NCBI GenBank assembly: GCA_029259175.1
Contig: JAPDJH010000002.1
Location: 128,673-192,672, forward strand
DNA length: 64,000 nt
Direction of reading: 5' to 3'
Source of the DNA: Hadesarchaea archaeon
GTDB lineage: Archaea > Hadarchaeota > Hadarchaeia > Hadarchaeales > Hadarchaeaceae
A model generated the notes under the pieces. The model was not told the origin of the DNA. It worked only from the letters and a program-made list of their open reading frames with translations, and made no database searches. Made by a program: the position numbers and the translations under genes. Positions within the stretch are counted from its first letter, which is position 1; each line of letters begins with the position of its first letter. Positions 1 through 64,000 of this stretch are shown here, in pieces.

Positions 1-953
1 TAAGCAAATCATTAGGCAACACTATAAATCCTGTTTATCTGGCTCAGAAGTACTCAACAGACGTTCTGAGGTATTTTTTTGCTCGTGAGATTTCTTTTGG
101 TCAAGACGGGGATTTCTCGGAAGAAAACCTGTGTAAACGTTTAAACGACGAACTCGCTGATATCTTGGGCAATTTTGTCCATCGGGTGCTCACATTCATA
201 AAGAATTATTTCGATGGGCGCGTGCCAGAAGGTGAAGTTGACGAAGAATTTTGGTCACAGGTGGTCTCGAAAATAGACAAGATAGACGAGCTGATGGAGA
301 GAGTAGCAATTACGCAGGCGGTGATGGAAATTCTGATGTTGGCCAAGATTGGAAACGAATACTTCCAAAAGCATTCTCCGTGGGAAACCGTGAAATCTGA
401 CCAGAAACGAGCCGCCATGTGCTTGTATAACGCGGTCAATTTGGTGAAATCGCTTTGCATTCTGATAACTCCTTTCATGCCTTCGACAGGCAAAGAATTA
501 GCTAATCAACTGAATTACGAAGTTACTTCTTTAGATCAAGCAAGGCAGCCAGACTTGAAGCCCGGACACGCTATAGGTCAACCGAAGCCGTTGTTCTCCA
601 AAGTAAAAGCGGTTAAAAAGGAAAACTCTCGGATTTCGCTTGAAGAATTCAAGAAGCTGGATTTGCGCGTGGCCAGAGTAGTCTCCGCTGAGCGCATATC
701 TGGCACCACACGTTTGCTTAAGCTGGAAATTGACTTGGGCGATGAATCACGAACGTTGGTCGCCGGGATCGGAGATCAGTATTCTCCGGAGGATTTAGTT
801 GGAAAAAACATAGTGGTTGTCGCCAACCTAAAACCTGCTAAAATCCGAGGAGTTGTTTCCGATGGGATGCTGTTAGCCGCTGAGGATGAGAAAGGTAAAA
901 TTGCGGTGCTTGTTTCCGATAAGGAGGTTAAGCCAGGGAGTAAGGTGAAGTAG
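1..953 (+). CDS. metG: Methionyl-tRNA synthetase, C-terminal portion (gene starts upstream of window); includes anticodon-binding region and C-terminal EMAP/Trbp111-like tRNA-binding domain
   Basis: The frame is open from position 3 (SKSLGNTINPVYLAQKYSTDVLRYFFAREISFGQDGDFSEENL...) and continues into the listed ORF 165..953. The C-terminus LDLRVARVVSAERISGTTRLLKLEIDLGDE...LKPAKIRGVVSDGML is a typical MetRS appended tRNA-binding domain. Confidence 0.85.
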   Translation, partial: SKSLGNTINPVYLAQKYSTDVLRYFFAREISFGQDGDFSEENLCKRLNDELADILGNFVHRVLTFIKNYFDGRVPEGEVDEEFWSQVVSKIDKIDELMERVAITQAVMEILMLAKIGNEYFQKHSPWETVKSDQKRAAMCLYNAVNLVKSLCILITPFMPSTGKELANQLNYEVTSLDQARQPDLKPGHAIGQPKPLFSKVKAVKKENSRISLEEFKKLDLRVARVVSAERISGTTRLLKLEIDLGDESRTLVAGIGDQYSPEDLVGKNIVVVANLKPAKIRGVVSDGMLLAAEDEKGKIAVLVSDKEVKPGSKVK

Positions 954-955
954 TT

Positions 956-1588
956 TTGATTAAGCTCGATCTCCATGTGCATTCCACATATTCTGTCGAT
1001 GGCCGGTGTGATATTAAGGATCTCGTCCGGATAGCAAAAAAGAAAGGTATCGATGGTTTTGCACTCACCGACCACAACACCATCGAGGGGCATAAAGTAC
1101 TTTCGAGATTTAGGAGGAATGACGTTCTCATAATTCCGGGCGTGGAAATAACTAGTTCCAAAGGTCACATTGTTGCACTGGGAATTCGAGATCTCATTCC
1201 TCGAGGTTTGGAGCCAGCCGAAGTGGTGGAGAGGATTAAAGAGCAAGGAGGTGTCGCAATAGCGGCGCACCCTTTTGTGCTTGGTCGGAATCCCAGCTTA
1301 GTTTTTTCAGCAAAATTTGACGCGGTGGAGGGGTTAAACGGGCGGGCGTTTTTTCCCGCTAACCAGCTTGCTCAGAAAGTAGCGCACAATCTGAAGCTAC
1401 CGATGGTTGCGGGTTCGGATGCCCACCGATGTGATGAGATCGGGTGTGTTTTTACGAAACTGAATGCGCACTTTTCCATAGATAGCGTGTTGGAGGAGAT
1501 TCGAAAGGGCAGAACAACCATTGGCGGCAAGCCCTTGTCATTTCCCAAAGTGCTCTGGAGAAGTCTGATAAAAGTATTCGGAAAATGA
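956..1588 (+). CDS. PHP-domain metal-dependent phosphoesterase
   Basis: N-terminal LDLHVHSTYSVDG and HNTIEG are PHP histidine motifs. There is an apparent TTG start 2 nt after the metG stop. Confidence 0.7.
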   Translation: MIKLDLHVHSTYSVDGRCDIKDLVRIAKKKGIDGFALTDHNTIEGHKVLSRFRRNDVLIIPGVEITSSKGHIVALGIRDLIPRGLEPAEVVERIKEQGGVAIAAHPFVLGRNPSLVFSAKFDAVEGLNGRAFFPANQLAQKVAHNLKLPMVAGSDAHRCDEIGCVFTKLNAHFSIDSVLEEIRKGRTTIGGKPLSFPKVLWRSLIKVFGK

Positions 1589-1592
1589 GCGC

Positions 1593-1618
1593 AAGGGCGG
1601 GGGAGAACCCCCGCCCTT
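1593..1618. terminator. GC-rich perfect hairpin (11-bp stem AAGGGCGGGGG / 4-nt loop AGAA) between convergent genes
   Basis: aagggcggggg-agaa-cccccgccctt was read directly. It lies between the PHP stop (1588) and the minus-strand RHH gene stop (1645). TTTT follows on the minus strand. Confidence 0.4.
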
Positions 1619-1644
1619 GAGGGAGGCTGGACCCGAGGCGATGG

Positions 1645-1830
1645 TTATCGTGATTTTCGGGCGTATTCCATCAGTCCTTTGTACCCTAACTCGCGCATCA
1701 CCCAATCGTGAATCATTTTTCGGACGACTTCACTCCGGTTGGTTCCAATACCTACTTTTATCAGATCATCGATGACCTTGAGATACAGGCCGTCTATAAA
1801 GACCCGGACTTCAGCCTTTTTTTCCACCAT
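1645..1830 (-). CDS. Small ribbon-helix-helix (CopG/NikR-like) DNA-binding protein
   Basis: The 61-aa product has a beta-strand then helix pattern (VRVFIDGLYLKVIDDLIKVG...RSEVVRKMIHDWV). A GGAGG sequence lies 7 nt upstream of the ATG. Confidence 0.5.
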   Translation of the reverse strand: MVEKKAEVRVFIDGLYLKVIDDLIKVGIGTNRSEVVRKMIHDWVMRELGYKGLMEYARKSR

Positions 1831-2012
1831 CTTGCCTCCTCTCCTGTTTCAACACCTTTGCTTTGAATTCGCGCTCGAGCTTGGACGGACGCAAGCGTGC
1901 AATTGTTTTCAGTTTTATCATCTCACCCTCCAGCTAGCATCCAGCTAACTTGCATCTATAATCCATCACGAAGGGTTAAAAAGGTTTCGGAGACGTAAAA
2001 AAACCGAGCCGA

Positions 2013-2777
2013 TTATTCTGTTGTTTTTCTGATTATGATTGATTTGTTTTTTCCAAGCCGGATCTCTTGCAGAGCTTTGCTCGCGAGATAAGCAGCTTCT
2101 ACGGGTTTTTTGGCTCCCCCTATCCCTGCCTTTAGCTCAACTCCTAAATCCCTCTTTATACGGGCGAATATCTCAACCATACAATCTTCGCCCAATCCAT
2201 TTGTGATCGCCATGAAGTTGTCACCCCCCATGTAGAAGGTGAGAGCACCCTCACGCAGGAGCTGACTTGCGAGTTCCTGATAGGTCCGCTGGATCAGAAC
2301 ATGTGTGTCGTAAATGGGCTTGGTGTCGGTGAAAAGTGTTGAGTGGTTGATGTCCGCATGTGCAATTTCAACCCAACTATCTCGAAGTTTGCCCAAGATC
2401 TTACCTACCACTACTCCTTTTCTTTCGGGAGATCTGGAACTCCCAGCGCTTTGAAGGGCCAGAGTGGCGTTTACTTGGGCTTCGTAAGCTTTTTCTCCAA
2501 TACCTACTCCCATGCTTGCCGTCAAAGGAAACTCTTGGGCAAACCCTCTCGCAATACTCTCGTGCTGTTCGAGGCTTATTCCGTTGGTTACCCCTATGAG
2601 GTTGTCTTGTCTCGTCTGGAATACCAGCCCACCAAGTTTCCAGAATTTGGCTTGAAAATACGCATACGCCTTGGCTTGTAGGATTTGGAGCTCTGGCTCC
2701 GGGCGAGGTTCTGGGGTGACGGTCCAGGGCCCGTAGTTGTCCAGCTGAATTACGGTGATTTGAAGCTTGGTCATCAA
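2013..2777 (-). CDS. arfA: GTP cyclohydrolase III (ArfA, MJ0145 family)
   Basis: N-terminal KLQITVIQLDNYGPWTVTP and internal YMGGDNFMA match the GGDEF-like archaeal GTP cyclohydrolase III. Confidence 0.75.
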   Translation of the reverse strand: MMTKLQITVIQLDNYGPWTVTPEPRPEPELQILQAKAYAYFQAKFWKLGGLVFQTRQDNLIGVTNGISLEQHESIARGFAQEFPLTASMGVGIGEKAYEAQVNATLALQSAGSSRSPERKGVVVGKILGKLRDSWVEIAHADINHSTLFTDTKPIYDTHVLIQRTYQELASQLLREGALTFYMGGDNFMAITNGLGEDCMVEIFARIKRDLGVELKAGIGGAKKPVEAAYLASKALQEIRLGKNKSIIIRKTTE

Positions 2778-2829
2778 GACAAATACGGGTACGATATAAA
2801 AATAGGTATATACGGAGAGGTGGCATGCA

Positions 2830-4176
2830 ATGAAAATATACTGCGAGACCTATGGGTGCACATCCAACAAAGTAGATGCGGAGATCCTGCGAGGGCTGAT
2901 AGTAGAGTGTGGCCACGAATTAACAGACGACATTCTCCAAGCCGATGTGGTCGTTGTGAATACTTGCGCGGTCAAGGGCACCACCTATAAAAGAATGTTA
3001 AAGCGATTATCTGAACTCAAAAAATCAGATAAACGAATAATCGTTGCCGGGTGCTTGCCCCTCATAGATTTACAAGCTATCAAACACGTCGGAGAGTTTG
3101 ATGGGATAATCGGATGCAAATCATTGAGCAAGTTCCCAGAAATGTTAGAACGTATCGGTCGAGGCGAACGAAATCTTACCTTTGTAGAACCCGTCGCTGA
3201 CAGCAAGCCCATAATGTGTAAGCGCAGATACAGCTCGGTCTGTGCGGCCATCCCCATAGCCGAGGGGTGCGTGTCAGCTTGCTCCTATTGTTCGGTTCGA
3301 TTTGCTCGAGGAAAACTGAGAAGTTTTGATCCTGAGCACATCGTGAATGAAGCTAAACAGTTAGTCCGGTCGGGCTATCGAGAGATTCAGCTGACAGCAC
3401 AAGACACGGCAGCATATGGGCTAGATATCGGAATGCGCTTACCAGAGCTCATTCTACACGTGGCGGAGATACCCGGGGATTTCAGGATCCGAGTAGGAAT
3501 GATGAATCCTCAAAACGTGTTGTCCATGGTTGATGAGCTGATCGACGCCTTTAGACACGAGCGTGTTTACAAGTTCCTTCATCTTCCAGTACAGTCTGGT
3601 TCAGATCGCATTCTGCACACGATGCGGAGAAACTACTCAGTAGACGAGTTCATACACATCGTTCAGGAATTTCAAAAAAAGATTCAAAATTTATTCTTGT
3701 GTACCGATGTGATCGTTGGATTTCCGGGCGAGTCTGAAGAAGACTTCGTTCAAACCAAAGAACTAATCCGGCTGATAGCTCCGGATAAAACCAACATTTC
3801 CAAATTTTACCCCATGCCTGGTACCGAGGCTGCACACATGCCTCAGCTGAACGGCCGGGTTGTTGCACACCGTTCTCGGGAGCTTTCAGCGCTCTGTCGT
3901 GAGATCGGTCGACAAAAGAACGAGTGCTATGTGGGGAAAAAGATGACTGGGTTCGTCATAGAACCGGGAGAAAAAGGTGGTTTTATCCTCAGAAGTGAAA
4001 ACTATAAACAAGTGATAGTGGAACAAGCAGAAGTTGGGGAATTTCTAAGGGTGAAAATCACTGAGGCTTTTCCTACCTATCTAAGAGGAGAACCGCTACA
4101 CAACAACTTTTTCGAAAAGTCAAAAAATCTCGATGGCGGACGACTACGCCGATGTGCTGAACCTGGACCACGATGA
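2830..4176 (+). CDS. mtaB: tRNA t6A37 methylthiotransferase (MiaB/MtaB/CDKAL1 family radical SAM enzyme with TRAM domain)
   Basis: It has an MTTase N-domain (YGCTSNKVDAE...VVVVNTCAV), a radical-SAM CSYCSVRFARG motif and a C-terminal TRAM domain. The last ~15 codons read into a GC-rich foreign segment, so the native stop has probably been replaced. Confidence 0.8.
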   Translation: MKIYCETYGCTSNKVDAEILRGLIVECGHELTDDILQADVVVVNTCAVKGTTYKRMLKRLSELKKSDKRIIVAGCLPLIDLQAIKHVGEFDGIIGCKSLSKFPEMLERIGRGERNLTFVEPVADSKPIMCKRRYSSVCAAIPIAEGCVSACSYCSVRFARGKLRSFDPEHIVNEAKQLVRSGYREIQLTAQDTAAYGLDIGMRLPELILHVAEIPGDFRIRVGMMNPQNVLSMVDELIDAFRHERVYKFLHLPVQSGSDRILHTMRRNYSVDEFIHIVQEFQKKIQNLFLCTDVIVGFPGESEEDFVQTKELIRLIAPDKTNISKFYPMPGTEAAHMPQLNGRVVAHRSRELSALCREIGRQKNECYVGKKMTGFVIEPGEKGGFILRSENYKQVIVEQAEVGEFLRVKITEAFPTYLRGEPLHNNFFEKSKNLDGGRLRRCAEPGPR

Positions 4177-4405
4177 GTCGGCTGAGTATCTGATCCTGGT
4201 GGGGGCGAAGGGCGCGCAGGTGCTCGTCCCGATCCCGAGCTTCTCGACGTACACGATAACCATCACGACCCTGCCCACCCAGCCGGTCGCGCAGCTCCCG
4301 CCGCTCAGGGTCGCGGTCTTCGACGGGATCGCTCTCGCCGCGGCGGTCGTGTTCATCGTGTGGAGAAATCTGAGAAAAGGGACGGGAGCAGGTTTACAGC
4401 CCTAG
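4128..4405. other. Abrupt GC-rich (~65% by eye) segment abutting the 3' end of mtaB
   Basis: The sequence changes from AT-rich tcgaaaagtcaaaaaatctcg to atggcggacgactacgccgatgtgctgaacctggac. ORF 4133..4405 encodes a C-terminal hydrophobic anchor followed by a basic tail (VAVFDGIALAAAVVFIVWRNLRK). Confidence 0.5.
4133..4405 (+). CDS. Hypothetical protein fragment with C-terminal membrane anchor (possible remnant of a surface protein gene)
   Basis: The 90-aa ORF ends with a TM helix followed by RNLRK. GC content is discordant with the neighbouring genes. Confidence 0.3.
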   Translation: MADDYADVLNLDHDESAEYLILVGAKGAQVLVPIPSFSTYTITITTLPTQPVAQLPPLRVAVFDGIALAAAVVFIVWRNLRKGTGAGLQP

Positions 4406-4529
4406 TTGCCGATTGTTCAGTTGTCGTTGCAAAGTGGGAGCTGAAAACGCAAAAAATTTTGAGCTTCAAAATTTGGTCTAACCAAATTTAAAGGCGAAGT
4501 CCTTCAAATCTTTTTGGGAGGCTGGACAA

Positions 4530-4739
4530 GTGAATCGAACTCTTGAGGACTCGGAAATCTCGTTTGGCGTCTCCAGCTACAGCTGGATCTTCAACAACCT
4601 TGAGAATACTGAGCCCTCCGAGTGGGCCGTGACTGGGCCGCTGACGATCGTGCCACCGGCTCCTCTCGTCTACTCCCCGACCCATCCGGTGCAGAGCGAG
4701 TACCAGGGCTTCTTCCTGAGTGGGGTAAGGACGCAGTAG
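4530..4739 (+). CDS. Hypothetical small ORF; its C-terminus shares a 41-bp repeat (VQSEYQGFFLSGV) with the 3' end of the large secreted protein gene
   Basis: The exact 41-bp match 4689-4729 = 9793-9833 was seen in the sequence. Confidence 0.25.
   Translation: MNRTLEDSEISFGVSSYSWIFNNLENTEPSEWAVTGPLTIVPPAPLVYSPTHPVQSEYQGFFLSGVRTQ
4689..4729 (+). repeat. 41-bp direct repeat, copy 1 (gtgcagagcgagtaccagggcttcttcctgagtggggtaag)
   Basis: It is identical to 9793-9833. Confidence 0.9.
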
Positions 4740-4790
4740 CTGTTGTAACCATGAGCACGAAATGGAATCGCGATGGACTTTATTATCGAG

Positions 4791-6160
4791 CTACCAAGTT
4801 CCAGGTTCTTTCGGGGGCGGAACCCCGAATCCCTTGGCCGCCGAACGCTTTCTGAAAAAGCTCATGACACCAGCCGCGGCACATATGAGTATGCCAAGTA
4901 TCAGGATCACAGGCAAATCGAGCTGCAGACTGGTGGGTTGCTCGGGGGGAGGGCCGAAGCAGTAGAGCGTGCCATGAGTCGAGCCCACATATACTCTATT
5001 ATAAGCAACAGCTGGAGATGACGAAATAACATTGACAGTATCATAGCTCCAGATTATCGAACCGTTCTCAACATTCAGCATGCAAAGTTTGCTCCCAGCG
5101 CCGATGATGACTTTCCCGTCCGCGACGGCGGGAGATGAATAAAACCACGTTTCGTCGATGAAGGTGCTCCACACCACCGAGCCGTCCCTTGCATCCAAAG
5201 CGTAAATGCAATTGTTGTATCTGGATCCGAAAATCACCTTGCCGTCAACGACGACGGGGGAATTTGTTATCATCACGTTTTCGGTGTCGAAGTGCCAGAG
5301 GAGTTCCCCGGTGCGTGCGTCGAGTGCCCACACTCCATCGCCAGACAGGTGTCCCATGAATCCAGCGCCGATGTAAAGGACGTTATCAACAACTACTGGC
5401 GAGGTAGGTATCTCATCTCCGATGTGAAACTTCCAGATTAGATTCCCGTTGTCGGCATCCAAAGCATAGACCCAACCAGTATATCCTATTCCTCCCGCTC
5501 CAGTCCCGAAGTACACAATACCATTCACAAATGCGGGTGCCTCCATAACATGTCCCATCGCGCCGCTACCATCGCTGTACTCCCAAATCAACTCACCCGT
5601 GTTTGCGTCTAAGCAATAAAACCACCCATCCCAAGAGCCGAAGTAAACCCGGTTATTCACCACAGCCGGAGCTGAGTCGACCCCGTGGAGCCCTTTACTT
5701 GGCCAAGGAACTTCGAAACGCCATTTCACTTCACCCGTCTCGGCATCGAAAGCGTAGAGATAGTTCTCATCGCCAACATAAACTGTGCCGTCAACAACAG
5801 TTGGAGAAGGGAGAAGACCCCCCCTGCATCCCGGCCAGCCTGATAGCTCCACACTAGCGAGCCGTCCTCGGCATCGAGAGCATAGATGTAAAGATGACCG
5901 TCCATCCTATTCAGCGCCGTGAAATAAACCTTGCCCTCGGCAACAGCGGGCGACGACCCGATGTCTGCGTATCGAGGAGAAAACCACCAGATGACTTCCA
6001 GCTCGTCAGGAATATTCGCTGAAACTAAACCTGTTCGTGCCCAATCGCGACGGAAGGTCGGCCACTCATCATCTATGCTCGGCTGCCCAGCAACGGTCGG
6101 AAGAACGAGGAAAGCCAACCCTAACAGCAAAACCGCTGCCGTTTTCAGACCTGTGTACAT
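4791..6160 (-). pseudogene. PQQ-like beta-propeller repeat membrane protein, frameshifted paralog of 6522..7841
   Basis: ORFs 5726..6331 and 4791..5852 overlap in different frames. Together they are collinear with the intact paralog (signal peptide, TFRRDWARTGL, YIYALD, ...DENYLYAFDAETGEVKWRFEV...). The frame break lies near a C7 run at about 5818-5824. The putative start is 6160. Confidence 0.7.
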
Positions 6161-6218
6161 CGATATCCTTTTGCTTTCAGAACTCTTAAAAAGATGAACA
6201 GCAATTATCAATGAGGGC

Positions 6219-6464
6219 ATGAGCTGGAGGCTGGCCTCTTCGCTCGTAATTTGCCTTGCACTACTTGGTTCGATCGTGCAACCCTTGATGTTGGTGGCTG
6301 TCCAAGAGTTACGGGCGGTGAGTTCTGACACCGATTATTTTAGCTCCCCTTCCTCAGACTCGGAGCAGCCACCGATCATCTCAAACACCGTTGAAGTCTC
6401 CGACGGCTTTCAAGATAACCAAATCTCGCCAGCGGCGCAATACTGGATCGAAAAAACTGAGTGA
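6219..6464 (+). pseudogene. Truncated N-terminal fragment (81 aa) of the secreted Ig/Fn3-like protein gene (paralog of 7903..9942)
   Basis: MSWRLASSLVICLALLGS... versus MGWRLASSVVVCLLLLSS... of the full-length gene. The upstream sequence (aactcttaaaa...) is also duplicated. Confidence 0.55.
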
Positions 6465-6521
6465 AATCAAGAGTGATTTGCTAACCTAAAATAAAACCCA
6501 AGTATCTATAAACCTAACATG

Positions 6522-7841
6522 TCAAAAGTGCCTTCGCTTACCTACAACTCTAGACGCGCCGAATGCAATTGTAACGATGATCACGAGAGAGATACCGAGG
6601 AGCTGGAACCAGTCGAACGAAGTGGTGGATGATAATTTTGGACCATAGCAAATGAGTTCGCCATTCCTATTACCCACAAATATTTTACCATATGCAATTG
6701 CCGGAGACGATGAAATAAGGCCACCAACATCTTGGCTCCAGATTATCGAACCATTCTCAACATCTAGAATGTAAAGTTCGCTCCCCCCCCCCCCGATGAT
6801 GACTTTCCCGCCCGCAACGGCGGGAGATGAATAAAAATATGTTTCGTTGTTGATGGAAGTGCTCCACACCACCGAGCCGTCCCCTGCATCCAAAGCGTAA
6901 ATGCAATTGTTGTATCTGGATCCGAAAATCACCTTGCCGTCAACGACGACGGGGGAATTTGTTATCATCACGTTTTCGGTGTCGAAGTGCCAGAGGAGTT
7001 CCCCGGTGCGCGCATCGAGTGCCCACACTCCATCACCAGATAAATCTCCCATGAAGCCAGCGCCGATGTAAAGGACATTATCAACAACTACTGGCGAGGT
7101 AGTTATCTCATCTCCGATGTGAAACTTCCAGATTAGATTCCCGTTGTCGGCATCTAATGCGTAGACCCAACCGGTGTATCCTACTCCTCCCGCTGCAGTC
7201 CCGAAGTACACGATATCATTCACAAATGCTGGTGCCTCCGTAACGTGTCCCATCGCGCCAACACCATCACTGTACTCCCAAATCAGCTCACCTGTGTTTA
7301 CGTCTACGCAATAAAACCACCCATCCCAAGAGCCGAAGTAAATGCGGTTGTTTACCACAACTGGAGCAGAGTCGACCCCGTGGAGCCCTTTCCTTGGCCA
7401 AGGAACTTCGAAACGCCATTTCACTTCACCCGTCTCGGCATCGAAAGCGTAGAGATAGTTCTCATCACCAACATAAATTGTACCATCAGCAAGAGTTGGG
7501 GAAGGATGACGTCCTCCTCCGGCATCCCGGTTGCCACGGTACTTCCACATAACCGAACCACTCTTAACGTCAAGCGCATAAATGTAAAGATAACCGTCTT
7601 TTCCTACCCCTGTGAAATAAACCTTATTCTCACCAACGGCGGGCGATGATTTAATATCAACTAGTTCCGAAGAAAACTTCCAGATAACTTCGAGTTCGCT
7701 AAGAATGTCTATCGAAGCCAAGCCTGTTCGTGCCCAATCGCGACGAAATGTTGGCCACTCCTCCTCAGTTTGTCCAGCAATTATAGGGACACCAAGCGCG
7801 ATTACTATGAGCAAGACGACCAAGGTGATACGATGTTTCAT
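6522..7841 (-). CDS. PQQ-like beta-propeller repeat protein with N-terminal signal/TM and C-terminal TM anchor
   Basis: There are repeated PQQ-type blades (YALDA.TGELLW, VYVGDENYLYAFDAETGEVKWRF...) and a C-terminal LLGISLVIIVTIAFGASRVVGKRRHF. The real start is probably MKHRITLVVLLIVIALG at 7841; the listed ORF to 8201 looks like an antisense extension. Confidence 0.8.
   Translation of the reverse strand: MKHRITLVVLLIVIALGVPIIAGQTEEEWPTFRRDWARTGLASIDILSELEVIWKFSSELVDIKSSPAVGENKVYFTGVGKDGYLYIYALDVKSGSVMWKYRGNRDAGGGRHPSPTLADGTIYVGDENYLYAFDAETGEVKWRFEVPWPRKGLHGVDSAPVVVNNRIYFGSWDGWFYCVDVNTGELIWEYSDGVGAMGHVTEAPAFVNDIVYFGTAAGGVGYTGWVYALDADNGNLIWKFHIGDEITTSPVVVDNVLYIGAGFMGDLSGDGVWALDARTGELLWHFDTENVMITNSPVVVDGKVIFGSRYNNCIYALDAGDGSVVWSTSINNETYFYSSPAVAGGKVIIGGGGSELYILDVENGSIIWSQDVGGLISSSPAIAYGKIFVGNRNGELICYGPKLSSTTSFDWFQLLGISLVIIVTIAFGASRVVGKRRHF
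6783..6794. repeat. Homopolymeric C12 tract (G12 on the coding strand, encoding GGGG) inside the PQQ-propeller gene
   Basis: ctcccccccccccgatgat was read directly. The paralog has gctcccagcgccgatg at the same site. Confidence 0.9.
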
Positions 7842-7902
7842 GCTTTCCGTACTTTCTTCCTCACAACTCTTAAAAGGTTTGCAAGCAAGCTTCAATGGTG
7901 GT

Positions 7903-9942
7903 ATGGGCTGGAGGCTGGCATCCTCGGTTGTGGTTTGTCTTCTGTTGCTAAGCTCGGTAACTTCATCCGTTGTGCTGGCGAACACGGTCGAAACACAAAT
8001 TTCTAGTTCAGATGATACCAACCTTAGTTTCCATTCCTTGGAGAACTCGCTGTCAATCCTCTCTTCAGACACGGTTGAAATCTCGGAGAACTCCCAAGTT
8101 TCGCCAACCGCGCGACCTTGGATAGACCAGCTAAATGAGTTCGAAAATGCCTTGGTGATGCTCAAGCGTGATTGTGAAAACCTAGATGAAGAACAACTCA
8201 ATCGTCTGGTCTATGAACTTCAGCTGAGTGCCGAGAACTTCGAGAGCGAGTTCTCAAGCACGCTCAGGGCCATTGGGGAGCTGGATAACACGTTGCTCGT
8301 GGTGCGCCCAGATGGGACGCGCTCGGTTGAGGCGACGGTCGGGCAGGACGAGAGGTTCCTGAGGTGGTGTGAAAACGTGTTACAATTAGTGCAAGAGTTC
8401 ACCGAGTGGACCGGCAGACTCCGGGAAAACCTTGAGAAAGTCGATACGGTTCTTGAATATCTTGGGGCGATTAGAGAGCTCATCGAAATGGCACCATCCG
8501 GAAACACCGTCGTCGTAGAAGACTTCTGGCTCGAGCGCTACGAATATGAAGTCGGGTGGGTTAGGATCGAGCCACGCGAGGCTCGCATAGGCGACTACGT
8601 GCGCGTCGGCATAAAGCTTCACAACACGGATTGGCTCGCACGCGGGCGCACGTGGCTGTGGTTCGGGGGATTTCTCGAAGGACTGGAGGGCTACGCCGAC
8701 CTGGGCGCGACCCAGACTTTAACCACATACGTGGACGAGTTCACGATTCCAAGATGGTATCGGGAGGACTACTTTGTCAGCGTTGAGGGTCGCTGGGAGT
8801 CCTGGGCGCTCATTTTCTTCGTCTGGACCAAGACTGGCGAGGGAGAGATATCGAAGCAGGAGCTTGTGATCAACAAACGTCCAAAATCATCTGTCCGACC
8901 TGTCGAACCCCAAGAACCCAGCCCTTGGGGCACCACCTTCACCTACTGGACCGACATCGACGACCCGGACGGCGAAACGGTCACGGTTACCCTTTACAAG
9001 GACGGCATCAAATACGGCGATTCAAAAACCGTCCACGGCTCTGGCTCCCCGAGCTGGACCTGGACTTCGACCGCGGACGACATCGGCGAGCACACCTACT
9101 ACTTCGAGATCACTGACGAGTACGGGGTCACCGTCTACGATCCTCCAACCGGTGTTCATTCCGGCCCCACCGTCACTAAGCGTTCCACAACCCTCACGAT
9201 AACCGTCAGCGACGACACCCCGGCCTTCGGTCAGCTCATAACCTTCACCGGGGAACTCCGCGACGAGTTCGGCGAGCCCGTTGCTGGGAAGACGATTAGG
9301 CTCTACAAGACCAAGATAAATGAAAACCCGGTGGACACGGGGCTGAGCGCCACGACGGACTCGCAGGGTCGCTACACGATTTCATTCGTCTACGAGGATA
9401 CGGAAGTTTTCGGCTACTTCGCTAGCTTCGAGGAGGACAATCTGTACTTCGGCTGCGAAAGCGGCAAAATCTGGATCGGGGACACCGAGCCCCCGCCAGC
9501 CCCCGAGGTCCAATCCGACACCCACCCCGACCCCAACGTGTGGTACGCGCGCTCCGAGGTGGTCTTCAGCTGGCCAACACCCCCGGACGACTCCGGGATC
9601 GTGGGGTACAGCTACGCCCTTGACTCGCTGCCCAACGAAACTATAGAGACGACCGGGAATTCGGTTCTCCTTCAGGATGTGCCGGACGGGGAGCATTGGT
9701 TTTATGTGAGGGCGCAGGATGGTGCCGGCAATTGGACTCCGGATGATGCCGTGGAGAGCAAGGCCTGCCGGGTGCGGATCGACACGAAGGCAGTGCAGAG
9801 CGAGTACCAGGGCTTCTTCCTGAGTGGGGTAAGCATGCCAAACAACTACTACTTCATTCCGCCATCTAATGTCACTGTCACCGGAGTGACCTTCAAGATG
9901 GGCGGTACTTCAGTCCCAGGTGAAAAAAATGAGCGGAGATAG
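7903..9942 (+). CDS. Secreted or surface protein with signal peptide, coiled N-terminal region and C-terminal prealbumin-like (Cna-B/CarbopepD_reg-like) and Fn3-like domains
   Basis: The signal peptide is MGWRLASSVVVCLLLLSSVTSSVVLA. GKTIRLYKTK...TTDSQGRYTISFVY is typical of a Cna-B/carboxypeptidase regulatory-like fold. GEHWFYVRAQDGAGNWTPDD is typical of an Fn3 C-terminal strand. GC rises sharply after about 8520. Confidence 0.65.
   Translation: MGWRLASSVVVCLLLLSSVTSSVVLANTVETQISSSDDTNLSFHSLENSLSILSSDTVEISENSQVSPTARPWIDQLNEFENALVMLKRDCENLDEEQLNRLVYELQLSAENFESEFSSTLRAIGELDNTLLVVRPDGTRSVEATVGQDERFLRWCENVLQLVQEFTEWTGRLRENLEKVDTVLEYLGAIRELIEMAPSGNTVVVEDFWLERYEYEVGWVRIEPREARIGDYVRVGIKLHNTDWLARGRTWLWFGGFLEGLEGYADLGATQTLTTYVDEFTIPRWYREDYFVSVEGRWESWALIFFVWTKTGEGEISKQELVINKRPKSSVRPVEPQEPSPWGTTFTYWTDIDDPDGETVTVTLYKDGIKYGDSKTVHGSGSPSWTWTSTADDIGEHTYYFEITDEYGVTVYDPPTGVHSGPTVTKRSTTLTITVSDDTPAFGQLITFTGELRDEFGEPVAGKTIRLYKTKINENPVDTGLSATTDSQGRYTISFVYEDTEVFGYFASFEEDNLYFGCESGKIWIGDTEPPPAPEVQSDTHPDPNVWYARSEVVFSWPTPPDDSGIVGYSYALDSLPNETIETTGNSVLLQDVPDGEHWFYVRAQDGAGNWTPDDAVESKACRVRIDTKAVQSEYQGFFLSGVSMPNNYYFIPPSNVTVTGVTFKMGGTSVPGEKNERR
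9793..9833 (+). repeat. 41-bp direct repeat, copy 2
   Basis: It is identical to 4689-4729. Confidence 0.9.
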
Positions 9943-11284
9943 ACCCCCGTGCGCTTTGACCATTGCTGGCTCTGATTCTGGCGGCGGTGCGGGAGTTCAG
10001 GCAGATCTTAAAACATTTGCAGCTTTGGGTGTCCATGGTTTGTGTGTTTTAACCTCTGTTACTGCTCAAAACACGCGCGGCGTGCTGGCTATTCATCCGT
10101 TGCCAGCTGGAGCAGTAAAGAAGCAGCTCGAAGCCGTGCTTTCCGATTTTGCTGTGCGTTTCGCGAAAACTGGGATGCTAGCCACGCCCGAGAACATTCG
10201 GGTGATAGAACGCGCTGTCACCCGACACAATTTGCAGTTGGTGGTCGATCCCGTAATGATTTCCACCACTGGTCACCGTCTGATTCAACAAGAAGCTGAA
10301 GAAGAGCTTCTCCGGCTCATTGAGCGCTCCACACTAGTTACCCCGAATGTTTTCGAAGCCCAATTTTTGTCTGGAATAAACATTCACACCGTTAAAGATT
10401 TAGAACGCGCCGCGCGCGAGATCAAACATCGTTTCGGACTTGGAGCAGTGCTAGTAAAAGGAGGCCATCTTTCAAATAGGAAGCTAGCGGTCGACGTGCT
10501 TTTGGTTGGCAGGAAAATCTACCGCTTTAGTTCACCGCGCATAGCTGGCAGATTCCACGGTGCCGGATGTGTGTACTCCGCAGCGATAACAGCGGAATTG
10601 GCAAAAGGTGCGCCCATGGATAGAGCTGTAGAACGCGCGAGAGAATTCATAATCCACGCTTTGGATTCAGCGCTCGAGATAGGAAAGGGTGGTCTCCGGA
10701 CGGTGAACCCACTGGCTCAGCTTTTCCGTCGATTAGCCCAATTGGAGGCAATCGAAGAAATCTGGACGACTGCGAATGAGCTGGTTTCGCACCCCGCGTT
10801 TGTCGATCTTATTCCCGAAGTGGGCACGAACATCGCTGTAGTGTTGCCGGGTGCCCACTCGCTTGAGGATACGGTTGGTTTATCAGGGCGCATAGTTCGA
10901 AGTGGAAGCAAAGCTGTGCTGACCGGCTTTCCACAGCTAGGTGGATCCCAACACGTTGCACGAGCAACACTTACCGCACACCACATCAACCCAGCGATCC
11001 GCGCTGGAATAAACATATGCTTTTCTGAGTCGTTTGTGAAAAAGCTCAAGCAAATGGGCCTATCGGTTTATTCATTCAATCGAAACGCGGAGCCGCCGGG
11101 AGTGAAGACCATGGAATGGGGAATCCGAACAGCACTTCCAAAAAATGTGAAGCCACCGGTGGTGGTGTACGATCGGGGAGGCAAGGGAAAGGAAGCAATG
11201 ATTCGCATTTTTGAAAGCTCTGTAACTCAACTCAAAGCCGTTTTACTCCGTTTGGCAAGCGCCGTTTATAAGCAGCAGAAGTAA
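9920..11284 (+). CDS. thiDN: Bifunctional hydroxymethylpyrimidine/phosphomethylpyrimidine kinase ThiD fused to archaeal ThiN-type thiamine-phosphate synthase domain (ThiDN)
   Basis: The N-terminus ALTIAGSDSGGGAGVQADLKTF is the ThiD signature. The C-terminal ~200 aa is typical of archaeal ThiN fusions. Confidence 0.8.
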   Translation: MKKMSGDRPPCALTIAGSDSGGGAGVQADLKTFAALGVHGLCVLTSVTAQNTRGVLAIHPLPAGAVKKQLEAVLSDFAVRFAKTGMLATPENIRVIERAVTRHNLQLVVDPVMISTTGHRLIQQEAEEELLRLIERSTLVTPNVFEAQFLSGINIHTVKDLERAAREIKHRFGLGAVLVKGGHLSNRKLAVDVLLVGRKIYRFSSPRIAGRFHGAGCVYSAAITAELAKGAPMDRAVERAREFIIHALDSALEIGKGGLRTVNPLAQLFRRLAQLEAIEEIWTTANELVSHPAFVDLIPEVGTNIAVVLPGAHSLEDTVGLSGRIVRSGSKAVLTGFPQLGGSQHVARATLTAHHINPAIRAGINICFSESFVKKLKQMGLSVYSFNRNAEPPGVKTMEWGIRTALPKNVKPPVVVYDRGGKGKEAMIRIFESSVTQLKAVLLRLASAVYKQQK

Positions 11285-11305
11285 TAATGGAAGAGAGGTG
11301 GGCAA

Positions 11306-11521
11306 ATGGGGCGCATCCGAACAGTTTTCGTCAAGCGCATCGCCAGGGAGCTCTTACAACGCTATTCGGATCGTTTTTCCTCAGATTTTGAAAATAACCG
11401 AAAACAAGTGGACGAACTTCTGCCCACTCTTTCGAAGTCAACCCGTAATCGAATCGCAGGCTATATAAGCTCCCTATGTAAACAATCACAGGTGAGCTCG
11501 AATGCCTCCGGTAGTGGATAA
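11306..11521 (+). CDS. rps17e: 30S ribosomal protein S17e (eS17)
   Basis: MGRIRTVFVKRIARELLQRYSDRFSSDFENNRKQVDEL...TRNRIAGYI matches the eS17 family. Confidence 0.8.
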   Translation: MGRIRTVFVKRIARELLQRYSDRFSSDFENNRKQVDELLPTLSKSTRNRIAGYISSLCKQSQVSSNASGSG

Positions 11522-11678
11522 GGAAAAGTGTACTGGATGTGGTTCCTGCGCTCAAGTGTGTCCGGCCAATGTTTTTGACATCGTGGACGGCAAGGCGGTT
11601 GTTGCGCGGTCTCAGGACTGCATCGAGTGCCGAGCGTGTGAAGCAGCGTGTCCTAACAACGCCATCAGCTTTCCATAA
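11502..11678 (+). CDS. Small 2x[4Fe-4S] ferredoxin (58 aa); below the 60-aa cutoff of the ORF track
   Basis: Hand translation gives MPPVVDKEKCTGCGSCAQVCPANVFDIVDGKAVVARSQDCIECRACEAACPNNAISFP*. It has two CxxCxxCxxxCP motifs and overlaps the eS17 tail by ~20 nt. Confidence 0.6.
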   Translation: MPPVVDKEKCTGCGSCAQVCPANVFDIVDGKAVVARSQDCIECRACEAACPNNAISFP

Positions 11679-11709
11679 AGGCAATAAACTCGAAATCCCA
11701 GAGTAGCTG

Positions 11710-12621
11710 TTGATGGGCTTCAAAAATAGGCTAGTGTGTCCGCTGGTTGTAGCTATCGCTATTGAGCTTTGGCTGATATGGCTGTCCTTCGGTGCTAGCA
11801 CCTTTCAAGAACAGATGGGCCTGATATTATTCTCGACTTCTTTTTTCCCGTTGGTTTTACTGATTCTTTTCATCCTTTATCCATCGGAATTCAAGGAGTT
11901 GATTGCTTCACTTCCGCTTCCTTCTCTTCCTCCCAAACCTTCGGTTCAGAGTTCTACACCTTCAGCTGAACCAACATCTCAATCAAAAGCCGCGACTCCA
12001 CGGCCGGGTTCCGTGCCTCCGGGTGCTCCAACCAAGAAGCTACCGGATCTCGCCTCGCAGATTCGCCGGAAACCCGAAATCATCAAGTTGGTTTCTGGTA
12101 GCCCAGAAAAGGACGCCTCTCTCCCAACTACGCGTTCACTTCCCACCATCGTTCCCAAGGGGCTTATCAAACCACCTGCTACTACCGGCCCGGAAAAGTT
12201 CACTACCATCGTTCCGAAACAAATTCTGGAAAAACCTCCTGCCACGCCCAAGCACAGACGATTGGACGCACCTCCGGAACGACCCATCGATCTTCAAACC
12301 CTGATTTCGAAGGCCAAAGGTATGAAGTACGATCTTGCAGGCTGGTGGCCTCTCGGATGGACCCGTGTCATACCCCGCCCCGATCTGCCGGCCCAGTTCT
12401 GGCGCATGAAGCGCGGGAAGCCCACCCATGGTTTGCTGATGGGTCAAGACCGGGAGACTGGAGAGTATGTGGCGTGGGTGGCGACGGTCCGGGATGGAGT
12501 GTTTCGCGGAATCTTCGAGGCTCTCCGGGCCAAGAGCCAGAAGGAGCTGGTGGAACGAGCAAAGGGATTAATGAAGCGAATCGACATGGAGCAAGCAGCG
12601 CTTGCAGAGGATCAATTTTGA
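11710..12621 (+). CDS. Hypothetical membrane protein: two N-terminal TM helices, Pro/Ser/Thr-rich low-complexity linker, conserved-looking C-terminal soluble domain
   Basis: It has LVCPLVVAIAIELWLIWLSF and LILFSTSFFPLVLLILFILY TM segments and a long PxxP-rich linker. No recognisable family. Confidence 0.45.
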   Translation: MMGFKNRLVCPLVVAIAIELWLIWLSFGASTFQEQMGLILFSTSFFPLVLLILFILYPSEFKELIASLPLPSLPPKPSVQSSTPSAEPTSQSKAATPRPGSVPPGAPTKKLPDLASQIRRKPEIIKLVSGSPEKDASLPTTRSLPTIVPKGLIKPPATTGPEKFTTIVPKQILEKPPATPKHRRLDAPPERPIDLQTLISKAKGMKYDLAGWWPLGWTRVIPRPDLPAQFWRMKRGKPTHGLLMGQDRETGEYVAWVATVRDGVFRGIFEALRAKSQKELVERAKGLMKRIDMEQAALAEDQF

Positions 12622-12624
12622 TGA

Positions 12625-12645
12625 GTTAAAAAAATGAAAAATCCC
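12625..12645 (-). terminator. Oligo-T transcription terminator immediately after the 23S rRNA 3' end
   Basis: The minus strand reads GGGATTTTTCATTTTTTTAAC. T-runs are the archaeal termination signal. Confidence 0.45.
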
Positions 12646-13623
12646 GCCGTGCAAAGTGGTGCCCCGGCACCGACGCGAAGGAGAACTTTCGAGCGATTAG
12701 TACCGGTGGGCTGAACGCCTCGCCGAAGCTCGGCGCTTACACCCCCGGCCTATCAACGGGGTCTTCTGGCCCCAGCTCGCGCCCCGACCACCCTTTCGGG
12801 CGATCGGAGCAGGGCGCCTAGTCTAGGGGGCTGCTTCGGCCTTAGATGCTTTCAGGCCTTATCAGCTGGCGCGTGGCTACCCGGCCTGCCCTGTCGGACA
12901 GCCGGTACACCAGAGGCGCCGGCCTCCTGTTCCTCTCGTACTAGGGAGACCTTCCCCGCAGGCGCCCTACGCCCCCGGAAGATAGCATCCGACCTGTCTC
13001 GCGACGGTCTAAACCCATCTCACGTTCCCCTTTAACGGGCGAACAACCCTACCCTTGGCCGCTGCTACACGGCCAGGATGGGAAGAGACGACATCGAGGT
13101 AGCAAACCGCGGGGTCGATGGGGACTCTCGCCCGCGACCACTCTGTTATCCCCGGGGTACCTTTTCTGTCATCCGAGGCCCTCACCAATAGGGCACTCGG
13201 GTTCGCTAGGCCCGGCTTTCGCCCCTGCGAGCCTTGGTAGTGAGCTCGCAGTCAGGCCGGCTTATGGCCTTGCCCTCTACGGCGGATTTCTGACCCGCCT
13301 GAGCCGACCTTTGGGCTCCCTTGTTACCTTTTCGAGGGACTGCCGCCCCAGCGAAACTGCCCACCTGCCGCTGTCCCCACTCCCGAGGAGCGGGTTAGAA
13401 ACACAGCACCGGATGGGCGGTGTTACATTGGCGCCTCCACCGGACCCGGAGGCCCGGCTTCGACGGCTCCCGCCTACGCTCTGCACCCGAGGCCGTGTTC
13501 CAACGACAGGCTGCAGTGAAGGTCCACGGGGTCTTCGCTTCCCTCCGGGGGTCCCCGGCATGTTCTGCCGGCCAGTGGGTTCACCGGGTTCCGGGCTGGG
13601 ACAGTGGGGGGCTCGTTGATCCC

Positions 13624-13655
<32 letters not shown>

Positions 13656-13660
13656 TTACG

Positions 13661-14362
13661 CTACCTTAAGCGCCCTTCTCTCGCGCGAGAAGGGTGGACC
13701 GTATCATCGTCCTCTCTCGAGGACGCCCGGCGTACGGTCTCTGAGGATCCTCCCTCAACGAGCCTTCGGAGTTTTTCCTTCTTCTCCGGATGGCGGAAAC
13801 CCACTACTTCTTGAAATCGTCGCACTCGCTGGAATCCTTTGACCACGAGCGACCACTGTGGGTGCTTTCCCCACCCGCGCGCTTTTTTCACCCGTATCGA
13901 ACTCTCGATTCCAGCCGTTCTCAGGATTCGCTGAACCTCTGTGATAACGGGCTTTGCTATCATGTCTATACCGACATAAGGATATGTGTACACCCGCGCG
14001 CCGTGAGTCTGGATGTCGATTCCGCAGTAGCCCTCCGTGTCGAAGAGTCCTCGCACGATTTCGAGTTCCGATTGCTGGTTTCCCAGAAATGCTTTTGGTA
14101 TCTTGGCGGTTGTCAGCTTCCGGCCCTTTGGATAGCCGAGCTTGCGTAGCAATCGGTGAATTTCGCGCTGGTTGGAGGTCACCGCCCAGCAATTGGGTGC
14201 CACTCGGCGCAGGTTTGGTTTTATTCCAAAGATTTGCTCCACCAGTTTTCCACACCGTTCCACGAACTCCCGGTTTCGATCTCTGCAGAACACGGTGTAG
14301 GAGTTCCCGTACACGCCGCCGTCACCGAGCATCACTCCGATCAGATAGGCCAGCGATCCCAT
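13661..14362 (-). CDS. LAGLIDADG homing endonuclease (double-motif, monomeric type)
   Basis: Two LAGLIDADG-like motifs were found, LAYLIGVMLGDGGV and VRGLFDTEGYCG. The ORF runs 3 codons into the downstream exon. Confidence 0.85.
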   Translation of the reverse strand: MGSLAYLIGVMLGDGGVYGNSYTVFCRDRNREFVERCGKLVEQIFGIKPNLRRVAPNCWAVTSNQREIHRLLRKLGYPKGRKLTTAKIPKAFLGNQQSELEIVRGLFDTEGYCGIDIQTHGARVYTYPYVGIDMIAKPVITEVQRILRTAGIESSIRVKKARGWGKHPQWSLVVKGFQRVRRFQEVVGFRHPEKKEKLRRLVEGGSSETVRRASSREDDDTVHPSRAREGRLR

Positions 14363-14531
14363 TGTCTCTCTTTAAGAGGGACTTTGTTACTATTTATGGA
14401 TTTCTCTGGCTCTCGGGAGTTTCCTGCGGGTCGACCTCATCGAGAACGGACCTTGTTACCTCCAACACGGAGGTAGTCCGTTCCCTATACGTCTTCCCCG
14501 CATACAGCCGGGTTTAACGACCCCCTTCGTC
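13670..14531 (-). mobile_element. 23S rRNA intron (archaeal BHB-spliced type) carrying a homing-endonuclease ORF. It is inserted between ...GGGGTAACTCTGACCCTC and TTAAGGTAGCG..., E. coli ~1927 region
   Basis: The exon junction sequences were identified at 14532-14549 and 13659-13669. The intervening ~860 nt contains the LAGLIDADG ORF plus a ~170-nt 5' leader. Confidence 0.65.
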
Positions 14532-16686
14532 GAGGGTCAGAGTTACCCCCGCCCCTTGGCGGCGCTTCGGCCGGCTGAACCCGGCTTTCACGTACCGCCG
14601 GTGGGCAGGATTCAGCTCCCGTACTCACCCTTTCGGGCTCGCGGGAACCTACGTTTTTATTAAACAGTCGGCCCCCCCTTGTCACTGCGACCTGCCTCTC
14701 GCGAGGCAGGCACCCCTTCTACCGAGGCTACGGGGCCAACTTGCCGAGTTCCCTAGCCCGGTGTATCCCGACACGCCTTAGGCTTCTCACCCAGGGGCAC
14801 CTGTGTCGGTTCTAGGTACGGTCACCTGGGATCCCATTTCCCAGCTCCCTTTTCACGGGCCCTAGGGCTCAGCCGAACCCGCCTTTCGGCAGGCCATTCC
14901 CGCCTTCGTCCGGTTCTCTCCGTTACGGAACTCCCCGGACTTGAGCGGTTAGATGGGGCGACGACCCCACTCGGCCTACCCCGAGGCGTCGGGAGCTAGG
15001 CCTTGCGTTGCCGCAGGTACCCAGGTGGCTCCGGAATATTAACCGGATTCCCTTTTGGGTGCCTCTGGTTGAGGGCACCCTTAGGACCGGCTAACCCTAG
15101 GCTGACGACCATTGCCTAGGAACCCGGGCCCCTTCGGCGGCCGGGATTCTCACCCGGCTCTGCTGTTACTACCGCCAGGATTTTCATTCCGACGCGGTCC
15201 ACCAGACCTCACGGCCTGGCTTCTCCCCACGCCGGACGCCCCCCTACCGGATCGGCCTACTATACTTCGGCCGCCCCGGGGTCTCGGTGGCCGGCTTAGC
15301 CCCGAGTATCTTCGGGGCCCCCTCCCTCGGCGGGTCCGCTGTTACGCGTTGTTTAAAGGATGGCTGCTTCTAAGCCTACCTCCCCGCTGTCTGAGGGAGA
15401 GGACGCCCTTTCCGGTAACACTTAGCCGGCACTTGGGGACCTTAACCCCGGTCTGGGTTTTTCCCCTCTCGGAGCGGGAGCTTACCCCCCGCATCCCGTC
15501 TCCGGCGGTCTACGGTGCTGGCGGCTTCGGAGTTCGACAGGCGAGGCGAGGGTTTCCCCCCGTCACTCGCCAATCGGTGCTCTACACCGCCAGCGACCTC
15601 GCGCCGGGCCTGACTGCGGCCAGCTTCGGGGGGAACCAGCTATCACCGGGCTTGATGGGTCTTTCGCCACTAGCCCGGGGTCATCCGACCGGATTGTACA
15701 CCAAGACCGGTTCGGCCCTCCACCGAGCGTACGCTCGGCTTCGGCCTACCCCGGACTAGATCGCCCGGTTTCGGGTCGCCATGCCGTGACTCCGGGCGCT
15801 CTTCACACCCGGCCCCTCGCCCTTTCGGGCTGCGGGCATCTCGCTTTCGCTCCGGCTCCGGGGATCCAACCCCCTTAGCCTCGCCACGGCAAGGCACTCC
15901 CTGGCCCGTGATTCCAGACGGACGGCACGACCCCGATTGGCCTCCCTCGTACTACCGCCTCGCGGCGGGTTCCTTCGGGAGGTCTCATCTCTTTCGAGCC
16001 GTGCCCAACTGTCCCCACCTGGTTTCAGGCTCTTTTCACCCCCCTTCCGGGGTGCTTTTCAGCTTTCCCTCGCGGTACTGTGTTCGCTATCGGTCTCGGG
16101 ACGTATTTAGGGTTGGAAGTTGATGCCTCCCAGCTTCGGACGGCATTTCTAAGCCGCCCTACTCAGGATACCTCTCCTCGTAGCCTGCCCAGTTACGCCT
16201 ACGGGGCTTTCACCCTCTACGGCGCGGCGTTCCAGCCGACTTCGGCTTCCCGGGCGAGGCATTGGGAGAGGTCCTACAACCCCACATCCGCACTCGGTTT
16301 CCCGAGCGCGTTCGGTTTGCCCTGTGCCCCTTTCACTCGCCGTTACTCAGGGCATCGCGATTGCTTTCTTTTCCTCCCGGTACTCCGATGTTTCGTTTCC
16401 CGGGGTTCCCGCTCGCTGCCGCGAGCGCCGGGGTATTGCCCCGGCAGGAGGTCCCATTCGGCGATCCCGGGATCAAAGGCTGCATGCGCCTACCCCGGGC
16501 GTTTCGCCGCTTGCCGCGACCTTCCTCGGCGCCCGAGCCGAGCCATCCCCCAGGTGGGTTCCGGTGTTCTCCCACGAGCCGGCACCGGGAACACTGCCTT
16601 TGCACGGCGGTCATTTCGCAAATGAGCGCGATCCGCCTTCAGTACACGAGCTTTCGGGCTCGCGCACCTCATCCCAAGTGGATATG

Positions 16687-16759
16687 TGGACCCGGCGGGA
16701 CTCGAACCCGCGACCTCCGGCTTGCAAAGCCGGCGCTCTACCAGCTGAGCTACAGGCCC
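16687..16759 (-). tRNA. tRNA-Ala (anticodon TGC) in the 16S-23S spacer
   Basis: The minus strand reads GGGCCTGTAGCTCAGCTGGTAGAGCGCCGGCTTTGCAAGCCGGAGGTCGCGGGTTCGAGTCCCGCCGGGTCCA. G3:U70 pair is present. CCA is not encoded. Confidence 0.9.
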
Positions 16760-16793
16760 TTCGAGGGTCCGGTGCTCCAAGGAAAGGAAACTC

Positions 16794-18289
<1,496 letters not shown>

Positions 18290-18507
18290 GGAAGACGACC
18301 GCAGCTTGCGTGGCGGGGTTTTTATAACCTTGGAGCACCGGACCTATCTCGGACCCGAGCTCTCCAGGAGCCCTGGTTTGTTCGGGCCCACATATCTGGG
18401 TCCACACCAAGAGAGCAGTCTCTCATCGCTGGACAGTTTTTGTCCAAAGCTCGGACCGACGCCCTCACCGCGCGGTGTGGACTGTATATCTTTTTGTTGG
18501 ATGAGGG

Positions 18508-18515
18508 ATTTAAAA
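18508..18515 (-). promoter_or_regulatory. Candidate rRNA operon promoter (BRE/TATA: gagtaagTTTTAAATccc on minus strand), ~200 nt upstream of mature 16S 5' end
   Basis: A TTTTAAAT box is preceded by a purine-rich BRE-like stretch, and it lies outside the processing stem. A closer TTATAAAAA at 18319-18327 lies between the stem half and the 16S 5' end, so it is unlikely to be the promoter. Confidence 0.35.
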
Positions 18516-18585
18516 CTTACTCTTGGTCTTCTCATAACATGGTTATACTATGCTGAGTGTTTTAAGGCACGACTTCTAAAGGAGA

Positions 18586-18915
18586 GTGATGTCGAATCGC
18601 TATGTGTTTCTCTATGTCACGGCCGGAGGTGCAAGAGAGGCGCAGCGAATAGGCGAGCGGCTGGTTCAGGAGCGCCTAGCCGCTTGTGTCAACATCTTTC
18701 CGGTTCGCTCGGTTTACCGGTGGAAGAGGAAGATTGAGCGAGCCAGAGAGGTCGTGATGATAGTCAAGACCCGGAGATCTTTGGTAGAGCGGGTGAAGCG
18801 GAGAATTCTCGAACTCCATTCTTACGAGCTCCCGTGCATTGGGGTGTTCAATATAGATGCTGGGCTTAAAGAGTTTCTGAGGTGGATCGATGAGTCTACC
18901 GGAACGCGTCACTAG
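18586..18915 (+). CDS. cutA: Divalent-cation tolerance protein CutA
   Basis: YVFLYVTAGGAREAQRIGERLVQERLAACVNIFP...SYELPCI matches the CutA1 family. Confidence 0.75.
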   Translation: MMSNRYVFLYVTAGGAREAQRIGERLVQERLAACVNIFPVRSVYRWKRKIERAREVVMIVKTRRSLVERVKRRILELHSYELPCIGVFNIDAGLKEFLRWIDESTGTRH

Positions 18916-19120
18916 GGAAACTAAGCTTGCTGAGGTCATGGAGATTCCGGGCGCTATGGAAGTGCTATCCAAGCATCGCCTTCCCTGTCTTTTCTGTCCA
19001 ATGGCCAGTCTCGAGATGTCCGAGCTGGAGATCGGTCGGGTTGCGGAGATGTACGGCATAGACGCCGATGCTCTGCTGCAGGAACTAAATGAAAAGCTTG
19101 CGGAAGCCAAGGGGGAATGA
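18890..19120 (+). CDS. DUF1858-type small redox/disulfide domain protein
   Basis: The signature is KLAEVMEIPGAMEVLSKHRLPCLFCPMA. Confidence 0.55.
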   Translation: MSLPERVTRETKLAEVMEIPGAMEVLSKHRLPCLFCPMASLEMSELEIGRVAEMYGIDADALLQELNEKLAEAKGE

Positions 19121-19124
19121 GGGA

Positions 19125-19409
19125 ATGGTAATCGTAAAGTTTTTTGCGAGCTTTAGGGAGCTTACGGGTGAGCCCAAAACGACTGTGGAAGGTGTGCGAA
19201 CGGTTGGAGAGTTGCTGGATCACTTGTCCGCAAAATATGGGCAGAAGTTTGTTCAAAGTGTTTTTGAAGATCCCGAAAGCAGGAGGCTGAGGTCCACCGT
19301 GAACATCTTGGTAAACGGGCGATCGATAGTGCTCATGGAGGGGCTAGAGACCAAGCTCTCGGATTCGGACTCGGTGGCCATCTTCCCTCCCATCTCCGGT
19401 GGCGAGTGA
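19125..19409 (+). CDS. moaD: MoaD/ThiS-family sulfur-carrier protein (beta-grasp), C-terminus ...PPISGGE
   Basis: MVIVKFFASFRELTGE...ILVNGRSIV...SDSVAIFPPISGG has the MoaD topology. A GGGGGAATGAGGGA-ATG Shine-Dalgarno-like sequence is present. One extra residue (E) follows the GG. Confidence 0.7.
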   Translation: MVIVKFFASFRELTGEPKTTVEGVRTVGELLDHLSAKYGQKFVQSVFEDPESRRLRSTVNILVNGRSIVLMEGLETKLSDSDSVAIFPPISGGE

Positions 19410-19837
19410 CGATTATGGCAGTGGGTCGTGTTCACAAAAAGGGTGAAGTGGATCTCTGCAAGCTTATGGAGGAAATAAGGCAAAACTTGGGGACTGAGGT
19501 GGGTGCCCTTGGATGTTTTGTGGGGATAGTTCGGGGCACGGCCAAAAGCGGCGAGAGGGTTGATTTGCTCCACTACGAAGCTGCTGAAGAAGCGGCGACG
19601 GTGCTCACCGAAATTGCGAAGGAGGTACAGGAGCGCTTTGGATTGGAGGAGCTTCAAATCCACCACATCATCGATGATCTAAAACCAGGTGAGGATGCGA
19701 TTTATGTCGTCGCCTGTGGAAAGCATCGGAAGGAAGTCTTCCAGGCGCTAGTTGAGGCGATGGAGCTGGTGAAGTCAAAAGCTCCTGTGTGGAAGAAAGA
19801 AATCACTCCCTCGGGTGGATACTGGGTGGAAGGATAG
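19406..19837 (+). CDS. moaE: Molybdopterin synthase catalytic subunit MoaE
   Basis: MoaE family sequence was seen (GALGCFVGIVRG..., HYEAAEE...). It begins at a GTG overlapping the moaD stop, or at an ATG 9 nt later. Confidence 0.75.
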   Translation: MTIMAVGRVHKKGEVDLCKLMEEIRQNLGTEVGALGCFVGIVRGTAKSGERVDLLHYEAAEEAATVLTEIAKEVQERFGLEELQIHHIIDDLKPGEDAIYVVACGKHRKEVFQALVEAMELVKSKAPVWKKEITPSGGYWVEG

Positions 19838-19846
19838 GGTGTTCCA

Positions 19847-20413
19847 ATGGTTCGTGCGTTCATCGCCATTCCAATCAACGAAGCCACTAGAGGTGAACTC
19901 GTAAGTGTTCAGTCAGAACTCCCCCGCACCGCAGGAAAAATGAAACTTGTCGAGCCACAAAATCTTCACCTCACGCTGAAATTTTTGGGCGAGGTTGAGG
20001 AGGAAAAAATTCCGGAGATTCACTCTGCAGTGTCTAGAACCCTCGAGGGGATGGAGGCCTTCACAATGAGAGTTGCTGGGATAGGGGCTTTTCCAAGTCC
20101 TCGCAACATCAGGGTGATCTGGGCCGGGGTGCGAGAAGGAGAAGCCCAAGTCAGGGCGGTTCAGCGCAGAATCGACGCTGCTCTGGTGGCGCTCGGTTTC
20201 TCTCCGGAGCGCAACTTCTACCCCCACGTGACCATAGCGAGAGTGAAATTTGTGCATAATCGAAGCGAACTTGCATCCTTTATCGACCTCAACCGGAACC
20301 GGGAATTCGGTGAAGTCCAAGTGACTCGAATCGAACTCATGCGGAGCACGCTCACTCCGCAAGGCCCGATCTATTCGAAGCTTGCGGAGGTCGAACTGAA
20401 ATCAACGCTCTAG
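19847..20413 (+). CDS. thpR: RNA 2',3'-cyclic phosphodiesterase (2H family, ThpR/LigT)
   Basis: Two H-x-T-x motifs were found, HLTLKF and HVTIAR. Confidence 0.8.
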   Translation: MVRAFIAIPINEATRGELVSVQSELPRTAGKMKLVEPQNLHLTLKFLGEVEEEKIPEIHSAVSRTLEGMEAFTMRVAGIGAFPSPRNIRVIWAGVREGEAQVRAVQRRIDAALVALGFSPERNFYPHVTIARVKFVHNRSELASFIDLNRNREFGEVQVTRIELMRSTLTPQGPIYSKLAEVELKSTL

Positions 20414-20423
20414 CTGTTTGCTT

Positions 20424-21194
20424 TCAAGCAGGTGATACCGCCGAAAGCTGCCGCCACGAAGCCGGAGCGTTACCCTGCCCGGTAGACGGATTGTAATAAT
20501 ACACGTCGTTGAAATATGCCCACACCTCCAGACCGGGATATTTGTGTTTGCGGAAATAACCGTACGGATAACCTGGGCTGTCATACAGCTTACCTTCTTC
20601 ATCGTCCCAGTACGGCCCAGATGTGGCTTCTAACTGAAGCCATTTGGTTCCATCCATTATTTCAACCCATGCGTGTCCGCCTATCTGTCCGCTGAAGTTC
20701 ACCTCTCCAACTACCACGCGCACATCCGTAGCGGGGATGCCCATGCTTCGGAGGATGGAGACTAGCGTATAGGCTTGGGATTCGCAGTCGCTCACGACCT
20801 TGCCCGGCACGGGATTCGTTGGGTAGTTCGGCGTTTGGGTGAGAAACTCATGGGGTGTCAGCCATTTTTCTTGCACGCCGTGTAAAGTCTGATCAGAAAC
20901 CCACACCCATTGGACGGCGACTTGGTATGCCTCCTGTGGGCTGGAAAGAGTGGATGCAATACTCTGAACGGCGGGATCAGCTGGAGTAACATATTGCTGG
21001 TAGCCGGAGAGCTGTTTGAAGTTTTCTTTTCTCAGCACCAATGGGCCTCTTCTCAGTATCCGCGGGAGGAACTTCTTTCTGATTTGTAAAATTTGTTGAT
21101 TCTCCCCTTCGAACGGCCAGATATCCCACACATAAAGGTTCACCAGGATAAGCACCACCACCAAGGAGGCTCCGGCGACTATTTGCCACTTCAT
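20424..21194 (-). CDS. Membrane-anchored transglutaminase-like cysteine protease superfamily protein
   Basis: There is an N-terminal TM helix. DCESQAY (Cys), GGHAWVE (His) and a downstream Asp fit the transglutaminase core. Confidence 0.6.
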   Translation of the reverse strand: MKWQIVAGASLVVVLILVNLYVWDIWPFEGENQQILQIRKKFLPRILRRGPLVLRKENFKQLSGYQQYVTPADPAVQSIASTLSSPQEAYQVAVQWVWVSDQTLHGVQEKWLTPHEFLTQTPNYPTNPVPGKVVSDCESQAYTLVSILRSMGIPATDVRVVVGEVNFSGQIGGHAWVEIMDGTKWLQLEATSGPYWDDEEGKLYDSPGYPYGYFRKHKYPGLEVWAYFNDVYYYNPSTGQGNAPASWRQLSAVSPA

Positions 21195-21388
21195 ACATTA
21201 CCATCCTCTTTGAGTTTTCAACCATTTTAACTGTGCTAGAGCTGTGAGGAGACCTTTCTCAACCGAAAGTGATTTACCTTGGCCCGGTAGAGTATTATCG
21301 CCCCGATGATGTCACGACATCGGCTGAGCGTACCGATGATTAGATGATGGGCGGACTGAGGGGCTCCTCAAAAACCGTTGTTCTTGAT

Positions 21389-21766
21389 TTAGATCCCATA
21401 CGTTACGGTTCGAGCCCCGTAGGCGCAGTACTTCAACTGTTTGCAGCTCCTGCACAGCCGGTAGAGTTCGTCGTACTTCCCAGCCTTCGCCAGCTGGAGC
21501 GCTTGCTCGCACGCATCCGTTCTGTACTGTTTGGCCAGTCCAAAAGCTATGAGAGTGAGCGTTTTGGATATCCCCGGGATCGTGTGTATTTTCTGCGGGA
21601 TCACCCGCACGAGCTTGTCGAAGCTATCGGTTTCCACTTTAGCCACTACGGAGTACGGTCCTGCTACAGAGTAGGCCTCGGTTACTTCTTCCACGTCCAA
21701 CAACCGTTGAAGCACATCCTCCACTTGACCGATTTCGGCAGATACCAGAACTATGGCAACAGGCAT
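21389..21766 (-). CDS. Stand-alone RAM (Lrp/AsnC C-terminal ligand-binding) domain protein with Cys-rich C-terminal tail
   Basis: The RAM domain reads VAIVLVSAEIGQVEDVLQRL...AYSVAGPYSVVAKVET. The tail C-x19-CRSC-x6-C is a possible Zn ribbon. Confidence 0.55.
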   Translation of the reverse strand: MPVAIVLVSAEIGQVEDVLQRLLDVEEVTEAYSVAGPYSVVAKVETDSFDKLVRVIPQKIHTIPGISKTLTLIAFGLAKQYRTDACEQALQLAKAGKYDELYRLCRSCKQLKYCAYGARTVTYGI

Positions 21767-21775
21767 TTGGTCCCC

Positions 21776-22006
21776 TCACTCGAACGCGAACAGCGTGAGC
21801 GTGTTGGCAATCCCCTGCAACCCGTGGATACGTTTAGTCACTACCTCCGCCACTTGTTCGAATCGCTCTGCCTGTACTTTCACCACTACATCGTAGGGTC
21901 CAGCAACCGAGTACGCTTCGGCTACTCCTTCGATCTCACGCAGTGCCTTTAGGAGTTCACCGATCCTTCCCACCTGCGCCTCGATCAGCACGTACGCAAT
22001 CGGCAT
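21776..22006 (-). CDS. Stand-alone RAM (Lrp/AsnC C-terminal) domain protein, 76 aa
   Basis: [47 protein letters not shown]. Its ATG overlaps the trpB2 TGA by 1 nt. Confidence 0.55.
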   Translation of the reverse strand: MPIAYVLIEAQVGRIGELLKALREIEGVAEAYSVAGPYDVVVKVQAERFEQVAEVVTKRIHGLQGIANTLTLFAFE

Positions 22007-23376
22007 CAGCTCCCACCTCCTGACTTCGGAAGCCGTTTTAGGGCCTCCTCGATCATTTTCTCTGGGAGTTCGTAGTCTATTAGTTTTTTCCTCAGAAAAG
22101 CATCCCACGCAGCTAGGTCAAGCAGTCCGTGACCGCTATTGTTGAACAGGATAACCTTTTCCTCCCCTGTTTGCTTGCACCTCAGTGCCTCGTCTACCAC
22201 TGCCTTGATCGCGTGAGCCGTTTCCGGCGCGACAACAAAACCTTCTGCGCGCGCGAAGAGCCTGGCTGCTTCGAACACTTCGTTCTGGTGATACGCAACT
22301 GCCTCCATGTAACCCTCTTTCGTGAGCTTGCACAGGAGTGGCGCGTCACCGTGATAGCGCAGCCCTCCGGCGTGGATGGGCGGCGGAACAAAGGTGTGTC
22401 CCAGCGTGTACATCTTCAGGAGAGGAGTCAATCCTGCTGCGTCTCCGTGGTCGTATGTATAAGGGCCGCGAGTCAGGGTGGGACACGCTTTCGGTTCGCA
22501 CGAGACAGCCCGGAGTTCTGGCCTTTTTCCCGTGAGCTTGTCAGCCAGAAATGGAAAGCACAGACCTGCGAAGTTGCTTCCCCCTCCCACGCAACCGAAG
22601 ATTACATCAGGGTACTCGTCCACCTGTTCCAGCTGTTTTTTGGCCTCCAGCCCCACGACCGTCTGATGCAGCAGCACATGGTTCAGCACGCTTCCAAGCG
22701 AGTACTTCGTGTCCTCATGTGTCGCTGCATCCTCGATGGCTTCCGAAATCGCAATCCCCAGACTGCCCGGACAGTTGGGATCCTCTTGCAACACTCGGCG
22801 TCCGTAGTTGGTGCGATCACTCGGACTCGGCAGGCATTCCGCTCCCCACGTTTCCATCAAGATTCGGCGGTAGGGCTTCTGCTCGTAGCTGACTTTGACC
22901 ATGTACACGGTGCACTTCAGGTCAAACAGCATGGTCGCGAACGCCAGCGAACTGCCCCACTGTCCTGCACCCGTTTCCGTGGTGAGCCGCTGCACCCCCT
23001 CCCGCATGTTGTAGTATGCTTGGGCAACAGCAGTATTTGGCTTGTGACTTCCAGGCGGACTCACTCCCTCCCACTTGAAATAGATCCGCGCAGGGGTTTT
23101 GAGAGCGCGCTCTAGGCGCACGGCACGGTAGAGAGGAGTAGGCCTCCACAATCGATAAACCTCTCTCACTTCTTCTGGGATGGGGATCCAGCGCTCTTGG
23201 CTGACTTCCTGCTTGATGAGCTCCATCGGAAAAATCGGAGCAAGCGCGTCCGGGCCTATAGGTTCTCCCGTTTGGGGATTGAGCGGGGGGTCAAGTGGGC
23301 TCGGAAGATCCGCTTGGATGTTGTACCAAGCCTTGGGGATTTCATCCTCCGGCAAGAGGATTTTTGTTTGCTCCAT
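22006..23376 (-). CDS. trpB2: Tryptophan synthase beta chain, TrpB2 type
   Basis: [25 protein letters not shown]... is the TrpB2 N-terminal extension. The PLP lysine region is HKPNTA. The track ORF start at 23646 is probably spurious. Confidence 0.85.
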
Positions 23377-23439
23377 CTGCCCACTCCTTTCTACCAGTCT
23401 ATATAAGGTTTTGCGAAAAATGTCCATCAGTGAACAAGA

Positions 23440-24066
23440 ATGCTGAATGCGCTCGTGCAGCTCCCCATCGGGTTCGTGGTGGCTCTTTCCGGCGCACTCA
23501 TCCCGGGCCCGCTTTTCACTTATATTGTAGCCAAGTCGCCTAGAGAGGGAGGGCTGGTGGGAGCTCGCGCGGTCGTTGGTCATGCTCTGGTTGAGGCCGT
23601 CATTCTCGTGCTCATCCTGGTCGGAGTCGGAACGATTCTCCAGCATGCGTTCATCCAGCGAGCAATTGGAATAATCGGCGGTGTTCTGCTTGTAGTACTC
23701 GGCGCGCTCAGCATCGCGCGGATGAGTTTTCAGTCAAGCACTCGCGGAATTTTTGTGAGCTATCATCCAATCGTAGGTGGAGCCATGTACAGCAGCGTGC
23801 TGAACCCTACAGTACCGTTGTGGTGGGCCACCATTGGGCTGGCGATGCTCGTGGAGGCCTACGCGGTAGGTGCAGCGCTCGGGGTGGTGTGCTGGCTCGT
23901 TGGCCACTACTTGGCGGATTTCGGCTGGTTCTCGCTAGTCTCCTTTTCGGCTGCCAAAGGAGGACGCGTGCTGAGCGAGCGCGGATATCGTCGACTCCTT
24001 TTAGGATGTGCTGTTTTTCTCATGGTTTTTGGTTTCTACCTGTTTGTCAAATATGCGTGGCTTTAA
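23440..24066 (+). CDS. LysE/RhtB-family amino-acid exporter
   Basis: There are six predicted TM helices, and the N-terminal motif is [12 protein letters not shown]. Confidence 0.7.
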
Positions 24067-24675
24067 AGAAGTGAGAAACTCGTAAGTCGCGGTGCCCATT
24101 CCCTCTGCCAGAACGCGGGCGATGTCGCTTGGTTCGTCCAAGTCGAACTCGACGTGTGGCGATCGGTATACCTTGAGATCGACACCAGCCCGCAGTGCTT
24201 TTTCACAGTGGACTGGAAAGCTTTCTCCTCCAAAACACAACGGGATGACGTCTGCGGGTCTGAGTAGAAGCGCATTTGTTCCGCTGGTTTTCGATGGCGC
24301 GATCACCACAGAGCGCGTGGTCGAGAGCTGAATGATGTGTTCAACATCAGGGCTCCGAAGCAAGGGGAGATCAGCTGGTATTATGAGCACGCTGGAAGGC
24401 TTCAACTGTTCGATTCCCCACCGCAAAGCGTCGTTCAGTTCTAGGCCCGGCTCGCGCAATCCTTTCGCCCCCATCGAGCGAGCGTGTTTCAGAACCGCCA
24501 GATCTGCAGACACCACATAGGGCTCCGCCAGCTCGCATCCGCACACAGCTCTTAGAACGTCGGTGAGCATTGCGAGCGTGAGCCCCTTCCGCTCTGTTGG
24601 GGAGAGCACGGAAGAGAACGAGGATTTCGCCAAGTTCAATGGCTTCACGGGGATAAGGACCGGCACCGTGCTCAT
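24001..24675 (-). CDS. cofC: 2-phospho-L-lactate guanylyltransferase (CofC, F420 biosynthesis)
   Basis: The N-terminus VPVLIPVKPLNLAKSSFSSVLS is the CofC/MobA-like fold signature. It is adjacent to cofG and cofH. Confidence 0.65.
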   Translation of the reverse strand: MSTVPVLIPVKPLNLAKSSFSSVLSPTERKGLTLAMLTDVLRAVCGCELAEPYVVSADLAVLKHARSMGAKGLREPGLELNDALRWGIEQLKPSSVLIIPADLPLLRSPDVEHIIQLSTTRSVVIAPSKTSGTNALLLRPADVIPLCFGGESFPVHCEKALRAGVDLKVYRSPHVEFDLDEPSDIARVLAEGMGTATYEFLTSLKPRIFDKQVETKNHEKNSTS

Positions 24676-24744
24676 GAAATCCTAATGAGTATTGCACGTT
24701 AACCTCTTTTGAATGTGTGTGGAATAAGTGGTTGAGGCCGCAAG

Positions 24745-25758
24745 ATGAGGCACGAAGATATCGTTACTTATTCCCGCAACGTTTTCCTCCCCGTCAGCAA
24801 CATCTGCCGAAACCGCTGCGCCTACTGTGGCTTCCGCGGTCGGCCGAACAATGGCGGCTGGCTGCTCACCACGTCAGAAGTGTTGAGCATGGCATGGGTC
24901 GGCAAATTGTGCGGCTGTACCGAGGCTCTGATAACCACCGGGGAGAGACCTGATTTCTTCTTATCGGTTAAGGAAAGGCTGCGCGAGTGGGGCTTCCGAG
25001 ACTTCACTCACTACGTTGAGCACCTCTGCAAATCACTTCTGAGGCTGGACATGCTTCCTCATGTGAATCTTGGAGTCCTAAGCAAGCACGAGCTGCGCAG
25101 ACTGAAGCGTTGGTGCGCCAGCATGGGGCTCATGCTCGAGTGCGCCACTCCCTTGCCAGCACATGCACATAGTCCTGGAAAGACTCCTGCGTTCAGGCTG
25201 GCAACAATCGAGGCGGCTGGAGAACTGAGGATTCCTTTCACCACCGGGATTCTTGTGGGTGTTGGCGAATCTGAAAGAGATCGCATGTTCTCCCTGCATC
25301 TCATCAGAGAACTCCACGACCGATATGGGCATATCCAAGAGGTGATAGTCCAGCCATTTGAGCCAAAACCAAATACGCCAATGCATGCCTGGAAACCACC
25401 TGCTTGGCGGACCGTGCTCCGAACCGTGCGGGCAGCGGCACGCATTTTGCCGGAAGTTCCCATCCAGTTCCCGCCTAATCTATTGCATCTCTACGGATTC
25501 TTCGAGAGACGGGTGAGAGAACTCCTGCGTGCAGGGGTGCGCGACTTCGGCGGAATTTCTCCTATTACTCCTGATTTTGTGAATCCCAGAGCCCCGTGGC
25601 CGAGCGCGGAGCAGCTCCGTGCCGCTATCCTGCGCGCGGGGTTCCAGCCACGTGAGAGACTTCCAGTTTATCCCTGTTACGTGGAGCGGCGGTGGATGTC
25701 CGCGGAGGTGAAGCGTATTGTGGACCGAATATCAGACGAGGCTGGATATCGAAACTAG
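24745..25758 (+). CDS. cofG: FO synthase subunit 1 (CofG, radical SAM)
   Basis: The radical-SAM motif is CRNRCAYCGF, a typical CofG variant. Confidence 0.85.
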   Translation: MRHEDIVTYSRNVFLPVSNICRNRCAYCGFRGRPNNGGWLLTTSEVLSMAWVGKLCGCTEALITTGERPDFFLSVKERLREWGFRDFTHYVEHLCKSLLRLDMLPHVNLGVLSKHELRRLKRWCASMGLMLECATPLPAHAHSPGKTPAFRLATIEAAGELRIPFTTGILVGVGESERDRMFSLHLIRELHDRYGHIQEVIVQPFEPKPNTPMHAWKPPAWRTVLRTVRAAARILPEVPIQFPPNLLHLYGFFERRVRELLRAGVRDFGGISPITPDFVNPRAPWPSAEQLRAAILRAGFQPRERLPVYPCYVERRWMSAEVKRIVDRISDEAGYRN

Positions 25759-26839
25759 CGAGCTTCGCGCATTGCTTTCGGCGGCGCTCGCCGGTGATGA
25801 GCTTGAAGTCCAAGACATCACACGTCTGCTCTCGGTCCGAGGATCGGACGTCTCCATCGTCATCCGCGCGGCTGACGAGCTACGCGAGCGACTCGTGGGA
25901 AACATTGTGACTTATGTTAAAAACCGCAATCTGAATTTCACCAATATCTGTACAGGTTCTTGCCGCTTCTGTGCCTTCAGAAGGTCTCTAGATGCTCCCG
26001 ATGCATATGTGTTGAGTGAGGCCCAGATTCGAACCAAGGTGCGTGAGGCCAGAGACGTGGGTGCCACCGAGGTTTGCGTTCAAGGAGGTCTCCATCCCGA
26101 CTTTGGCCTCCAAGACTACATCAAATTGCTACACATCATCCGCGAAGTCGCCCCTCAAATTCACATTCACGCCTTCTCCCCCGCCGAAATCGATCACATC
26201 TGCAAGCAGGAGGGGATGGAGGTGTCCGAAGTCTTAACAGAGCTACGCAACGCGGGTTTGGACTCGATGCCCGGAACCGCTGCCGAGATCCTTGTAGATC
26301 GTGTGCGCGCGCTCATTTGTCCCGAAAAAATATCGGCTAAGCGGTGGATCGAGATCATCCGCACCGCACACGAGCTGGGAATTCCCACCACCGCCACCGT
26401 TCTGTACGGGACTGTCGAGCGTCCTCCAGAACTCGCGCAACATCTCCAAATCATCAGGCGAATCCAACGGGACACTGGTGGTTTCACCGAGTTCGTTCCA
26501 CTTGCCTTTATTCCATTTCGAACTCATCTTTTTGCTACAGGCATCCATCATCCCCCTTCTCTGTCCTACAGCTTACTGGTTCACGCCGTCGCAAGATTGG
26601 TTTTTGCTGAGCTGATCCCGAACATCCAAGCTTCTTGGGTCAAGCTAGGTCCAGATGGGGCATCGCTCATGCTGCGCGCGGGAGCAAACGATCTCGGCGG
26701 CACTCTGATGGAAGAACATATCACGCGCGCAACCGGCGGAACTCGCACGAGCATGAGCGAGTCCCAACTCCGGCACCTGATCGTGCGTTCAGGACGTATT
26801 CCAAAGCAACGAACGACTCTTTACGGGATTCTGGACTAG
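25718..26839 (+). CDS. cofH: FO synthase subunit 2 (CofH, radical SAM)
   Basis: The radical-SAM motif is CTGSCRFCAF. Confidence 0.85.
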   Translation: MWTEYQTRLDIETSELRALLSAALAGDELEVQDITRLLSVRGSDVSIVIRAADELRERLVGNIVTYVKNRNLNFTNICTGSCRFCAFRRSLDAPDAYVLSEAQIRTKVREARDVGATEVCVQGGLHPDFGLQDYIKLLHIIREVAPQIHIHAFSPAEIDHICKQEGMEVSEVLTELRNAGLDSMPGTAAEILVDRVRALICPEKISAKRWIEIIRTAHELGIPTTATVLYGTVERPPELAQHLQIIRRIQRDTGGFTEFVPLAFIPFRTHLFATGIHHPPSLSYSLLVHAVARLVFAELIPNIQASWVKLGPDGASLMLRAGANDLGGTLMEEHITRATGGTRTSMSESQLRHLIVRSGRIPKQRTTLYGILD

Positions 26840-28164
26840 AGAACTGGTAACAGCTTTTCGATCTCCCAGTCGCTCACGTGCGCCGAGAACTCCTGCCATT
26901 CGCGCCCCTTGATGTATAGGAAGTGGTTGAAGAGATGATCTCCCAGGGCCTCCCGCATCAAGCGGCTGCGCTTCATCTCTCTCAACGCCTCACCCAGTGT
27001 TCCGGGCAGCGACCCGATCTTGAGCGCCTCTCTCTCCTCCGGGCTCATCCTGAAGATGTCTCGTTCGATGGGCTCCGGCGGATCAATCCGCTCTTCAATA
27101 CCTTTGAGTCCGGCCGCCAGCATAACCGCAAACTGGAGATAGGGATTGCCAGCGGGGTCGGGATTGCGCAGCTCTATTCTCGTCCGCTGTCCTCTACCCG
27201 CCGGCACCCGGATGTAAGCGCTGCGGTTGAGATTGGCCCACGAGATGTACACGGGGGCTTCGTATCCTGGAACCAAGCGCTTGTAGGAGTTGACCGAAGA
27301 TGCGAGCACAGCACAGATCTCACGCGCGTAGTGGATAAGCCCCCCAATGAAATAGAGCGCCTCTTTGCTGAGCTTGTACGGCCCGCGTGCGTCATAGAAC
27401 ACGTTTTTTCCCTGCTGGGTCATCAGGGACTGGTGCGTGTGCATTCCGCTTCCGTTCACACCGTAGATTGGCTTCGGCATGAAGGTCGCATACCATCCGT
27501 GTTGATCCGCTATGGTCTTAGTAGTATACTTCATCAGGGTCACACGATCGGCGGATGTGAGCGCATCGGCGTATTTCAGGTCTATCTCGTGCTGGCCTGG
27601 GGCCACTTCGTGGTGTGAAGCCTCGACCTCCAGGCCCATTGTGTTGAGGTAGTTGACGATCTGGTTTCTAATCGCCTCCCCTCTATCCCGCATGAGATCG
27701 AAGTAGTTCCCATAGTCGGTCGGTTTGGTGGTTGGATTCCCTTCCGCGTCCCGCATCAGCAGAAAGAACTCGTACTCGGGAGCAGTGTAGAAGACCCACC
27801 CGTGCTCTTTTGCCTTATCCATCATGCGCTCAAGCGCCCAGCGCGGGTCACCTTCGAATCTGTTGCCGTTGTGGTCGTACACCTCACACGCCAAGCGCGC
27901 CGTTTTCAGCTCACCCTCGGTCCACGGCAGAATCACAAAGGACTCGGGAACGGGTCTGAGCCTCATATCAGACTCCTCAATGGTTGCGTAACCCATTATG
28001 GAAGAACCATCGAAGAATATCCCTTCGTCCAAAGCCTTTGAAAACTGAGAGATTGGGATGGTTACACTCTTCACAGCCCCGAGGATGTCTGTGAACTGCA
28101 GCTGAACGAACTTGACGCCCTCCCGCTTTGCCAGTTGCAACACGTCTGTTTTGGTTCTTGTCAT
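26836..28164 (-). CDS. glnA: Glutamine synthetase type I
   Basis: The full-length GS shows strong family similarity (KFVQLQFTDILGAVK...). Confidence 0.9.
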   Translation of the reverse strand: MTRTKTDVLQLAKREGVKFVQLQFTDILGAVKSVTIPISQFSKALDEGIFFDGSSIMGYATIEESDMRLRPVPESFVILPWTEGELKTARLACEVYDHNGNRFEGDPRWALERMMDKAKEHGWVFYTAPEYEFFLLMRDAEGNPTTKPTDYGNYFDLMRDRGEAIRNQIVNYLNTMGLEVEASHHEVAPGQHEIDLKYADALTSADRVTLMKYTTKTIADQHGWYATFMPKPIYGVNGSGMHTHQSLMTQQGKNVFYDARGPYKLSKEALYFIGGLIHYAREICAVLASSVNSYKRLVPGYEAPVYISWANLNRSAYIRVPAGRGQRTRIELRNPDPAGNPYLQFAVMLAAGLKGIEERIDPPEPIERDIFRMSPEEREALKIGSLPGTLGEALREMKRSRLMREALGDHLFNHFLYIKGREWQEFSAHVSDWEIEKLLPVL

Positions 28165-28259
28165 CTATCTCTCATTTCCCGAGCAAGATTTAAGCGTTAG
28201 GATTTGCCAAACCCTTTTGTTCCCAAAAACCATTAAACGTTGTTCAACATTTAAGTTGA

Positions 28260-29132
28260 GTGATGCACAGCGACAGAAATGCTATAGTTTTAACTTCCGG
28301 TGGTGCAGACAGCATTCCTCTGCTCTACCACGTAGCGAAGAAAATCCGGCCCAGACACGTTATCGCCATCCACGCCGACTACGGTCAGCGGATGGCCGAA
28401 CTCGAGCGTCTCGGCGTTGAAAAGACTGTCGAGCTTTTGTCCAGTAAGGGATATCCAGTCGAGCTGAAAACGGTGAACATCCGGTGGCTCGGAGAGCTTT
28501 CCACCTCCAAGCTTGTTCGGGACGAACCACTGCCCGAAACACCCGTCAATGCCCTTCAAGATCCTGAGGCCGCTTCCAAGCGCATCCTGTGGTGGTGGGA
28601 TGTGGTCCGAAATCTCCAACTGGTCACCATAGGTCTGGCATTCGCGGAGAGTATCGATTTATCGTCCTATCTGCGCACGGGAAGGCGCAACATCTACGAT
28701 GTGTACATTGGGATAAGGCGGGAAACCCCAGTACCCATGAAAGACAACACTCCTGAGTTTGTTGAGCTGATGAATCGTGTTGCAGATCAAGCGACCCATT
28801 TTGGCGGGTACCGAGTTCTAGCTCCGTTCATAACCAAAGACAAAGACGCGGTTATCAAATATGGTGAGGAGCTCGGAGTGCGATGGGAGTTCACGTTCTC
28901 TTGTTATACCAACGTGCGGGTGTGGGAGCGTCACCCTCGGGCCAATATCGAACTACCATTGCACTGCGGATGGTGCTCTAACTGCCGGAGACGAGCTAAA
29001 GCCTTCGTGGATGCTGGTGTGCCGGATCCCACTCTCTATCAGACGCCACCCCTACGGAACACAGAATATGCTCAAATCGGCAAGGCCTACATCCAGCGCG
29101 TTTTCCTCTCAGCCCAGAACCCAGATCAATAG
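28260..29132 (+). CDS. queC: 7-cyano-7-deazaguanine synthase QueC (long form)
   Basis: The PP-loop is LTSGGADS. The C-terminal Zn site is HCGWCSNCRRR. Confidence 0.75.
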   Translation: MMHSDRNAIVLTSGGADSIPLLYHVAKKIRPRHVIAIHADYGQRMAELERLGVEKTVELLSSKGYPVELKTVNIRWLGELSTSKLVRDEPLPETPVNALQDPEAASKRILWWWDVVRNLQLVTIGLAFAESIDLSSYLRTGRRNIYDVYIGIRRETPVPMKDNTPEFVELMNRVADQATHFGGYRVLAPFITKDKDAVIKYGEELGVRWEFTFSCYTNVRVWERHPRANIELPLHCGWCSNCRRRAKAFVDAGVPDPTLYQTPPLRNTEYAQIGKAYIQRVFLSAQNPDQ

Positions 29133-31061
29133 TAAAGACGCGATCGTGAAAACCACACTCGAGAGCACCGCGGACTTTGCCACCAGCGACCACAATTCGA
29201 CACTGTCTCCCGGCGCCTTGATCACGGCGATATATCGGGCAATCACGGCCGAAAGCAATATGCTGGTCAGTCCCATAACTAAGCGCAGCAGAGAGAGTTC
29301 TGCGGCCTCCATCGCACCAATCATGAGCGGAACCCCTGCAACACCGGCAGCAGACATCTGAGCAGCGAGCGTGTACTTCATTCCCGACATGAAATTCATC
29401 ACCCACACAGCCATTGCACACACCACCGGAATGAGAACTACTGACACGAGCCAGAGATTGCTCATCGCCTCATCAATACGTTCTCTAAACCTGCGTTCCA
29501 CACGCTGCAGCGTTCGGAGAAACTCCGCCGCCAGCATGCAAGCTCTTCCGGCTGCGGCTTCGTTGTCTCGTCTTATTCGAGAAATTATGTGGAGAAACCC
29601 TGCTATGACCGGATTGTAACGCTGGCGATGCACGATGGCCTCTTTCATGTTCATGCCGAATTCGTTCATACGCGAGCTTGCACCTTTCAGTTCGCTGGCT
29701 AGCGGCGACCCCTCCATGAGTTCTGCAGCCTCCACCATCGCGACCTGAGCCGGCTTTCCATCTAGCATTCTGGATCCAATCGTATTCAGAGCGTTTGCCC
29801 AATCCGAGACTTTTCTTCGTTCCTCATCGCGCGCCGCTCGTCTGTTCCTCGCGTACGCGTATCCATACACTCCGAGAGCTGCTCCGACTCCCCATACTAG
29901 CCACATGGTGGAAAAGCTCAGTGCGATTTGTCCCACCACTCCTTCTCTCACTCCGACCAAGTAGAGGACCCCAGGCCACCCCAGCGCCAGAAAACACACA
30001 AGTAGGATCACCCAGCTCGGAAACACGCGCGTGCCTATTCGGAGCTTTCCCGGCGGTGGTAAGCGCGGGTCGTCCTTCCAGCTTTCTATGATCTGGACCG
30101 TGGCAGGCCTGTTTCGCTCCATGTAAAGCGTGAACGCCGCAAACGAGACCACGAGAGCAGCAGCGATACCCACGAAAAACTTTAGGTCAACCAGCTGGAC
30201 ACCAATCATGCTGAAAACTGGAGAAAGACCCACAGCTCCGATAATAGCCAGCGATCCAAAGGTTAGAAAGGCTAGAGTGGGCATCACAAGCGAGCCCAGC
30301 TTTTTTGTGAGTTGTTCTTCCGATCCCTCGAGCACACGGTTGGGCGCTTTAGCGATATCCATGATTCGCATGCTTTCGTCCTTTGTACCCGAGGATCGGA
30401 GAATGTCGAAGATGGCTTGGCGCACATTGTCATCAATCTCGCCCCATTCATTCGCTACAGACACCAACAAATGACGCACGGTTTCAAAGCGTCTCCGCTC
30501 ATCGAGTTCAAAAAGTCCCCGTTGCAAATCCTCCGCCAGTTTTCCTTCGCTGGCATCGGCAGCGTAGACCGTGGCTCCTCGGAGATCTGGTTTGTGGTAG
30601 AGGAAAAAGCTCAACAACATAACGGTGTTTATAGCCAGACTCTGTGCCTGTGCCCTGCGCGTAGAAGCCCGCACGGAGGGGTAGAGCTGAAAGACCAGCC
30701 CACTTAGACCTCCGAGCACCGACCCGAGTATTGGGAGATACAGAGTCTCTAACAGATCCCCTGATACGAGCCAGAGTATGAGAAAGGGGAGTATGGGCAG
30801 AAAAAAACTGAACAGCATCCCTGCTGCCCACTCTTCGTCACTCAGCTGCAGTCCTGAGTCTTTCAGATCTTTTTTCGTTCGTTCGCTAACTCGGTACTCG
30901 CGTACCAAAGCTCCAATGATTTTCCTCGCAAATCTGCAAAACTTCTCATAAAGGGTGTGTCGGCGTTTTGCTTTTTTTCTCTCGAAAACCCTGCGAACAT
31001 CCTCTGGTATCGGAAACTCTGTTGGAAGGGACTCTATTGTTTTTTCAGCCAAGCGCGCCAC
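29109..31061 (-). CDS. Type II secretion system F-domain polytopic membrane protein (FlaJ/TadC-like pilus-assembly platform)
   Basis: The 650-aa product has three TM clusters separated by two cytoplasmic domains of ~150-170 aa, which is FlaJ/TadC topology. It overlaps the upstream secretion ATPase gene. Confidence 0.55.
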   Translation of the reverse strand: MARLAEKTIESLPTEFPIPEDVRRVFERKKAKRRHTLYEKFCRFARKIIGALVREYRVSERTKKDLKDSGLQLSDEEWAAGMLFSFFLPILPFLILWLVSGDLLETLYLPILGSVLGGLSGLVFQLYPSVRASTRRAQAQSLAINTVMLLSFFLYHKPDLRGATVYAADASEGKLAEDLQRGLFELDERRRFETVRHLLVSVANEWGEIDDNVRQAIFDILRSSGTKDESMRIMDIAKAPNRVLEGSEEQLTKKLGSLVMPTLAFLTFGSLAIIGAVGLSPVFSMIGVQLVDLKFFVGIAAALVVSFAAFTLYMERNRPATVQIIESWKDDPRLPPPGKLRIGTRVFPSWVILLVCFLALGWPGVLYLVGVREGVVGQIALSFSTMWLVWGVGAALGVYGYAYARNRRAARDEERRKVSDWANALNTIGSRMLDGKPAQVAMVEAAELMEGSPLASELKGASSRMNEFGMNMKEAIVHRQRYNPVIAGFLHIISRIRRDNEAAAGRACMLAAEFLRTLQRVERRFRERIDEAMSNLWLVSVVLIPVVCAMAVWVMNFMSGMKYTLAAQMSAAGVAGVPLMIGAMEAAELSLLRLVMGLTSILLSAVIARYIAVIKAPGDSVELWSLVAKSAVLSSVVFTIASLLLIWVLG

Positions 31062-33226
31062 TCTCCGAGTACTCGCTTGATATGGGGACCGTGCTGTTTG
31101 AGCAACGTGAAGTACACACCGTAGGCTTTGCTAACAAACGGAAGCTCAAGCACTTCTGGTTTCTGTTTGGAAAGCTGAAGCAGGTCGGACTTCACCCGGG
31201 CTTCCAAGAGTAGTTGTTTCAAGAAGTCGTCATCCTTGATGCCCAGTCTTCTGCATAGCTCAGGGATCAGGTGACTACCACCACGGCTGGGTGGAGCGAA
31301 TCGCACTTTTTTCGCCGTTTTGGAGAGGTCAAGTTTGGAAAGGTCGAAGGAGTTGAGCTGTTTTATTAGCCGTCTATCTCCGACGAGCAAGTTTTTCACC
31401 AATAGCAAATCCCGGCTCCGATCGTCTGCGAATAGTTCTACGTAACGCGGCTCTTCTCTCCAGTCCTTCCGCACTTCTGCGATCTCAACGATACGCCTGA
31501 TGGTACCACTGGGCGTCGAGAACCGGGCCGTGCTGACAATCAAGTCGATATAACGAAAAGCGGCTTCGTGCAGGCCCATAATGTGCACAACGAGATCGAA
31601 AACCTCTCTCTTACTGCGCGCGTGAAAACTCGCCACCACAGGCTGGGAGCCTTGACGAGCAGCAGCACCGAGCGCTGCACGAACGGCAGATGCCTCCCGG
31701 ACTTCCGTGATGAGCCAGTAGCTGGCTCCTCCGCGCAAAAACGCGTTGATTTGCCTTTCCAAGTGCTCTGGATCAGATATTCTAACATTTGCGATTTTGT
31801 AGCCGTGTTGTAGGAACTCCTCCACATGGAGTTCTTCGGTATCTTGGAAGGTCACTATGCGGTGTTGAGGTCCGATTTCCGGAATGTATGTCTCGACTTG
31901 TGATGTTTTTGCCGTTCCCATCTCCCCGATAACGAACACGCTAGATCCAAGTCTTAACACATTGCTGAGAAACGAACTAGCCAAGGGGGTGAGCGTGCGT
32001 CGGGAAAGGAAAAGCGGCTGGGTCCAAGGATTCGATCTCCGCTTGCGAACTGCCAGCTCAACGCTGCGTGCCCATATGGCGGGGTATCGGCTGAGAAACA
32101 GCCTCATGCCCAGCTCCGGAATCTCGGCGTCAAGCTGCGGCCTCACTTCGTCGAAGGAACTGCCGAGTCTTGAGGCCAGCACCTCTCCCAAACCAAGCAC
32201 CGAGGGCGTGTCCCAGCGTATTCCGGTCTCTAGCTTGCCCCATCGCTCGTGCTCTACGTATATGGGTTGGAGCTCTGGCGGAGCCGAGACATAGATATCA
32301 GTGATATAATCGTCGTAAGCGAAGGGATCGAGCACACGATAGGTGAGCCACCGAGCGATCATGTTGGCGAGTCTCTCTATTTGGTCATTTGAAATTTGGA
32401 GTTTTTTCTCCTTCAGCAGATGGAGGAGCACCAAATACCAGTCCTGCGCAAATGAGAACATCCGGTCTGAATATGCAAAACGTGCATGACCCGGCGCCTC
32501 CTCGAGCTTGTAATTGAACGCACGATATAACAGAGCCAGCTGATCCGAAGGAAGCTTAAACTCTGGTAGCTCAAGCTCGTAGAATCCTACGGGGTTGTCA
32601 GGGCGCTCGTAGATCTTCACTATCCCGCGGTTTTCCCGGAGCTTGTAGCTATCGATCAGCTTCGCGTTTTTCGGCGGCGTGCTCCACACGCCTTCAACGA
32701 AAAAGGGCTTTTGTCTTTCCTCAAAAACTCTCGGGTAGGAGTCTTCGTTCAATTCTTTCAAAAACTTGAGGGGTGCAAAGAGACCGTTCAACACCCGCAA
32801 CAGTTTCGCCAAGTGTTTTTCAACACACTCTCTACATTTTTTCGTGTTTTCACGCGGTTTTAATCGCAACATTTGTTTAAGTTCTCTGGCCCGATGAGGA
32901 TTTCTCTCGATTTCGGCGAATACCCGGAGTAGCTTTTCCTTTTGTTCGCGAATACACTCCCGGCACCGTTTGGAGGGTGCTGATGGATAGTACGATTCGT
33001 CCAGCACCGTTCGCTTCGCTCGGGCTATGGTGTGGGCCAAGACGGATAGTCTCTCGGTGCAGAACACGTGTGTGACGGGAGCACGTAGGACTACTTGGTG
33101 AACGGGTGGCTGGGTTTCTAGCTCCTTCAGAACAGCTGCTCGAACATTTGGGTTTTCAAGCGAGGCTTCTACTCCTTCAAACACAGCAACTTTGAGAGGC
33201 CCAGAGTCCTTTATCTCGACGCGCAT
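31034..33226 (-). CDS. Type II/IV secretion-system ATPase (FlaI/VirB11/TadA family), unusually long with N-terminal Cys-repeat extension
   Basis: There is a P-loop-like GEMGTAKTS and an Asp box RIVTFQDTEEL. Duplicated KRCRECIREQKEKLLRV / KKCRECVEKHLAKLLRV modules lie near the N-terminus. Confidence 0.7.
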   Translation of the reverse strand: MRVEIKDSGPLKVAVFEGVEASLENPNVRAAVLKELETQPPVHQVVLRAPVTHVFCTERLSVLAHTIARAKRTVLDESYYPSAPSKRCRECIREQKEKLLRVFAEIERNPHRARELKQMLRLKPRENTKKCRECVEKHLAKLLRVLNGLFAPLKFLKELNEDSYPRVFEERQKPFFVEGVWSTPPKNAKLIDSYKLRENRGIVKIYERPDNPVGFYELELPEFKLPSDQLALLYRAFNYKLEEAPGHARFAYSDRMFSFAQDWYLVLLHLLKEKKLQISNDQIERLANMIARWLTYRVLDPFAYDDYITDIYVSAPPELQPIYVEHERWGKLETGIRWDTPSVLGLGEVLASRLGSSFDEVRPQLDAEIPELGMRLFLSRYPAIWARSVELAVRKRRSNPWTQPLFLSRRTLTPLASSFLSNVLRLGSSVFVIGEMGTAKTSQVETYIPEIGPQHRIVTFQDTEELHVEEFLQHGYKIANVRISDPEHLERQINAFLRGGASYWLITEVREASAVRAALGAAARQGSQPVVASFHARSKREVFDLVVHIMGLHEAAFRYIDLIVSTARFSTPSGTIRRIVEIAEVRKDWREEPRYVELFADDRSRDLLLVKNLLVGDRRLIKQLNSFDLSKLDLSKTAKKVRFAPPSRGGSHLIPELCRRLGIKDDDFLKQLLLEARVKSDLLQLSKQKPEVLELPFVSKAYGVYFTLLKQHGPHIKRVLGEWRAWLKKQ

Positions 33227-33280
33227 CCGAACTCAATACCTTGTGTTAGTGCGTTGTTAAAAGCTTCTGCCAGTAAAACA

Positions 33281-33553
33281 TTATCCTTCAGCAGGGGGAG
33301 AAATGGAAATCTCGTCTTTGTGTTTGAGCCTGGTGTGGATATCGCGCATGCGCCGACCATTCAATAAAATAGTGTAGTCCTGGCGGAGTTCGCCAGTCGT
33401 GGGATCCAACACGTACTCTACGAGCCGGGGGTATCGGCGGCTGATCTTCATCATCAGGGTATCGAGTGTTTCGAACTCCGAAATCTTGACTCTTATTTCC
33501 TCGGTTCCTATCTCGGACTTGAAACTCGGGTGTACGCGAATGATCACTTCCAT
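33281..33553 (-). CDS. MoaD/ThiS-like beta-grasp small protein ending ...ISPPAEG (single C-terminal Gly)
   Basis: EVIIRVHPSFKSEIGTEE...ILLNGRRM...DEISISPP matches the MoaD fold pattern. Confidence 0.5.
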   Translation of the reverse strand: MEVIIRVHPSFKSEIGTEEIRVKISEFETLDTLMMKISRRYPRLVEYVLDPTTGELRQDYTILLNGRRMRDIHTRLKHKDEISISPPAEG

Positions 33554-33621
33554 TCAAATCCCTGCTTTCGGAGCCTCACCCATAAACTACAGAGTTGCGG
33601 TAATAAATCCTAATGGTTCGC

Positions 33622-34041
33622 TTACGCCACATAGGACGGCTGCTCCTTGTCTTTAGGTGGCTGTTTTTGACCGATGTGAGGCAGGGGGATGGGTGGCGGA
33701 ATATTCAGAGAGCGGGAGAGAACCGTAGCCTCCACTAGCGAGGTCGTAGTGATAGCTTGAAGCAAATTCGGCGGCGGTGGGCGCTTTGCATCATAATCGG
33801 ACTTGAGTTGCTGGAGTTCTTCCGGTTTTCCGCTCACAAAGGCCTCCCCCTTGATGTTTATTTGAGCGACTGATGGGGAATACGTGATCGATACGACAAA
33901 CGGAACTATTAGGCCTGCTTCTTTTTCCTCCACACGCACCACATTCACGTTCGTCTGGATGTGGACTGGTCCTTGAGGGGCCTGTTGAATGAGGCGTTCG
34001 GCCGAGAGGTAGTTGAGTTGGATTTTTATCTGCATCAACAC
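33622..34041 (-). CDS. Hypothetical soluble protein (139 aa) with Pro-rich C-terminus
   Basis: This is an ORF only. It is co-oriented with, and immediately upstream of, the beta-grasp and ATPase genes. Confidence 0.4.
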   Translation of the reverse strand: MLMQIKIQLNYLSAERLIQQAPQGPVHIQTNVNVVRVEEKEAGLIVPFVVSITYSPSVAQINIKGEAFVSGKPEELQQLKSDYDAKRPPPPNLLQAITTTSLVEATVLSRSLNIPPPIPLPHIGQKQPPKDKEQPSYVA

Positions 34042-34074
34042 TCTCTATCATTTCCAACGACTTAAATCCGACGG

Positions 34075-35388
34075 TTAGAACTCTATTATGCTTTTGACCG
34101 CCAGCTCGCGTTGGAGCGGTTTCGCCAGATGTCTTCGTGCCCTTGGCGGCACCTCAAATTTGCCCACCCGGATCCCACGTGAAAGCTCCTCAATTGTAGC
34201 CGCGGTAGGCGGGGCCCGCTCCTTACATTTCTTGCACACATATCCTTTTCCGCGCCCTTCTGATTTCATTCTCTTACCACATTTTGGACACTTGGGATTT
34301 CGTTTAACCGTTTTCTTCGCCAATTCCAAGATTTCTATCTTTTCCAAGTTCAAGGTGAGAGGTAAGCTAGGTTTTTGTTTTACTCCTCCATGGACGATCA
34401 CTCGGTCCCCAGGGATCAACTGTTTTACCACCGTTCTGAAAATCCTAGTCGGCTCATAGGCTGCGCAGTGAATCGTGCCAGTCGAGTCGCGGATTTCTAC
34501 GATCACGTGGCCCCCAGCGATGATTCGCGGCTTTGAAGCGATTTCTCCCTCGATGGAGTAGGAGCGCAGCGGACTTACCTCAGCGATTTTTGCGGAAACC
34601 AAATGCTCGTCGGTTCCTTGGTTGGTCTTGAAAATTTGAACTCTTTCTATAGGTTCTCCCGTTTTCACCAACTGATGCGCCTTTTTCAAAACCGCTGGGG
34701 ATTCGCCTCTGATCCCATACAGCACGGGACAAGGAGTGTGGGGTGTTATCCGGATCTCGCCCGTCCATGGATCGAGGTTGTCAAAGGTAAGAGGGGACGT
34801 GAGTTTGTCCATCCGCTTGACCGAATCCGGATCCACTTTTCTTGGCTTCCCCCTATTTTCAGGGGTTCTATAAGCGACCAGCTCGTATGTGAAGTCGTTA
34901 GTTAGGGGGTGCCCGATGGCCGCTAGAGCTCCGATCACACCATTTCCCGCGCGAAACTTGTGGGTTTCAATCCCCAGCTTGTTCGCCATGCTTTCGGCCT
35001 CCTTCAAGTCGACGATATCCTTCACCACTCGATACGCAAACGTTACTAGTTCTTCCGGAGGAGTTTTCTTGGACATAAAAGCCACACCCGGGTTGGTTCG
35101 GTCATCCTTTTCTGCCAGCTCCTCAACGGTTTTCAGCACTATTTCTTTCACCTCCGACACCTGATCCGGTGGACAACCTACGAGAAATGCCACCGCACAG
35201 TTTCCACGAGTTTTCTGGGGCCAACACGGGTTCAATCGAATTAGTTTTGGAAAGTCGAGCAGAGCGCATCCTAGCCTTTGGAGACGTTGAATGGCGACGG
35301 CCCCCACGTAAGTGGTGCACATGCCACGTGGCGAGTCTGTATCATCGATTCCCGCATACAGAGGAACGGTGTTCACAGATACCACCAA
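34075..35388 (-). CDS. tiaS: tRNA(Ile2) 2-agmatinylcytidine synthetase TiaS
   Basis: GIDDTDSPRGMCTTY is the N-terminal kinase-like motif. The C-terminal zinc ribbon is CPKCGKRM...CKKC. Confidence 0.75.
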   Translation of the reverse strand: MVVSVNTVPLYAGIDDTDSPRGMCTTYVGAVAIQRLQRLGCALLDFPKLIRLNPCWPQKTRGNCAVAFLVGCPPDQVSEVKEIVLKTVEELAEKDDRTNPGVAFMSKKTPPEELVTFAYRVVKDIVDLKEAESMANKLGIETHKFRAGNGVIGALAAIGHPLTNDFTYELVAYRTPENRGKPRKVDPDSVKRMDKLTSPLTFDNLDPWTGEIRITPHTPCPVLYGIRGESPAVLKKAHQLVKTGEPIERVQIFKTNQGTDEHLVSAKIAEVSPLRSYSIEGEIASKPRIIAGGHVIVEIRDSTGTIHCAAYEPTRIFRTVVKQLIPGDRVIVHGGVKQKPSLPLTLNLEKIEILELAKKTVKRNPKCPKCGKRMKSEGRGKGYVCKKCKERAPPTAATIEELSRGIRVGKFEVPPRARRHLAKPLQRELAVKSIIEF

Positions 35389-35466
35389 GCGTTAGATTTG
35401 CGTGCCCAAATATCCTCGTTTTCCAAAAAACTTTTGAATACCGGGTGATAAGCATAAGAGAGCACC

Positions 35467-36747
35467 ATGCGCGCGTTGGTTGTCATATGCGACGGCATGT
35501 CCGACCGCCCAGTTCCGGAGCTTGCGAACAAGACTCCACTTGAGATCGCCCATACGCCAAATATGGATTGGCTCGCCAAGCACGGAATATGTGGTCAGAT
35601 GGATGCCATCGAGCCGGGAGTTCCGCCCGGGAGTGACACGGCGCACTTAGCCTTGCTGGGTTATAATCCCTATGAGGTGTACACTGGGCGTGGACCGTTT
35701 GAGGCAGCGGGAGCCGGCATAGAGCTCGAAGCTGGAGATGTGGCTTTCCGTGCCAACTTCGCTACTGTGGACAACTCGGGAGTGGTGGTCGATCGGCGTG
35801 CAGGACGAATCCAAGATACTGCGCCTTTGGAAAAGGCACTTCAGCAAATAAAGTTGAAAGGCGTACGCATGATATTCAGACGCACCGTGGGGCATCGTGG
35901 TGTGCTCGTGTTAAAGGGCTCTGGCCTCTCACATGAGGTTTCCGATTCCGATCCCCACGCAGAAGGAAAGAGACCGTTAGAAATTGTTCCGGCTTTGCGC
36001 GAACAAGAAACAGCGTTGCCCGGCTATCCCGTGATTGCTGGCGGGATGAGAAAATACGTGTTGCGCAGAAACAGAGCTGCCAAGACCGCCAAGCTCTTGA
36101 ACGAGTTTTCCAAAAAAGCGCACGAGATTTTGAAAAAACACGAACTGAACATGGAGCGAGAGCGTAAGGGGCTTCCTCCGGCCAATTACATCTTGTTACG
36201 CGGGGCCGGTGTAGTTCCCCACTTGGTTCCTTTGGAGAAACGATTGGGACTGAAAGGAGCGTGCGTCGCTGCTGCTGCCTTGGTGAAGGGGGTGTGCAGA
36301 CTAGCAGGGCTCACCGTAGTGGACGTTGCAGGTGCGACGGGAAACATTCACACCGATTTGAACGCAAAAGCCAAAGCATCGCTGAAACTGCTGGAAGATC
36401 ATGACTTTGTTCTCCTCCATATCAAAGGACTTGACGAAGCGGGGCATGACGGAAACGCGCGTGCCAAAGTCGAGTTCATTGAGCGCATCGATCAAATCCT
36501 GGCGCAGTTCTTGGACTCCGTGGATTATATAGTGGTCACCGCTGACCATTCAACACCTGTGAGTGTGAGAAACCATAGCGCTGATCCAGTTCCGGTGGTG
36601 ATTTATGGACCGGGGGTGCGTCGCGACGGAGTGGAGCGCTTCGGCGAGAGAGAAGTCGCAGGGGGAGGACTTGGCCGCATTCTGGGTCGTCATCTCCTCC
36701 CGATTCTGGCGGATCTTATGAACAAGAGTCACAAGTTCGGGGCCTGA
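35467..36747 (+). CDS. apgM: 2,3-bisphosphoglycerate-independent phosphoglycerate mutase, archaeal type (ApgM)
   Basis: [12 protein letters not shown]...HTPNMDWLA are ApgM signatures. Confidence 0.85.
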
Positions 36748-37763
36748 GATTTCAATTTTTTGAGCTGGGAAGGTTTCACCACTCCGCGCTCTGTTATAAT
36801 CCCCATTATCAGCTCGGCCGGAGTCACATCAAATGCCGGATTGATGGCGTCGACCCCTCTGGGCAACACTCTGGTGCCTCCTATCCGCTCGATCTCCTGC
36901 GAATCACGGAATTCAATCGGTATACGCGTGCCGCTCGAGATTGAAAAGTCGACGGTGCTGAGGGGCGCGGCAACATAGAAAGGAACGCGGTGCCGGTGGG
37001 CGAGCACGGCAATATTGTAAGTACCGATTTTGTTTACCGTATCTCCGTTTCTTGCAATTCTGTCTGCACCGACAACCACGACATCGATTTCCTTCTGCGC
37101 CATCATGAAGCCGACTGCGCTGTCAACGATCACGCGAACGGGAATTCCTTCGCGTTTCAATTCCCACGCCGTCAGTCGTGCGCCTTGGAGCAAAGGCCTT
37201 GTTTCGGTAGCGATCACCCGGATGTTCTTGCCCTTCTCGTGAGCCGCCCTAATCACACCGAGCGCGGTACCATAGCCAGCCGTAGCCAACGCGCCAGCAT
37301 TGCAGTGAGTGAGCACTGTCGCTCCACGCGGAATGACCTTGGCCCCGTGTTCACCAATTTTGCGGTTTATTGCAATGTCTTCTTCGGCAATCCGAATGGC
37401 TTCCTCGATTGCCGCTTCTCTCATCTCCCTCACTGTTTCGCATCGCTGTGCTGCTTTGAGGACTCGGCGGATACCCACAAAAAGATTTACTGCTGTTGGC
37501 CTTGTCCGCTCAAGCCGTCTAGCGGCGGTTTTCAACACGCGCAGGAGTTCTGACCTAGAACGGGCTTTTGACCTGACCGCGGCCAGAGCGAGACCCATCC
37601 CTCCAGCCACCGCTAGGGCAGGGGCGCCTCGGATTTTCATTTGTTCTATGGCTCGCGCCACGTCTTCAACACTCTTGCAGACAACCTTCTTTGTGCGGTG
37701 GGGGAGAAGAGTCTGATCGATCAGGACTACACAATTTTTTTTCCATTCGATTGTCTTCATCAA
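36729..37763 (-). CDS. eIF-2B alpha/beta/delta-like family protein; candidate ribose-1,5-bisphosphate isomerase (or MTR-1-P isomerase)
   Basis: Family signatures were seen (GAPALAVAGG, VIATETRP, VGADRIARNGD). A type III RuBisCO is in the same window, which is consistent with the AMP/R15P pathway. Confidence 0.6.
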   Translation of the reverse strand: MMKTIEWKKNCVVLIDQTLLPHRTKKVVCKSVEDVARAIEQMKIRGAPALAVAGGMGLALAAVRSKARSRSELLRVLKTAARRLERTRPTAVNLFVGIRRVLKAAQRCETVREMREAAIEEAIRIAEEDIAINRKIGEHGAKVIPRGATVLTHCNAGALATAGYGTALGVIRAAHEKGKNIRVIATETRPLLQGARLTAWELKREGIPVRVIVDSAVGFMMAQKEIDVVVVGADRIARNGDTVNKIGTYNIAVLAHRHRVPFYVAAPLSTVDFSISSGTRIPIEFRDSQEIERIGGTRVLPRGVDAINPAFDVTPAELIMGIITERGVVKPSQLKKLKSQAPNL

Positions 37764-37813
37764 AACACACCCGGTTTCAAGATTTGAAAATTTATCTATA
37801 TGGTGAGAAAAAT

Positions 37814-39241
37814 ATGGTGAGGTCAGGTATGAGTCTCTTACGCCGTATTGCGAATCGTGCTGCTCAGACTATTAGGGATTTCAGAAACCGGGAAGTTGAA
37901 GTCATCTCACACATGGATGCCGATGGTGTGGCTGCTGCGGCGGTCATTTCTTTAGCTCTAGACCGCGAGGGAATAGAGCACCGAGTCAAATTCGTACGCA
38001 TGCTTTATCGCGAGGTGGTCGAGGATCTGGAACCAGCTGAACTCACCATTTTTACAGATTTGGGGAGTTCCCAGCTGGAGAACTTGAGCAGGAAGTACAG
38101 TGGACATCACGTGATCATTGCGGACCACCATCTGCCCGATGCAGGCTTTGAGTGGCCCGAGCTGGTTCACTTCAATGCCCACCGGATGGGAATAGACGGA
38201 ATGCAGGACATTAGCGGAGCGGGAATGGCGTACTTCATAGCAAGGGAATTATCTGGAAAAAATAAGGATCTTGCATCAATCGCTCTGGTGGGGGCTCTAG
38301 GCGATGTTCAAAACGCTTGGGGTTCTCTTACTGGACTGAACACCGAGATAGCGTCCGATGCCATAGAGATGGGATTGGTGAAGAAAGAACATGATTTGCT
38401 TCTTTATGGAAGACACTCGCGTCCCCTCTTCAAAGCGCTGGAAAACTTCAATGACCCCCCCATCCCGGGTGTGAGCGGATCCCCCGCTGGGTGCGTGTCG
38501 ATGCTCAAACAGCTGGATATTCCACTGAAATCGGGAGATCGCTGGCGCCGCCTTGTGGATCTCAGTTTGGCGGAGAAACAAAAGCTTGCTTCCGAACTGA
38601 TCGCAAGGATATTCCTTACCGTTCCACCAGAACTGGCCAGCTATGTCCCACGCTCGATCATGGGAGAGGTATACTCCCTGACCCAGGAGGAAGACAACAG
38701 CTTGCTGAAAGACGCTGAAGAATTCGCAACGTGTTTGAACTCGACCGCACGCCATGAGCAACCTGTGCTGGGACTAGAGGTGGCCAAAGGAGATCGCGGC
38801 GTTTACTACCGGGCCATGCTAAGGCTGATTCGGTACCACAGGCGCCAGATAGCCCAAGGGCTGGAGTTCATCGAGAGCACGGGTCTCTCCGAGGGGCCAC
38901 GAAAGTATCTTCAGTATTTCGACGCCACCGGGGTGATCAAAGAGACGTTTGTTGGAACTCTCACAAGCATGGCTCTGGGGTACCAGTACTCCAACCCATT
39001 CCGTCCGATCGTGGGCTTGGTGCGGAGCGATGGGGTGGCCAAGATATCGGCGAGGTGTTCAAAACTGCTATTTTTGCGTGGGCTCAACATGGGTTTGGCC
39101 ATAAGGGAAGCTGCGAAAAAAGTAGGGGGAGAGGGTGGCGGACACGCCGTTGCCTGCGGGGCCCAAATCGAAGAAAAGTTTCTACCGGAGTTCTTGAGCA
39201 AATTTGAAGAAATAATGCTCAATCAGCTCGCTCAGCACTAG
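37814..39241 (+). CDS. DHH/DHHA1 phosphoesterase, archaeal RecJ/GAN-like
   Basis: The DHH motif is ISHMDADGVAAAAV. The C-terminal DHHA1 motif is GGGH. The likely start is the ATG at 37814. Confidence 0.7.
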   Translation: MVRSGMSLLRRIANRAAQTIRDFRNREVEVISHMDADGVAAAAVISLALDREGIEHRVKFVRMLYREVVEDLEPAELTIFTDLGSSQLENLSRKYSGHHVIIADHHLPDAGFEWPELVHFNAHRMGIDGMQDISGAGMAYFIARELSGKNKDLASIALVGALGDVQNAWGSLTGLNTEIASDAIEMGLVKKEHDLLLYGRHSRPLFKALENFNDPPIPGVSGSPAGCVSMLKQLDIPLKSGDRWRRLVDLSLAEKQKLASELIARIFLTVPPELASYVPRSIMGEVYSLTQEEDNSLLKDAEEFATCLNSTARHEQPVLGLEVAKGDRGVYYRAMLRLIRYHRRQIAQGLEFIESTGLSEGPRKYLQYFDATGVIKETFVGTLTSMALGYQYSNPFRPIVGLVRSDGVAKISARCSKLLFLRGLNMGLAIREAAKKVGGEGGGHAVACGAQIEEKFLPEFLSKFEEIMLNQLAQH

Positions 39242-40965
39242 ACGCGCTTACCCTTCTTCTGTTGTTGTTCCCGGTACAACTGCTCGATCTCGGTGATGGT
39301 GGTGGCCTCCTCTGGACGCTTGTCTTCTCGTATTCGGATAAAGCGCGGAAATCTTAGACCCATGCCGCTTGTGTGTTTTTCCTCGGGACTGCGCTGAATT
39401 TCTTCAAAACCCACTTCGAAGACCACTTCTGGCTTGAAGTACGCATCGGCCTCGATTTCTATCTCCACATCTGGATGCGGTTTTGGGATTTGGAGGGGCT
39501 TGAACAGCTGGGTCAGCTGCTCCAAATCTTCATCCGAATATCCCGTTCCGCACTTGGTGATGGTCTTATAGGTGTTGGTTGTTGCGTCTCTGGCCGCCAA
39601 GATATAGCTACCATAGACGCCTGCTCGTTTTCCCTTCCCGTAAAGAGCTCCGACCACTACCAAGTCCACGGTGTCTAGTGTGGGCTTGAGCTTCAACCAC
39701 ATGAACTCTCGTTTCCCGGCACGATAGGGGGACTTCAGGTCCTTAGCTAGGAGCCCCTCGTGACCTATTTTGACCGCGTATTCAGCGAACTCGCGGATCT
39801 CGGATGGAGAACCCAAAATGCGCTGTTCGACGATTTGGACGTGGTCGTTCGGCTTTACGATTTTTTCGAGGGTTTTCCTCCGTTCTGTGTATGGCTTGGA
39901 CATCAAAACCTTATCTCCCACCAAAAGCACGTCAAACAGATAAAGAACTACCGGGATTTCTTTCACAGCTTTGGAGATCCCGTACTTGCGCCGTCTTTTT
40001 AACACTTCTTGAAACGGCATGGGTCTGCCGGACTCTGGATTGATGGCGACCAGCTCTCCGTCCACTATGGCACGTGGCGTGGTGATGGCGTCGTGCACTG
40101 GCTTCACCAAATCGGGAAACATGTTGGTGTAGTCCTCCATTCGCCTAGTGAACAGCTTCACATCAGAATCGTTTTTGTGCGCCTGAATGCGAATACCATC
40201 TAATTTGATTTCGAAGGCGGCCTTTCCATTCATTCTTTTTAGAATCTCTTCCGGACTCTCTGCTCGTTGGGCCAGCATTGGGCTCACCGGGTGACCAATC
40301 GTTACGGTGACGCGCTTTAGCCCGGCCGCTCCGGAGCGCGCTACGGCTTCAGCGACGACGGAATAGTCCGAAGCCAGCATGTACGCGTGCTCGACTTCCT
40401 CAGGATTGACACCAAAGGCCGTGGCGATGGCGTCCCGCAACCTTCCTTCGGCCACACCGATTCTAAGGTCGCCTAGCACCGTGCGCACTATGAACTTGGC
40501 TTCAACGGGCTGTGCGCTCGTGAGCAGGCCGGCGACTAGTTCCAGTTTGCGGTCGGTTGATTTTGCCCCAGTTATCTCAGGTAGCCGTTTGATGGCGTTG
40601 AACACCTCATCTACCGTCAGCGGTTTTGCGAAGAGGGAGACCTGCTTTCGTTTGGTTATCAGCTGCTCGGCCACTTCTCCGAGATCTCCGATTTTGGTCA
40701 TCAGCTTGTCCACTTCGGTGGTTTCATAGCCGGATGCCATAGCGACAGCTTTCTTCAGTTGTTGGTGTGCGACACCAGTTTCTTTCGAAATATAGGTTGG
40801 CCAGGCCCTTCCGAGCATGAGGAGGACAACCTTTCCGATTTCCTGAGGGGGCGTCTTCTTCAGCAGGTCTGCAATGATTTTGTTTTTTTCCAAGTAGGAC
40901 GCTGTTTTTTCCAGCTTCTCGAAGGTCTGAGCCAATTCCAGATATTTCACTCTCTCCACCCCCAA
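39238..40965 (-). CDS. lig: ATP-dependent DNA ligase
   Basis: The active-site motif KLDGIRIQAH is present, and the product is full length. Confidence 0.9.
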   Translation of the reverse strand: MGVERVKYLELAQTFEKLEKTASYLEKNKIIADLLKKTPPQEIGKVVLLMLGRAWPTYISKETGVAHQQLKKAVAMASGYETTEVDKLMTKIGDLGEVAEQLITKRKQVSLFAKPLTVDEVFNAIKRLPEITGAKSTDRKLELVAGLLTSAQPVEAKFIVRTVLGDLRIGVAEGRLRDAIATAFGVNPEEVEHAYMLASDYSVVAEAVARSGAAGLKRVTVTIGHPVSPMLAQRAESPEEILKRMNGKAAFEIKLDGIRIQAHKNDSDVKLFTRRMEDYTNMFPDLVKPVHDAITTPRAIVDGELVAINPESGRPMPFQEVLKRRRKYGISKAVKEIPVVLYLFDVLLVGDKVLMSKPYTERRKTLEKIVKPNDHVQIVEQRILGSPSEIREFAEYAVKIGHEGLLAKDLKSPYRAGKREFMWLKLKPTLDTVDLVVVGALYGKGKRAGVYGSYILAARDATTNTYKTITKCGTGYSDEDLEQLTQLFKPLQIPKPHPDVEIEIEADAYFKPEVVFEVGFEEIQRSPEEKHTSGMGLRFPRFIRIREDKRPEEATTITEIEQLYREQQQKKGKRV

Positions 40966-41002
40966 GTCTAGTATTGGGAGAAAAGGCTAAAACGGTTGGT
41001 AC

Positions 41003-41869
41003 TCAGACATCCACGTGTTCGAGAATTGTTCCGCGCGGGTCCAGTTTGGCCACGATTTTTCCTCCACGGAAAACGCGAACCATCCGGTCCTCCTGGGAGA
41101 CCGTAACGCCAGTAGCGCTCGTTGCTGCCGTCATAGCTGCTACGGCGTGATGGCGAGTTCCCAACCCCTTGGGGATGTCAACGCGTCTGTTGGCGTCCAA
41201 TCTTCTGCAGGAGGCTTTTATGGTTCCATCCTCGGCCACCACGAATGCCCCGTCGAAGTTGGCTGCTATTTTCTTTATGATCTCCCACCCCTCTCGGTTC
41301 TTGAGATTCATGTTGTAGGCCGAAAGGGGATCGGGAAGCAGGGGATGGGAGTAGCGCAGCACTCTCTTCCAATCCCCGATGATGAAAGCGGCCCCGACCG
41401 GCTTTCCCTCTACCTCGGCGGATGCCAATTCAACTGCTAGGGTGACGGCCGAGCTGGTCGTCTCACCCCACTCGAACACTTTTTCTTCTCCGGTGACTCG
41501 CCAGACCTTGAGCACGTCGGTTGCGTCCGGAACTCCGTTGCCGACCAAACACAGAACGTTTTCCCCCACGCGCAGATAGCCTTTGTCCAGACATTTCGCG
41601 ATAACTTGAGGAATACGGGACAGCTGCCCCTTGTGCCAGTGCTTTACCGATACTAACCTCACGTGCAAATTTTTGGTAGAAACGATGTTTGAAAGGCGCT
41701 TGGGGTCATCGGAAGCCACAATCACTTTTACATGCGGATCCTTCAGGTGGTTGAGCAGCCATGCAAAATTTTTCCCAGACCCAGTGTGAAGCAGAATAGC
41801 ATCGATCTGCTTTGTTCTGCTAACAACAAGCGCAGCCGCCTCGGCCAGGGCTTCGGGGATTTCCACCAC
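41003..41869 (-). CDS. dacZ: Diadenylate cyclase (DAC domain, archaeal DacZ-type)
   Basis: DAC motifs were found: DGAFVV, DGTIKA, GTRHHAA. Confidence 0.8.
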   Translation of the reverse strand: MVEIPEALAEAAALVVSRTKQIDAILLHTGSGKNFAWLLNHLKDPHVKVIVASDDPKRLSNIVSTKNLHVRLVSVKHWHKGQLSRIPQVIAKCLDKGYLRVGENVLCLVGNGVPDATDVLKVWRVTGEEKVFEWGETTSSAVTLAVELASAEVEGKPVGAAFIIGDWKRVLRYSHPLLPDPLSAYNMNLKNREGWEIIKKIAANFDGAFVVAEDGTIKASCRRLDANRRVDIPKGLGTRHHAVAAMTAATSATGVTVSQEDRMVRVFRGGKIVAKLDPRGTILEHVDV

Positions 41870-41942
41870 TTCACCTCTCCGGCCCCATCGCCCCTGGCCC
41901 AGCCATAACTTTGTGTACGTGCTTCTTAATAAATCTTTGCCC

Positions 41943-42308
41943 TTATTTTTCCTCGATTTTCAGTTGCTGTCCCAGATGAAGGCCGAAAACGCTGGCATCG
42001 CCTGCAGGCAGCTCCAACAAATATTTGGCCTTGCTTTTTGGCCGGTAAAAGCGCCATGGGCGAAGATTTTCTTTTATTTCTACTATCTGCCCGTTGTCGT
42101 CCAGATAAACAAGATCTATGGCGAATCGCATAAAGCATGTGTGAATGAAGTGCCTGCCTTTCTTTCTAAATGCGAAAAGAAGACCGTACGAGCGGGCAGG
42201 ACGGGATTTGAGCATTAGTCCTTTGAACCGCTTCAAAAACGAATCTGCTAACACAACATTTTTTAAAACCACCTTTCCGGTCTTGACATCTCTCAGCTTC
42301 ATGAGCAA
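41943..42308 (-). CDS. DUF192 domain protein
   Basis: Family-like pattern was seen (GLMLKSRPARSYGLLF...IDLVYLDDNGQIVEI). Confidence 0.5.
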   Translation of the reverse strand: MLMKLRDVKTGKVVLKNVVLADSFLKRFKGLMLKSRPARSYGLLFAFRKKGRHFIHTCFMRFAIDLVYLDDNGQIVEIKENLRPWRFYRPKSKAKYLLELPAGDASVFGLHLGQQLKIEEK

Positions 42309-42325
42309 GCCCCTACTTATTTCAG

Positions 42326-43135
42326 ATGCCGAGAATAAGATATGTTTCGATGATTCGTCGAAAAAACAAGCTGGCCGTGTTGGAAGAGGGATTCAGAGGG
42401 AAGGTGTTGGTGGCTGGAGACATTCACGGGGACTTAGAAGCGTTTGAGAAGGCAAAAGCGATTTTTGAAAAAGAAGAAGGTGCTGTCTTGGTGTTCTTGG
42501 GGGATTACGCGGACAGAGGAGAAAACGGTCTGGAAGTGATTCGAGGAATATGCGAGCTCTTGGATAGGCACCCCGACCGCGTGGTGGCGTTGAAGGGGAA
42601 CCATGAGGACTACCGCGATGGGCGCCCGTGGTTTTCACCGTGGACACTGGGCTGGGAAGTTGAGGAAAAACTTGGAATCAGCTGGGAGCGCTTCTATCCA
42701 GAATTAGAGGCACGATTGCTAAACCGGTTGTGTCTCGGTTTTCTGATTCCGGGGTTTGCGCTGTGTGTTCACGGAGGAATATGTAGAGCAATAGCTGGTG
42801 AAGAGATGCTTGCCAATCCAACGCCCGAAATCGAAGAAGCCGTGCTCTGGAGCGACCCGGGAGAAAGCGAGGGCGAGAGAGCTAATCCGCGCGGCGCGGG
42901 GATTTTGTTCGGTCCAGACATCACGGGAGAAGTTGTACGAAATCTGAATGTTCGGTTCATCCTGCGCGGGCACGAGCCGCAAAAGGCACTTTTGGGCCCT
43001 TATGCCGAGCACGAAGGGCGCGTGATCACCACTAGTTGCACCGCGGTGTACGGCGGGCGCCCGTTCGTTTTGCGTGTTCGTCCTGAAAAGCACCGAACTC
43101 CGGAGGAACTCACAAACTCTGCTGTTTATTTGTAA
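42326..43135 (+). CDS. PPP-family Ser/Thr protein phosphatase (metallophosphoesterase)
   Basis: GDIHGD, GDYADRG and GNHE motifs are present. Confidence 0.75.
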   Translation: MPRIRYVSMIRRKNKLAVLEEGFRGKVLVAGDIHGDLEAFEKAKAIFEKEEGAVLVFLGDYADRGENGLEVIRGICELLDRHPDRVVALKGNHEDYRDGRPWFSPWTLGWEVEEKLGISWERFYPELEARLLNRLCLGFLIPGFALCVHGGICRAIAGEEMLANPTPEIEEAVLWSDPGESEGERANPRGAGILFGPDITGEVVRNLNVRFILRGHEPQKALLGPYAEHEGRVITTSCTAVYGGRPFVLRVRPEKHRTPEELTNSAVYL

Positions 43136-43668
43136 AATTCTTCGAGCCATGAGATTCTGCCAGGACGAAGAGAGAGTTTGCCCTTCAGCGCTTTTAGCAC
43201 CATGTTGACTACTCGTGAAGGTCTCTTTCCAGTTGTATCGATTTCTATCACCTTTTTCTCTCCGTGTTCCTTCACAGCCTCCCATAGGATGATGTCGAGG
43301 GCCTCGGACTCCAAGTTGTCCTGAAGCTTTTTACCGCTGTAACCCCTTCGCATTAGTCTGCGTTTCAAAACTTTTGGATGAGTTCGTAGGACCACCACGC
43401 GCGTGATGAGTTTTTTGCCGAGCAAGTGGGAGAGCAAACCGTCGATCACCACTGGGCCTCGCGTGTTGCGCAACCGCTTGGACACCTCTTGGCGCAGCGG
43501 TTTCAGATGGGCGACTTTAACCCCCTCACGATCCACGTGATAAAAACGCTTTTCAATGATCAGACGGTTTAGGTCCAGCAATTCGGCATTCAGGCGTTTA
43601 GCAAGTAATTTGCTTACAGCGGTCTTTCCTGTTCCGGGCGTGCCCGTTACAGCGATCACGGCTCGCAC
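43126..43668 (-). CDS. Fap7/adenylate-kinase-6-like nucleoside monophosphate kinase
   Basis: The P-loop is VTGTPGTGKT, and the product is ~180 aa. Confidence 0.7.
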   Translation of the reverse strand: MRAVIAVTGTPGTGKTAVSKLLAKRLNAELLDLNRLIIEKRFYHVDREGVKVAHLKPLRQEVSKRLRNTRGPVVIDGLLSHLLGKKLITRVVVLRTHPKVLKRRLMRRGYSGKKLQDNLESEALDIILWEAVKEHGEKKVIEIDTTGKRPSRVVNMVLKALKGKLSLRPGRISWLEEFYK

Positions 43669-43674
43669 TCGGTT

Positions 43675-44685
43675 CTACCCCTTCTCACGCCGATCGATGA
43701 TGTCGTTGATATTGGTGCCTGTGGAGATCAGAGTAACTGGAACTCCTGTCTCGCTCTCCACTCGCTCCACGAATTTTTTCGCGTCGTCGGGGAGGCCGTC
43801 CCATTCGCGTACTCCTGCTGCGTCTTTGAACAAGCGGTCGACGCACGTGATGGCGATCTGGGTTGCTCCGTTGATCATGGTGGAGCGCTTGGCGAGGTCG
43901 AAGTCAAACGTGCCTATTCGACGCCTTCGTCCGGTAACCGTTGCGTATTCAACGATTCCTAGACGCTCGGCTTCCTGCGGCGGGATCTCCGTGGGGAATG
44001 GACCACCTCCCACTCTTGACACATATGCTTTGAATACCAGGAGCACCTCGTCAATCTTGGTCGGCCCGAGACCCACATCGGCAGCGAAGGAGCTGGCTGT
44101 GGTGTCTTTGCTGGTGACATAGGGATAAGTGCCGTGGTAAAGAGAGAGTCCGAAGCCTTGGGAGCCCTCTACGAGGACCAGCTTGTTTTCACGGAGCGCT
44201 CGATTTATTTCGAGGGGCACGTCTGTGAGAAAGGGTTCGAGTTCTGACACGTCTTTGGCCAGCTTGGCCTGGCGTGCAACACGTGCCATGTTGGCGGGCC
44301 CGCAACCGGTTCCGGTGGTTCCTATCTTTCCTCGCAGATGGACGGACGATCGATCGGCCTCAATGTGCTGTGGCTCGATGATCGCGCACTGGCGATCCAC
44401 GCCGAGCCGGTTGCGAGTGTTGGTAAGCTCCACTTCCTTGAGCAGGACCTCCGGATTGATCAGCACGCCAGGTCCTATGAGCAAGCGTGCCTGTTCATAG
44501 ACGAAACCGCAGGGGATCTGTCGGAGGCCCAGCTTCTGGTTCTGGTAGTACACGGTGTGGCCAGCGTTGGGGCCCACTCCCGCGCGCGCTATGATGTGAG
44601 GCTTATCATGTAGGGCAAGATATGCGACTATCTTTCCCTTACCCTCGTCGCCCCATTGGCCTCCGGCTACTACTACCGTGGGCAA
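43675..44685 (-). CDS. purA: Adenylosuccinate synthetase (short archaeal form)
   Basis: [13 protein letters not shown] is the P-loop. The start is probably TTG at 44685 (giving [17 protein letters not shown]), not the upstream ATG. Confidence 0.85.
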
Positions 44686-44823
44686 ACCAACCGCCGGGAT
44701 TACCTTGTTTGACAAATATTTATAAATGCGAATTGAAGATTTCGAGAAATAAGAGATAATACCGCACAAAAAGTTTAAATACGGCAGAATTGAGGTGGAT
44801 TGTCGAAAAGGAGGTAGAATTGG

Positions 44824-45030
44824 ATGGTGGAGCTACCAATAGCGGCTGTGGATCGAATTATCCGGAAGGCGACGGGAAAACGTGTTAGTGAAACGGCTGC
44901 GGAGGCGCTCGCAGAGATTTTAGAAGATATTGGATCTCAGATCGCGCGCGAGGCTGCAACGCTTGCGGAGCACGCTGGTAGGCGAACCGTTCGGGATGTA
45001 GACATTCGTCTTGCAGCCAAGCGTCTTTAA
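44824..45030 (+). CDS. Archaeal histone (HMf family)
   Basis: [37 protein letters not shown]...[26 protein letters not shown] box lies ~50 nt upstream. Confidence 0.9.
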
Positions 45031-45046
45031 ACACCGGGGCGTCTGA

Positions 45047-45985
45047 ATGGGTCTTCTGCGGGGTGCTCGCAAGGCGGTTAGAGAGTGTCTCAACGTAAAG
45101 CGGAATGAAAGGGTGCTTGTAGTAACAGACCCTCTGCGGCTGGAAATCGGAATGGCTCTTTTTCGCGCCGCCCAAGAAGTGAGCAAAGATGTTTTGCTGG
45201 CCGTGATGCCAACACTTGAGAAGCACGGACAGGAGCCTCCAGCTCAGATAGCTCGTTTGATGCGGGAATCAGACGTCGTGCTTGCTCCCACCACCTATTC
45301 GATAACCCACACGAGGGCAAGGCTCGGGGCGTGTATGGCTGGTGCGCGGGTTGCCACGATGCCAGGGATTACGAGAGATATTATGAGCAGAGGTGCGATG
45401 CTTGCGGATTACCGGAAAGTAAAGAAGCTCACGCTTCGGGTGGCGCGAATCCTCGACCGGGGCTCTCGGGTGAGGATAACCAGCGCGCGAGGAACCGATT
45501 TGAGGTTCGAGATAGGTGGTAGAAAATCGCATCCGGATACGGGAATCATGCACGAAGCGGGCGATTTTGGAAATCTACCAGCGGGCGAGGCGTTCATTGC
45601 ACCAGTAGAAGAAAGCGCAGAAGGGATAGTGGTGATAGACGGCCCTTTTGCTGGAATTCCTGAGTCGCCAGTGCTCATCGAGTTCAGAAATGGTTTTGCA
45701 TGTCGGATTCAAGGAAGTCGCAAGCTGTTGCGGATGCTGGCGGCGGAAGGAAAACATGCGAGACAGCTCGCAGAGTTTGGTATCGGCACCAATCCCCGAG
45801 CTAGGCTTGTGAACAATGTATTGGAGAGCGAGAAAGTGCTGGGGACGTGTCACATCGCGCTTGGAGACAATTCCACGTTTGGTGGCAAGATCGAGGCCAA
45901 TATCCATGTGGATGGGATTGTGCGAAGGCCCACGGTCGAGATCGATGGGCGCGTGGTTCTGGATCGGGGACGGCTCAGGGTGTGA
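45047..45985 (+). CDS. M29-family (aminopeptidase T/AmpS-like) aminopeptidase
   Basis: A C-terminal HIALG motif was seen, with family-like overall pattern. Confidence 0.65.
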   Translation: MGLLRGARKAVRECLNVKRNERVLVVTDPLRLEIGMALFRAAQEVSKDVLLAVMPTLEKHGQEPPAQIARLMRESDVVLAPTTYSITHTRARLGACMAGARVATMPGITRDIMSRGAMLADYRKVKKLTLRVARILDRGSRVRITSARGTDLRFEIGGRKSHPDTGIMHEAGDFGNLPAGEAFIAPVEESAEGIVVIDGPFAGIPESPVLIEFRNGFACRIQGSRKLLRMLAAEGKHARQLAEFGIGTNPRARLVNNVLESEKVLGTCHIALGDNSTFGGKIEANIHVDGIVRRPTVEIDGRVVLDRGRLRV

Positions 45986-45991
45986 AATCAA

Positions 45992-47815
45992 TCATTCTAC
46001 TGTTACTGACTTGGCCAGCGATCGAGGACGGTCTGGGTCTTGTCCTCGGAGCACTGTGGTGTGATAGGCAAGGAGCTGGAGAGGTGTGATGTAGAGAAGG
46101 GGTGAGAAGAGCTCTCGGGTGCGCGGCAGGGTTATGAGCCAATCTACGTGGGCCCCGACATCGGCGTCAGCGTCTGTTAATCCAATCACCCACGCGCCTC
46201 GGGCCTTCACCTCTTCCACATTTCCGATCATACGAGAGCGGGCGTCTCCGGGCGGGATAAGGGCGATAACGGCCGTTCCGGGCTCGATGAGAGCAAGGGT
46301 CCCATGTTTCAGTTCACCGGCCGGGAGGGCTTCGGAGTGGATATAGGTGATTTCTTTGAGTTTGAGTGCGCCTTCGAGGACTGTGGGATATCCAATTCCG
46401 CGGCTGATCAGATAAATATGCTCCACATCTTTGAGTTTTTGGGCGAGTTCTCGAACGGGTCTTTCGGTGGATCGAAGCACGCGTTCAACAACTTTCGGAA
46501 GTTCCTGAAGTTCCACCATCAGTTGGCGCGCTTGAGAACTCGTAATCGTTCGTTTGCACCTAGCAGTTTCGATGGCGAGTCTCAGCAAAAATGCCACTTG
46601 GGCAGCAAATGTTTTCGTGGCTACCACGCTGATCTCGGGCCCCGCGTGGGTGTGACACACGACATCGCTTTCTCTGGTTATAGAACTGCCGATCACGTTG
46701 GTGAGACACGCGATTTTTGCTCCGCTGGCTTTGGCGACCCTCACGGCCTTTAGAGTGTCTGCAGTCTCACCTGACTGAGTGATGGCGAGAACTGTGGTTC
46801 CAGCGGATGCGCGGCAACTTTCCTGGAACTCTGAGGAAATCACGACCTCGGACTGGTAATCTGCCAGCTTGGCTAGGGCATACTTTCCAACGAGGGCAGC
46901 GTGGTAGGAGGTGCCGCACGCGACCATGTAAAAACGCTTAGAACGGAGTAACAAGGCGGCTAAACGTGAGATCTCTGCAGGACTGCTCCGAAGCGTTTCG
47001 CGGATAGCAGCTGGCTGTTCGTAGATCTCTTTGATTGTGAAGTGAGGATAGCCCCCCTTCTCGGCCATCTCGAGAGTCCACTTCACCAGAGTCGGTTTGC
47101 GCACGGTTCGGCGCCAGCTCTTAAGATTGCGAATGATTAGTGCACGGGAAAAAAGAACTGCGAGATCCTCGTCGTGCATCACGATTACGCGCTTGGTGTA
47201 AGGCAGAATGGCGGGGATATCAGAAGCTATGAACATCTCGTTTTTTCCCAGACCTACGATCAGCGGGCTCTCCTTTCTAGCCGCTATGAGCTTGTCGGGA
47301 TTATCACGGATGAGGATGCCCAAGGCAAAACTCCCTTCGAGCTGGCTGAGTGCTCTTCGAACAGCTTGTTCTGGGGAGAGCTTTCGGGAAAGATAGAAAG
47401 AGATGAGATTGGGGATTACCTCGGTGTCGGTGTCAGAACGAAAAGTGAAACCGCGTTTCTTGAGTTCTTGCTTGATCTCCAGATAGTTCTCTATTATCCC
47501 GTTGTGGACCACGGCGACCCGACCAAAGGAATCCACATGGGGGTGAGCGTTTCGCTGCGAGGGCTTTCCGTGGGTTGCCCACCGCGTGTGGCCCAAGCCA
47601 CAGGTTCCGGGCAAGTCCGCTAGATCCAAGCGGGAGTCGATCTCGGCGATTTTCCCGCTGTCCTTTTTCACGTTGAACTTGTCGGTGAGGGTGACAATGC
47701 CGGCCGAATCGTAGCCCCGATACTCCAGTCGCTTTAATGCGTCGAGCAGGAGAGGCGCGGCGGGCCGAGATCCGATGTATCCGACGATTCCACACATTTT
47801 CAGAGCCCCGCTCAC
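45992..47815 (-). CDS. glmS: Glutamine--fructose-6-phosphate aminotransferase
   Basis: The N-terminal nucleophile is MCGIVGY. Two SIS domains are present. Confidence 0.9.
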   Translation of the reverse strand: MSGALKMCGIVGYIGSRPAAPLLLDALKRLEYRGYDSAGIVTLTDKFNVKKDSGKIAEIDSRLDLADLPGTCGLGHTRWATHGKPSQRNAHPHVDSFGRVAVVHNGIIENYLEIKQELKKRGFTFRSDTDTEVIPNLISFYLSRKLSPEQAVRRALSQLEGSFALGILIRDNPDKLIAARKESPLIVGLGKNEMFIASDIPAILPYTKRVIVMHDEDLAVLFSRALIIRNLKSWRRTVRKPTLVKWTLEMAEKGGYPHFTIKEIYEQPAAIRETLRSSPAEISRLAALLLRSKRFYMVACGTSYHAALVGKYALAKLADYQSEVVISSEFQESCRASAGTTVLAITQSGETADTLKAVRVAKASGAKIACLTNVIGSSITRESDVVCHTHAGPEISVVATKTFAAQVAFLLRLAIETARCKRTITSSQARQLMVELQELPKVVERVLRSTERPVRELAQKLKDVEHIYLISRGIGYPTVLEGALKLKEITYIHSEALPAGELKHGTLALIEPGTAVIALIPPGDARSRMIGNVEEVKARGAWVIGLTDADADVGAHVDWLITLPRTRELFSPLLYITPLQLLAYHTTVLRGQDPDRPRSLAKSVTVE

Positions 47816-47831
47816 TTCATCGTCGAGTTTC

Positions 47832-49736
47832 TTAAGGATTGGGGAGAGAAGAATTCAGAAATCGCTTCAGCTCTTGTAAAAGGATGCTGTGAACGGTCTT
47901 TCCATCGATTCTGCCCCGGACCTCCGCCATGACTACTCCCATTAGGGGTTTGAGAGCCGATTCGCCGCGCTCGCGCACAAACTCCTCGCGCTCTTTCAGG
48001 ACACGCTGGACGAGAGCCCGCAGCTCATCCTCTGAAAAAGCGGTTATCTTGAGTTCCTCGATGGCTTGGTCAACGGTTTGCCCTTCGGCCAACTTGGAAA
48101 GCAAATCGGGAATGGCCTCCTTCGCGATATTGCCCGAGGCCTGTCTTTTGAAGAGCTCCAATAAGGCGGAATCCTGGATTCGGTCGACTGGGATTCCCTC
48201 GCGCCTCAGACTGGTGAGGGTCTCGGTGAGCGTGGTCACCACAAGGGTGGGGTCTGCGCCCGTTTCACGCACGATGGACTCGAAGAGATCGGAAAAATCT
48301 GAGCTGACTATGCGGTGGGCGAGTTCAGGATTGAGGTTGAAGAGCTTCTGGTATCGCTCCATCTTTTGTTCCGGAAGTTCGGGCAAAGTTTTCTTTAGTT
48401 TCCGAATGCGAGCAGGGGTGATTGGTCTCGGTGGAATGTCGGTTTCAGGATACATTCGGGCGGCTCCGGGAAGAGGACGCATAAACTCCGTGTTTCCGTC
48501 GGGGAGGGCACGGCGGGTTTCCTCGGGCACTCCCGCGATTGCTTGGTTGGCGCGCGCGACCACGGCCTCGAGGGCACGTCTAGCGTTTTCTGCTTGATCG
48601 GCCACGAGCACCACTGCGTCGAGTTCTCCCGCTCCCAGCGCTTCTCGGAGCTTGCTGGTTTCCTCCTCCGATACGCCGTAGGCCGGGAGTTCGTCGGTGT
48701 GGAATATGCCGCGGACCTTGCCGTAAAGCTTGGCGTGGTCTGCGAATTCGGTTCCGAGACGGCGGCCCGGCTGGATCTCCTTTCCGACCAAACCGGCGAA
48801 CCGTGGAAGCACGACTGCAAGAACTCGGCCCCCCCGGCGGAGTGCCTCTCGGATAATTTTGCACTCGGTTGAAGAGAAAACATCGCTTACGTCACGGATG
48901 TCGGGACGGATTTGAACTGCTCCACGCTTGCGGAGTTCGTTCGCGATTTCGATCAGACCGAGTTGGCGCTGGACTTCGCGGCGAATGACTTCGGAAATGA
49001 GTTCGAGTTCCTGGATGCCCTTGATTTCTTGGCGGGCCCCCTTGGCGATCGAGATGTTGATGTCCTGCCGAATCGTCCCGAGTCCGCGCTTCACTTTTCC
49101 TGTCGCACGCATGAGTTGTCCAATGTAGAAGGCCACCCGAGCAGGGGTCTCGGGATCGGAGAACTCGGCCCCGGTGGCGACCTCGACAAGCGGGATTCCC
49201 AAGCGATCCAGTCTGTAGTCGACGAACTCTGCAAATTCTTTCACCTTGCGGGCGGCGTCTTCTTCGAGACACACGGTCTGGATGGTGTAGCGCTTGCCGT
49301 CGACCTCGACCCAGCCGTCAGTGGCGATCAGCGCTGTGCGCTGGAAGCCGCTGGTGTTGCTCCCATCGATCACGATTTTTCGCATCACGTGGATCTCGTC
49401 GACGGGTTTCGCGTTGAGGAGCAGACAGATTTGAAGAGCGGTGTCGAGGATCTCGTCGTCGATGGGGTGGGGTGGCTCCTCGTCCATCTCTACCAGACAC
49501 ACGGTGTCGGGGTAAAGCTGGTAGTGGAACGACTTCCCTTTGAGGGCCTCGGCCATAGCCGCCCGATCGACCTCACCCATCTCGCTTTGAGTGGGTCTGA
49601 GCCGGCGCGTGATGGTCATGGGCGGGTTCTCATCGCGGAGTACGGAGGGACAGCTGCAGAAGAGCTTGTGGGTTTTAAGTTCTTGGTGGATCTCGAGCCC
49701 GACTTTGAGGCCGAGGGCGCGATAATCGAGATCCAT
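47832..49736 (-). CDS. gatE: Glu-tRNA(Gln) amidotransferase subunit E
   Basis: MDLDYRALGLKVGLEIHQ... is the GatE family. Its start lies 1 nt after the gatD stop. Confidence 0.9.
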   Translation of the reverse strand: MDLDYRALGLKVGLEIHQELKTHKLFCSCPSVLRDENPPMTITRRLRPTQSEMGEVDRAAMAEALKGKSFHYQLYPDTVCLVEMDEEPPHPIDDEILDTALQICLLLNAKPVDEIHVMRKIVIDGSNTSGFQRTALIATDGWVEVDGKRYTIQTVCLEEDAARKVKEFAEFVDYRLDRLGIPLVEVATGAEFSDPETPARVAFYIGQLMRATGKVKRGLGTIRQDINISIAKGARQEIKGIQELELISEVIRREVQRQLGLIEIANELRKRGAVQIRPDIRDVSDVFSSTECKIIREALRRGGRVLAVVLPRFAGLVGKEIQPGRRLGTEFADHAKLYGKVRGIFHTDELPAYGVSEEETSKLREALGAGELDAVVLVADQAENARRALEAVVARANQAIAGVPEETRRALPDGNTEFMRPLPGAARMYPETDIPPRPITPARIRKLKKTLPELPEQKMERYQKLFNLNPELAHRIVSSDFSDLFESIVRETGADPTLVVTTLTETLTSLRREGIPVDRIQDSALLELFKRQASGNIAKEAIPDLLSKLAEGQTVDQAIEELKITAFSEDELRALVQRVLKEREEFVRERGESALKPLMGVVMAEVRGRIDGKTVHSILLQELKRFLNSSLPNP

Positions 49737-49737
49737 C

Positions 49738-51072
49738 TCACTCCCTCCAAGGGGGCGGATATGTGTCGGCACGTGTCCGCTCAGAGATCTCACCAGCCAC
49801 GTTTTGGCGCATGAGCTGAGCCACCTTCTCCATTCGCCGGGTGTGGCCCAGAACCCACATGAGCTTCACGTAGGCGGTTTCGGGCAACATATCATCGGCC
49901 GGGATCACGCCCAAACTCAGCAAATCGCGCCCGGTCGAGTACACGTTCATGTTTATGCGCCCCCAGAGGCACTGAGAAGTCATGACCACAGGAATGCCGG
50001 CAGAGATGGCGTGTTTGATGCCGTCGAACATGGAGCTGGGCGCGTGGCCCAGACCGGTTCCTTCTAGCACTATTCCGTGATAGCCGCGATCGACGGCAGC
50101 TCGAATTAGGTCAGCGCTGGCACCGGGAGTGGCTTTGATCAGGACCACGCGGGGGTCGAACTTGGCGTCGACGCGAACGCGGCCTTTCTCGGCGGCCCGG
50201 CGGTAATCCGTGCGCAGGAGGCGGATCTCAGATCCACGGACTACGGCGAGAGGCAGGTCATTTATTGAGTGAAAAGCATCGCGGCGGCTGGTGTGGCACT
50301 TTCGGACGCGGGTGCCGCGGTGGACCAAGCAGTAGTCATCGCTGGTGGATCCGTGCATTACCACGGTGACCTCTGCGATGTCGGATGTGGATGCGACGCT
50401 GACTGCTGAGATCAAATTGAGGGCTGCGTCGCTGCTGGGGCGGTCGGAGGAGCGCTGGGAGCCCACCAGGACCACGGGGCGGAAAAGACCGATCAGCATA
50501 AAGCTCAGTGCCGCAGCGGTGTAGCCCATCGTGTCGGTCCCATGTGCGATCACGACTCCGCGCGCTCCGCGGTTGAGCTCATGCGCGGCGGCCCGACCGA
50601 TTCGCGTCCAGAGCGCAGGGGTCATGTGCTCGCTGAACACATTGCAGACTTCGCGGACACGGATGTTTGCGATGTCTGCGAGTTCGGGGACTGCGCTGTA
50701 TATCTCCTCAGGAGTGAAAGCCGGAAAAACTGCTCCGGTGCGATAGTCGACGCGGCTGGCGATGGTTCCACCGGTGCCCAGAATCGCCACGGTGGGTTTG
50801 GATGGGTCGGGACGAACGGGCAGTGAGGGAATGGAGAGCTTGGGAGGACGGCCGCGCTCGAGGACACGCACGCGAGTCTGGGAATCGACGCGCACACCGA
50901 TGTTGTAGCCATTGGGCAGTTTCAGCACGAGGTGGCGGTCGTCGCCGAGTTCGGAGCGTGGCATGAGGATTCCCTCATAGACCCGGCCGGCGCTTTCGAT
51001 GCGCACACGATCCCCGACGCGTGCACGGGCAGAAGCGAGCACGCGCTTGGCGATTCCGCAGTATCCGGTCAT
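49738..51072 (-). CDS. gatD: Glu-tRNA(Gln) amidotransferase subunit D
   Basis: The asparaginase-like motif is TGGTIAS. The track ORF extension to 51246 runs antisense across tRNA-Phe and is rejected. Confidence 0.9.
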   Translation of the reverse strand: MTGYCGIAKRVLASARARVGDRVRIESAGRVYEGILMPRSELGDDRHLVLKLPNGYNIGVRVDSQTRVRVLERGRPPKLSIPSLPVRPDPSKPTVAILGTGGTIASRVDYRTGAVFPAFTPEEIYSAVPELADIANIRVREVCNVFSEHMTPALWTRIGRAAAHELNRGARGVVIAHGTDTMGYTAAALSFMLIGLFRPVVLVGSQRSSDRPSSDAALNLISAVSVASTSDIAEVTVVMHGSTSDDYCLVHRGTRVRKCHTSRRDAFHSINDLPLAVVRGSEIRLLRTDYRRAAEKGRVRVDAKFDPRVVLIKATPGASADLIRAAVDRGYHGIVLEGTGLGHAPSSMFDGIKHAISAGIPVVMTSQCLWGRINMNVYSTGRDLLSLGVIPADDMLPETAYVKLMWVLGHTRRMEKVAQLMRQNVAGEISERTRADTYPPPWRE

Positions 51073-51168
51073 TCCACCAGCTAACCTATTGTGGGCTTCC
51101 TTAAATGACTCGCTCCCGGGTTCTAAGCCAAAAAATCTAATAAAAACAAAGGTTGGAAACATATCGGG

Positions 51169-51245
51169 GCGGAGGTAGCTCAGGCTGGGAGAGCGTCGGA
51201 CTGAAGATCCGAGTGTCGGGGGTTCAAATCCCCCCCTCCGCACCA
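51169..51245 (+). tRNA. tRNA-Phe (anticodon GAA), CCA encoded
   Basis: GCGGAGGTAGCTCAGGCTGGGAGAGCGTCGGACTGAAGATCCGAGTGTCGGGGGTTCAAATCCCCCCCTCCGCACCA. The cloverleaf was checked by hand. Confidence 0.9.
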
Positions 51246-51256
51246 CCTAAAAAGTG

Positions 51257-51297
51257 ATTAAGTGCCCCCTCCCGCACTAATTTACCGGTAAAATGAG
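51257..51297. repeat. Left copy of ~40-bp imperfect direct repeat flanking hicBA; resembles tRNA-Phe 3' end and contains palindrome TTTACCGGTAAA
   Basis: The left copy reads agtgccccctcccgcactaatttaccggtaaaatgag. The right copy at 51825-51868 reads agtgactctcccctttcacaccaatttacctgtaaaatggag. Confidence 0.6.
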
Positions 51298-51311
51298 TTT
51301 TGTCTGGATGA

Positions 51312-51530
51312 TCAGAGCAGTTCTACGAACTCTTCCACGGTTATTCCAGCTGCCTTGAGAGTGAGATGCAAGGTCTTCTTTTTCAACGTCCGGTGAAGCG
51401 GCACCGTTAGCTTGATGACGCCCTCCGGAGTCTCTTTTTCCAGCCTCACATGACTGCCTTTTACGACAACAAAACCCGCCCGAGTAAGAGCTTTCACCGT
51501 TTCTGCTCCAGAAACAACTGGTAGCTTCAT
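51312..51530 (-). CDS. hicA: HicA-family toxin (mRNA interferase)
   Basis: MKLPVVSGAETVKALTRAGFVVVKGSHVRLEK... has the HicA fold signature (K-x-L...G...KGSH). Confidence 0.7.
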   Translation of the reverse strand: MKLPVVSGAETVKALTRAGFVVVKGSHVRLEKETPEGVIKLTVPLHRTLKKKTLHLTLKAAGITVEEFVELL

Positions 51531-51548
51531 CCAAATCCTCTGATATCG

Positions 51549-51749
51549 CTACACCGAGATCTCGGCGATCTCCACACCAGCTTTGGGCAACGGCTCCTTG
51601 ATATCCTCCAAATAGAGTTCGATAGCCTCCTTTATGTTGCGAAGCGCCTCCTCACGCGTTTCACCCTGCGACACGCATCCAGGCAGGCTCGGCACGTAAA
51701 CGACGTAACCTTCCTCCTTCGCCCGCTCCAAAACTACCTTGAGCTTCAT
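51549..51749 (-). CDS. hicB: HicB-family antitoxin (UPF0150-like)
   Basis: MKLKVVLERAKEEGYVVYVPSLPGCVSQGETREEALRNIKEAIELYLE matches the HicB N-domain. Confidence 0.65.
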   Translation of the reverse strand: MKLKVVLERAKEEGYVVYVPSLPGCVSQGETREEALRNIKEAIELYLEDIKEPLPKAGVEIAEISV

Positions 51750-51824
51750 ACTCCCAGATAACTTTTAGAAAGGCCGTTATAACTACTTCCTGTCAGCGCT
51801 GGTTCTTTACGCTCTTAACCGCAT

Positions 51825-51868
51825 CGAGTGACTCTCCCCTTTCACACCAATTTACCTGTAAAATGGAG
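51825..51868. repeat. Right copy of direct repeat flanking hicBA
   Basis: See the left copy at 51257-51297. Confidence 0.6.
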
Positions 51869-52052
51869 TCTTCATCATGGTTCTCGTTTTTTGGCCAACC
51901 TGCTCAGAATGAAAAACTACGACCTACTCCTGTTCTTTAATTTTTACCGTTTTCTTCAACCTTGGTAGCTTTCGTGCCAACTTGATAACTTTCAACGCCT
52001 TGGAAGTCTTGCCAGCCCAACCATAAGCCAGTCGATTGGAGCCACCCCAGGT

Positions 52053-52757
52053 TCACTCTTCAGCGATCGCTCTTCCACCATATGCGTCGATCACCCGCAC
52101 CACAACGGATCCGTCCTGCTGCCTGATTTCAAAGCGCAACCACTCGCACGCGAAGTTCTCGTTTAGCTCGCGCTCGAACCCCTCCAAGTCGGCAACGCTT
52201 TGAGCCAAGTCGTACACCCGGTAGGCGATGTGGTGCAGCCTCCCGTAGCGCGGAACCACGCCCGCGTCCAGCTGGATGCCAAACGCTCGCACACCGCTCG
52301 CGTGCTCGAACTCCGCCGGCAGATAGCCGTAGGCCCTGAGCCCCCCATCGGGGAGCCACTCGAAGCGAAGCGTGTTCTCGGAGGTGAGCGGCACGCTGAT
52401 GTCGAAACCCGTGTACTCCCACCCCATCGCGATGCGCTCGTTGATGTACTGGCGGGCACGCACTTCCACCTGGGCCTTGTCCTCTCCGCGGCGCCCGCTC
52501 TCATACATGGCGGCTTGGATCACGGTGCGGAGGGCCTCGTTGAGTTCCGTCTGGACGGCCGATGCCATGGCTTTGGTCGTGTCGGTCACCATCGCCTGGT
52601 GCAGAATGGAGAGTTCGGACTCGTACCCGCGAGCGAAGGTCTGGACCGCCAAGTAGGAGGACAAGATAACGAAGACCGTGAAAACAGCAAGAGACGCAGC
52701 AGCACCGCGTTGCTCAGAGAGGGTAGAGTGAGACACGCGCTTCCACCTGCGCCACAT
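52053..52757 (-). CDS. Pilin-like protein E: N-terminal ...SEQRG|AAASLAVFTVFVILSSYLAV (candidate class III signal peptide) plus ~200-aa extracellular domain
   Basis: An [DE][EQ]RG motif immediately precedes a hydrophobic helix. This gene is last in a five-gene co-oriented GC-rich cluster. Confidence 0.45.
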   Translation of the reverse strand: MWRRWKRVSHSTLSEQRGAAASLAVFTVFVILSSYLAVQTFARGYESELSILHQAMVTDTTKAMASAVQTELNEALRTVIQAAMYESGRRGEDKAQVEVRARQYINERIAMGWEYTGFDISVPLTSENTLRFEWLPDGGLRAYGYLPAEFEHASGVRAFGIQLDAGVVPRYGRLHHIAYRVYDLAQSVADLEGFERELNENFACEWLRFEIRQQDGSVVVRVIDAYGGRAIAEE

Positions 52758-53202
52758 GGTTTTCGGCCTCCGCTATCACCAAGGTCACGGTTCCACTAAA
52801 CACGTATTCGTCTCCCGAGGGTGCCGAGTTCTCCGGAACCGTCTGGACCCACAAGCGGTTCTCAAACCGGAGCTCGACACGCGCCCCGTGCTCAGGCGGG
52901 CAAAGGAAGTCCAGAGCCCTGGAAAGTTCTTCGCGTATAACGGATCCCGGGACTGCCGGCTCCCCGATGTCCAGGAGGTTCTCGGCGATGGCACGGAAGA
53001 AAGACACCGAGTAGTTCTCCGGCTGGGCCAGCTCCAGCGCGTGGTAGAGATAGGACGTCTGCAGCTGCAGCTGGCGAGAAGCGACTGCGGGGAGCGCGGT
53101 GAAGCCGAAGCTGTGCAGATAGGCTCCGGCGAGCACCAAGAGCACCAGCATGAGAGTAACCGCGATCGCGTCTGATACCCCGCGCTGGTCTACGCTCGCC
53201 AC
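52714..53202 (-). CDS. Pilin-like protein D: GTG start giving (M)ASVDQRG|VSDAIAVTLMLVLLVLAGAYL
   Basis: It carries the same DQRG-hydrophobic pattern. The track ORF (to 53319) has a spurious N-terminal extension. Confidence 0.45.
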   Translation of the reverse strand: MASVDQRGVSDAIAVTLMLVLLVLAGAYLHSFGFTALPAVASRQLQLQTSYLYHALELAQPENYSVSFFRAIAENLLDIGEPAVPGSVIREELSRALDFLCPPEHGARVELRFENRLWVQTVPENSAPSGDEYVFSGTVTLVIAEAENHVAQVEARVSLYPL

Positions 53203-53612
53203 ACCTGCACCTCCAGCACTCCGGGAACCAGTTTCGTGTTGTCGAAGACCGCAACGGGGAGCGAGAGCGCTGCTACAGGCGTATCGGGCGGAACAGAATC
53301 CCCGTGGCTCGCCGACCACCCATCCAGCGTGCTTATCTGGACACAGAAACTGTAGTTCTCCTGACCCACGCCAACGAGTTCCGGGAGCTGGTCGAGGCGG
53401 GAGGGATCCACGGCGTACTCAACCGTGTTTCCGCCAGCGGTGTACGCCAGCTCGTTGAGAGCCAAATGGTTGGCAATGCTGGAACACGCGTCGGCGAGTT
53501 TAGCGGTGGAGAGCCCCACCCGATAGCTGGAATAAGCGGACACGAGCAGCGCTAAGAAGACCACCACGAGCAGAGCGACCACAATTGAACGGAAGATGCG
53601 CACTAGGTCCAC
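53190..53612 (-). CDS. Small membrane-anchored protein C (N-terminal TM RIFRSIVVALLVVVFLALLVSA, no RG motif)
   Basis: There is a candidate GTG start at 53612 overlapping the upstream gene's stop by 10 nt. The long N-terminal extension in the track (Ser/Arg-rich) is probably not real. Confidence 0.4.
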   Translation of the reverse strand: MDLVRIFRSIVVALLVVVFLALLVSAYSSYRVGLSTAKLADACSSIANHLALNELAYTAGGNTVEYAVDPSRLDQLPELVGVGQENYSFCVQISTLDGWSASHGDSVPPDTPVAALSLPVAVFDNTKLVPGVLEVQVWRA

Positions 53613-53956
53613 GTGACCACCAGCCGGTTGGCTTGGAGTTCCACCTTCAGCTCGTGCTGACCAGCGGGTACGGGCGCGAGATTGTCGGCGAAGGGCAGAG
53701 GCACTTCGGCTTGTTTGTGATCGATCAGAATGAGGTTGTCGACGAAGTGCATGGTGTAGCCGGACGGGACGGTGATGTTTTCGGTGCGGGAGCCCCCGAA
53801 ATCCGCCACTTGCTGGCAGAGCTCCGACACCCGAAGTAGTGCTTCGGTAGCTGCCTGATCGGCCATCAGAGACTGAAAAACCAAGACTCCGAAGGAGCCC
53901 ACAGACACCGCAAAGAGCGAGAGAACCACCAGAGCCAAGGTTTTGAGGGCTGGCAT
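53603..53956 (-). CDS. Small membrane-anchored protein B (MPALKTLALVVLSLFAVSVGSFGVLVF...)
   Basis: There is one TM helix plus a ~90-aa domain. The start lies 5 nt after gene A's stop. Confidence 0.45.
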   Translation of the reverse strand: MPALKTLALVVLSLFAVSVGSFGVLVFQSLMADQAATEALLRVSELCQQVADFGGSRTENITVPSGYTMHFVDNLILIDHKQAEVPLPFADNLAPVPAGQHELKVELQANRLVVTWT

Positions 53957-53961
53957 GGAAA

Positions 53962-54417
53962 CTACTCAAGGGTAAGCTGTAGTTTTGCGAATGACTCGGT
54001 TCCGTCTGCTCCAGTTGCCTTAATGGTGATTGTGGTTGGACCGGAGAGTGCGGTGTTGTCCACACGTATGATAAGAGTGGATCCAAATGGAGGATCGCCG
54101 CTGGCCGGAGAGAAGCCAACGCTTACTCCAGAGGGTGTGCCGCTTGCAGAGAGAGTCACTGTTTGGTCGTAATCGCCAATTTCCTCCACGCTGACTTCGA
54201 GGTTCACCTCATTCTCACCCGAGTCCGGGATGCCCACGACCAAGCTATAGGAGGTCTGACCCTCGATCGATACGCTGAAGGAGAGAAGCTGCCGGGCCCC
54301 CTTGGAAGCCCACCCGTACACGCCGTAAGCGATTCCCAGTCCGATAACGAGCAGAACGATTCCGGCGAAGAGCTTCATGGCTAGGGGCTCGACTCCGCGC
54401 TCGTCCACGAAGAACAC
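53962..54417 (-). CDS. Pilin-like protein A: (GTG start) MFFVDERG|VEPLAMKLFAGIVLLVIGLGIAY plus C-terminal Ig-like/CARDB-like beta domain
   Basis: A DERG motif is present. The C-terminus reads TVTLSASGTPSGVSVGFSPASG...TTITIKATGADGTESFAKLQLTL, an Ig-like pattern. A TTTTAAA TATA lies ~25 nt upstream on the minus strand. Confidence 0.5.
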   Translation of the reverse strand: MFFVDERGVEPLAMKLFAGIVLLVIGLGIAYGVYGWASKGARQLLSFSVSIEGQTSYSLVVGIPDSGENEVNLEVSVEEIGDYDQTVTLSASGTPSGVSVGFSPASGDPPFGSTLIIRVDNTALSGPTTITIKATGADGTESFAKLQLTLE

Positions 54418-54461
54418 CTGTAGAATTTTGGCTGCGTGGGTTTAAAACTGGAGCGGTCGGG

Positions 54462-54483
54462 AACTACACACCCCTGTGTAGCT
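54462..54483. repeat. 22-bp hairpin inverted repeat, copy 1 (AACTACACA-CCCC-TGTGTAGCT; 1 mismatch), ~15 bp upstream of the pilin-operon TATA
   Basis: This was read directly from the sequence. It lies between the HTH gene stop (54493) and the gene A promoter. Confidence 0.85.
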
Positions 54484-54492
54484 GACCTGCCG

Positions 54493-54789
54493 CTAGAGCC
54501 GAATCCCGAGCTTTCTGAGATCTGAGATGTGGCGGCGCATTTCGAATCGAAGGATTTCCTTCACCCTTTCTGGGCCTAAGCGCCATGCCTCCTCGAGTAG
54601 CTTGACCGCGGCGGTGTTGCTGGGGGTGTGCAGATCGCTCCGAATCCAATTCACGACGGCTTGAACGCTGACACCGCAGAGGCCAGCAATTTCAGAAGGC
54701 CTGTATTTTTCCAGCAGGAGTTGCAACAGAGACATCCGGGCCCAGCGGCTGAGGCGCTCCGCTGCCGGGAACCATTTGGCGGGCTTCAC
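54493..54789 (-). CDS. Small helix-turn-helix DNA-binding protein (98 aa), candidate regulator
   Basis: The HTH reads LLLEKYRPSEIAGLCGVSVQAVVNWIRS, with a GTG start. A TTTAAAAG TATA sits ~30 nt upstream on the minus strand, with IR copy 2 ~16 bp beyond it. Confidence 0.5.
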   Translation of the reverse strand: MKPAKWFPAAERLSRWARMSLLQLLLEKYRPSEIAGLCGVSVQAVVNWIRSDLHTPSNTAAVKLLEEAWRLGPERVKEILRFEMRRHISDLRKLGIRL

Positions 54790-54844
54790 GGTTCTCGCCT
54801 CTCCTTTAGATGGGGGTTGCTTTTAAACGGAAAAACGGGAGCAT

Positions 54845-55202
54845 AACTACACACCCCTGTGTAGTTCCAAAGCGAAAACAACCGCAGTTCTATCTGCTCC
54901 GAGGGGTTGAAGCCAGCTACGCGCTTCCGCATAGTAACTACACACCCCTGTGTAGTTCAGGGAGAAACAACAGCAATTTTATTCTCCTCCGAGGGGAACC
55001 AGCTACGCGCTTCCGCATAGTCTGCAAAAACCTTCTGGCTTCACCATGTGATGTACAACTACACACCCCTGTGTAGTTCCAAGACGTAACCAACCGTAGC
55101 TCTATTCTCATTTAGCTAAAGTCAGCTACACACCCCTGTGTAGCCAGCAGGGGCCGACCTCGCTCCACTGCGCGAATCTGCAACTACACACCCCTGTGTA
55201 GT
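54845..55202. repeat. Array of five further copies of the 22-bp hairpin repeat AACTACACACCCCTGTGTAGTT (54845-54866, 54936-54957, 55056-55077, 55123-55144 [variant AGCTACACACCCCTGTGTAGCC], 55181-55202), all same orientation, with partially conserved ~30-nt sequence after each
   Basis: The copies were counted by eye. Spacings are 69, 98, 45 and 36 nt. The flank after copies 2 and 3 shares ctcctccgagggg...ccagctacgcgcttccgcatagt. The array ends 43 nt before the nrdJ ATG. Confidence 0.85.
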
Positions 55203-55245
55203 TCCACCAAGCAAAACTCTGAAATCCGCGCGCGTCGAAGAAATC

Positions 55246-57348
55246 TTGGACCCCATGCCTATTGAGAAAGTGCAAAAAAGAGACGGCCGAATTGTCGATT
55301 TCGACCAGCGCCTGATCACCGACGCCATCCACCGCGCCTTCATAGCAGCCCAACAGCCCGACAGAAAGCGTGTCAAAAAGCTCTCCGACCGCGTCGTGCG
55401 TGCCCTCGAGCGCAAATTCCGCAACCGCGTACCGAGCGTCGAGCAGATCCAAGACACCGTCGTCCAAGTCCTCCAGCGCTCCGGCTATCCAGAGATAGCC
55501 CGCGAGTACCAGCGTTACCGCAAGCAGAAGGCCGAGCTCCGCCGCCTTCGCCACCAGTTCGGCCTCGACGCTGAGCCAAAACTAACCGCAAACGCCCTCG
55601 AGGTCCTCCGCCGCCGCTACCTAAGACGCGACGAGCGCGGAAAAATCGTAGAGACCCCTGCCCAGCTCTTCAGCCGAGTAGCCAAGGCGATCGCATCCGT
55701 GGAGCGTCGCTACGGCCAGAAACCCCAGCCCCTCTACGAGCGCTTTTTCCGAGTCCTCAGCCGCCTCGAGTTTCTCCCCAACTCTCCCACCCTCTTCAAC
55801 GCTGGGACCCCGCTCGGCCAGCTCAGCGCTTGCTTCGTCCTGCCCGTGGAGGACAGCCTCACAAGCATCTTCGATACTGTCAAACACACCGCTTTAATCG
55901 AGCAGACCGGCGGGGGTGTGGGCTTCAGCTTCTCACGCCTGCGCCCAGCCGGCGATGTGGTGCGCTCCACCAGCGGTGTTGCATCGGGACCGCTCTCCTT
56001 CATGCGCGTTTTCGACACGGTGACCGATGTAATCAAAGCCGGCGGAAAGCGCAGGGGTGCCATGATGGGTGTGCTCAGCATCGATCATCCGGACGTGGAG
56101 CAGTTCATCACCGCCAAATCCGATCCCCAGAACCTCACCAACTTCAACCTCTCCGTCGCTGTCACCGACCGCTTCATGCGCGCAGTGCTCCGCGGATCGA
56201 CTCACTCGCTTGTGAACCCCCGCACTGGCCGAACCGTGCGCCGCGTCCAGGCCCGCAAGCTCTGGAACCTCATCGTCCGCAGCGCCTGGCGCACCGGGGA
56301 CCCGGGCCTGCTCTTCATCGACGAGATCAACCGGCACAATCCCACCCCTGCGCTCGGCCGCATCGAGGCCACCAACCCGTGTGGCGAAATCCCCCTCCTC
56401 CCCTACGAGTCATGCAACCTCGGAAGCATCAACCTGAGCCGGATGGCCGCTCCCGTGCGCGACGGGTGGGAGCTCGACTGGGACAAGCTCAGAGAGACCG
56501 TGCGCCTCGGCGCCCACTTCCTCGACAACGTCATCGATGCCAACCGCTACCCGCTCCCCCAGATCGAGCGCGCCACGCGCGCCACCCGCAAGATAGGTCT
56601 TGGAGTGATGGGATGGGCCGAACTCCTCATCAAGCTCGGAATCCCCTACGATTCGCCCCAGGCCGTCCGCCTTGCTTCCCGCCTCATGCGCTTCGTCTCT
56701 CGCCATGCCCGCGAGCGGTCCCGCGAGCTGGGCGAGGAGCGCGGCTCTTTTCCCGCTTTCTCCCAGAGCCGCTGGGCGTCCCGCTTCTCAGCGCTCCGGA
56801 ACGCCACAGTTACCGCTATCGCCCCCACTGGCAGCATCTCGATCATCGCCGGGTGCTCGTCCGGAATCGAGCCGCTCTTCGCGGTGGTCTTCATGCGGCG
56901 CGTTTTGGACGGGAGCCGCCTGCTCGAAATCAACCCCCTCTTCGAGCTCACCGCAAAGAGGCGCGGTTTTTACAGCGCCGAGCTGCTCCGGCGCATCGCT
57001 CGCAGGGGATCCATTCGCGGAGTCCGAGAGATCCCTTCCGATGTGCAGGAGCTCTTCGCGACCGCCCTAGACATCGACTCGAAATGGCACGTCCGAATGC
57101 AAGCGGCCTTTCAGCGCTATACGGACAACGCCGTATCTAAAACCATCAACCTCCCGCCAGATGCGGCGCCCTCCGATGTGGAGCGTGCCTTCATGCTCGC
57201 GTGGCGGCTCAAGTGCAAGGGCATCACCGTGTACCGCTACGGGAGCAAGCCGCAACAAGTCCTCTACGTGGGAGGTCCGGGTTATCTCGAGGCAGAAGCG
57301 GAGTACGCTGGGGGGTGCATGACGGGTACGTGTCCCTTCCCAGGGTGA
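55246..57348 (+). CDS. nrdJ: Class II (adenosylcobalamin-dependent) ribonucleotide reductase with N-terminal ATP-cone
   Basis: The ATP-cone reads KVQKRDGRIVDFDQRLITDAI. The active-site region is NPCGEIPL, and the C-terminal tail is CMTGTCPFPG. Confidence 0.85.
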   Translation: MDPMPIEKVQKRDGRIVDFDQRLITDAIHRAFIAAQQPDRKRVKKLSDRVVRALERKFRNRVPSVEQIQDTVVQVLQRSGYPEIAREYQRYRKQKAELRRLRHQFGLDAEPKLTANALEVLRRRYLRRDERGKIVETPAQLFSRVAKAIASVERRYGQKPQPLYERFFRVLSRLEFLPNSPTLFNAGTPLGQLSACFVLPVEDSLTSIFDTVKHTALIEQTGGGVGFSFSRLRPAGDVVRSTSGVASGPLSFMRVFDTVTDVIKAGGKRRGAMMGVLSIDHPDVEQFITAKSDPQNLTNFNLSVAVTDRFMRAVLRGSTHSLVNPRTGRTVRRVQARKLWNLIVRSAWRTGDPGLLFIDEINRHNPTPALGRIEATNPCGEIPLLPYESCNLGSINLSRMAAPVRDGWELDWDKLRETVRLGAHFLDNVIDANRYPLPQIERATRATRKIGLGVMGWAELLIKLGIPYDSPQAVRLASRLMRFVSRHARERSRELGEERGSFPAFSQSRWASRFSALRNATVTAIAPTGSISIIAGCSSGIEPLFAVVFMRRVLDGSRLLEINPLFELTAKRRGFYSAELLRRIARRGSIRGVREIPSDVQELFATALDIDSKWHVRMQAAFQRYTDNAVSKTINLPPDAAPSDVERAFMLAWRLKCKGITVYRYGSKPQQVLYVGGPGYLEAEAEYAGGCMTGTCPFPG

Positions 57349-57860
57349 TGCGCGTGGTGGTCGTCCTCTTCACCGGCACGGGACCCGGCAAAACCACGGC
57401 TGCTCTGGGCATCGCGCTGCGAGCGCTGGGGCACCGCAAGCGGGTGGTGATCGTCCAGTTCATAAAGTGGTGGAAACAGACAGGTGAGTACAGAATCGCC
57501 AAGCACCTGAGACCCCAGTACACCATCCGCCAGTTCGGCAGAAAAGGGTGGATCGGTTTGCGAAACCTCACCGAAGCCGACCGCCAGCTGGCCCTCAAAG
57601 GCCTGCGATTCGCCGAGCGCGTGCTGGAGAAAAACCCGGATGTCCTGGTGCTTGACGAAATCAACTTAGCCGTGCACTGCGGGCTGATAAAACCCGCGGA
57701 ACTCACTCGTCTGCTCAAACGCGTGCCGCGATCCACCGTGGTGGTGCTCACGGGACGGCACGCCCCGAAAGCGCTCATGCGCTTAGCCGACGTGGTCGTA
57801 GAGATGGTGCCGCGCAAGCTTCCGCGGGAATCTAAGCCCGTCGAAGGACTGAACTTTTAA
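57348..57860 (+). CDS. cobA: Cob(I)yrinic acid a,c-diamide / cob(I)alamin adenosyltransferase (CobA/CobO/BtuR family)
   Basis: The P-loop is FTGTGPGKTTAALG, and the DEIN motif is LVLDEINLA. Its ATG overlaps the nrdJ TGA (GTGATGC). Confidence 0.75.
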   Translation: MRVVVVLFTGTGPGKTTAALGIALRALGHRKRVVIVQFIKWWKQTGEYRIAKHLRPQYTIRQFGRKGWIGLRNLTEADRQLALKGLRFAERVLEKNPDVLVLDEINLAVHCGLIKPAELTRLLKRVPRSTVVVLTGRHAPKALMRLADVVVEMVPRKLPRESKPVEGLNF

Positions 57861-57921
57861 TTTTTGCCCAGAATAGGTTTAAGAAGCCAGCCGACAAAGA
57901 TAAGCGGTCGGAGGGAATCGG

Positions 57922-58287
57922 GTGCCAAAACGGACTGGACCCACTAACCCCGTGCTGCGCAAGCTAATTCGGGATGTGCGCAAACTAGGAAAGCGCAAAA
58001 ACGTGCGCGTGTGGCTGGCTGTTGCCGAACACTTGGAATCACCGCGGCGCCAGCGCGTGGAAGTAAATCTGAGCCAGATCAACCGGTACACCGTGGACGG
58101 TGAGACGGTGATTGTTCCCGGAAAAGTTCTTGCTGCCGGTGCGCTGACCCATCCTGTGACCGTTGCTGCGTTCAAGTTCTCTAAGACCGCGATTAAAAAA
58201 ATCCAGAGCGCGGGCGGGCGGGCGATAACGATTAAACAGCTCCTCGAGGAGAACCCCTCGGGCTCCGGTGTGAGGCTGATGGCATGA
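57922..58287 (+). CDS. rpl18e: 50S ribosomal protein L18e (eL18)
   Basis: The family signature is MPKRTGPTNPVLRKLIRDVRK... Confidence 0.85.
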   Translation: MPKRTGPTNPVLRKLIRDVRKLGKRKNVRVWLAVAEHLESPRRQRVEVNLSQINRYTVDGETVIVPGKVLAAGALTHPVTVAAFKFSKTAIKKIQSAGGRAITIKQLLEENPSGSGVRLMA

Positions 58288-58721
58288 CCGAGGAACTCGT
58301 GGTGAATGCTGAAAACGCGATAATGGGGCGCTTGGCCAGCTGGGTGGCAAAACGCCTGCTCGAAGGAAAGCGGGTTCACGTGGTAAACGCGGAGCGAGCG
58401 GTGATCAGCGGAAGGCGCGAAGCAATATTCGAGGAGTGGGACCGGTGGATGGAGACGCGTACCCTCACCAATCCGCGCAAGGGCCCGTTCCACCACCGGT
58501 ATCCCGAAGACATCCTGCGCTATGCGATTCGCGGCATGTTGCCCTACAAGAAGGCCAAGGGGCGAGCTGCGTTCAAGCGCCTGCGCGTTCACCGCGGGAT
58601 TCCGGAAAAACTGAAAAATCGCGAGATCGTAACCGTTCCAGAAGCGAGTGTAAAGCGTCTCAAAACCATGCGCCGGATAACTCTCGCGGAGTTGAGCAAA
58701 CATCTGGGGGCGAAGCTGTGA
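58284..58721 (+). CDS. rpl13: 50S ribosomal protein L13 (uL13)
   Basis: uL13 family sequence; its ATG overlaps the rpl18e stop. Confidence 0.9.
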   Translation: MTEELVVNAENAIMGRLASWVAKRLLEGKRVHVVNAERAVISGRREAIFEEWDRWMETRTLTNPRKGPFHHRYPEDILRYAIRGMLPYKKAKGRAAFKRLRVHRGIPEKLKNREIVTVPEASVKRLKTMRRITLAELSKHLGAKL

Positions 58722-59116
58722 AGACGGTAATCGGAGTCGGTCGAAGGAAAACGGCGTTGGCCCGAGCAGTTATCAAATCGGGCAGCGGACGCGTCAGCAT
58801 AAACCGGAAGGCCCTTGAGGTCATTGAGCCCGAGCTCGCCCGGTTGAAAATAATGGAGCCCCTTTTGCTCGCTGGCGACTTGGCGAAAAAAGTCGACATC
58901 GAAGTGAAAGTCAGCGGCGGCGGCATCATGGGGCAGGCTGAAGCCGTGCGGACGGCGATCGCGCGTGGACTCATCGAGTACAGCGGCGATCCCCAGCTGC
59001 GTGAACGCTTCAAGCAGTACGACTGGACCTTGGTGAAAAGCGACACGCGCTTCAAGGAGCCGAAGAAGCCGGGCGGGCCCGGAGCAAGGGCTAAATACCA
59101 GAAGAGCTATCGGTGA
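58718..59116 (+). CDS. rps9: 30S ribosomal protein S9 (uS9)
   Basis: VKTVIGVGRRKTALARAVIKSGSG... ends in ...KYQKSYR. The GTG start overlaps the rpl13 stop. Confidence 0.85.
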   Translation: MKTVIGVGRRKTALARAVIKSGSGRVSINRKALEVIEPELARLKIMEPLLLAGDLAKKVDIEVKVSGGGIMGQAEAVRTAIARGLIEYSGDPQLRERFKQYDWTLVKSDTRFKEPKKPGGPGARAKYQKSYR

Positions 59117-59121
59117 ACTGG

Positions 59122-59313
59122 ATGCGGCCCATACGCTGTTTTACGTGCGGAAAGCTGCTCGGCGACAAGTTCGAGGAGTTCGACAAGCGCGTGAAGGAGG
59201 GACAGGACCCCAAGCAAGTGCTCGATGATCTCGGCCTGAAGCGCTACTGCTGCCGGACGGTCATGCTCACAAGCATCGATGCGACGGACGAAATCGCAAA
59301 ATTCAAGCGGTAG
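59122..59313 (+). CDS. rpoN: DNA-directed RNA polymerase subunit N (Rpb10 homolog)
   Basis: The zinc motif is MRPIRCFTCGK...RYCCR. Confidence 0.85.
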   Translation: MRPIRCFTCGKLLGDKFEEFDKRVKEGQDPKQVLDDLGLKRYCCRTVMLTSIDATDEIAKFKR

Positions 59314-59315
59314 AT

Positions 59316-59906
59316 ATGCGACACGCGATTTTTGTATGCATAGCCGTGGGAGTAGTGGCGGTCGGTGCTCTTCTTCTTTATCCGCCGAAAGAACCAAGAG
59401 AAAAGGAGGGAATGCGAATAACTAGCTCAGCGTTCTCTAGCGGCGGACAGATTCCAACCAAGTATACTGCCGATGGGGAGAACATCTCTCCGCCACTCAC
59501 CATCGAAAACATTCCGGACAACACGGCCTCTTTGGTGATCATTATGGACGATCCGGATGCGCCCGGAAGCACTTTCACCCACTGGCTCCTCTGGAACATC
59601 GTCCCTCCACTTGTAGGTGTTCCAGAAGTCGAACCAGTTACTAGCATCAACATCCCCGAAAACATCCCTCCGGCGGAAATCGTTGAAGTGTTAGACACAG
59701 CGCGACAGGGAACTAACGATTTTGGTGAGATCGGCTACGGAGGACCGAGCCCGCCGCCCGGGTCTCCCCACCACTATCACTTTACTGCTTATGCCCTAGA
59801 CACATTGCTCGACTTAGAGCCCGGAGCTACGAGAGACCAGTTAGAAGCTGCCATGAAAGGCCACGTGTTGGATCAAGCGGTTCTCGTCGGGGTCTACCAG
59901 CGGTAG
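59316..59906 (+). CDS. YbhB/YbcL (PEBP/RKIP-like) family protein with signal peptide
   Basis: The PEBP motif reads DDPDAPGSTFTHWLLWNI...GYGGPSPPPGSPHHYHF. Confidence 0.7.
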   Translation: MRHAIFVCIAVGVVAVGALLLYPPKEPREKEGMRITSSAFSSGGQIPTKYTADGENISPPLTIENIPDNTASLVIIMDDPDAPGSTFTHWLLWNIVPPLVGVPEVEPVTSINIPENIPPAEIVEVLDTARQGTNDFGEIGYGGPSPPPGSPHHYHFTAYALDTLLDLEPGATRDQLEAAMKGHVLDQAVLVGVYQR

Positions 59907-59937
59907 GTTTATCCACTCCCAAGGTCTAGGAGTAGCG

Positions 59938-61239
59938 ATGGCAGCCGAATGGTACTTGGATTTTGTTGATTTGAAGCACAGACCCCGAGCCGACGAAATC
60001 TTGGCGCTGTTCAAGGTCGAGCCCGCGAGCGGGATGAGCATCCGAGAAGCCGCAGGGCGTGTTGCCTCGGAAAGTTCGATTGGGACGTGGACTAAGCTCA
60101 CGACGCTGAAGCCCCGCATGCGCAGGCTGATGGCGCACGTCTATGAGATTGAGGGCCCCTGGGTCAAGGTCGCCTACCCGCTGGAGCTCTTCGAGGAGGG
60201 CTCCGTGCCAGGACTGGCGAGCGCGATCGCGGGAAATATCTTCGGGATGAAGGCGCTAAAAAATCTAAGGCTGGTGGATGTGCAACTTCCACGGAAGTAT
60301 TTGCGGAGCTTCAAGGGACCGCTCTTTGGTAGGCAAGTGATCAAGAAGATTTTCAGACGGAAGTCCGGACCGATAACCGCAGTGGTCCCAAAGCCCAAGG
60401 TCGGGTTCACCTCGCGGGAGCACGCCGCCGAAATCGGCTATGCGCTCTGGCGCGGAGGAATCGACTGCGTGAAGGACGATGAAAACCTGACGAGCCAGCG
60501 CTTCAATCGGTTCGAGCGCAGGGTGAAGCTGCTCGCGAAGTTCCGGGACAAGGCAGAGCGGGAGACAGGCGAGGTCAAAGACGCCTTCATCAATGTCACG
60601 GCTCCGAATCTCAGAGAGCTCGAGCGCAGGGTCAAACTGGTTCACGAGCACGGATTCAGGTACTTCATGATCGACGTGGTGGTCAGCGGCTTCACGGCGG
60701 TGCAAACGGCCACAGACCTCGCGCGCGACTACGGGATGGCCATCCACGGGCACCGCGCCATGCACGCGGCGTTCACGCGCAACCCTAGGCACGGGATTTC
60801 GATGCTCTGCCTAGCAAAGCTCATGCGCGTGATGGGCGTGGACCAGCTCCACATAGGAACGGTCATCGGGAAGCTCGCCGGGGCAAAAAGAGAAGTGCTC
60901 GCCATCAAGGAGCTGATCACCCAGCAGGAGGTCGAGGAGATCCCGGGCCTGCGGATGCCCCAGCGCTGGGGCGAGATAAAGCCCATGCTCCCCGTTGCCT
61001 CGGGAGGGCTTCACCCCGGAATCCTGCCGGAAGTCTTTGACATCTACGGGACCACGGATCTCGTGATCCAGGTTGGTGGCGGGACGCTGGGTCACCCGAT
61101 GGGTGCCCAAGCTGGAGCGAGGGCGGTTGTTCAGGCGATCGAGGCATACAAGGCTGGTGTAAGCTTGGAGGAATACGCCAAGACCCACCAAGAACTCAGG
61201 GCCGCTCTGAAGCACTGGGGACGGACGAAACCGGTATAA
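59938..61239 (+). CDS. rbcL: Ribulose-1,5-bisphosphate carboxylase/oxygenase large subunit, archaeal type III
   Basis: GGIDCVKDDENL and the catalytic Lys region are present. The ~430-aa product is the type III length. Confidence 0.9.
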   Translation: MAAEWYLDFVDLKHRPRADEILALFKVEPASGMSIREAAGRVASESSIGTWTKLTTLKPRMRRLMAHVYEIEGPWVKVAYPLELFEEGSVPGLASAIAGNIFGMKALKNLRLVDVQLPRKYLRSFKGPLFGRQVIKKIFRRKSGPITAVVPKPKVGFTSREHAAEIGYALWRGGIDCVKDDENLTSQRFNRFERRVKLLAKFRDKAERETGEVKDAFINVTAPNLRELERRVKLVHEHGFRYFMIDVVVSGFTAVQTATDLARDYGMAIHGHRAMHAAFTRNPRHGISMLCLAKLMRVMGVDQLHIGTVIGKLAGAKREVLAIKELITQQEVEEIPGLRMPQRWGEIKPMLPVASGGLHPGILPEVFDIYGTTDLVIQVGGGTLGHPMGAQAGARAVVQAIEAYKAGVSLEEYAKTHQELRAALKHWGRTKPV

Positions 61240-61292
61240 AACCGCCGCACGGGAAGCGAGATTGTTTTTTATTTGCCGTCCCTAATCTTAGC

Positions 61293-61370
61293 GGGGCCGT
61301 GGGGTAGCTTGGTCTAGCCTACCAGCTTGGGGTGCTGGCGACCCGAGTTCAAATCTCGGCGGCCCCACCA
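61293..61370 (+). tRNA. tRNA-Pro (anticodon GGG), CCA encoded
   Basis: The acceptor is GGGGCCG/CGGCCCC. The anticodon arm is CCAGC-TTGGGGT-GCTGG, and the T-arm is CCGAG-TTCAAAT-CTCGG. Confidence 0.8.
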
Positions 61371-61397
61371 TTGGGATTGCTTTAGAAATCTGCTGAA

Positions 61398-61691
61398 ATG
61401 AACGTAGCCGTATTTTATGAGACCTTTTATCAAAGTGAATTTGGGGGGAAAAGCTTGAAGAAAAATCATCCTATTTCAGAAGGAAGCATTGTAAAAACAG
61501 CACCGAAAACAAAAGCACTTTATGACGGAAAGCTGTTTATTCCCTGCCCTGCTTGCACTGCGATAATCCCTGAGGATACCATAAGAAACATTGTTGAAAC
61601 AGTGCTGCAAGAAGCCAACCCCGAACTGCTCAAGAAGCTGAAATCGAGAAAACAGGGCACGACAAAAAGTGCATACGCGAATGAGAAATAG
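61398..61691 (+). CDS. Hypothetical small protein in AT-rich inter-tRNA segment (CPAC motif)
   Basis: This is an ORF only; GC in the segment is low (~38% by eye). Confidence 0.3.
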   Translation: MNVAVFYETFYQSEFGGKSLKKNHPISEGSIVKTAPKTKALYDGKLFIPCPACTAIIPEDTIRNIVETVLQEANPELLKKLKSRKQGTTKSAYANEK

Positions 61692-62000
61692 TACCTTCCA
61701 AGAAAGAAAAATAGACAAAATTCTCGCCAAATGGTTGAAACGGCGGGAATACATGATAATCCGCGGCCTATGCCAGAGTGGAAAAAAGGACAACACTGCT
61801 GCACCTCAAAGAAACACTGCCCGGTGTGGAGTATATCACGCTGGAAGATCCGGAATGAAAAAACGCACTCGTGTTCACCTCTGACACAGCGGGTGTCCGG
61901 CAGATCGGCCGACCAAGGTCATCTTTGTTCCGCACTACCTAGCATGAACGGCATATCCGATGGGACCACGATGTTTTGAAAACCAAAGGAGATTTTAACG
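61669..62000 (+). pseudogene. Degraded N-terminal fragment of a COG1373/DUF4143-type AAA+ ATPase gene (frameshifted, truncated)
   Basis: ...KRREYMIIRGLCQSGKKD reads like a Walker A motif. After a frameshift, TTLLHLKETLPGVEYITLEDPE* follows. This matches the N-terminal block of archaeal COG1373 ATPases. No C-terminal remainder was found. Confidence 0.4.
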
Positions 62001-62021
62001 GAGCAGTATTAGTCAACTTGA

Positions 62022-62099
62022 GCCCCGGTGGTGTAGCCCGGTCAATCATACTGGCCTTTCGAGCCAGCGACGCGGGTTCGAATCCCGCCCGGGGCACCA
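62022..62099 (+). tRNA. tRNA-Glu (anticodon TTC), CCA encoded
   Basis: GCCCCGGTGGTGTAGCCCGGTCAATCATACTGGCCTTTCGAGCCAGCGACGCGGGTTCGAATCCCGCCCGGGGCACCA. The anticodon stem is CTGGC/GCCAG with loop CTTTCGA. Confidence 0.8.
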
Positions 62100-62195
62100 C
62101 TTAGATGCTATCAACTCTGCTTCCAAACACAGCGGGGCGAAAAAGCCCGCGCGATGTTCCAACAAGAACGCATATTTAGCGTCAAATCATAGAAT

Positions 62196-62396
62196 TTGCT
62201 GATGAAACCGTGGGAAGATAAAAAAACGGTTGAATGCTTCCGCCGCATGAGTGGTTCGGAGAGTGTAAGGCTGACCATTGCTCTGAGCGAGGAGTATGCC
62301 ACCATATTTGCAAACTCGCTTGGAAAGAACAAACCCGATGCCGACGTTTATGATCTGATAAGAGGTGAGCGGGCACGCCGATCGAAGAAGTCTTAA
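62196..62396 (+). CDS. Small ribbon-helix-helix-like protein (candidate antitoxin/regulator)
   Basis: SVRLTIALSEEYATIFAN fits an RHH beta-strand followed by a helix. Confidence 0.4.
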   Translation: MLMKPWEDKKTVECFRRMSGSESVRLTIALSEEYATIFANSLGKNKPDADVYDLIRGERARRSKKS

Positions 62397-62932
62397 AACG
62401 GATAATAAAGATTCTCAAGCGAGCGAGCATACCCTACGCCCTCACCGGCGGAATTGCTGTCGGTTTCTACGGCTTTCCACGAGCCACATACGATGTCGAT
62501 GTGGTGATAGGGGGCCCCAGCCGAGACCTTCCCAAACTCGTCCAAATGCTCAAAAGAGCAGGATTTGAACTTAACCCCAACGAAGCAAAACTTATGATAG
62601 AAAAAGGAAACCGTTTTGTCTGCTACTTGGGCTCGTGCAGAGTTGATTTCTGGTTGGCAAAAACGCCTCGGGAACGGGCGGAGTTGAGGCGAGCAAAACC
62701 TGCAAAAATACTCGGCATGCGAACGCGTCTGCTCGCGCCCGAAGATGTGATTCTCCACAAGTTGAGTTCAGGCAGAGGAAAAGACTTCGAGGACGCTCTC
62801 GGCATACTCATTAGGCAAAAAGGAAAGCTCGACCTCCCATACCTAAAGTCTCGGGCTTCTGCTTTGTGGCTGGAACGAGCCATCACCAAGTTGTTTAGAG
62901 AGGCCGAGCGTGTGGAAGCCACGCAACTCTGA
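62393..62932 (+). CDS. Pol-beta-superfamily (MNT-type) nucleotidyltransferase lacking a canonical start codon in its open frame
   Basis: The frame is open from 62369. LKRIIKILKRASIPYALTGGIAVGFYGFPRATYDVDVVIGG carries the GG...DxD nucleotidyltransferase motif. The first ATG/GTG is at 62501, inside the conserved domain. The frame is offset by 1 from the upstream RHH ORF, whose TAA overlaps. Confidence 0.5.
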   Translation, partial: LKRIIKILKRASIPYALTGGIAVGFYGFPRATYDVDVVIGGPSRDLPKLVQMLKRAGFELNPNEAKLMIEKGNRFVCYLGSCRVDFWLAKTPRERAELRRAKPAKILGMRTRLLAPEDVILHKLSSGRGKDFEDALGILIRQKGKLDLPYLKSRASALWLERAITKLFREAERVEATQL

Positions 62933-62973
62933 GCGATGGATTTTAATCACCTTGTGGATAGGGATTTGGTATT

Positions 62974-63525
62974 ATGAAAGCCGATATCGATCTGGCCAAA
63001 TCCTACCGCCTGCTCTACCCAAAGCTCGTCGTGCTGGTGGGCTGCTACGATCCAGACACGAACAAGCCAAACGCAATCACCGTCGCATGGGCGGTGCCCC
63101 TTTCCATGTCTCCCCCCATGGCTGGCGTGTCCATCGCCCCCAGCCGCTACTCCCACGGCTTGATCGAACGCACGAAAGAGTTCACCATCAACGTGCCAAC
63201 AGCGGAACTGGCGGAAAAAGTGAGCCAGTGCGGAACCGCCTCCGGGAAGGAAGTGAACAAGTTTGAAGCATTCGGCCTGACTGCCAAGAAAGGAAAGGCC
63301 ATCTCAGCCCCCATCATCGAGGAGTGTGTGGCTCACCTCGAGTGCAAGCTGGCGGACGCGGTGCGCACCGGCGACCACACCCTCTTCGTGGGAAAAGTGG
63401 TCGCGGCCTATGTTGAGGAAGAGCTCTTCCGCAGCCAGCGTATGGACCCGACCAAGTTCAAGGGCCTCTACCAGATAGGGGGCACCACCTACACCACCCT
63501 GTCCGGAGAAATCATCCGGGGATGA
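62974..63525 (+). CDS. Flavin reductase-like FMN-binding domain protein (flavoredoxin family)
   Basis: The family pattern is LVVLVGCYDPDTNKPNAITVAWAVPLS... Confidence 0.7.
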   Translation: MKADIDLAKSYRLLYPKLVVLVGCYDPDTNKPNAITVAWAVPLSMSPPMAGVSIAPSRYSHGLIERTKEFTINVPTAELAEKVSQCGTASGKEVNKFEAFGLTAKKGKAISAPIIEECVAHLECKLADAVRTGDHTLFVGKVVAAYVEEELFRSQRMDPTKFKGLYQIGGTTYTTLSGEIIRG

Positions 63526-63681
63526 ACTCGTGCTTCCGCCCCAGCTGCGCCTGGTTGTCGAATACCTGCAAAACGCCGAGTTCTGCTTGGGCCTCTCGTC
63601 CGCCCTCGTGCTCCTAGTGAGAAGCATAGTCTTGGCGAGCGGAAACGTCAACGACGCGTCCTATTTGGTAACGGGGGGCTG

Positions 63682-63912
63682 ATGCTGGTCAGCGTGTTGC
63701 TCGCTCGAGGCTACCTCACCATAAGACGGCTGGACGAGATCCTGCCGGTTGTTCCAGTTTCAGGAATCACCGGGATACTCCTCTTGTCCAGCTCCGTGAT
63801 CTCGCTGGTGGTTGGAGGCAACTGGTGGACCACGTGGGTGATTCTGATAGCGGGAGTGCTGGCGCTCTACTCGGCCTACCTGCGCCTGCGGAGACCATCC
63901 CCACTCCTCTGA
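63682..63912 (+). CDS. Small hypothetical membrane protein (two TM helices)
   Basis: This is an ORF only, with hydrophobic segments. Confidence 0.3.
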   Translation: MLVSVLLARGYLTIRRLDEILPVVPVSGITGILLLSSSVISLVVGGNWWTTWVILIAGVLALYSAYLRLRRPSPLL

Positions 63913-64000
63913 CCGATGCTGTTCAAATAACGCTTTAGGTCTCTCCTCATAGAACGATTGGGGGCTAGGACCCGAGGGGATGGGAAACAACTCCAAGGAG

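What the first reader, a model, noticed from the sequence alone, without database searches (positions are those of the whole stretch)
54462..55245. Six same-orientation copies of a 22-bp hairpin repeat bracket a small HTH gene, sit just upstream of two TATA boxes, and are arrayed upstream of nrdJ
The motif is AACTACACA-CCCC-TGTGTAGTT, with 9-bp perfect inverted arms and a CCCC spacer. It occurs six times in 780 bp, always in the same orientation.

- **Copy 1 (54462-54483)** lies ~15 bp upstream of the TTTTAAA box of the pilin-like operon.
- **Copy 2 (54845-54866)** lies ~16 bp upstream of the TTTAAAAG box of the 98-aa HTH gene.
- **Copies 3-6** form an irregularly spaced array (spacings 69, 98, 45 and 36 nt), with partially conserved downstream flanks. 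The array ends 43 nt before nrdJ.

The repeated geometry, an IR immediately upstream of the BRE/TATA, is what an operator for an archaeal repressor or activator would look like. The adjacent HTH protein is the obvious candidate binder. If so, it would couple a surface-structure operon to ribonucleotide reduction through a shared regulator.

An alternative is a REP/BIME-like hairpin repeat family, or the ends of a degenerate mini-IS carrying the HTH gene. Neither motif nor regulator corresponds to a system I recognise, for example the NrdR box.
Basis: partly seen in the sequence, partly recalled or inferred. Interest (0 to 1): 0.8.

Follow-up and report, generated by a model that had tools for sequence, protein, structure and literature searches.

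The report
Archaeal HTH regulator and its operators
The six hairpin-like repeats are real and are most likely the binding sites of the small DNA-binding protein encoded among them, because relatives of that protein in other archaea carry their own version of the same site at both ends of their genes; this is a rare, uncharacterised but mechanistically ordinary kind of gene switch.

Summary
**Observation: confirmed.** The 18-nt core CTACACACCCCTGTGTAG occurs exactly six times in 54462-55203, always with CCCC on the + strand. It occurs nowhere else in the 64-kb window, and none is expected by chance.

**What it is.**
- The 98-aa gene between copies 1 and 2 encodes a Cro/C1-type helix-turn-helix protein of a very rare archaeal family (about 27 clusters among 5.8 billion proteins).
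- I inspected eleven further lineages. Nine (43-84% and lower identity) have the gene flanked by palindromes of the form 6-9 bp arm, N-GGGG-N, arm.
- The arms differ between lineages but stay symmetric. GGGG always lies on the gene's sense strand.
- One site sits at or near the gene's promoter, or in one lineage as a pair of sites there, and in most lineages another sits at or just after the stop codon.
- Two MSBL1 lineages keep the arms but have CATG at the centre.
- One Hadesarchaea lineage also has a four-site array.

**Interpretation.** The repeats are therefore the protein's cognate sites: a local autoregulatory operator set.

- In this lineage the set is expanded across the divergent nrdJ-cobA promoter region and the pilin-like operon promoter.
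- Copies 1, 2 and 6 each lie 14-17 nt upstream of a T/A box, which is an activator-type position.
- REP-like, mini-IS, CRISPR, riboswitch and NrdR-box readings are rejected.
- Control of nrdJ is inferred, not shown.

The parts
54462..54483 (.). Copy 1 (AACTACACACCCCTGTGTAGCT). It lies 9 nt after the stop of the HTH gene and 14 nt upstream (minus-strand sense) of the TTTTAAAC box of the pilin-like operon.
   Evidence: It is kept at 21/22 positions in a species whose HTH protein is 84% identical (L006), while the flanking intergenic DNA differs at about 21% of positions.
54845..54866 (.). Copy 2, a perfect 22-mer. It lies 17 nt upstream (minus-strand sense) of the TTTAAAAG box of the HTH gene.
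   Evidence: The same arrangement of site, 10-15 nt gap and TTTAAAAG box is seen in L095 and L100.
54936..54957 (.). Copy 3, a perfect 22-mer. It belongs to an 86-91-bp unit that is absent from the close strain L003.
55057..55078 (.). Copy 4, a perfect 22-mer.
55124..55145 (.). Copy 5 (AGCTACACACCCCTGTGTAGCC). The core is exact, and one outer pair has changed on both sides (A-T to G-C).
55182..55203 (.). Copy 6, a perfect 22-mer. It lies 14 nt upstream of a weak T/A box, TCTGAAAT (55218-55225), which is 37 nt before the nrdJ ATG.
   Evidence: The box assignment is inferred.
54914..54935 (.). Degenerate copy (CAGCTACGCGCTTCCGCATAGT). It is still a hairpin or palindrome, with ACA/TGT replaced by GCG/CGC and the centre changed to CTTC.
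55000..55021 (.). Second degenerate copy. It lies within the second of two identical 23-mers (54913-54935 and 54999-55021); the first contains the degenerate copy at 54914-54935.
   Evidence: family D4.
54493..54789 (-). Gene for the 98-aa Cro/C1-type HTH protein, the proposed binder of the sites.
54820..54827 (-). TATA-like box TTTAAAAG of the HTH gene, 38 nt before its GTG start.
   Evidence: T/A boxes in this window typically lie 25-36 nt before start codons.
54440..54447 (-). TATA-like box TTTTAAAC of the pilin-like operon.
   Evidence: It is kept in L006 as TTTTAAGC.
52053..54417 (-). Operon of five small membrane or pilin-like genes downstream of the HTH gene: class III signal-peptide-like N-termini, with weak Pilin_N and DUF7285 matches. 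A possible target of copy 1.
55255..57348 (+). nrdJ, a class II ribonucleotide reductase with an N-terminal ATP-cone. A possible target of copies 2-6.
57315..57860 (+). CobA/BtuR-type corrinoid adenosyltransferase overlapping the end of nrdJ. Probably the same operon.

Best explanation
The 22-bp repeats are the cognate double-stranded DNA binding sites (operators) of the 98-aa Cro/C1-type helix-turn-helix protein encoded between copies 1 and 2.

**Proposed mechanism.**
- The protein, probably as a dimer, reads the two symmetric arms in successive major grooves. The conserved AC-N-GGGG-N-GT centre lies between them.
- It has no sensor domain. I therefore infer that it acts as a concentration-dependent autoregulator, like Cro, restriction-modification controller proteins or Aca proteins.
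- A site at its own promoter and, in most lineages, a site at the 3' end of its gene form the ancestral module.

**In this lineage.**
- The module has expanded by duplication of 60-90-bp units of site plus promoter-like flank. The result is a five-site array filling the divergent intergenic region shared with nrdJ-cobA.
- The 3' site doubles as an upstream site of the pilin-like operon promoter.
- Copies 1, 2 and 6 sit 14-17 nt upstream of a T/A box, about -45 to -67 from the expected start sites. This is the position from which archaeal factors usually activate.
- Copy 5 sits where a promoter in the copy-4 unit would start transcription.

**Shown:** the site-protein association, its co-variation across lineages, the local copy number, and the geometry.

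**Inferred:** binding itself, the dimer, the sign of regulation, and any control of nrdJ or the pilin-like operon.
For: 1. **Motif statistics.** Six exact 18-nt cores lie in 780 bp, with none elsewhere in 64 kb and none in shuffles.
3. **Comparative evidence.** Homologues were found by exhaustive HMMER search and their DNA was fetched.
   - L090, L091, L092, L095-97, L098-99, L100, L101-102 and L104 each carry 2-4 palindromes of the form 6-8 bp arm, N-GGGG-N, arm, within 350 nt of the gene.
   - L006 keeps copy 1.
   - Of 32 pattern hits in 107 kb on both strands, 25 fall in the 8 kb next to the genes, where 0.56 are expected.
4. **Arm symmetry.** The arms differ between lineages but remain symmetric: 90.5% of cells are complementary, and 7 of 8 positions change on both sides.
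5. **Helices track arms.** Proteins with similar recognition helices have similar arms. P0012 and P0013 both have GGCAAC. P0014, P0009 and P0008 have [AG]T[CA]AACA.
6. **MSBL1 homologues.** They keep the arms of L098 but have CATG in place of GGGG. This is what a spacer between half-sites would tolerate. A recognised loop would not tolerate it.
7. **Promoter geometry.** The gap from site to T/A box is 14, 17 and 14 nt in the window, 15 nt in L095 and 10 nt in L100. Archaeal factors bound upstream of BRE/TATA typically activate, and those bound downstream repress (PMC4706686; PMC5512572). nrdJ lacks a consensus T/A box, as activator-dependent promoters often do (PMC5512572).
8. **A second array.** A four-site array in a divergent intergenic region exists in Hadesarchaea DG-33-1 (L101).
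Against: - No binding, expression or transcription-start data exist.
- The centre is asymmetric (GGGG), is invariant in nine lineages, and always lies on the sense strand of the HTH gene. A symmetric dimer on duplex DNA does not obviously require this.
- Where a downstream site is present it sits at or over the stop codon, even where the next gene is convergent (L092, L098). There it cannot be a promoter operator.
- Variant sites within one genome change symmetrically. Examples are the two L098 arm types, copy 5, and the degenerate copies with three compensated pairs. Duplex recognition does not demand this; hairpin formation does.
- The position of the upstream site relative to the T/A box is not constant between lineages. 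It lies upstream of the box in the window, L095, L100 and L090, and at the start site or start codon in L092, L098 and L104.
- Copy number differs between close strains, 5 versus 6, so not every copy can be essential.
- Related nrdJ genes have no such array.
Confidence: 0.7

Rival explanations
1. The sites belong to the HTH protein, but only as its private autoregulatory or insulating module. Copies 3-5, and perhaps the whole array, are by-products of local tandem duplication. nrdJ-cobA and the pilin-like operon are not meaningfully controlled by them.
For: - Sites always accompany the HTH gene whatever its neighbours are.
- Other nrdJ loci lack them.
- The unit carrying copy 3 is present or absent between strains that are about 98% identical. 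The adjacent tract 54908-55056 is 9.4% diverged, against about 1% around it.
- The units share homologous flanks, as duplications do.
Against: - Copies 1 and 6 sit at the same distance from a T/A box as copy 2 does at the HTH promoter.
- Copy 1 is conserved in L006 together with the pilin-operon box.
- The stretch 55057-55254, holding copies 4-6, differs at only 1 of 198 positions from L003, no more than the coding DNA. With divergence this low, this is weak evidence.
Confidence: 0.3
2. The repeats act as folded hairpins, either as single-stranded DNA or cruciform or in RNA, rather than as duplex operators. The stem may vary, the G-rich loop is what is recognised, and the two hairpins mark the ends of the HTH gene. 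They could be boundaries of a cassette, or 5'/3' mRNA structures used for post-transcriptional autoregulation, stability or termination.
For: - The pattern is stem covariation with an invariant N-GGGG-N centre of fixed strand.
- Compensatory changes occur within single genomes: L098 types A and B, copy 5, and the degenerate copies.
- The 3' site overlaps the stop codon and is certainly transcribed in L090, L091, L092, L098 and L100.
- Predicted hairpins have energies of -3.5 to -12 kcal/mol.
- Six arm mismatches are G·T on the sense strand against two A·C. The bias is in the expected direction.
Against: - The wobble bias is not significant (6 versus 2).
- MSBL1 homologues replace GGGG by the self-complementary CATG with unchanged arms. 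That removes the loop altogether.
- In the window, L095, L100 and L090 the upstream site lies upstream of the T/A box, so it is not in the gene's mRNA.
- The protein has a standard duplex-binding Cro/C1 fold.
- No Rfam family matches.
- No recombinase or HUH nuclease lies nearby.
Confidence: 0.12
3. The repeats are the ends or relics of a small mobile element (mini-IS or MITE) carrying the HTH gene, or a REP/BIME-like dispersed repeat family.
For: - Direct-orientation repeats bracket a small gene with a transposase-like HTH_23 match.
- Genomic neighbourhoods differ between lineages.
- One homologue lies next to an IS605 tnpB gene.
Against: - There are no other copies in 64 kb.
- No hit was found in 185,579 species genomes.
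- The only related contig among the JGI metagenomes is the orthologous locus, and there are no viral hits.
- There is no catalytic transposase domain, no terminal inverted repeats and no target duplications.
- The context is identical in independent samples of each lineage: L003 and L006-L009, L095-97, L098-99, L101-102.
- The family is single-copy on each contig examined.
Confidence: 0.04

Closest known systems
Restriction-modification controller (C) proteins and anti-CRISPR-associated (Aca) autoregulators (Cro/C1 or XRE-type HTH; e.g. C.EcoT38IS, C.Esp1396I, Aca1, Aca7)
   Same: - From my own knowledge of these families: they bind as dimers to palindromic boxes in their own promoter, often several boxes side by side, and give concentration-dependent activation and then repression.
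   Different: - No sequence-level membership. Pfam matches are marginal and spread over HTH_23, YdaS and P22_Cro. Foldseek found nothing significant, and the profile search of PDB sequences gave E >= 0.01.
- The host is archaeal and the promoters are TATA/BRE promoters.
- There is no R-M or anti-CRISPR partner gene.
- The protein has an extra N-terminal W-P-x-x-E-R-L-S-R segment and a long C-terminal helix.
- A second site lies at the 3' end of the gene.
- The centre is an invariant, asymmetric GGGG.
Phage Cro/CI operator arrays (lambda, P22, 434)
   Same: Several copies of one roughly 17-bp palindrome fill a divergent intergenic region and are read by a small HTH protein encoded beside it. 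Four of 15 family members match Pfam P22_Cro, and 8 of 15 match YdaS.
   Different: The setting is chromosomal and not a prophage (no viral hits). Spacing is irregular at 36-99 nt, not abutting operators. The sites mostly lie upstream of the T/A boxes and do not overlap them.
Archaeal activators that bind just upstream of BRE/TATA (Ptr2, TFB-RF1, TrmBL1 at gluconeogenic promoters, EarA at the fla operon)
   Same: The sites sit immediately upstream of the BRE/TATA region. nrdJ has a weak box. EarA likewise uses several repeated sites and controls a type IV pilus-like structure (PMC5512572; PMC4706686).
   Different: These are unrelated protein families (Lrp/AsnC, TrmB, EarA). Their sites are not GGGG-centred palindromes, and they are not known to bracket the regulator gene. 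This is a resemblance of geometry only.
NrdR and NrdR boxes
   Same: Repeated partial palindromes lie upstream of a ribonucleotide reductase operon.
   Different: - NrdR is a zinc-ribbon plus ATP-cone protein that binds two 16-bp boxes separated by 15-16 bp (PMC13584703 abstract). A bacterial example with nrdR and such boxes is visible in L016.
- Here the protein is an HTH without an ATP-cone, the sites are 22 bp with different sequence and spacing, and they follow the HTH gene, not nrd genes.

Membership tests
Cro/C1 (XRE)-type small HTH autoregulators | Helical Cro/C1-like fold with a helix-turn-helix | tested here: met
   [not shown]
Cro/C1 (XRE)-type small HTH autoregulators | Palindromic operator(s) in the regulator's own promoter region | tested here: met
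   A palindrome lies within 0-110 nt upstream of the gene in the window and ten other lineages; the eleventh contig (L006) is cut 40 nt upstream of the gene.
Cro/C1 (XRE)-type small HTH autoregulators | Significant sequence membership in a curated family | tested here: inconclusive
   Only the window protein passes the HTH_23 cut-off (27.1 versus 24.6 bits). There are no NCBIfam matches for it, and other members scatter over several HTH models.
Cro/C1 (XRE)-type small HTH autoregulators | Dimeric binding to duplex DNA and autoregulation | not testable with these tools
   Needs EMSA or footprinting and transcription assays.
NrdR regulon | NrdR protein (zinc ribbon plus ATP-cone) and paired 16-bp NrdR boxes with a 15-16 bp linker | tested here: not met
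   The adjacent protein is an HTH. The only ATP-cone is in NrdJ itself. Motif and spacing differ.
REP/BIME-like dispersed repeats | Many copies dispersed through intergenic regions of the genome | tested here: not met
   Six copies in one 780-bp region and none elsewhere in 64 kb. One orthologous contig in the metagenomes and none in genome or viral collections. The whole genome was not available.
Insertion sequence / MITE | Terminal inverted repeats, target-site duplication, a transposase or multiple copies | tested here: not met
   The repeats are in direct orientation. The 98-aa protein has no catalytic domain. The context is stable across samples.
CRISPR array | Regularly spaced identical repeats with unique spacers of similar length, plus a leader and/or cas genes | tested here: not met
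   Spacings are 361, 69, 99, 45 and 36 nt. The 'spacers' are homologous to each other. One 'spacer' is the HTH gene.
AdoCbl riboswitch or other known RNA upstream of nrdJ | Match to an Rfam covariance model | tested here: not met
   No match at gathering score in the window, nor at E <= 1 in 54300-55400.

The most novel reading that the evidence does not exclude
The elements may not be ordinary duplex operators. They may be oriented hairpins with a free-to-vary stem and an invariant G-rich loop, always on the gene's sense strand. On this reading they delimit a tiny HTH gene at both ends in several archaeal phyla. That would point to a previously undescribed, structure-specific system: an HTH protein that recognises folded DNA or RNA, used for post-transcriptional autoregulation, for a transcriptional insulator or roadblock, or as the boundary of a mobile gene cassette. 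In this organism the system would have been co-opted in array form in front of the essential nrdJ operon.
Probability: 0.12. Interest if true: 0.8.

Novelty: new variant of a known kind. Interest (0 to 1): 0.45.

Why it matters
- Very few archaeal transcription factors have a known binding site, and none is known for archaeal class II ribonucleotide reductase outside the NrdR-containing minority.
- This case gives a protein-site pairing that comes from comparative evidence alone and is ready for a one-day EMSA. The family is small enough (about 27 clusters) to map a recognition code, because the arms and the recognition helices change together.
- The gene-bracketing layout and the invariant, strand-fixed GGGG centre are not explained by the textbook dimer-on-palindrome model. 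They could reveal an additional mechanism such as looping, a roadblock or hairpin recognition.
- The practical reach is limited. The family is rare, the link to nrdJ and the pilin-like operon is confined to one uncultured lineage, and the general principle of a small HTH autoregulator with palindromic operators is well known.

Tried and rejected
- **Collection scans with the 18-mer.** Genome collection: 0 hits. Metagenomes: one orthologous contig (L003) and four unrelated single hairpins in other organisms. Viral contigs: 0 hits. This rules out a dispersed or viral repeat but gave no distant relatives.
- **K-mer-indexed protein search with the single protein.** It found only the identical protein and an 84% relative. 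The exhaustive HMMER search was needed. Its three top multi-stretch hits (P0003, P0004, P0011) are repetitive proteins unrelated to the family and were discarded.
- **nrdJ as an anchor.** The nearest loci (54-66% identity, mostly Bathyarchaeia MAGs) have short, unrelated upstream regions with no HTH gene and no array. The array is not a general nrdJ feature.
- **Known RNA families and bacterial-type signals.** Rfam at gathering and at permissive thresholds found nothing. The bacterial promoter/terminator scan was uninformative. The 431-nt intergenic RNA folds better than shuffles (z = -5.5), but that follows trivially from the palindromes.
- **Strand-of-folding test by G·T versus A·C mismatches.** The count was 6 versus 2, not significant.
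- **Helical phasing of the sites.** Spacings of 58, 67, 121, 91 and 383 nt show no consistent phase.
- **Structure searches.** Foldseek against the PDB gave nothing significant, and the profile search against PDB sequences gave E >= 0.01.
- **Replication origin (ORB or iteron) reading.** Considered and set aside. The sites travel with the HTH family, not with orc1/cdc6 or a Rep gene, and there is no AT-rich unwinding element. I did not scan the window specifically for orc1.
- **Genomic island at tRNA-Phe.** This would comprise HicAB, the pilin genes and the HTH gene. No integrase was seen, and I did not pursue it.
Full report
**1. The observation**

- The window is archaeal. It carries a 16S-tRNAAla-23S operon that matches the archaeal rRNA models.
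- The 22-mer AACTACACACCCCTGTGTAGTT occurs at 54462, 54845, 54936, 55057, 55124 and 55182, always with CCCC on the + strand. It has 1, 0, 0, 0, 3 and 0 mismatches respectively.
- The 18-nt core is exact in all six copies. No shuffle produced a match.
- Relaxing the search to 4 mismatches adds only the reverse reading of the same six sites, and 5-6 mismatches add only scattered chance-level hits.
- The gaps are 361, 69, 99, 45 and 36 nt.
- Two degenerate copies, CAGCTACGCGCTTCCGCATAGT at 54914 and 55000, align with copy 5.
- Copies 2, 3, 4 and 6 are followed on the + strand by homologous sequence: CCAAAGCGAAAAC-like, then a weak T-rich box (TTCTATCT, TTTTATTC, CTCTATTC, TCTGAAAT). The region therefore looks like diverged tandem duplications of a 60-90-bp unit.

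**2. The genes**

- ORF 54493-54789(-) encodes 98 aa and matches Pfam HTH_23 at E = 3.4e-6.
- Downstream of it on the same strand lie five small genes. They have class III signal-peptide-like N-termini and weak Pilin_N and DUF7285 matches.
- On the other side lies nrdJ, with ATP-cone and class II RNR domains. A CobA/BtuR corrinoid adenosyltransferase overlaps its end.
- Copy 2 is 17 nt upstream, in the gene's sense, of TTTAAAAG (54820-54827). That box is 38 nt before the GTG of the HTH gene.
- Copy 1 lies 9 nt after the HTH stop codon and 14 nt upstream of TTTTAAAC (54440-54447) of the pilin-like operon.
- In this window consensus T/A hexamers sit 25-36 nt before many start codons, whereas nrdJ has none within 120 nt.
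- Copy 6 is followed after 14 nt by TCTGAAAT (55218-55225), 37 nt before the nrdJ ATG. This is the same geometry with a weak box. The box assignment is inferred.

**3. Copy number and distribution**

- The 18-mer is absent from one genome of each of 185,579 species and from viral contigs.
- In JGI metagenomes it marks one related contig, L003, which is the same locus from a strain about 98% identical. It also marks four unrelated single hairpins.
- L003 has five copies. The unit with copy 3 is missing, and the tract 54908-55056 is 9.4% diverged against about 1% elsewhere.
- Contigs that encode the identical protein (L007-L009) have all six copies.
- In a species whose protein is 84% identical (L006), copy 1 is kept at 21 of 22 positions while the surrounding intergenic DNA differs at about one position in five. 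That contig is cut before copy 2.
- The motif is therefore low-copy, local and conserved. It is not REP-like.

**4. The decisive comparison**

An exhaustive HMMER search of 1.84 billion representatives found only about 15 true relatives. A profile search of 5.8 billion clusters found 27 clusters. Named members come from MSBL1 single-cell genomes and Hadesarchaea DG-33-1. I fetched the DNA around eleven lineages.

| Lineage (protein) | Sites found, read on the HTH sense strand |
|---|---|
| L090 (P0005) | TTTTAC-TGGGGT-GTAAA abutting the T/A box, and two tandem copies over the stop codon |
| L091 (P0006) | GTTGA[TC]-AGGGGT-GTCAAC upstream and over the stop codon |
| L092 (P0007) | TTAAAG-NGGGGN-CTTTAA abutting the start codon and over the stop codon |
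| L095-97 (P0012) | Three GGCAAC...GTTGCC sites; the first is followed after 15 nt by TTTAAAAG |
| L100 (P0013) | Three GGCAAC...GTTGCC sites; the first is followed after 10 nt by TTTAAAAAG |
| L098-99 (P0014) | One site at the transcription start region; two more filling the 22-nt gap to a convergent gene |
| L101-102 (P0017) | Four TGTAAC...GTTACA sites in a 320-nt divergent intergenic region |
| L104 (P0020) | Two GACGAC...GTCGTC sites upstream, one on each side of the T/A box |
| L006 (P0002) | Copy 1 kept; contig cut before copy 2 |
| L093, L103 (MSBL1; P0009, P0008) | The same arms as L098 but a CATG centre; a single upstream site |

Across 107 kb of these loci and the window, 25 of 32 pattern hits lie in the 8 kb next to the genes, where 0.56 are expected. 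All 25 have GGGG on the HTH sense strand.

**5. What the sites look like as a family**

- In an alignment of 25 distinct sites, GGGG and the inner A...T pair are invariant.
- The arms vary but stay complementary: 90.5% of cells are paired, 7 of 8 pairs change on both sides, and no shuffle of 500 reaches this.
- Recognition helices and arms change together:
  - SH[TA]AVE[RG]W goes with GGCAAC (P0012, P0013).
  - [ST][AP][QS]A[VI]S[NH]W goes with [AG]T[CA]AACA (P0014, P0009, P0008).
  - SVQAVVNW goes with CTACAC (this window).
- The two half-site centres are about 11 bp apart. A dimer reading successive major grooves requires that spacing.

**6. The protein**

- AlphaFold2 with the 15-sequence alignment gives a confident six-helix model (pLDDT 93.6).
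- Foldseek finds nothing significant.
- Family members match Pfam YdaS (8 of 15), HTH_23 (8 of 15) and P22_Cro (4 of 15), marginally.
- There is no sensor domain.

**7. Mechanism**

- The best-supported reading is a small Cro/C1-type autoregulator together with its cognate palindromic operators.
- The ancestral module has a site at the promoter of its own gene and, in most lineages, one at the gene's 3' end.
- In this lineage, and independently in a Hadesarchaeon, the upstream site has multiplied into an array.
- In archaea, factors bound upstream of BRE/TATA usually activate, often at promoters with weak boxes. Those bound at or after the box repress (PMC4706686; PMC5512572).
- On that rule copies 1, 2 and 6 are in activator positions, and copy 5 would sit at the start site of the copy-4 unit.
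- Control of nrdJ-cobA and of the pilin-like operon is an inference from geometry. It is confined to this lineage, because homologues have quite different neighbours and other nrdJ loci lack the array.

**8. What does not fit**

Four features are not required by a symmetric dimer on duplex DNA:
- The centre is invariant and asymmetric, and always on the sense strand.
- Where a downstream site is present, it sits at the stop codon, even before convergent genes.
- Variant sites within one genome change symmetrically.
- The degenerate copies carry three compensated pairs.

These features keep a hairpin-based reading alive. Three things argue against that reading:
- The MSBL1 sites have a CATG centre.
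- Several upstream sites lie outside the mRNA.
- The protein has a standard duplex-binding fold.

The G·T versus A·C mismatch test was indecisive, at 6 versus 2.

**9. Verdict**

- The operator interpretation is strongly supported by comparison.
- The proposed pilus-RNR coupling is unproven and lineage-specific.
- The REP, mini-IS, CRISPR, riboswitch and NrdR readings are rejected.
- This is a new, rare archaeal variant of a well-known kind of switch, with two unexplained architectural features worth a simple binding experiment.

Noticed in passing
window 12678-16574 (-), ORF 13661-14362 (-): The 23S rRNA gene is about 900 nt longer than the Rfam model. It contains a 233-aa ORF on the same strand with two LAGLIDADG-type motifs (LAYLIGVMLGDGG and GLFDTEGY). 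This is probably an rRNA intron encoding a homing endonuclease.
   Followed up: partly
window ~4984-6073 and ~6673-7766; ~4689-4729 and ~9793-9833: A 1.1-kb segment is repeated in tandem at 84% identity, probably paralogous genes. A 41-nt exact repeat flanks the region.
   Followed up: no
window 51169-51749: tRNA-Phe is followed directly by a HicB/HicA antitoxin-toxin pair and then by the pilin-like operon. I considered a genomic island at the tRNA, but no integrase was seen.
   Followed up: no
window 54908-55056 versus L003: This short tract is 9.4% diverged between two strains that are otherwise about 99% identical, and most differences are transitions. It lies next to the presence/absence of the unit that carries copy 3. 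It may be a local recombination or hypervariable patch inside the array.
   Followed up: partly
window 57315-57860: A CobA/BtuR corrinoid adenosyltransferase overlaps the end of nrdJ. The enzyme that makes the adenosylcobalamin cofactor is therefore co-transcribed with the B12-dependent reductase.
   Followed up: no
L103 4004-5627: In an MSBL1 single-cell genome the HTH homologue is convergent with an IS605-type OrfB/TnpB gene, and a strong hairpin (CCCACGGATAAATCCGTGGG) lies between them. I judged this coincidental.
   Followed up: no
L090, L091, L095, L098, L100 (3' ends of the HTH genes): Public gene calls read through the 3' site, so the predicted proteins end in motif-encoded residues (…FTGV, …DRGVN, …GNRGVA…, …INRGVD). 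Some N-termini are likewise extended across the upstream site. These annotated ends are probably artefacts of the palindromes.
   Followed up: partly
L016 ~3990-4070: A Chloroflexi nrdJ locus fetched as a relative carries nrdR, with AT-rich partial palindromes just upstream of it that I take to be NrdR boxes. It served as a positive example of what the NrdR system looks like.
   Followed up: no
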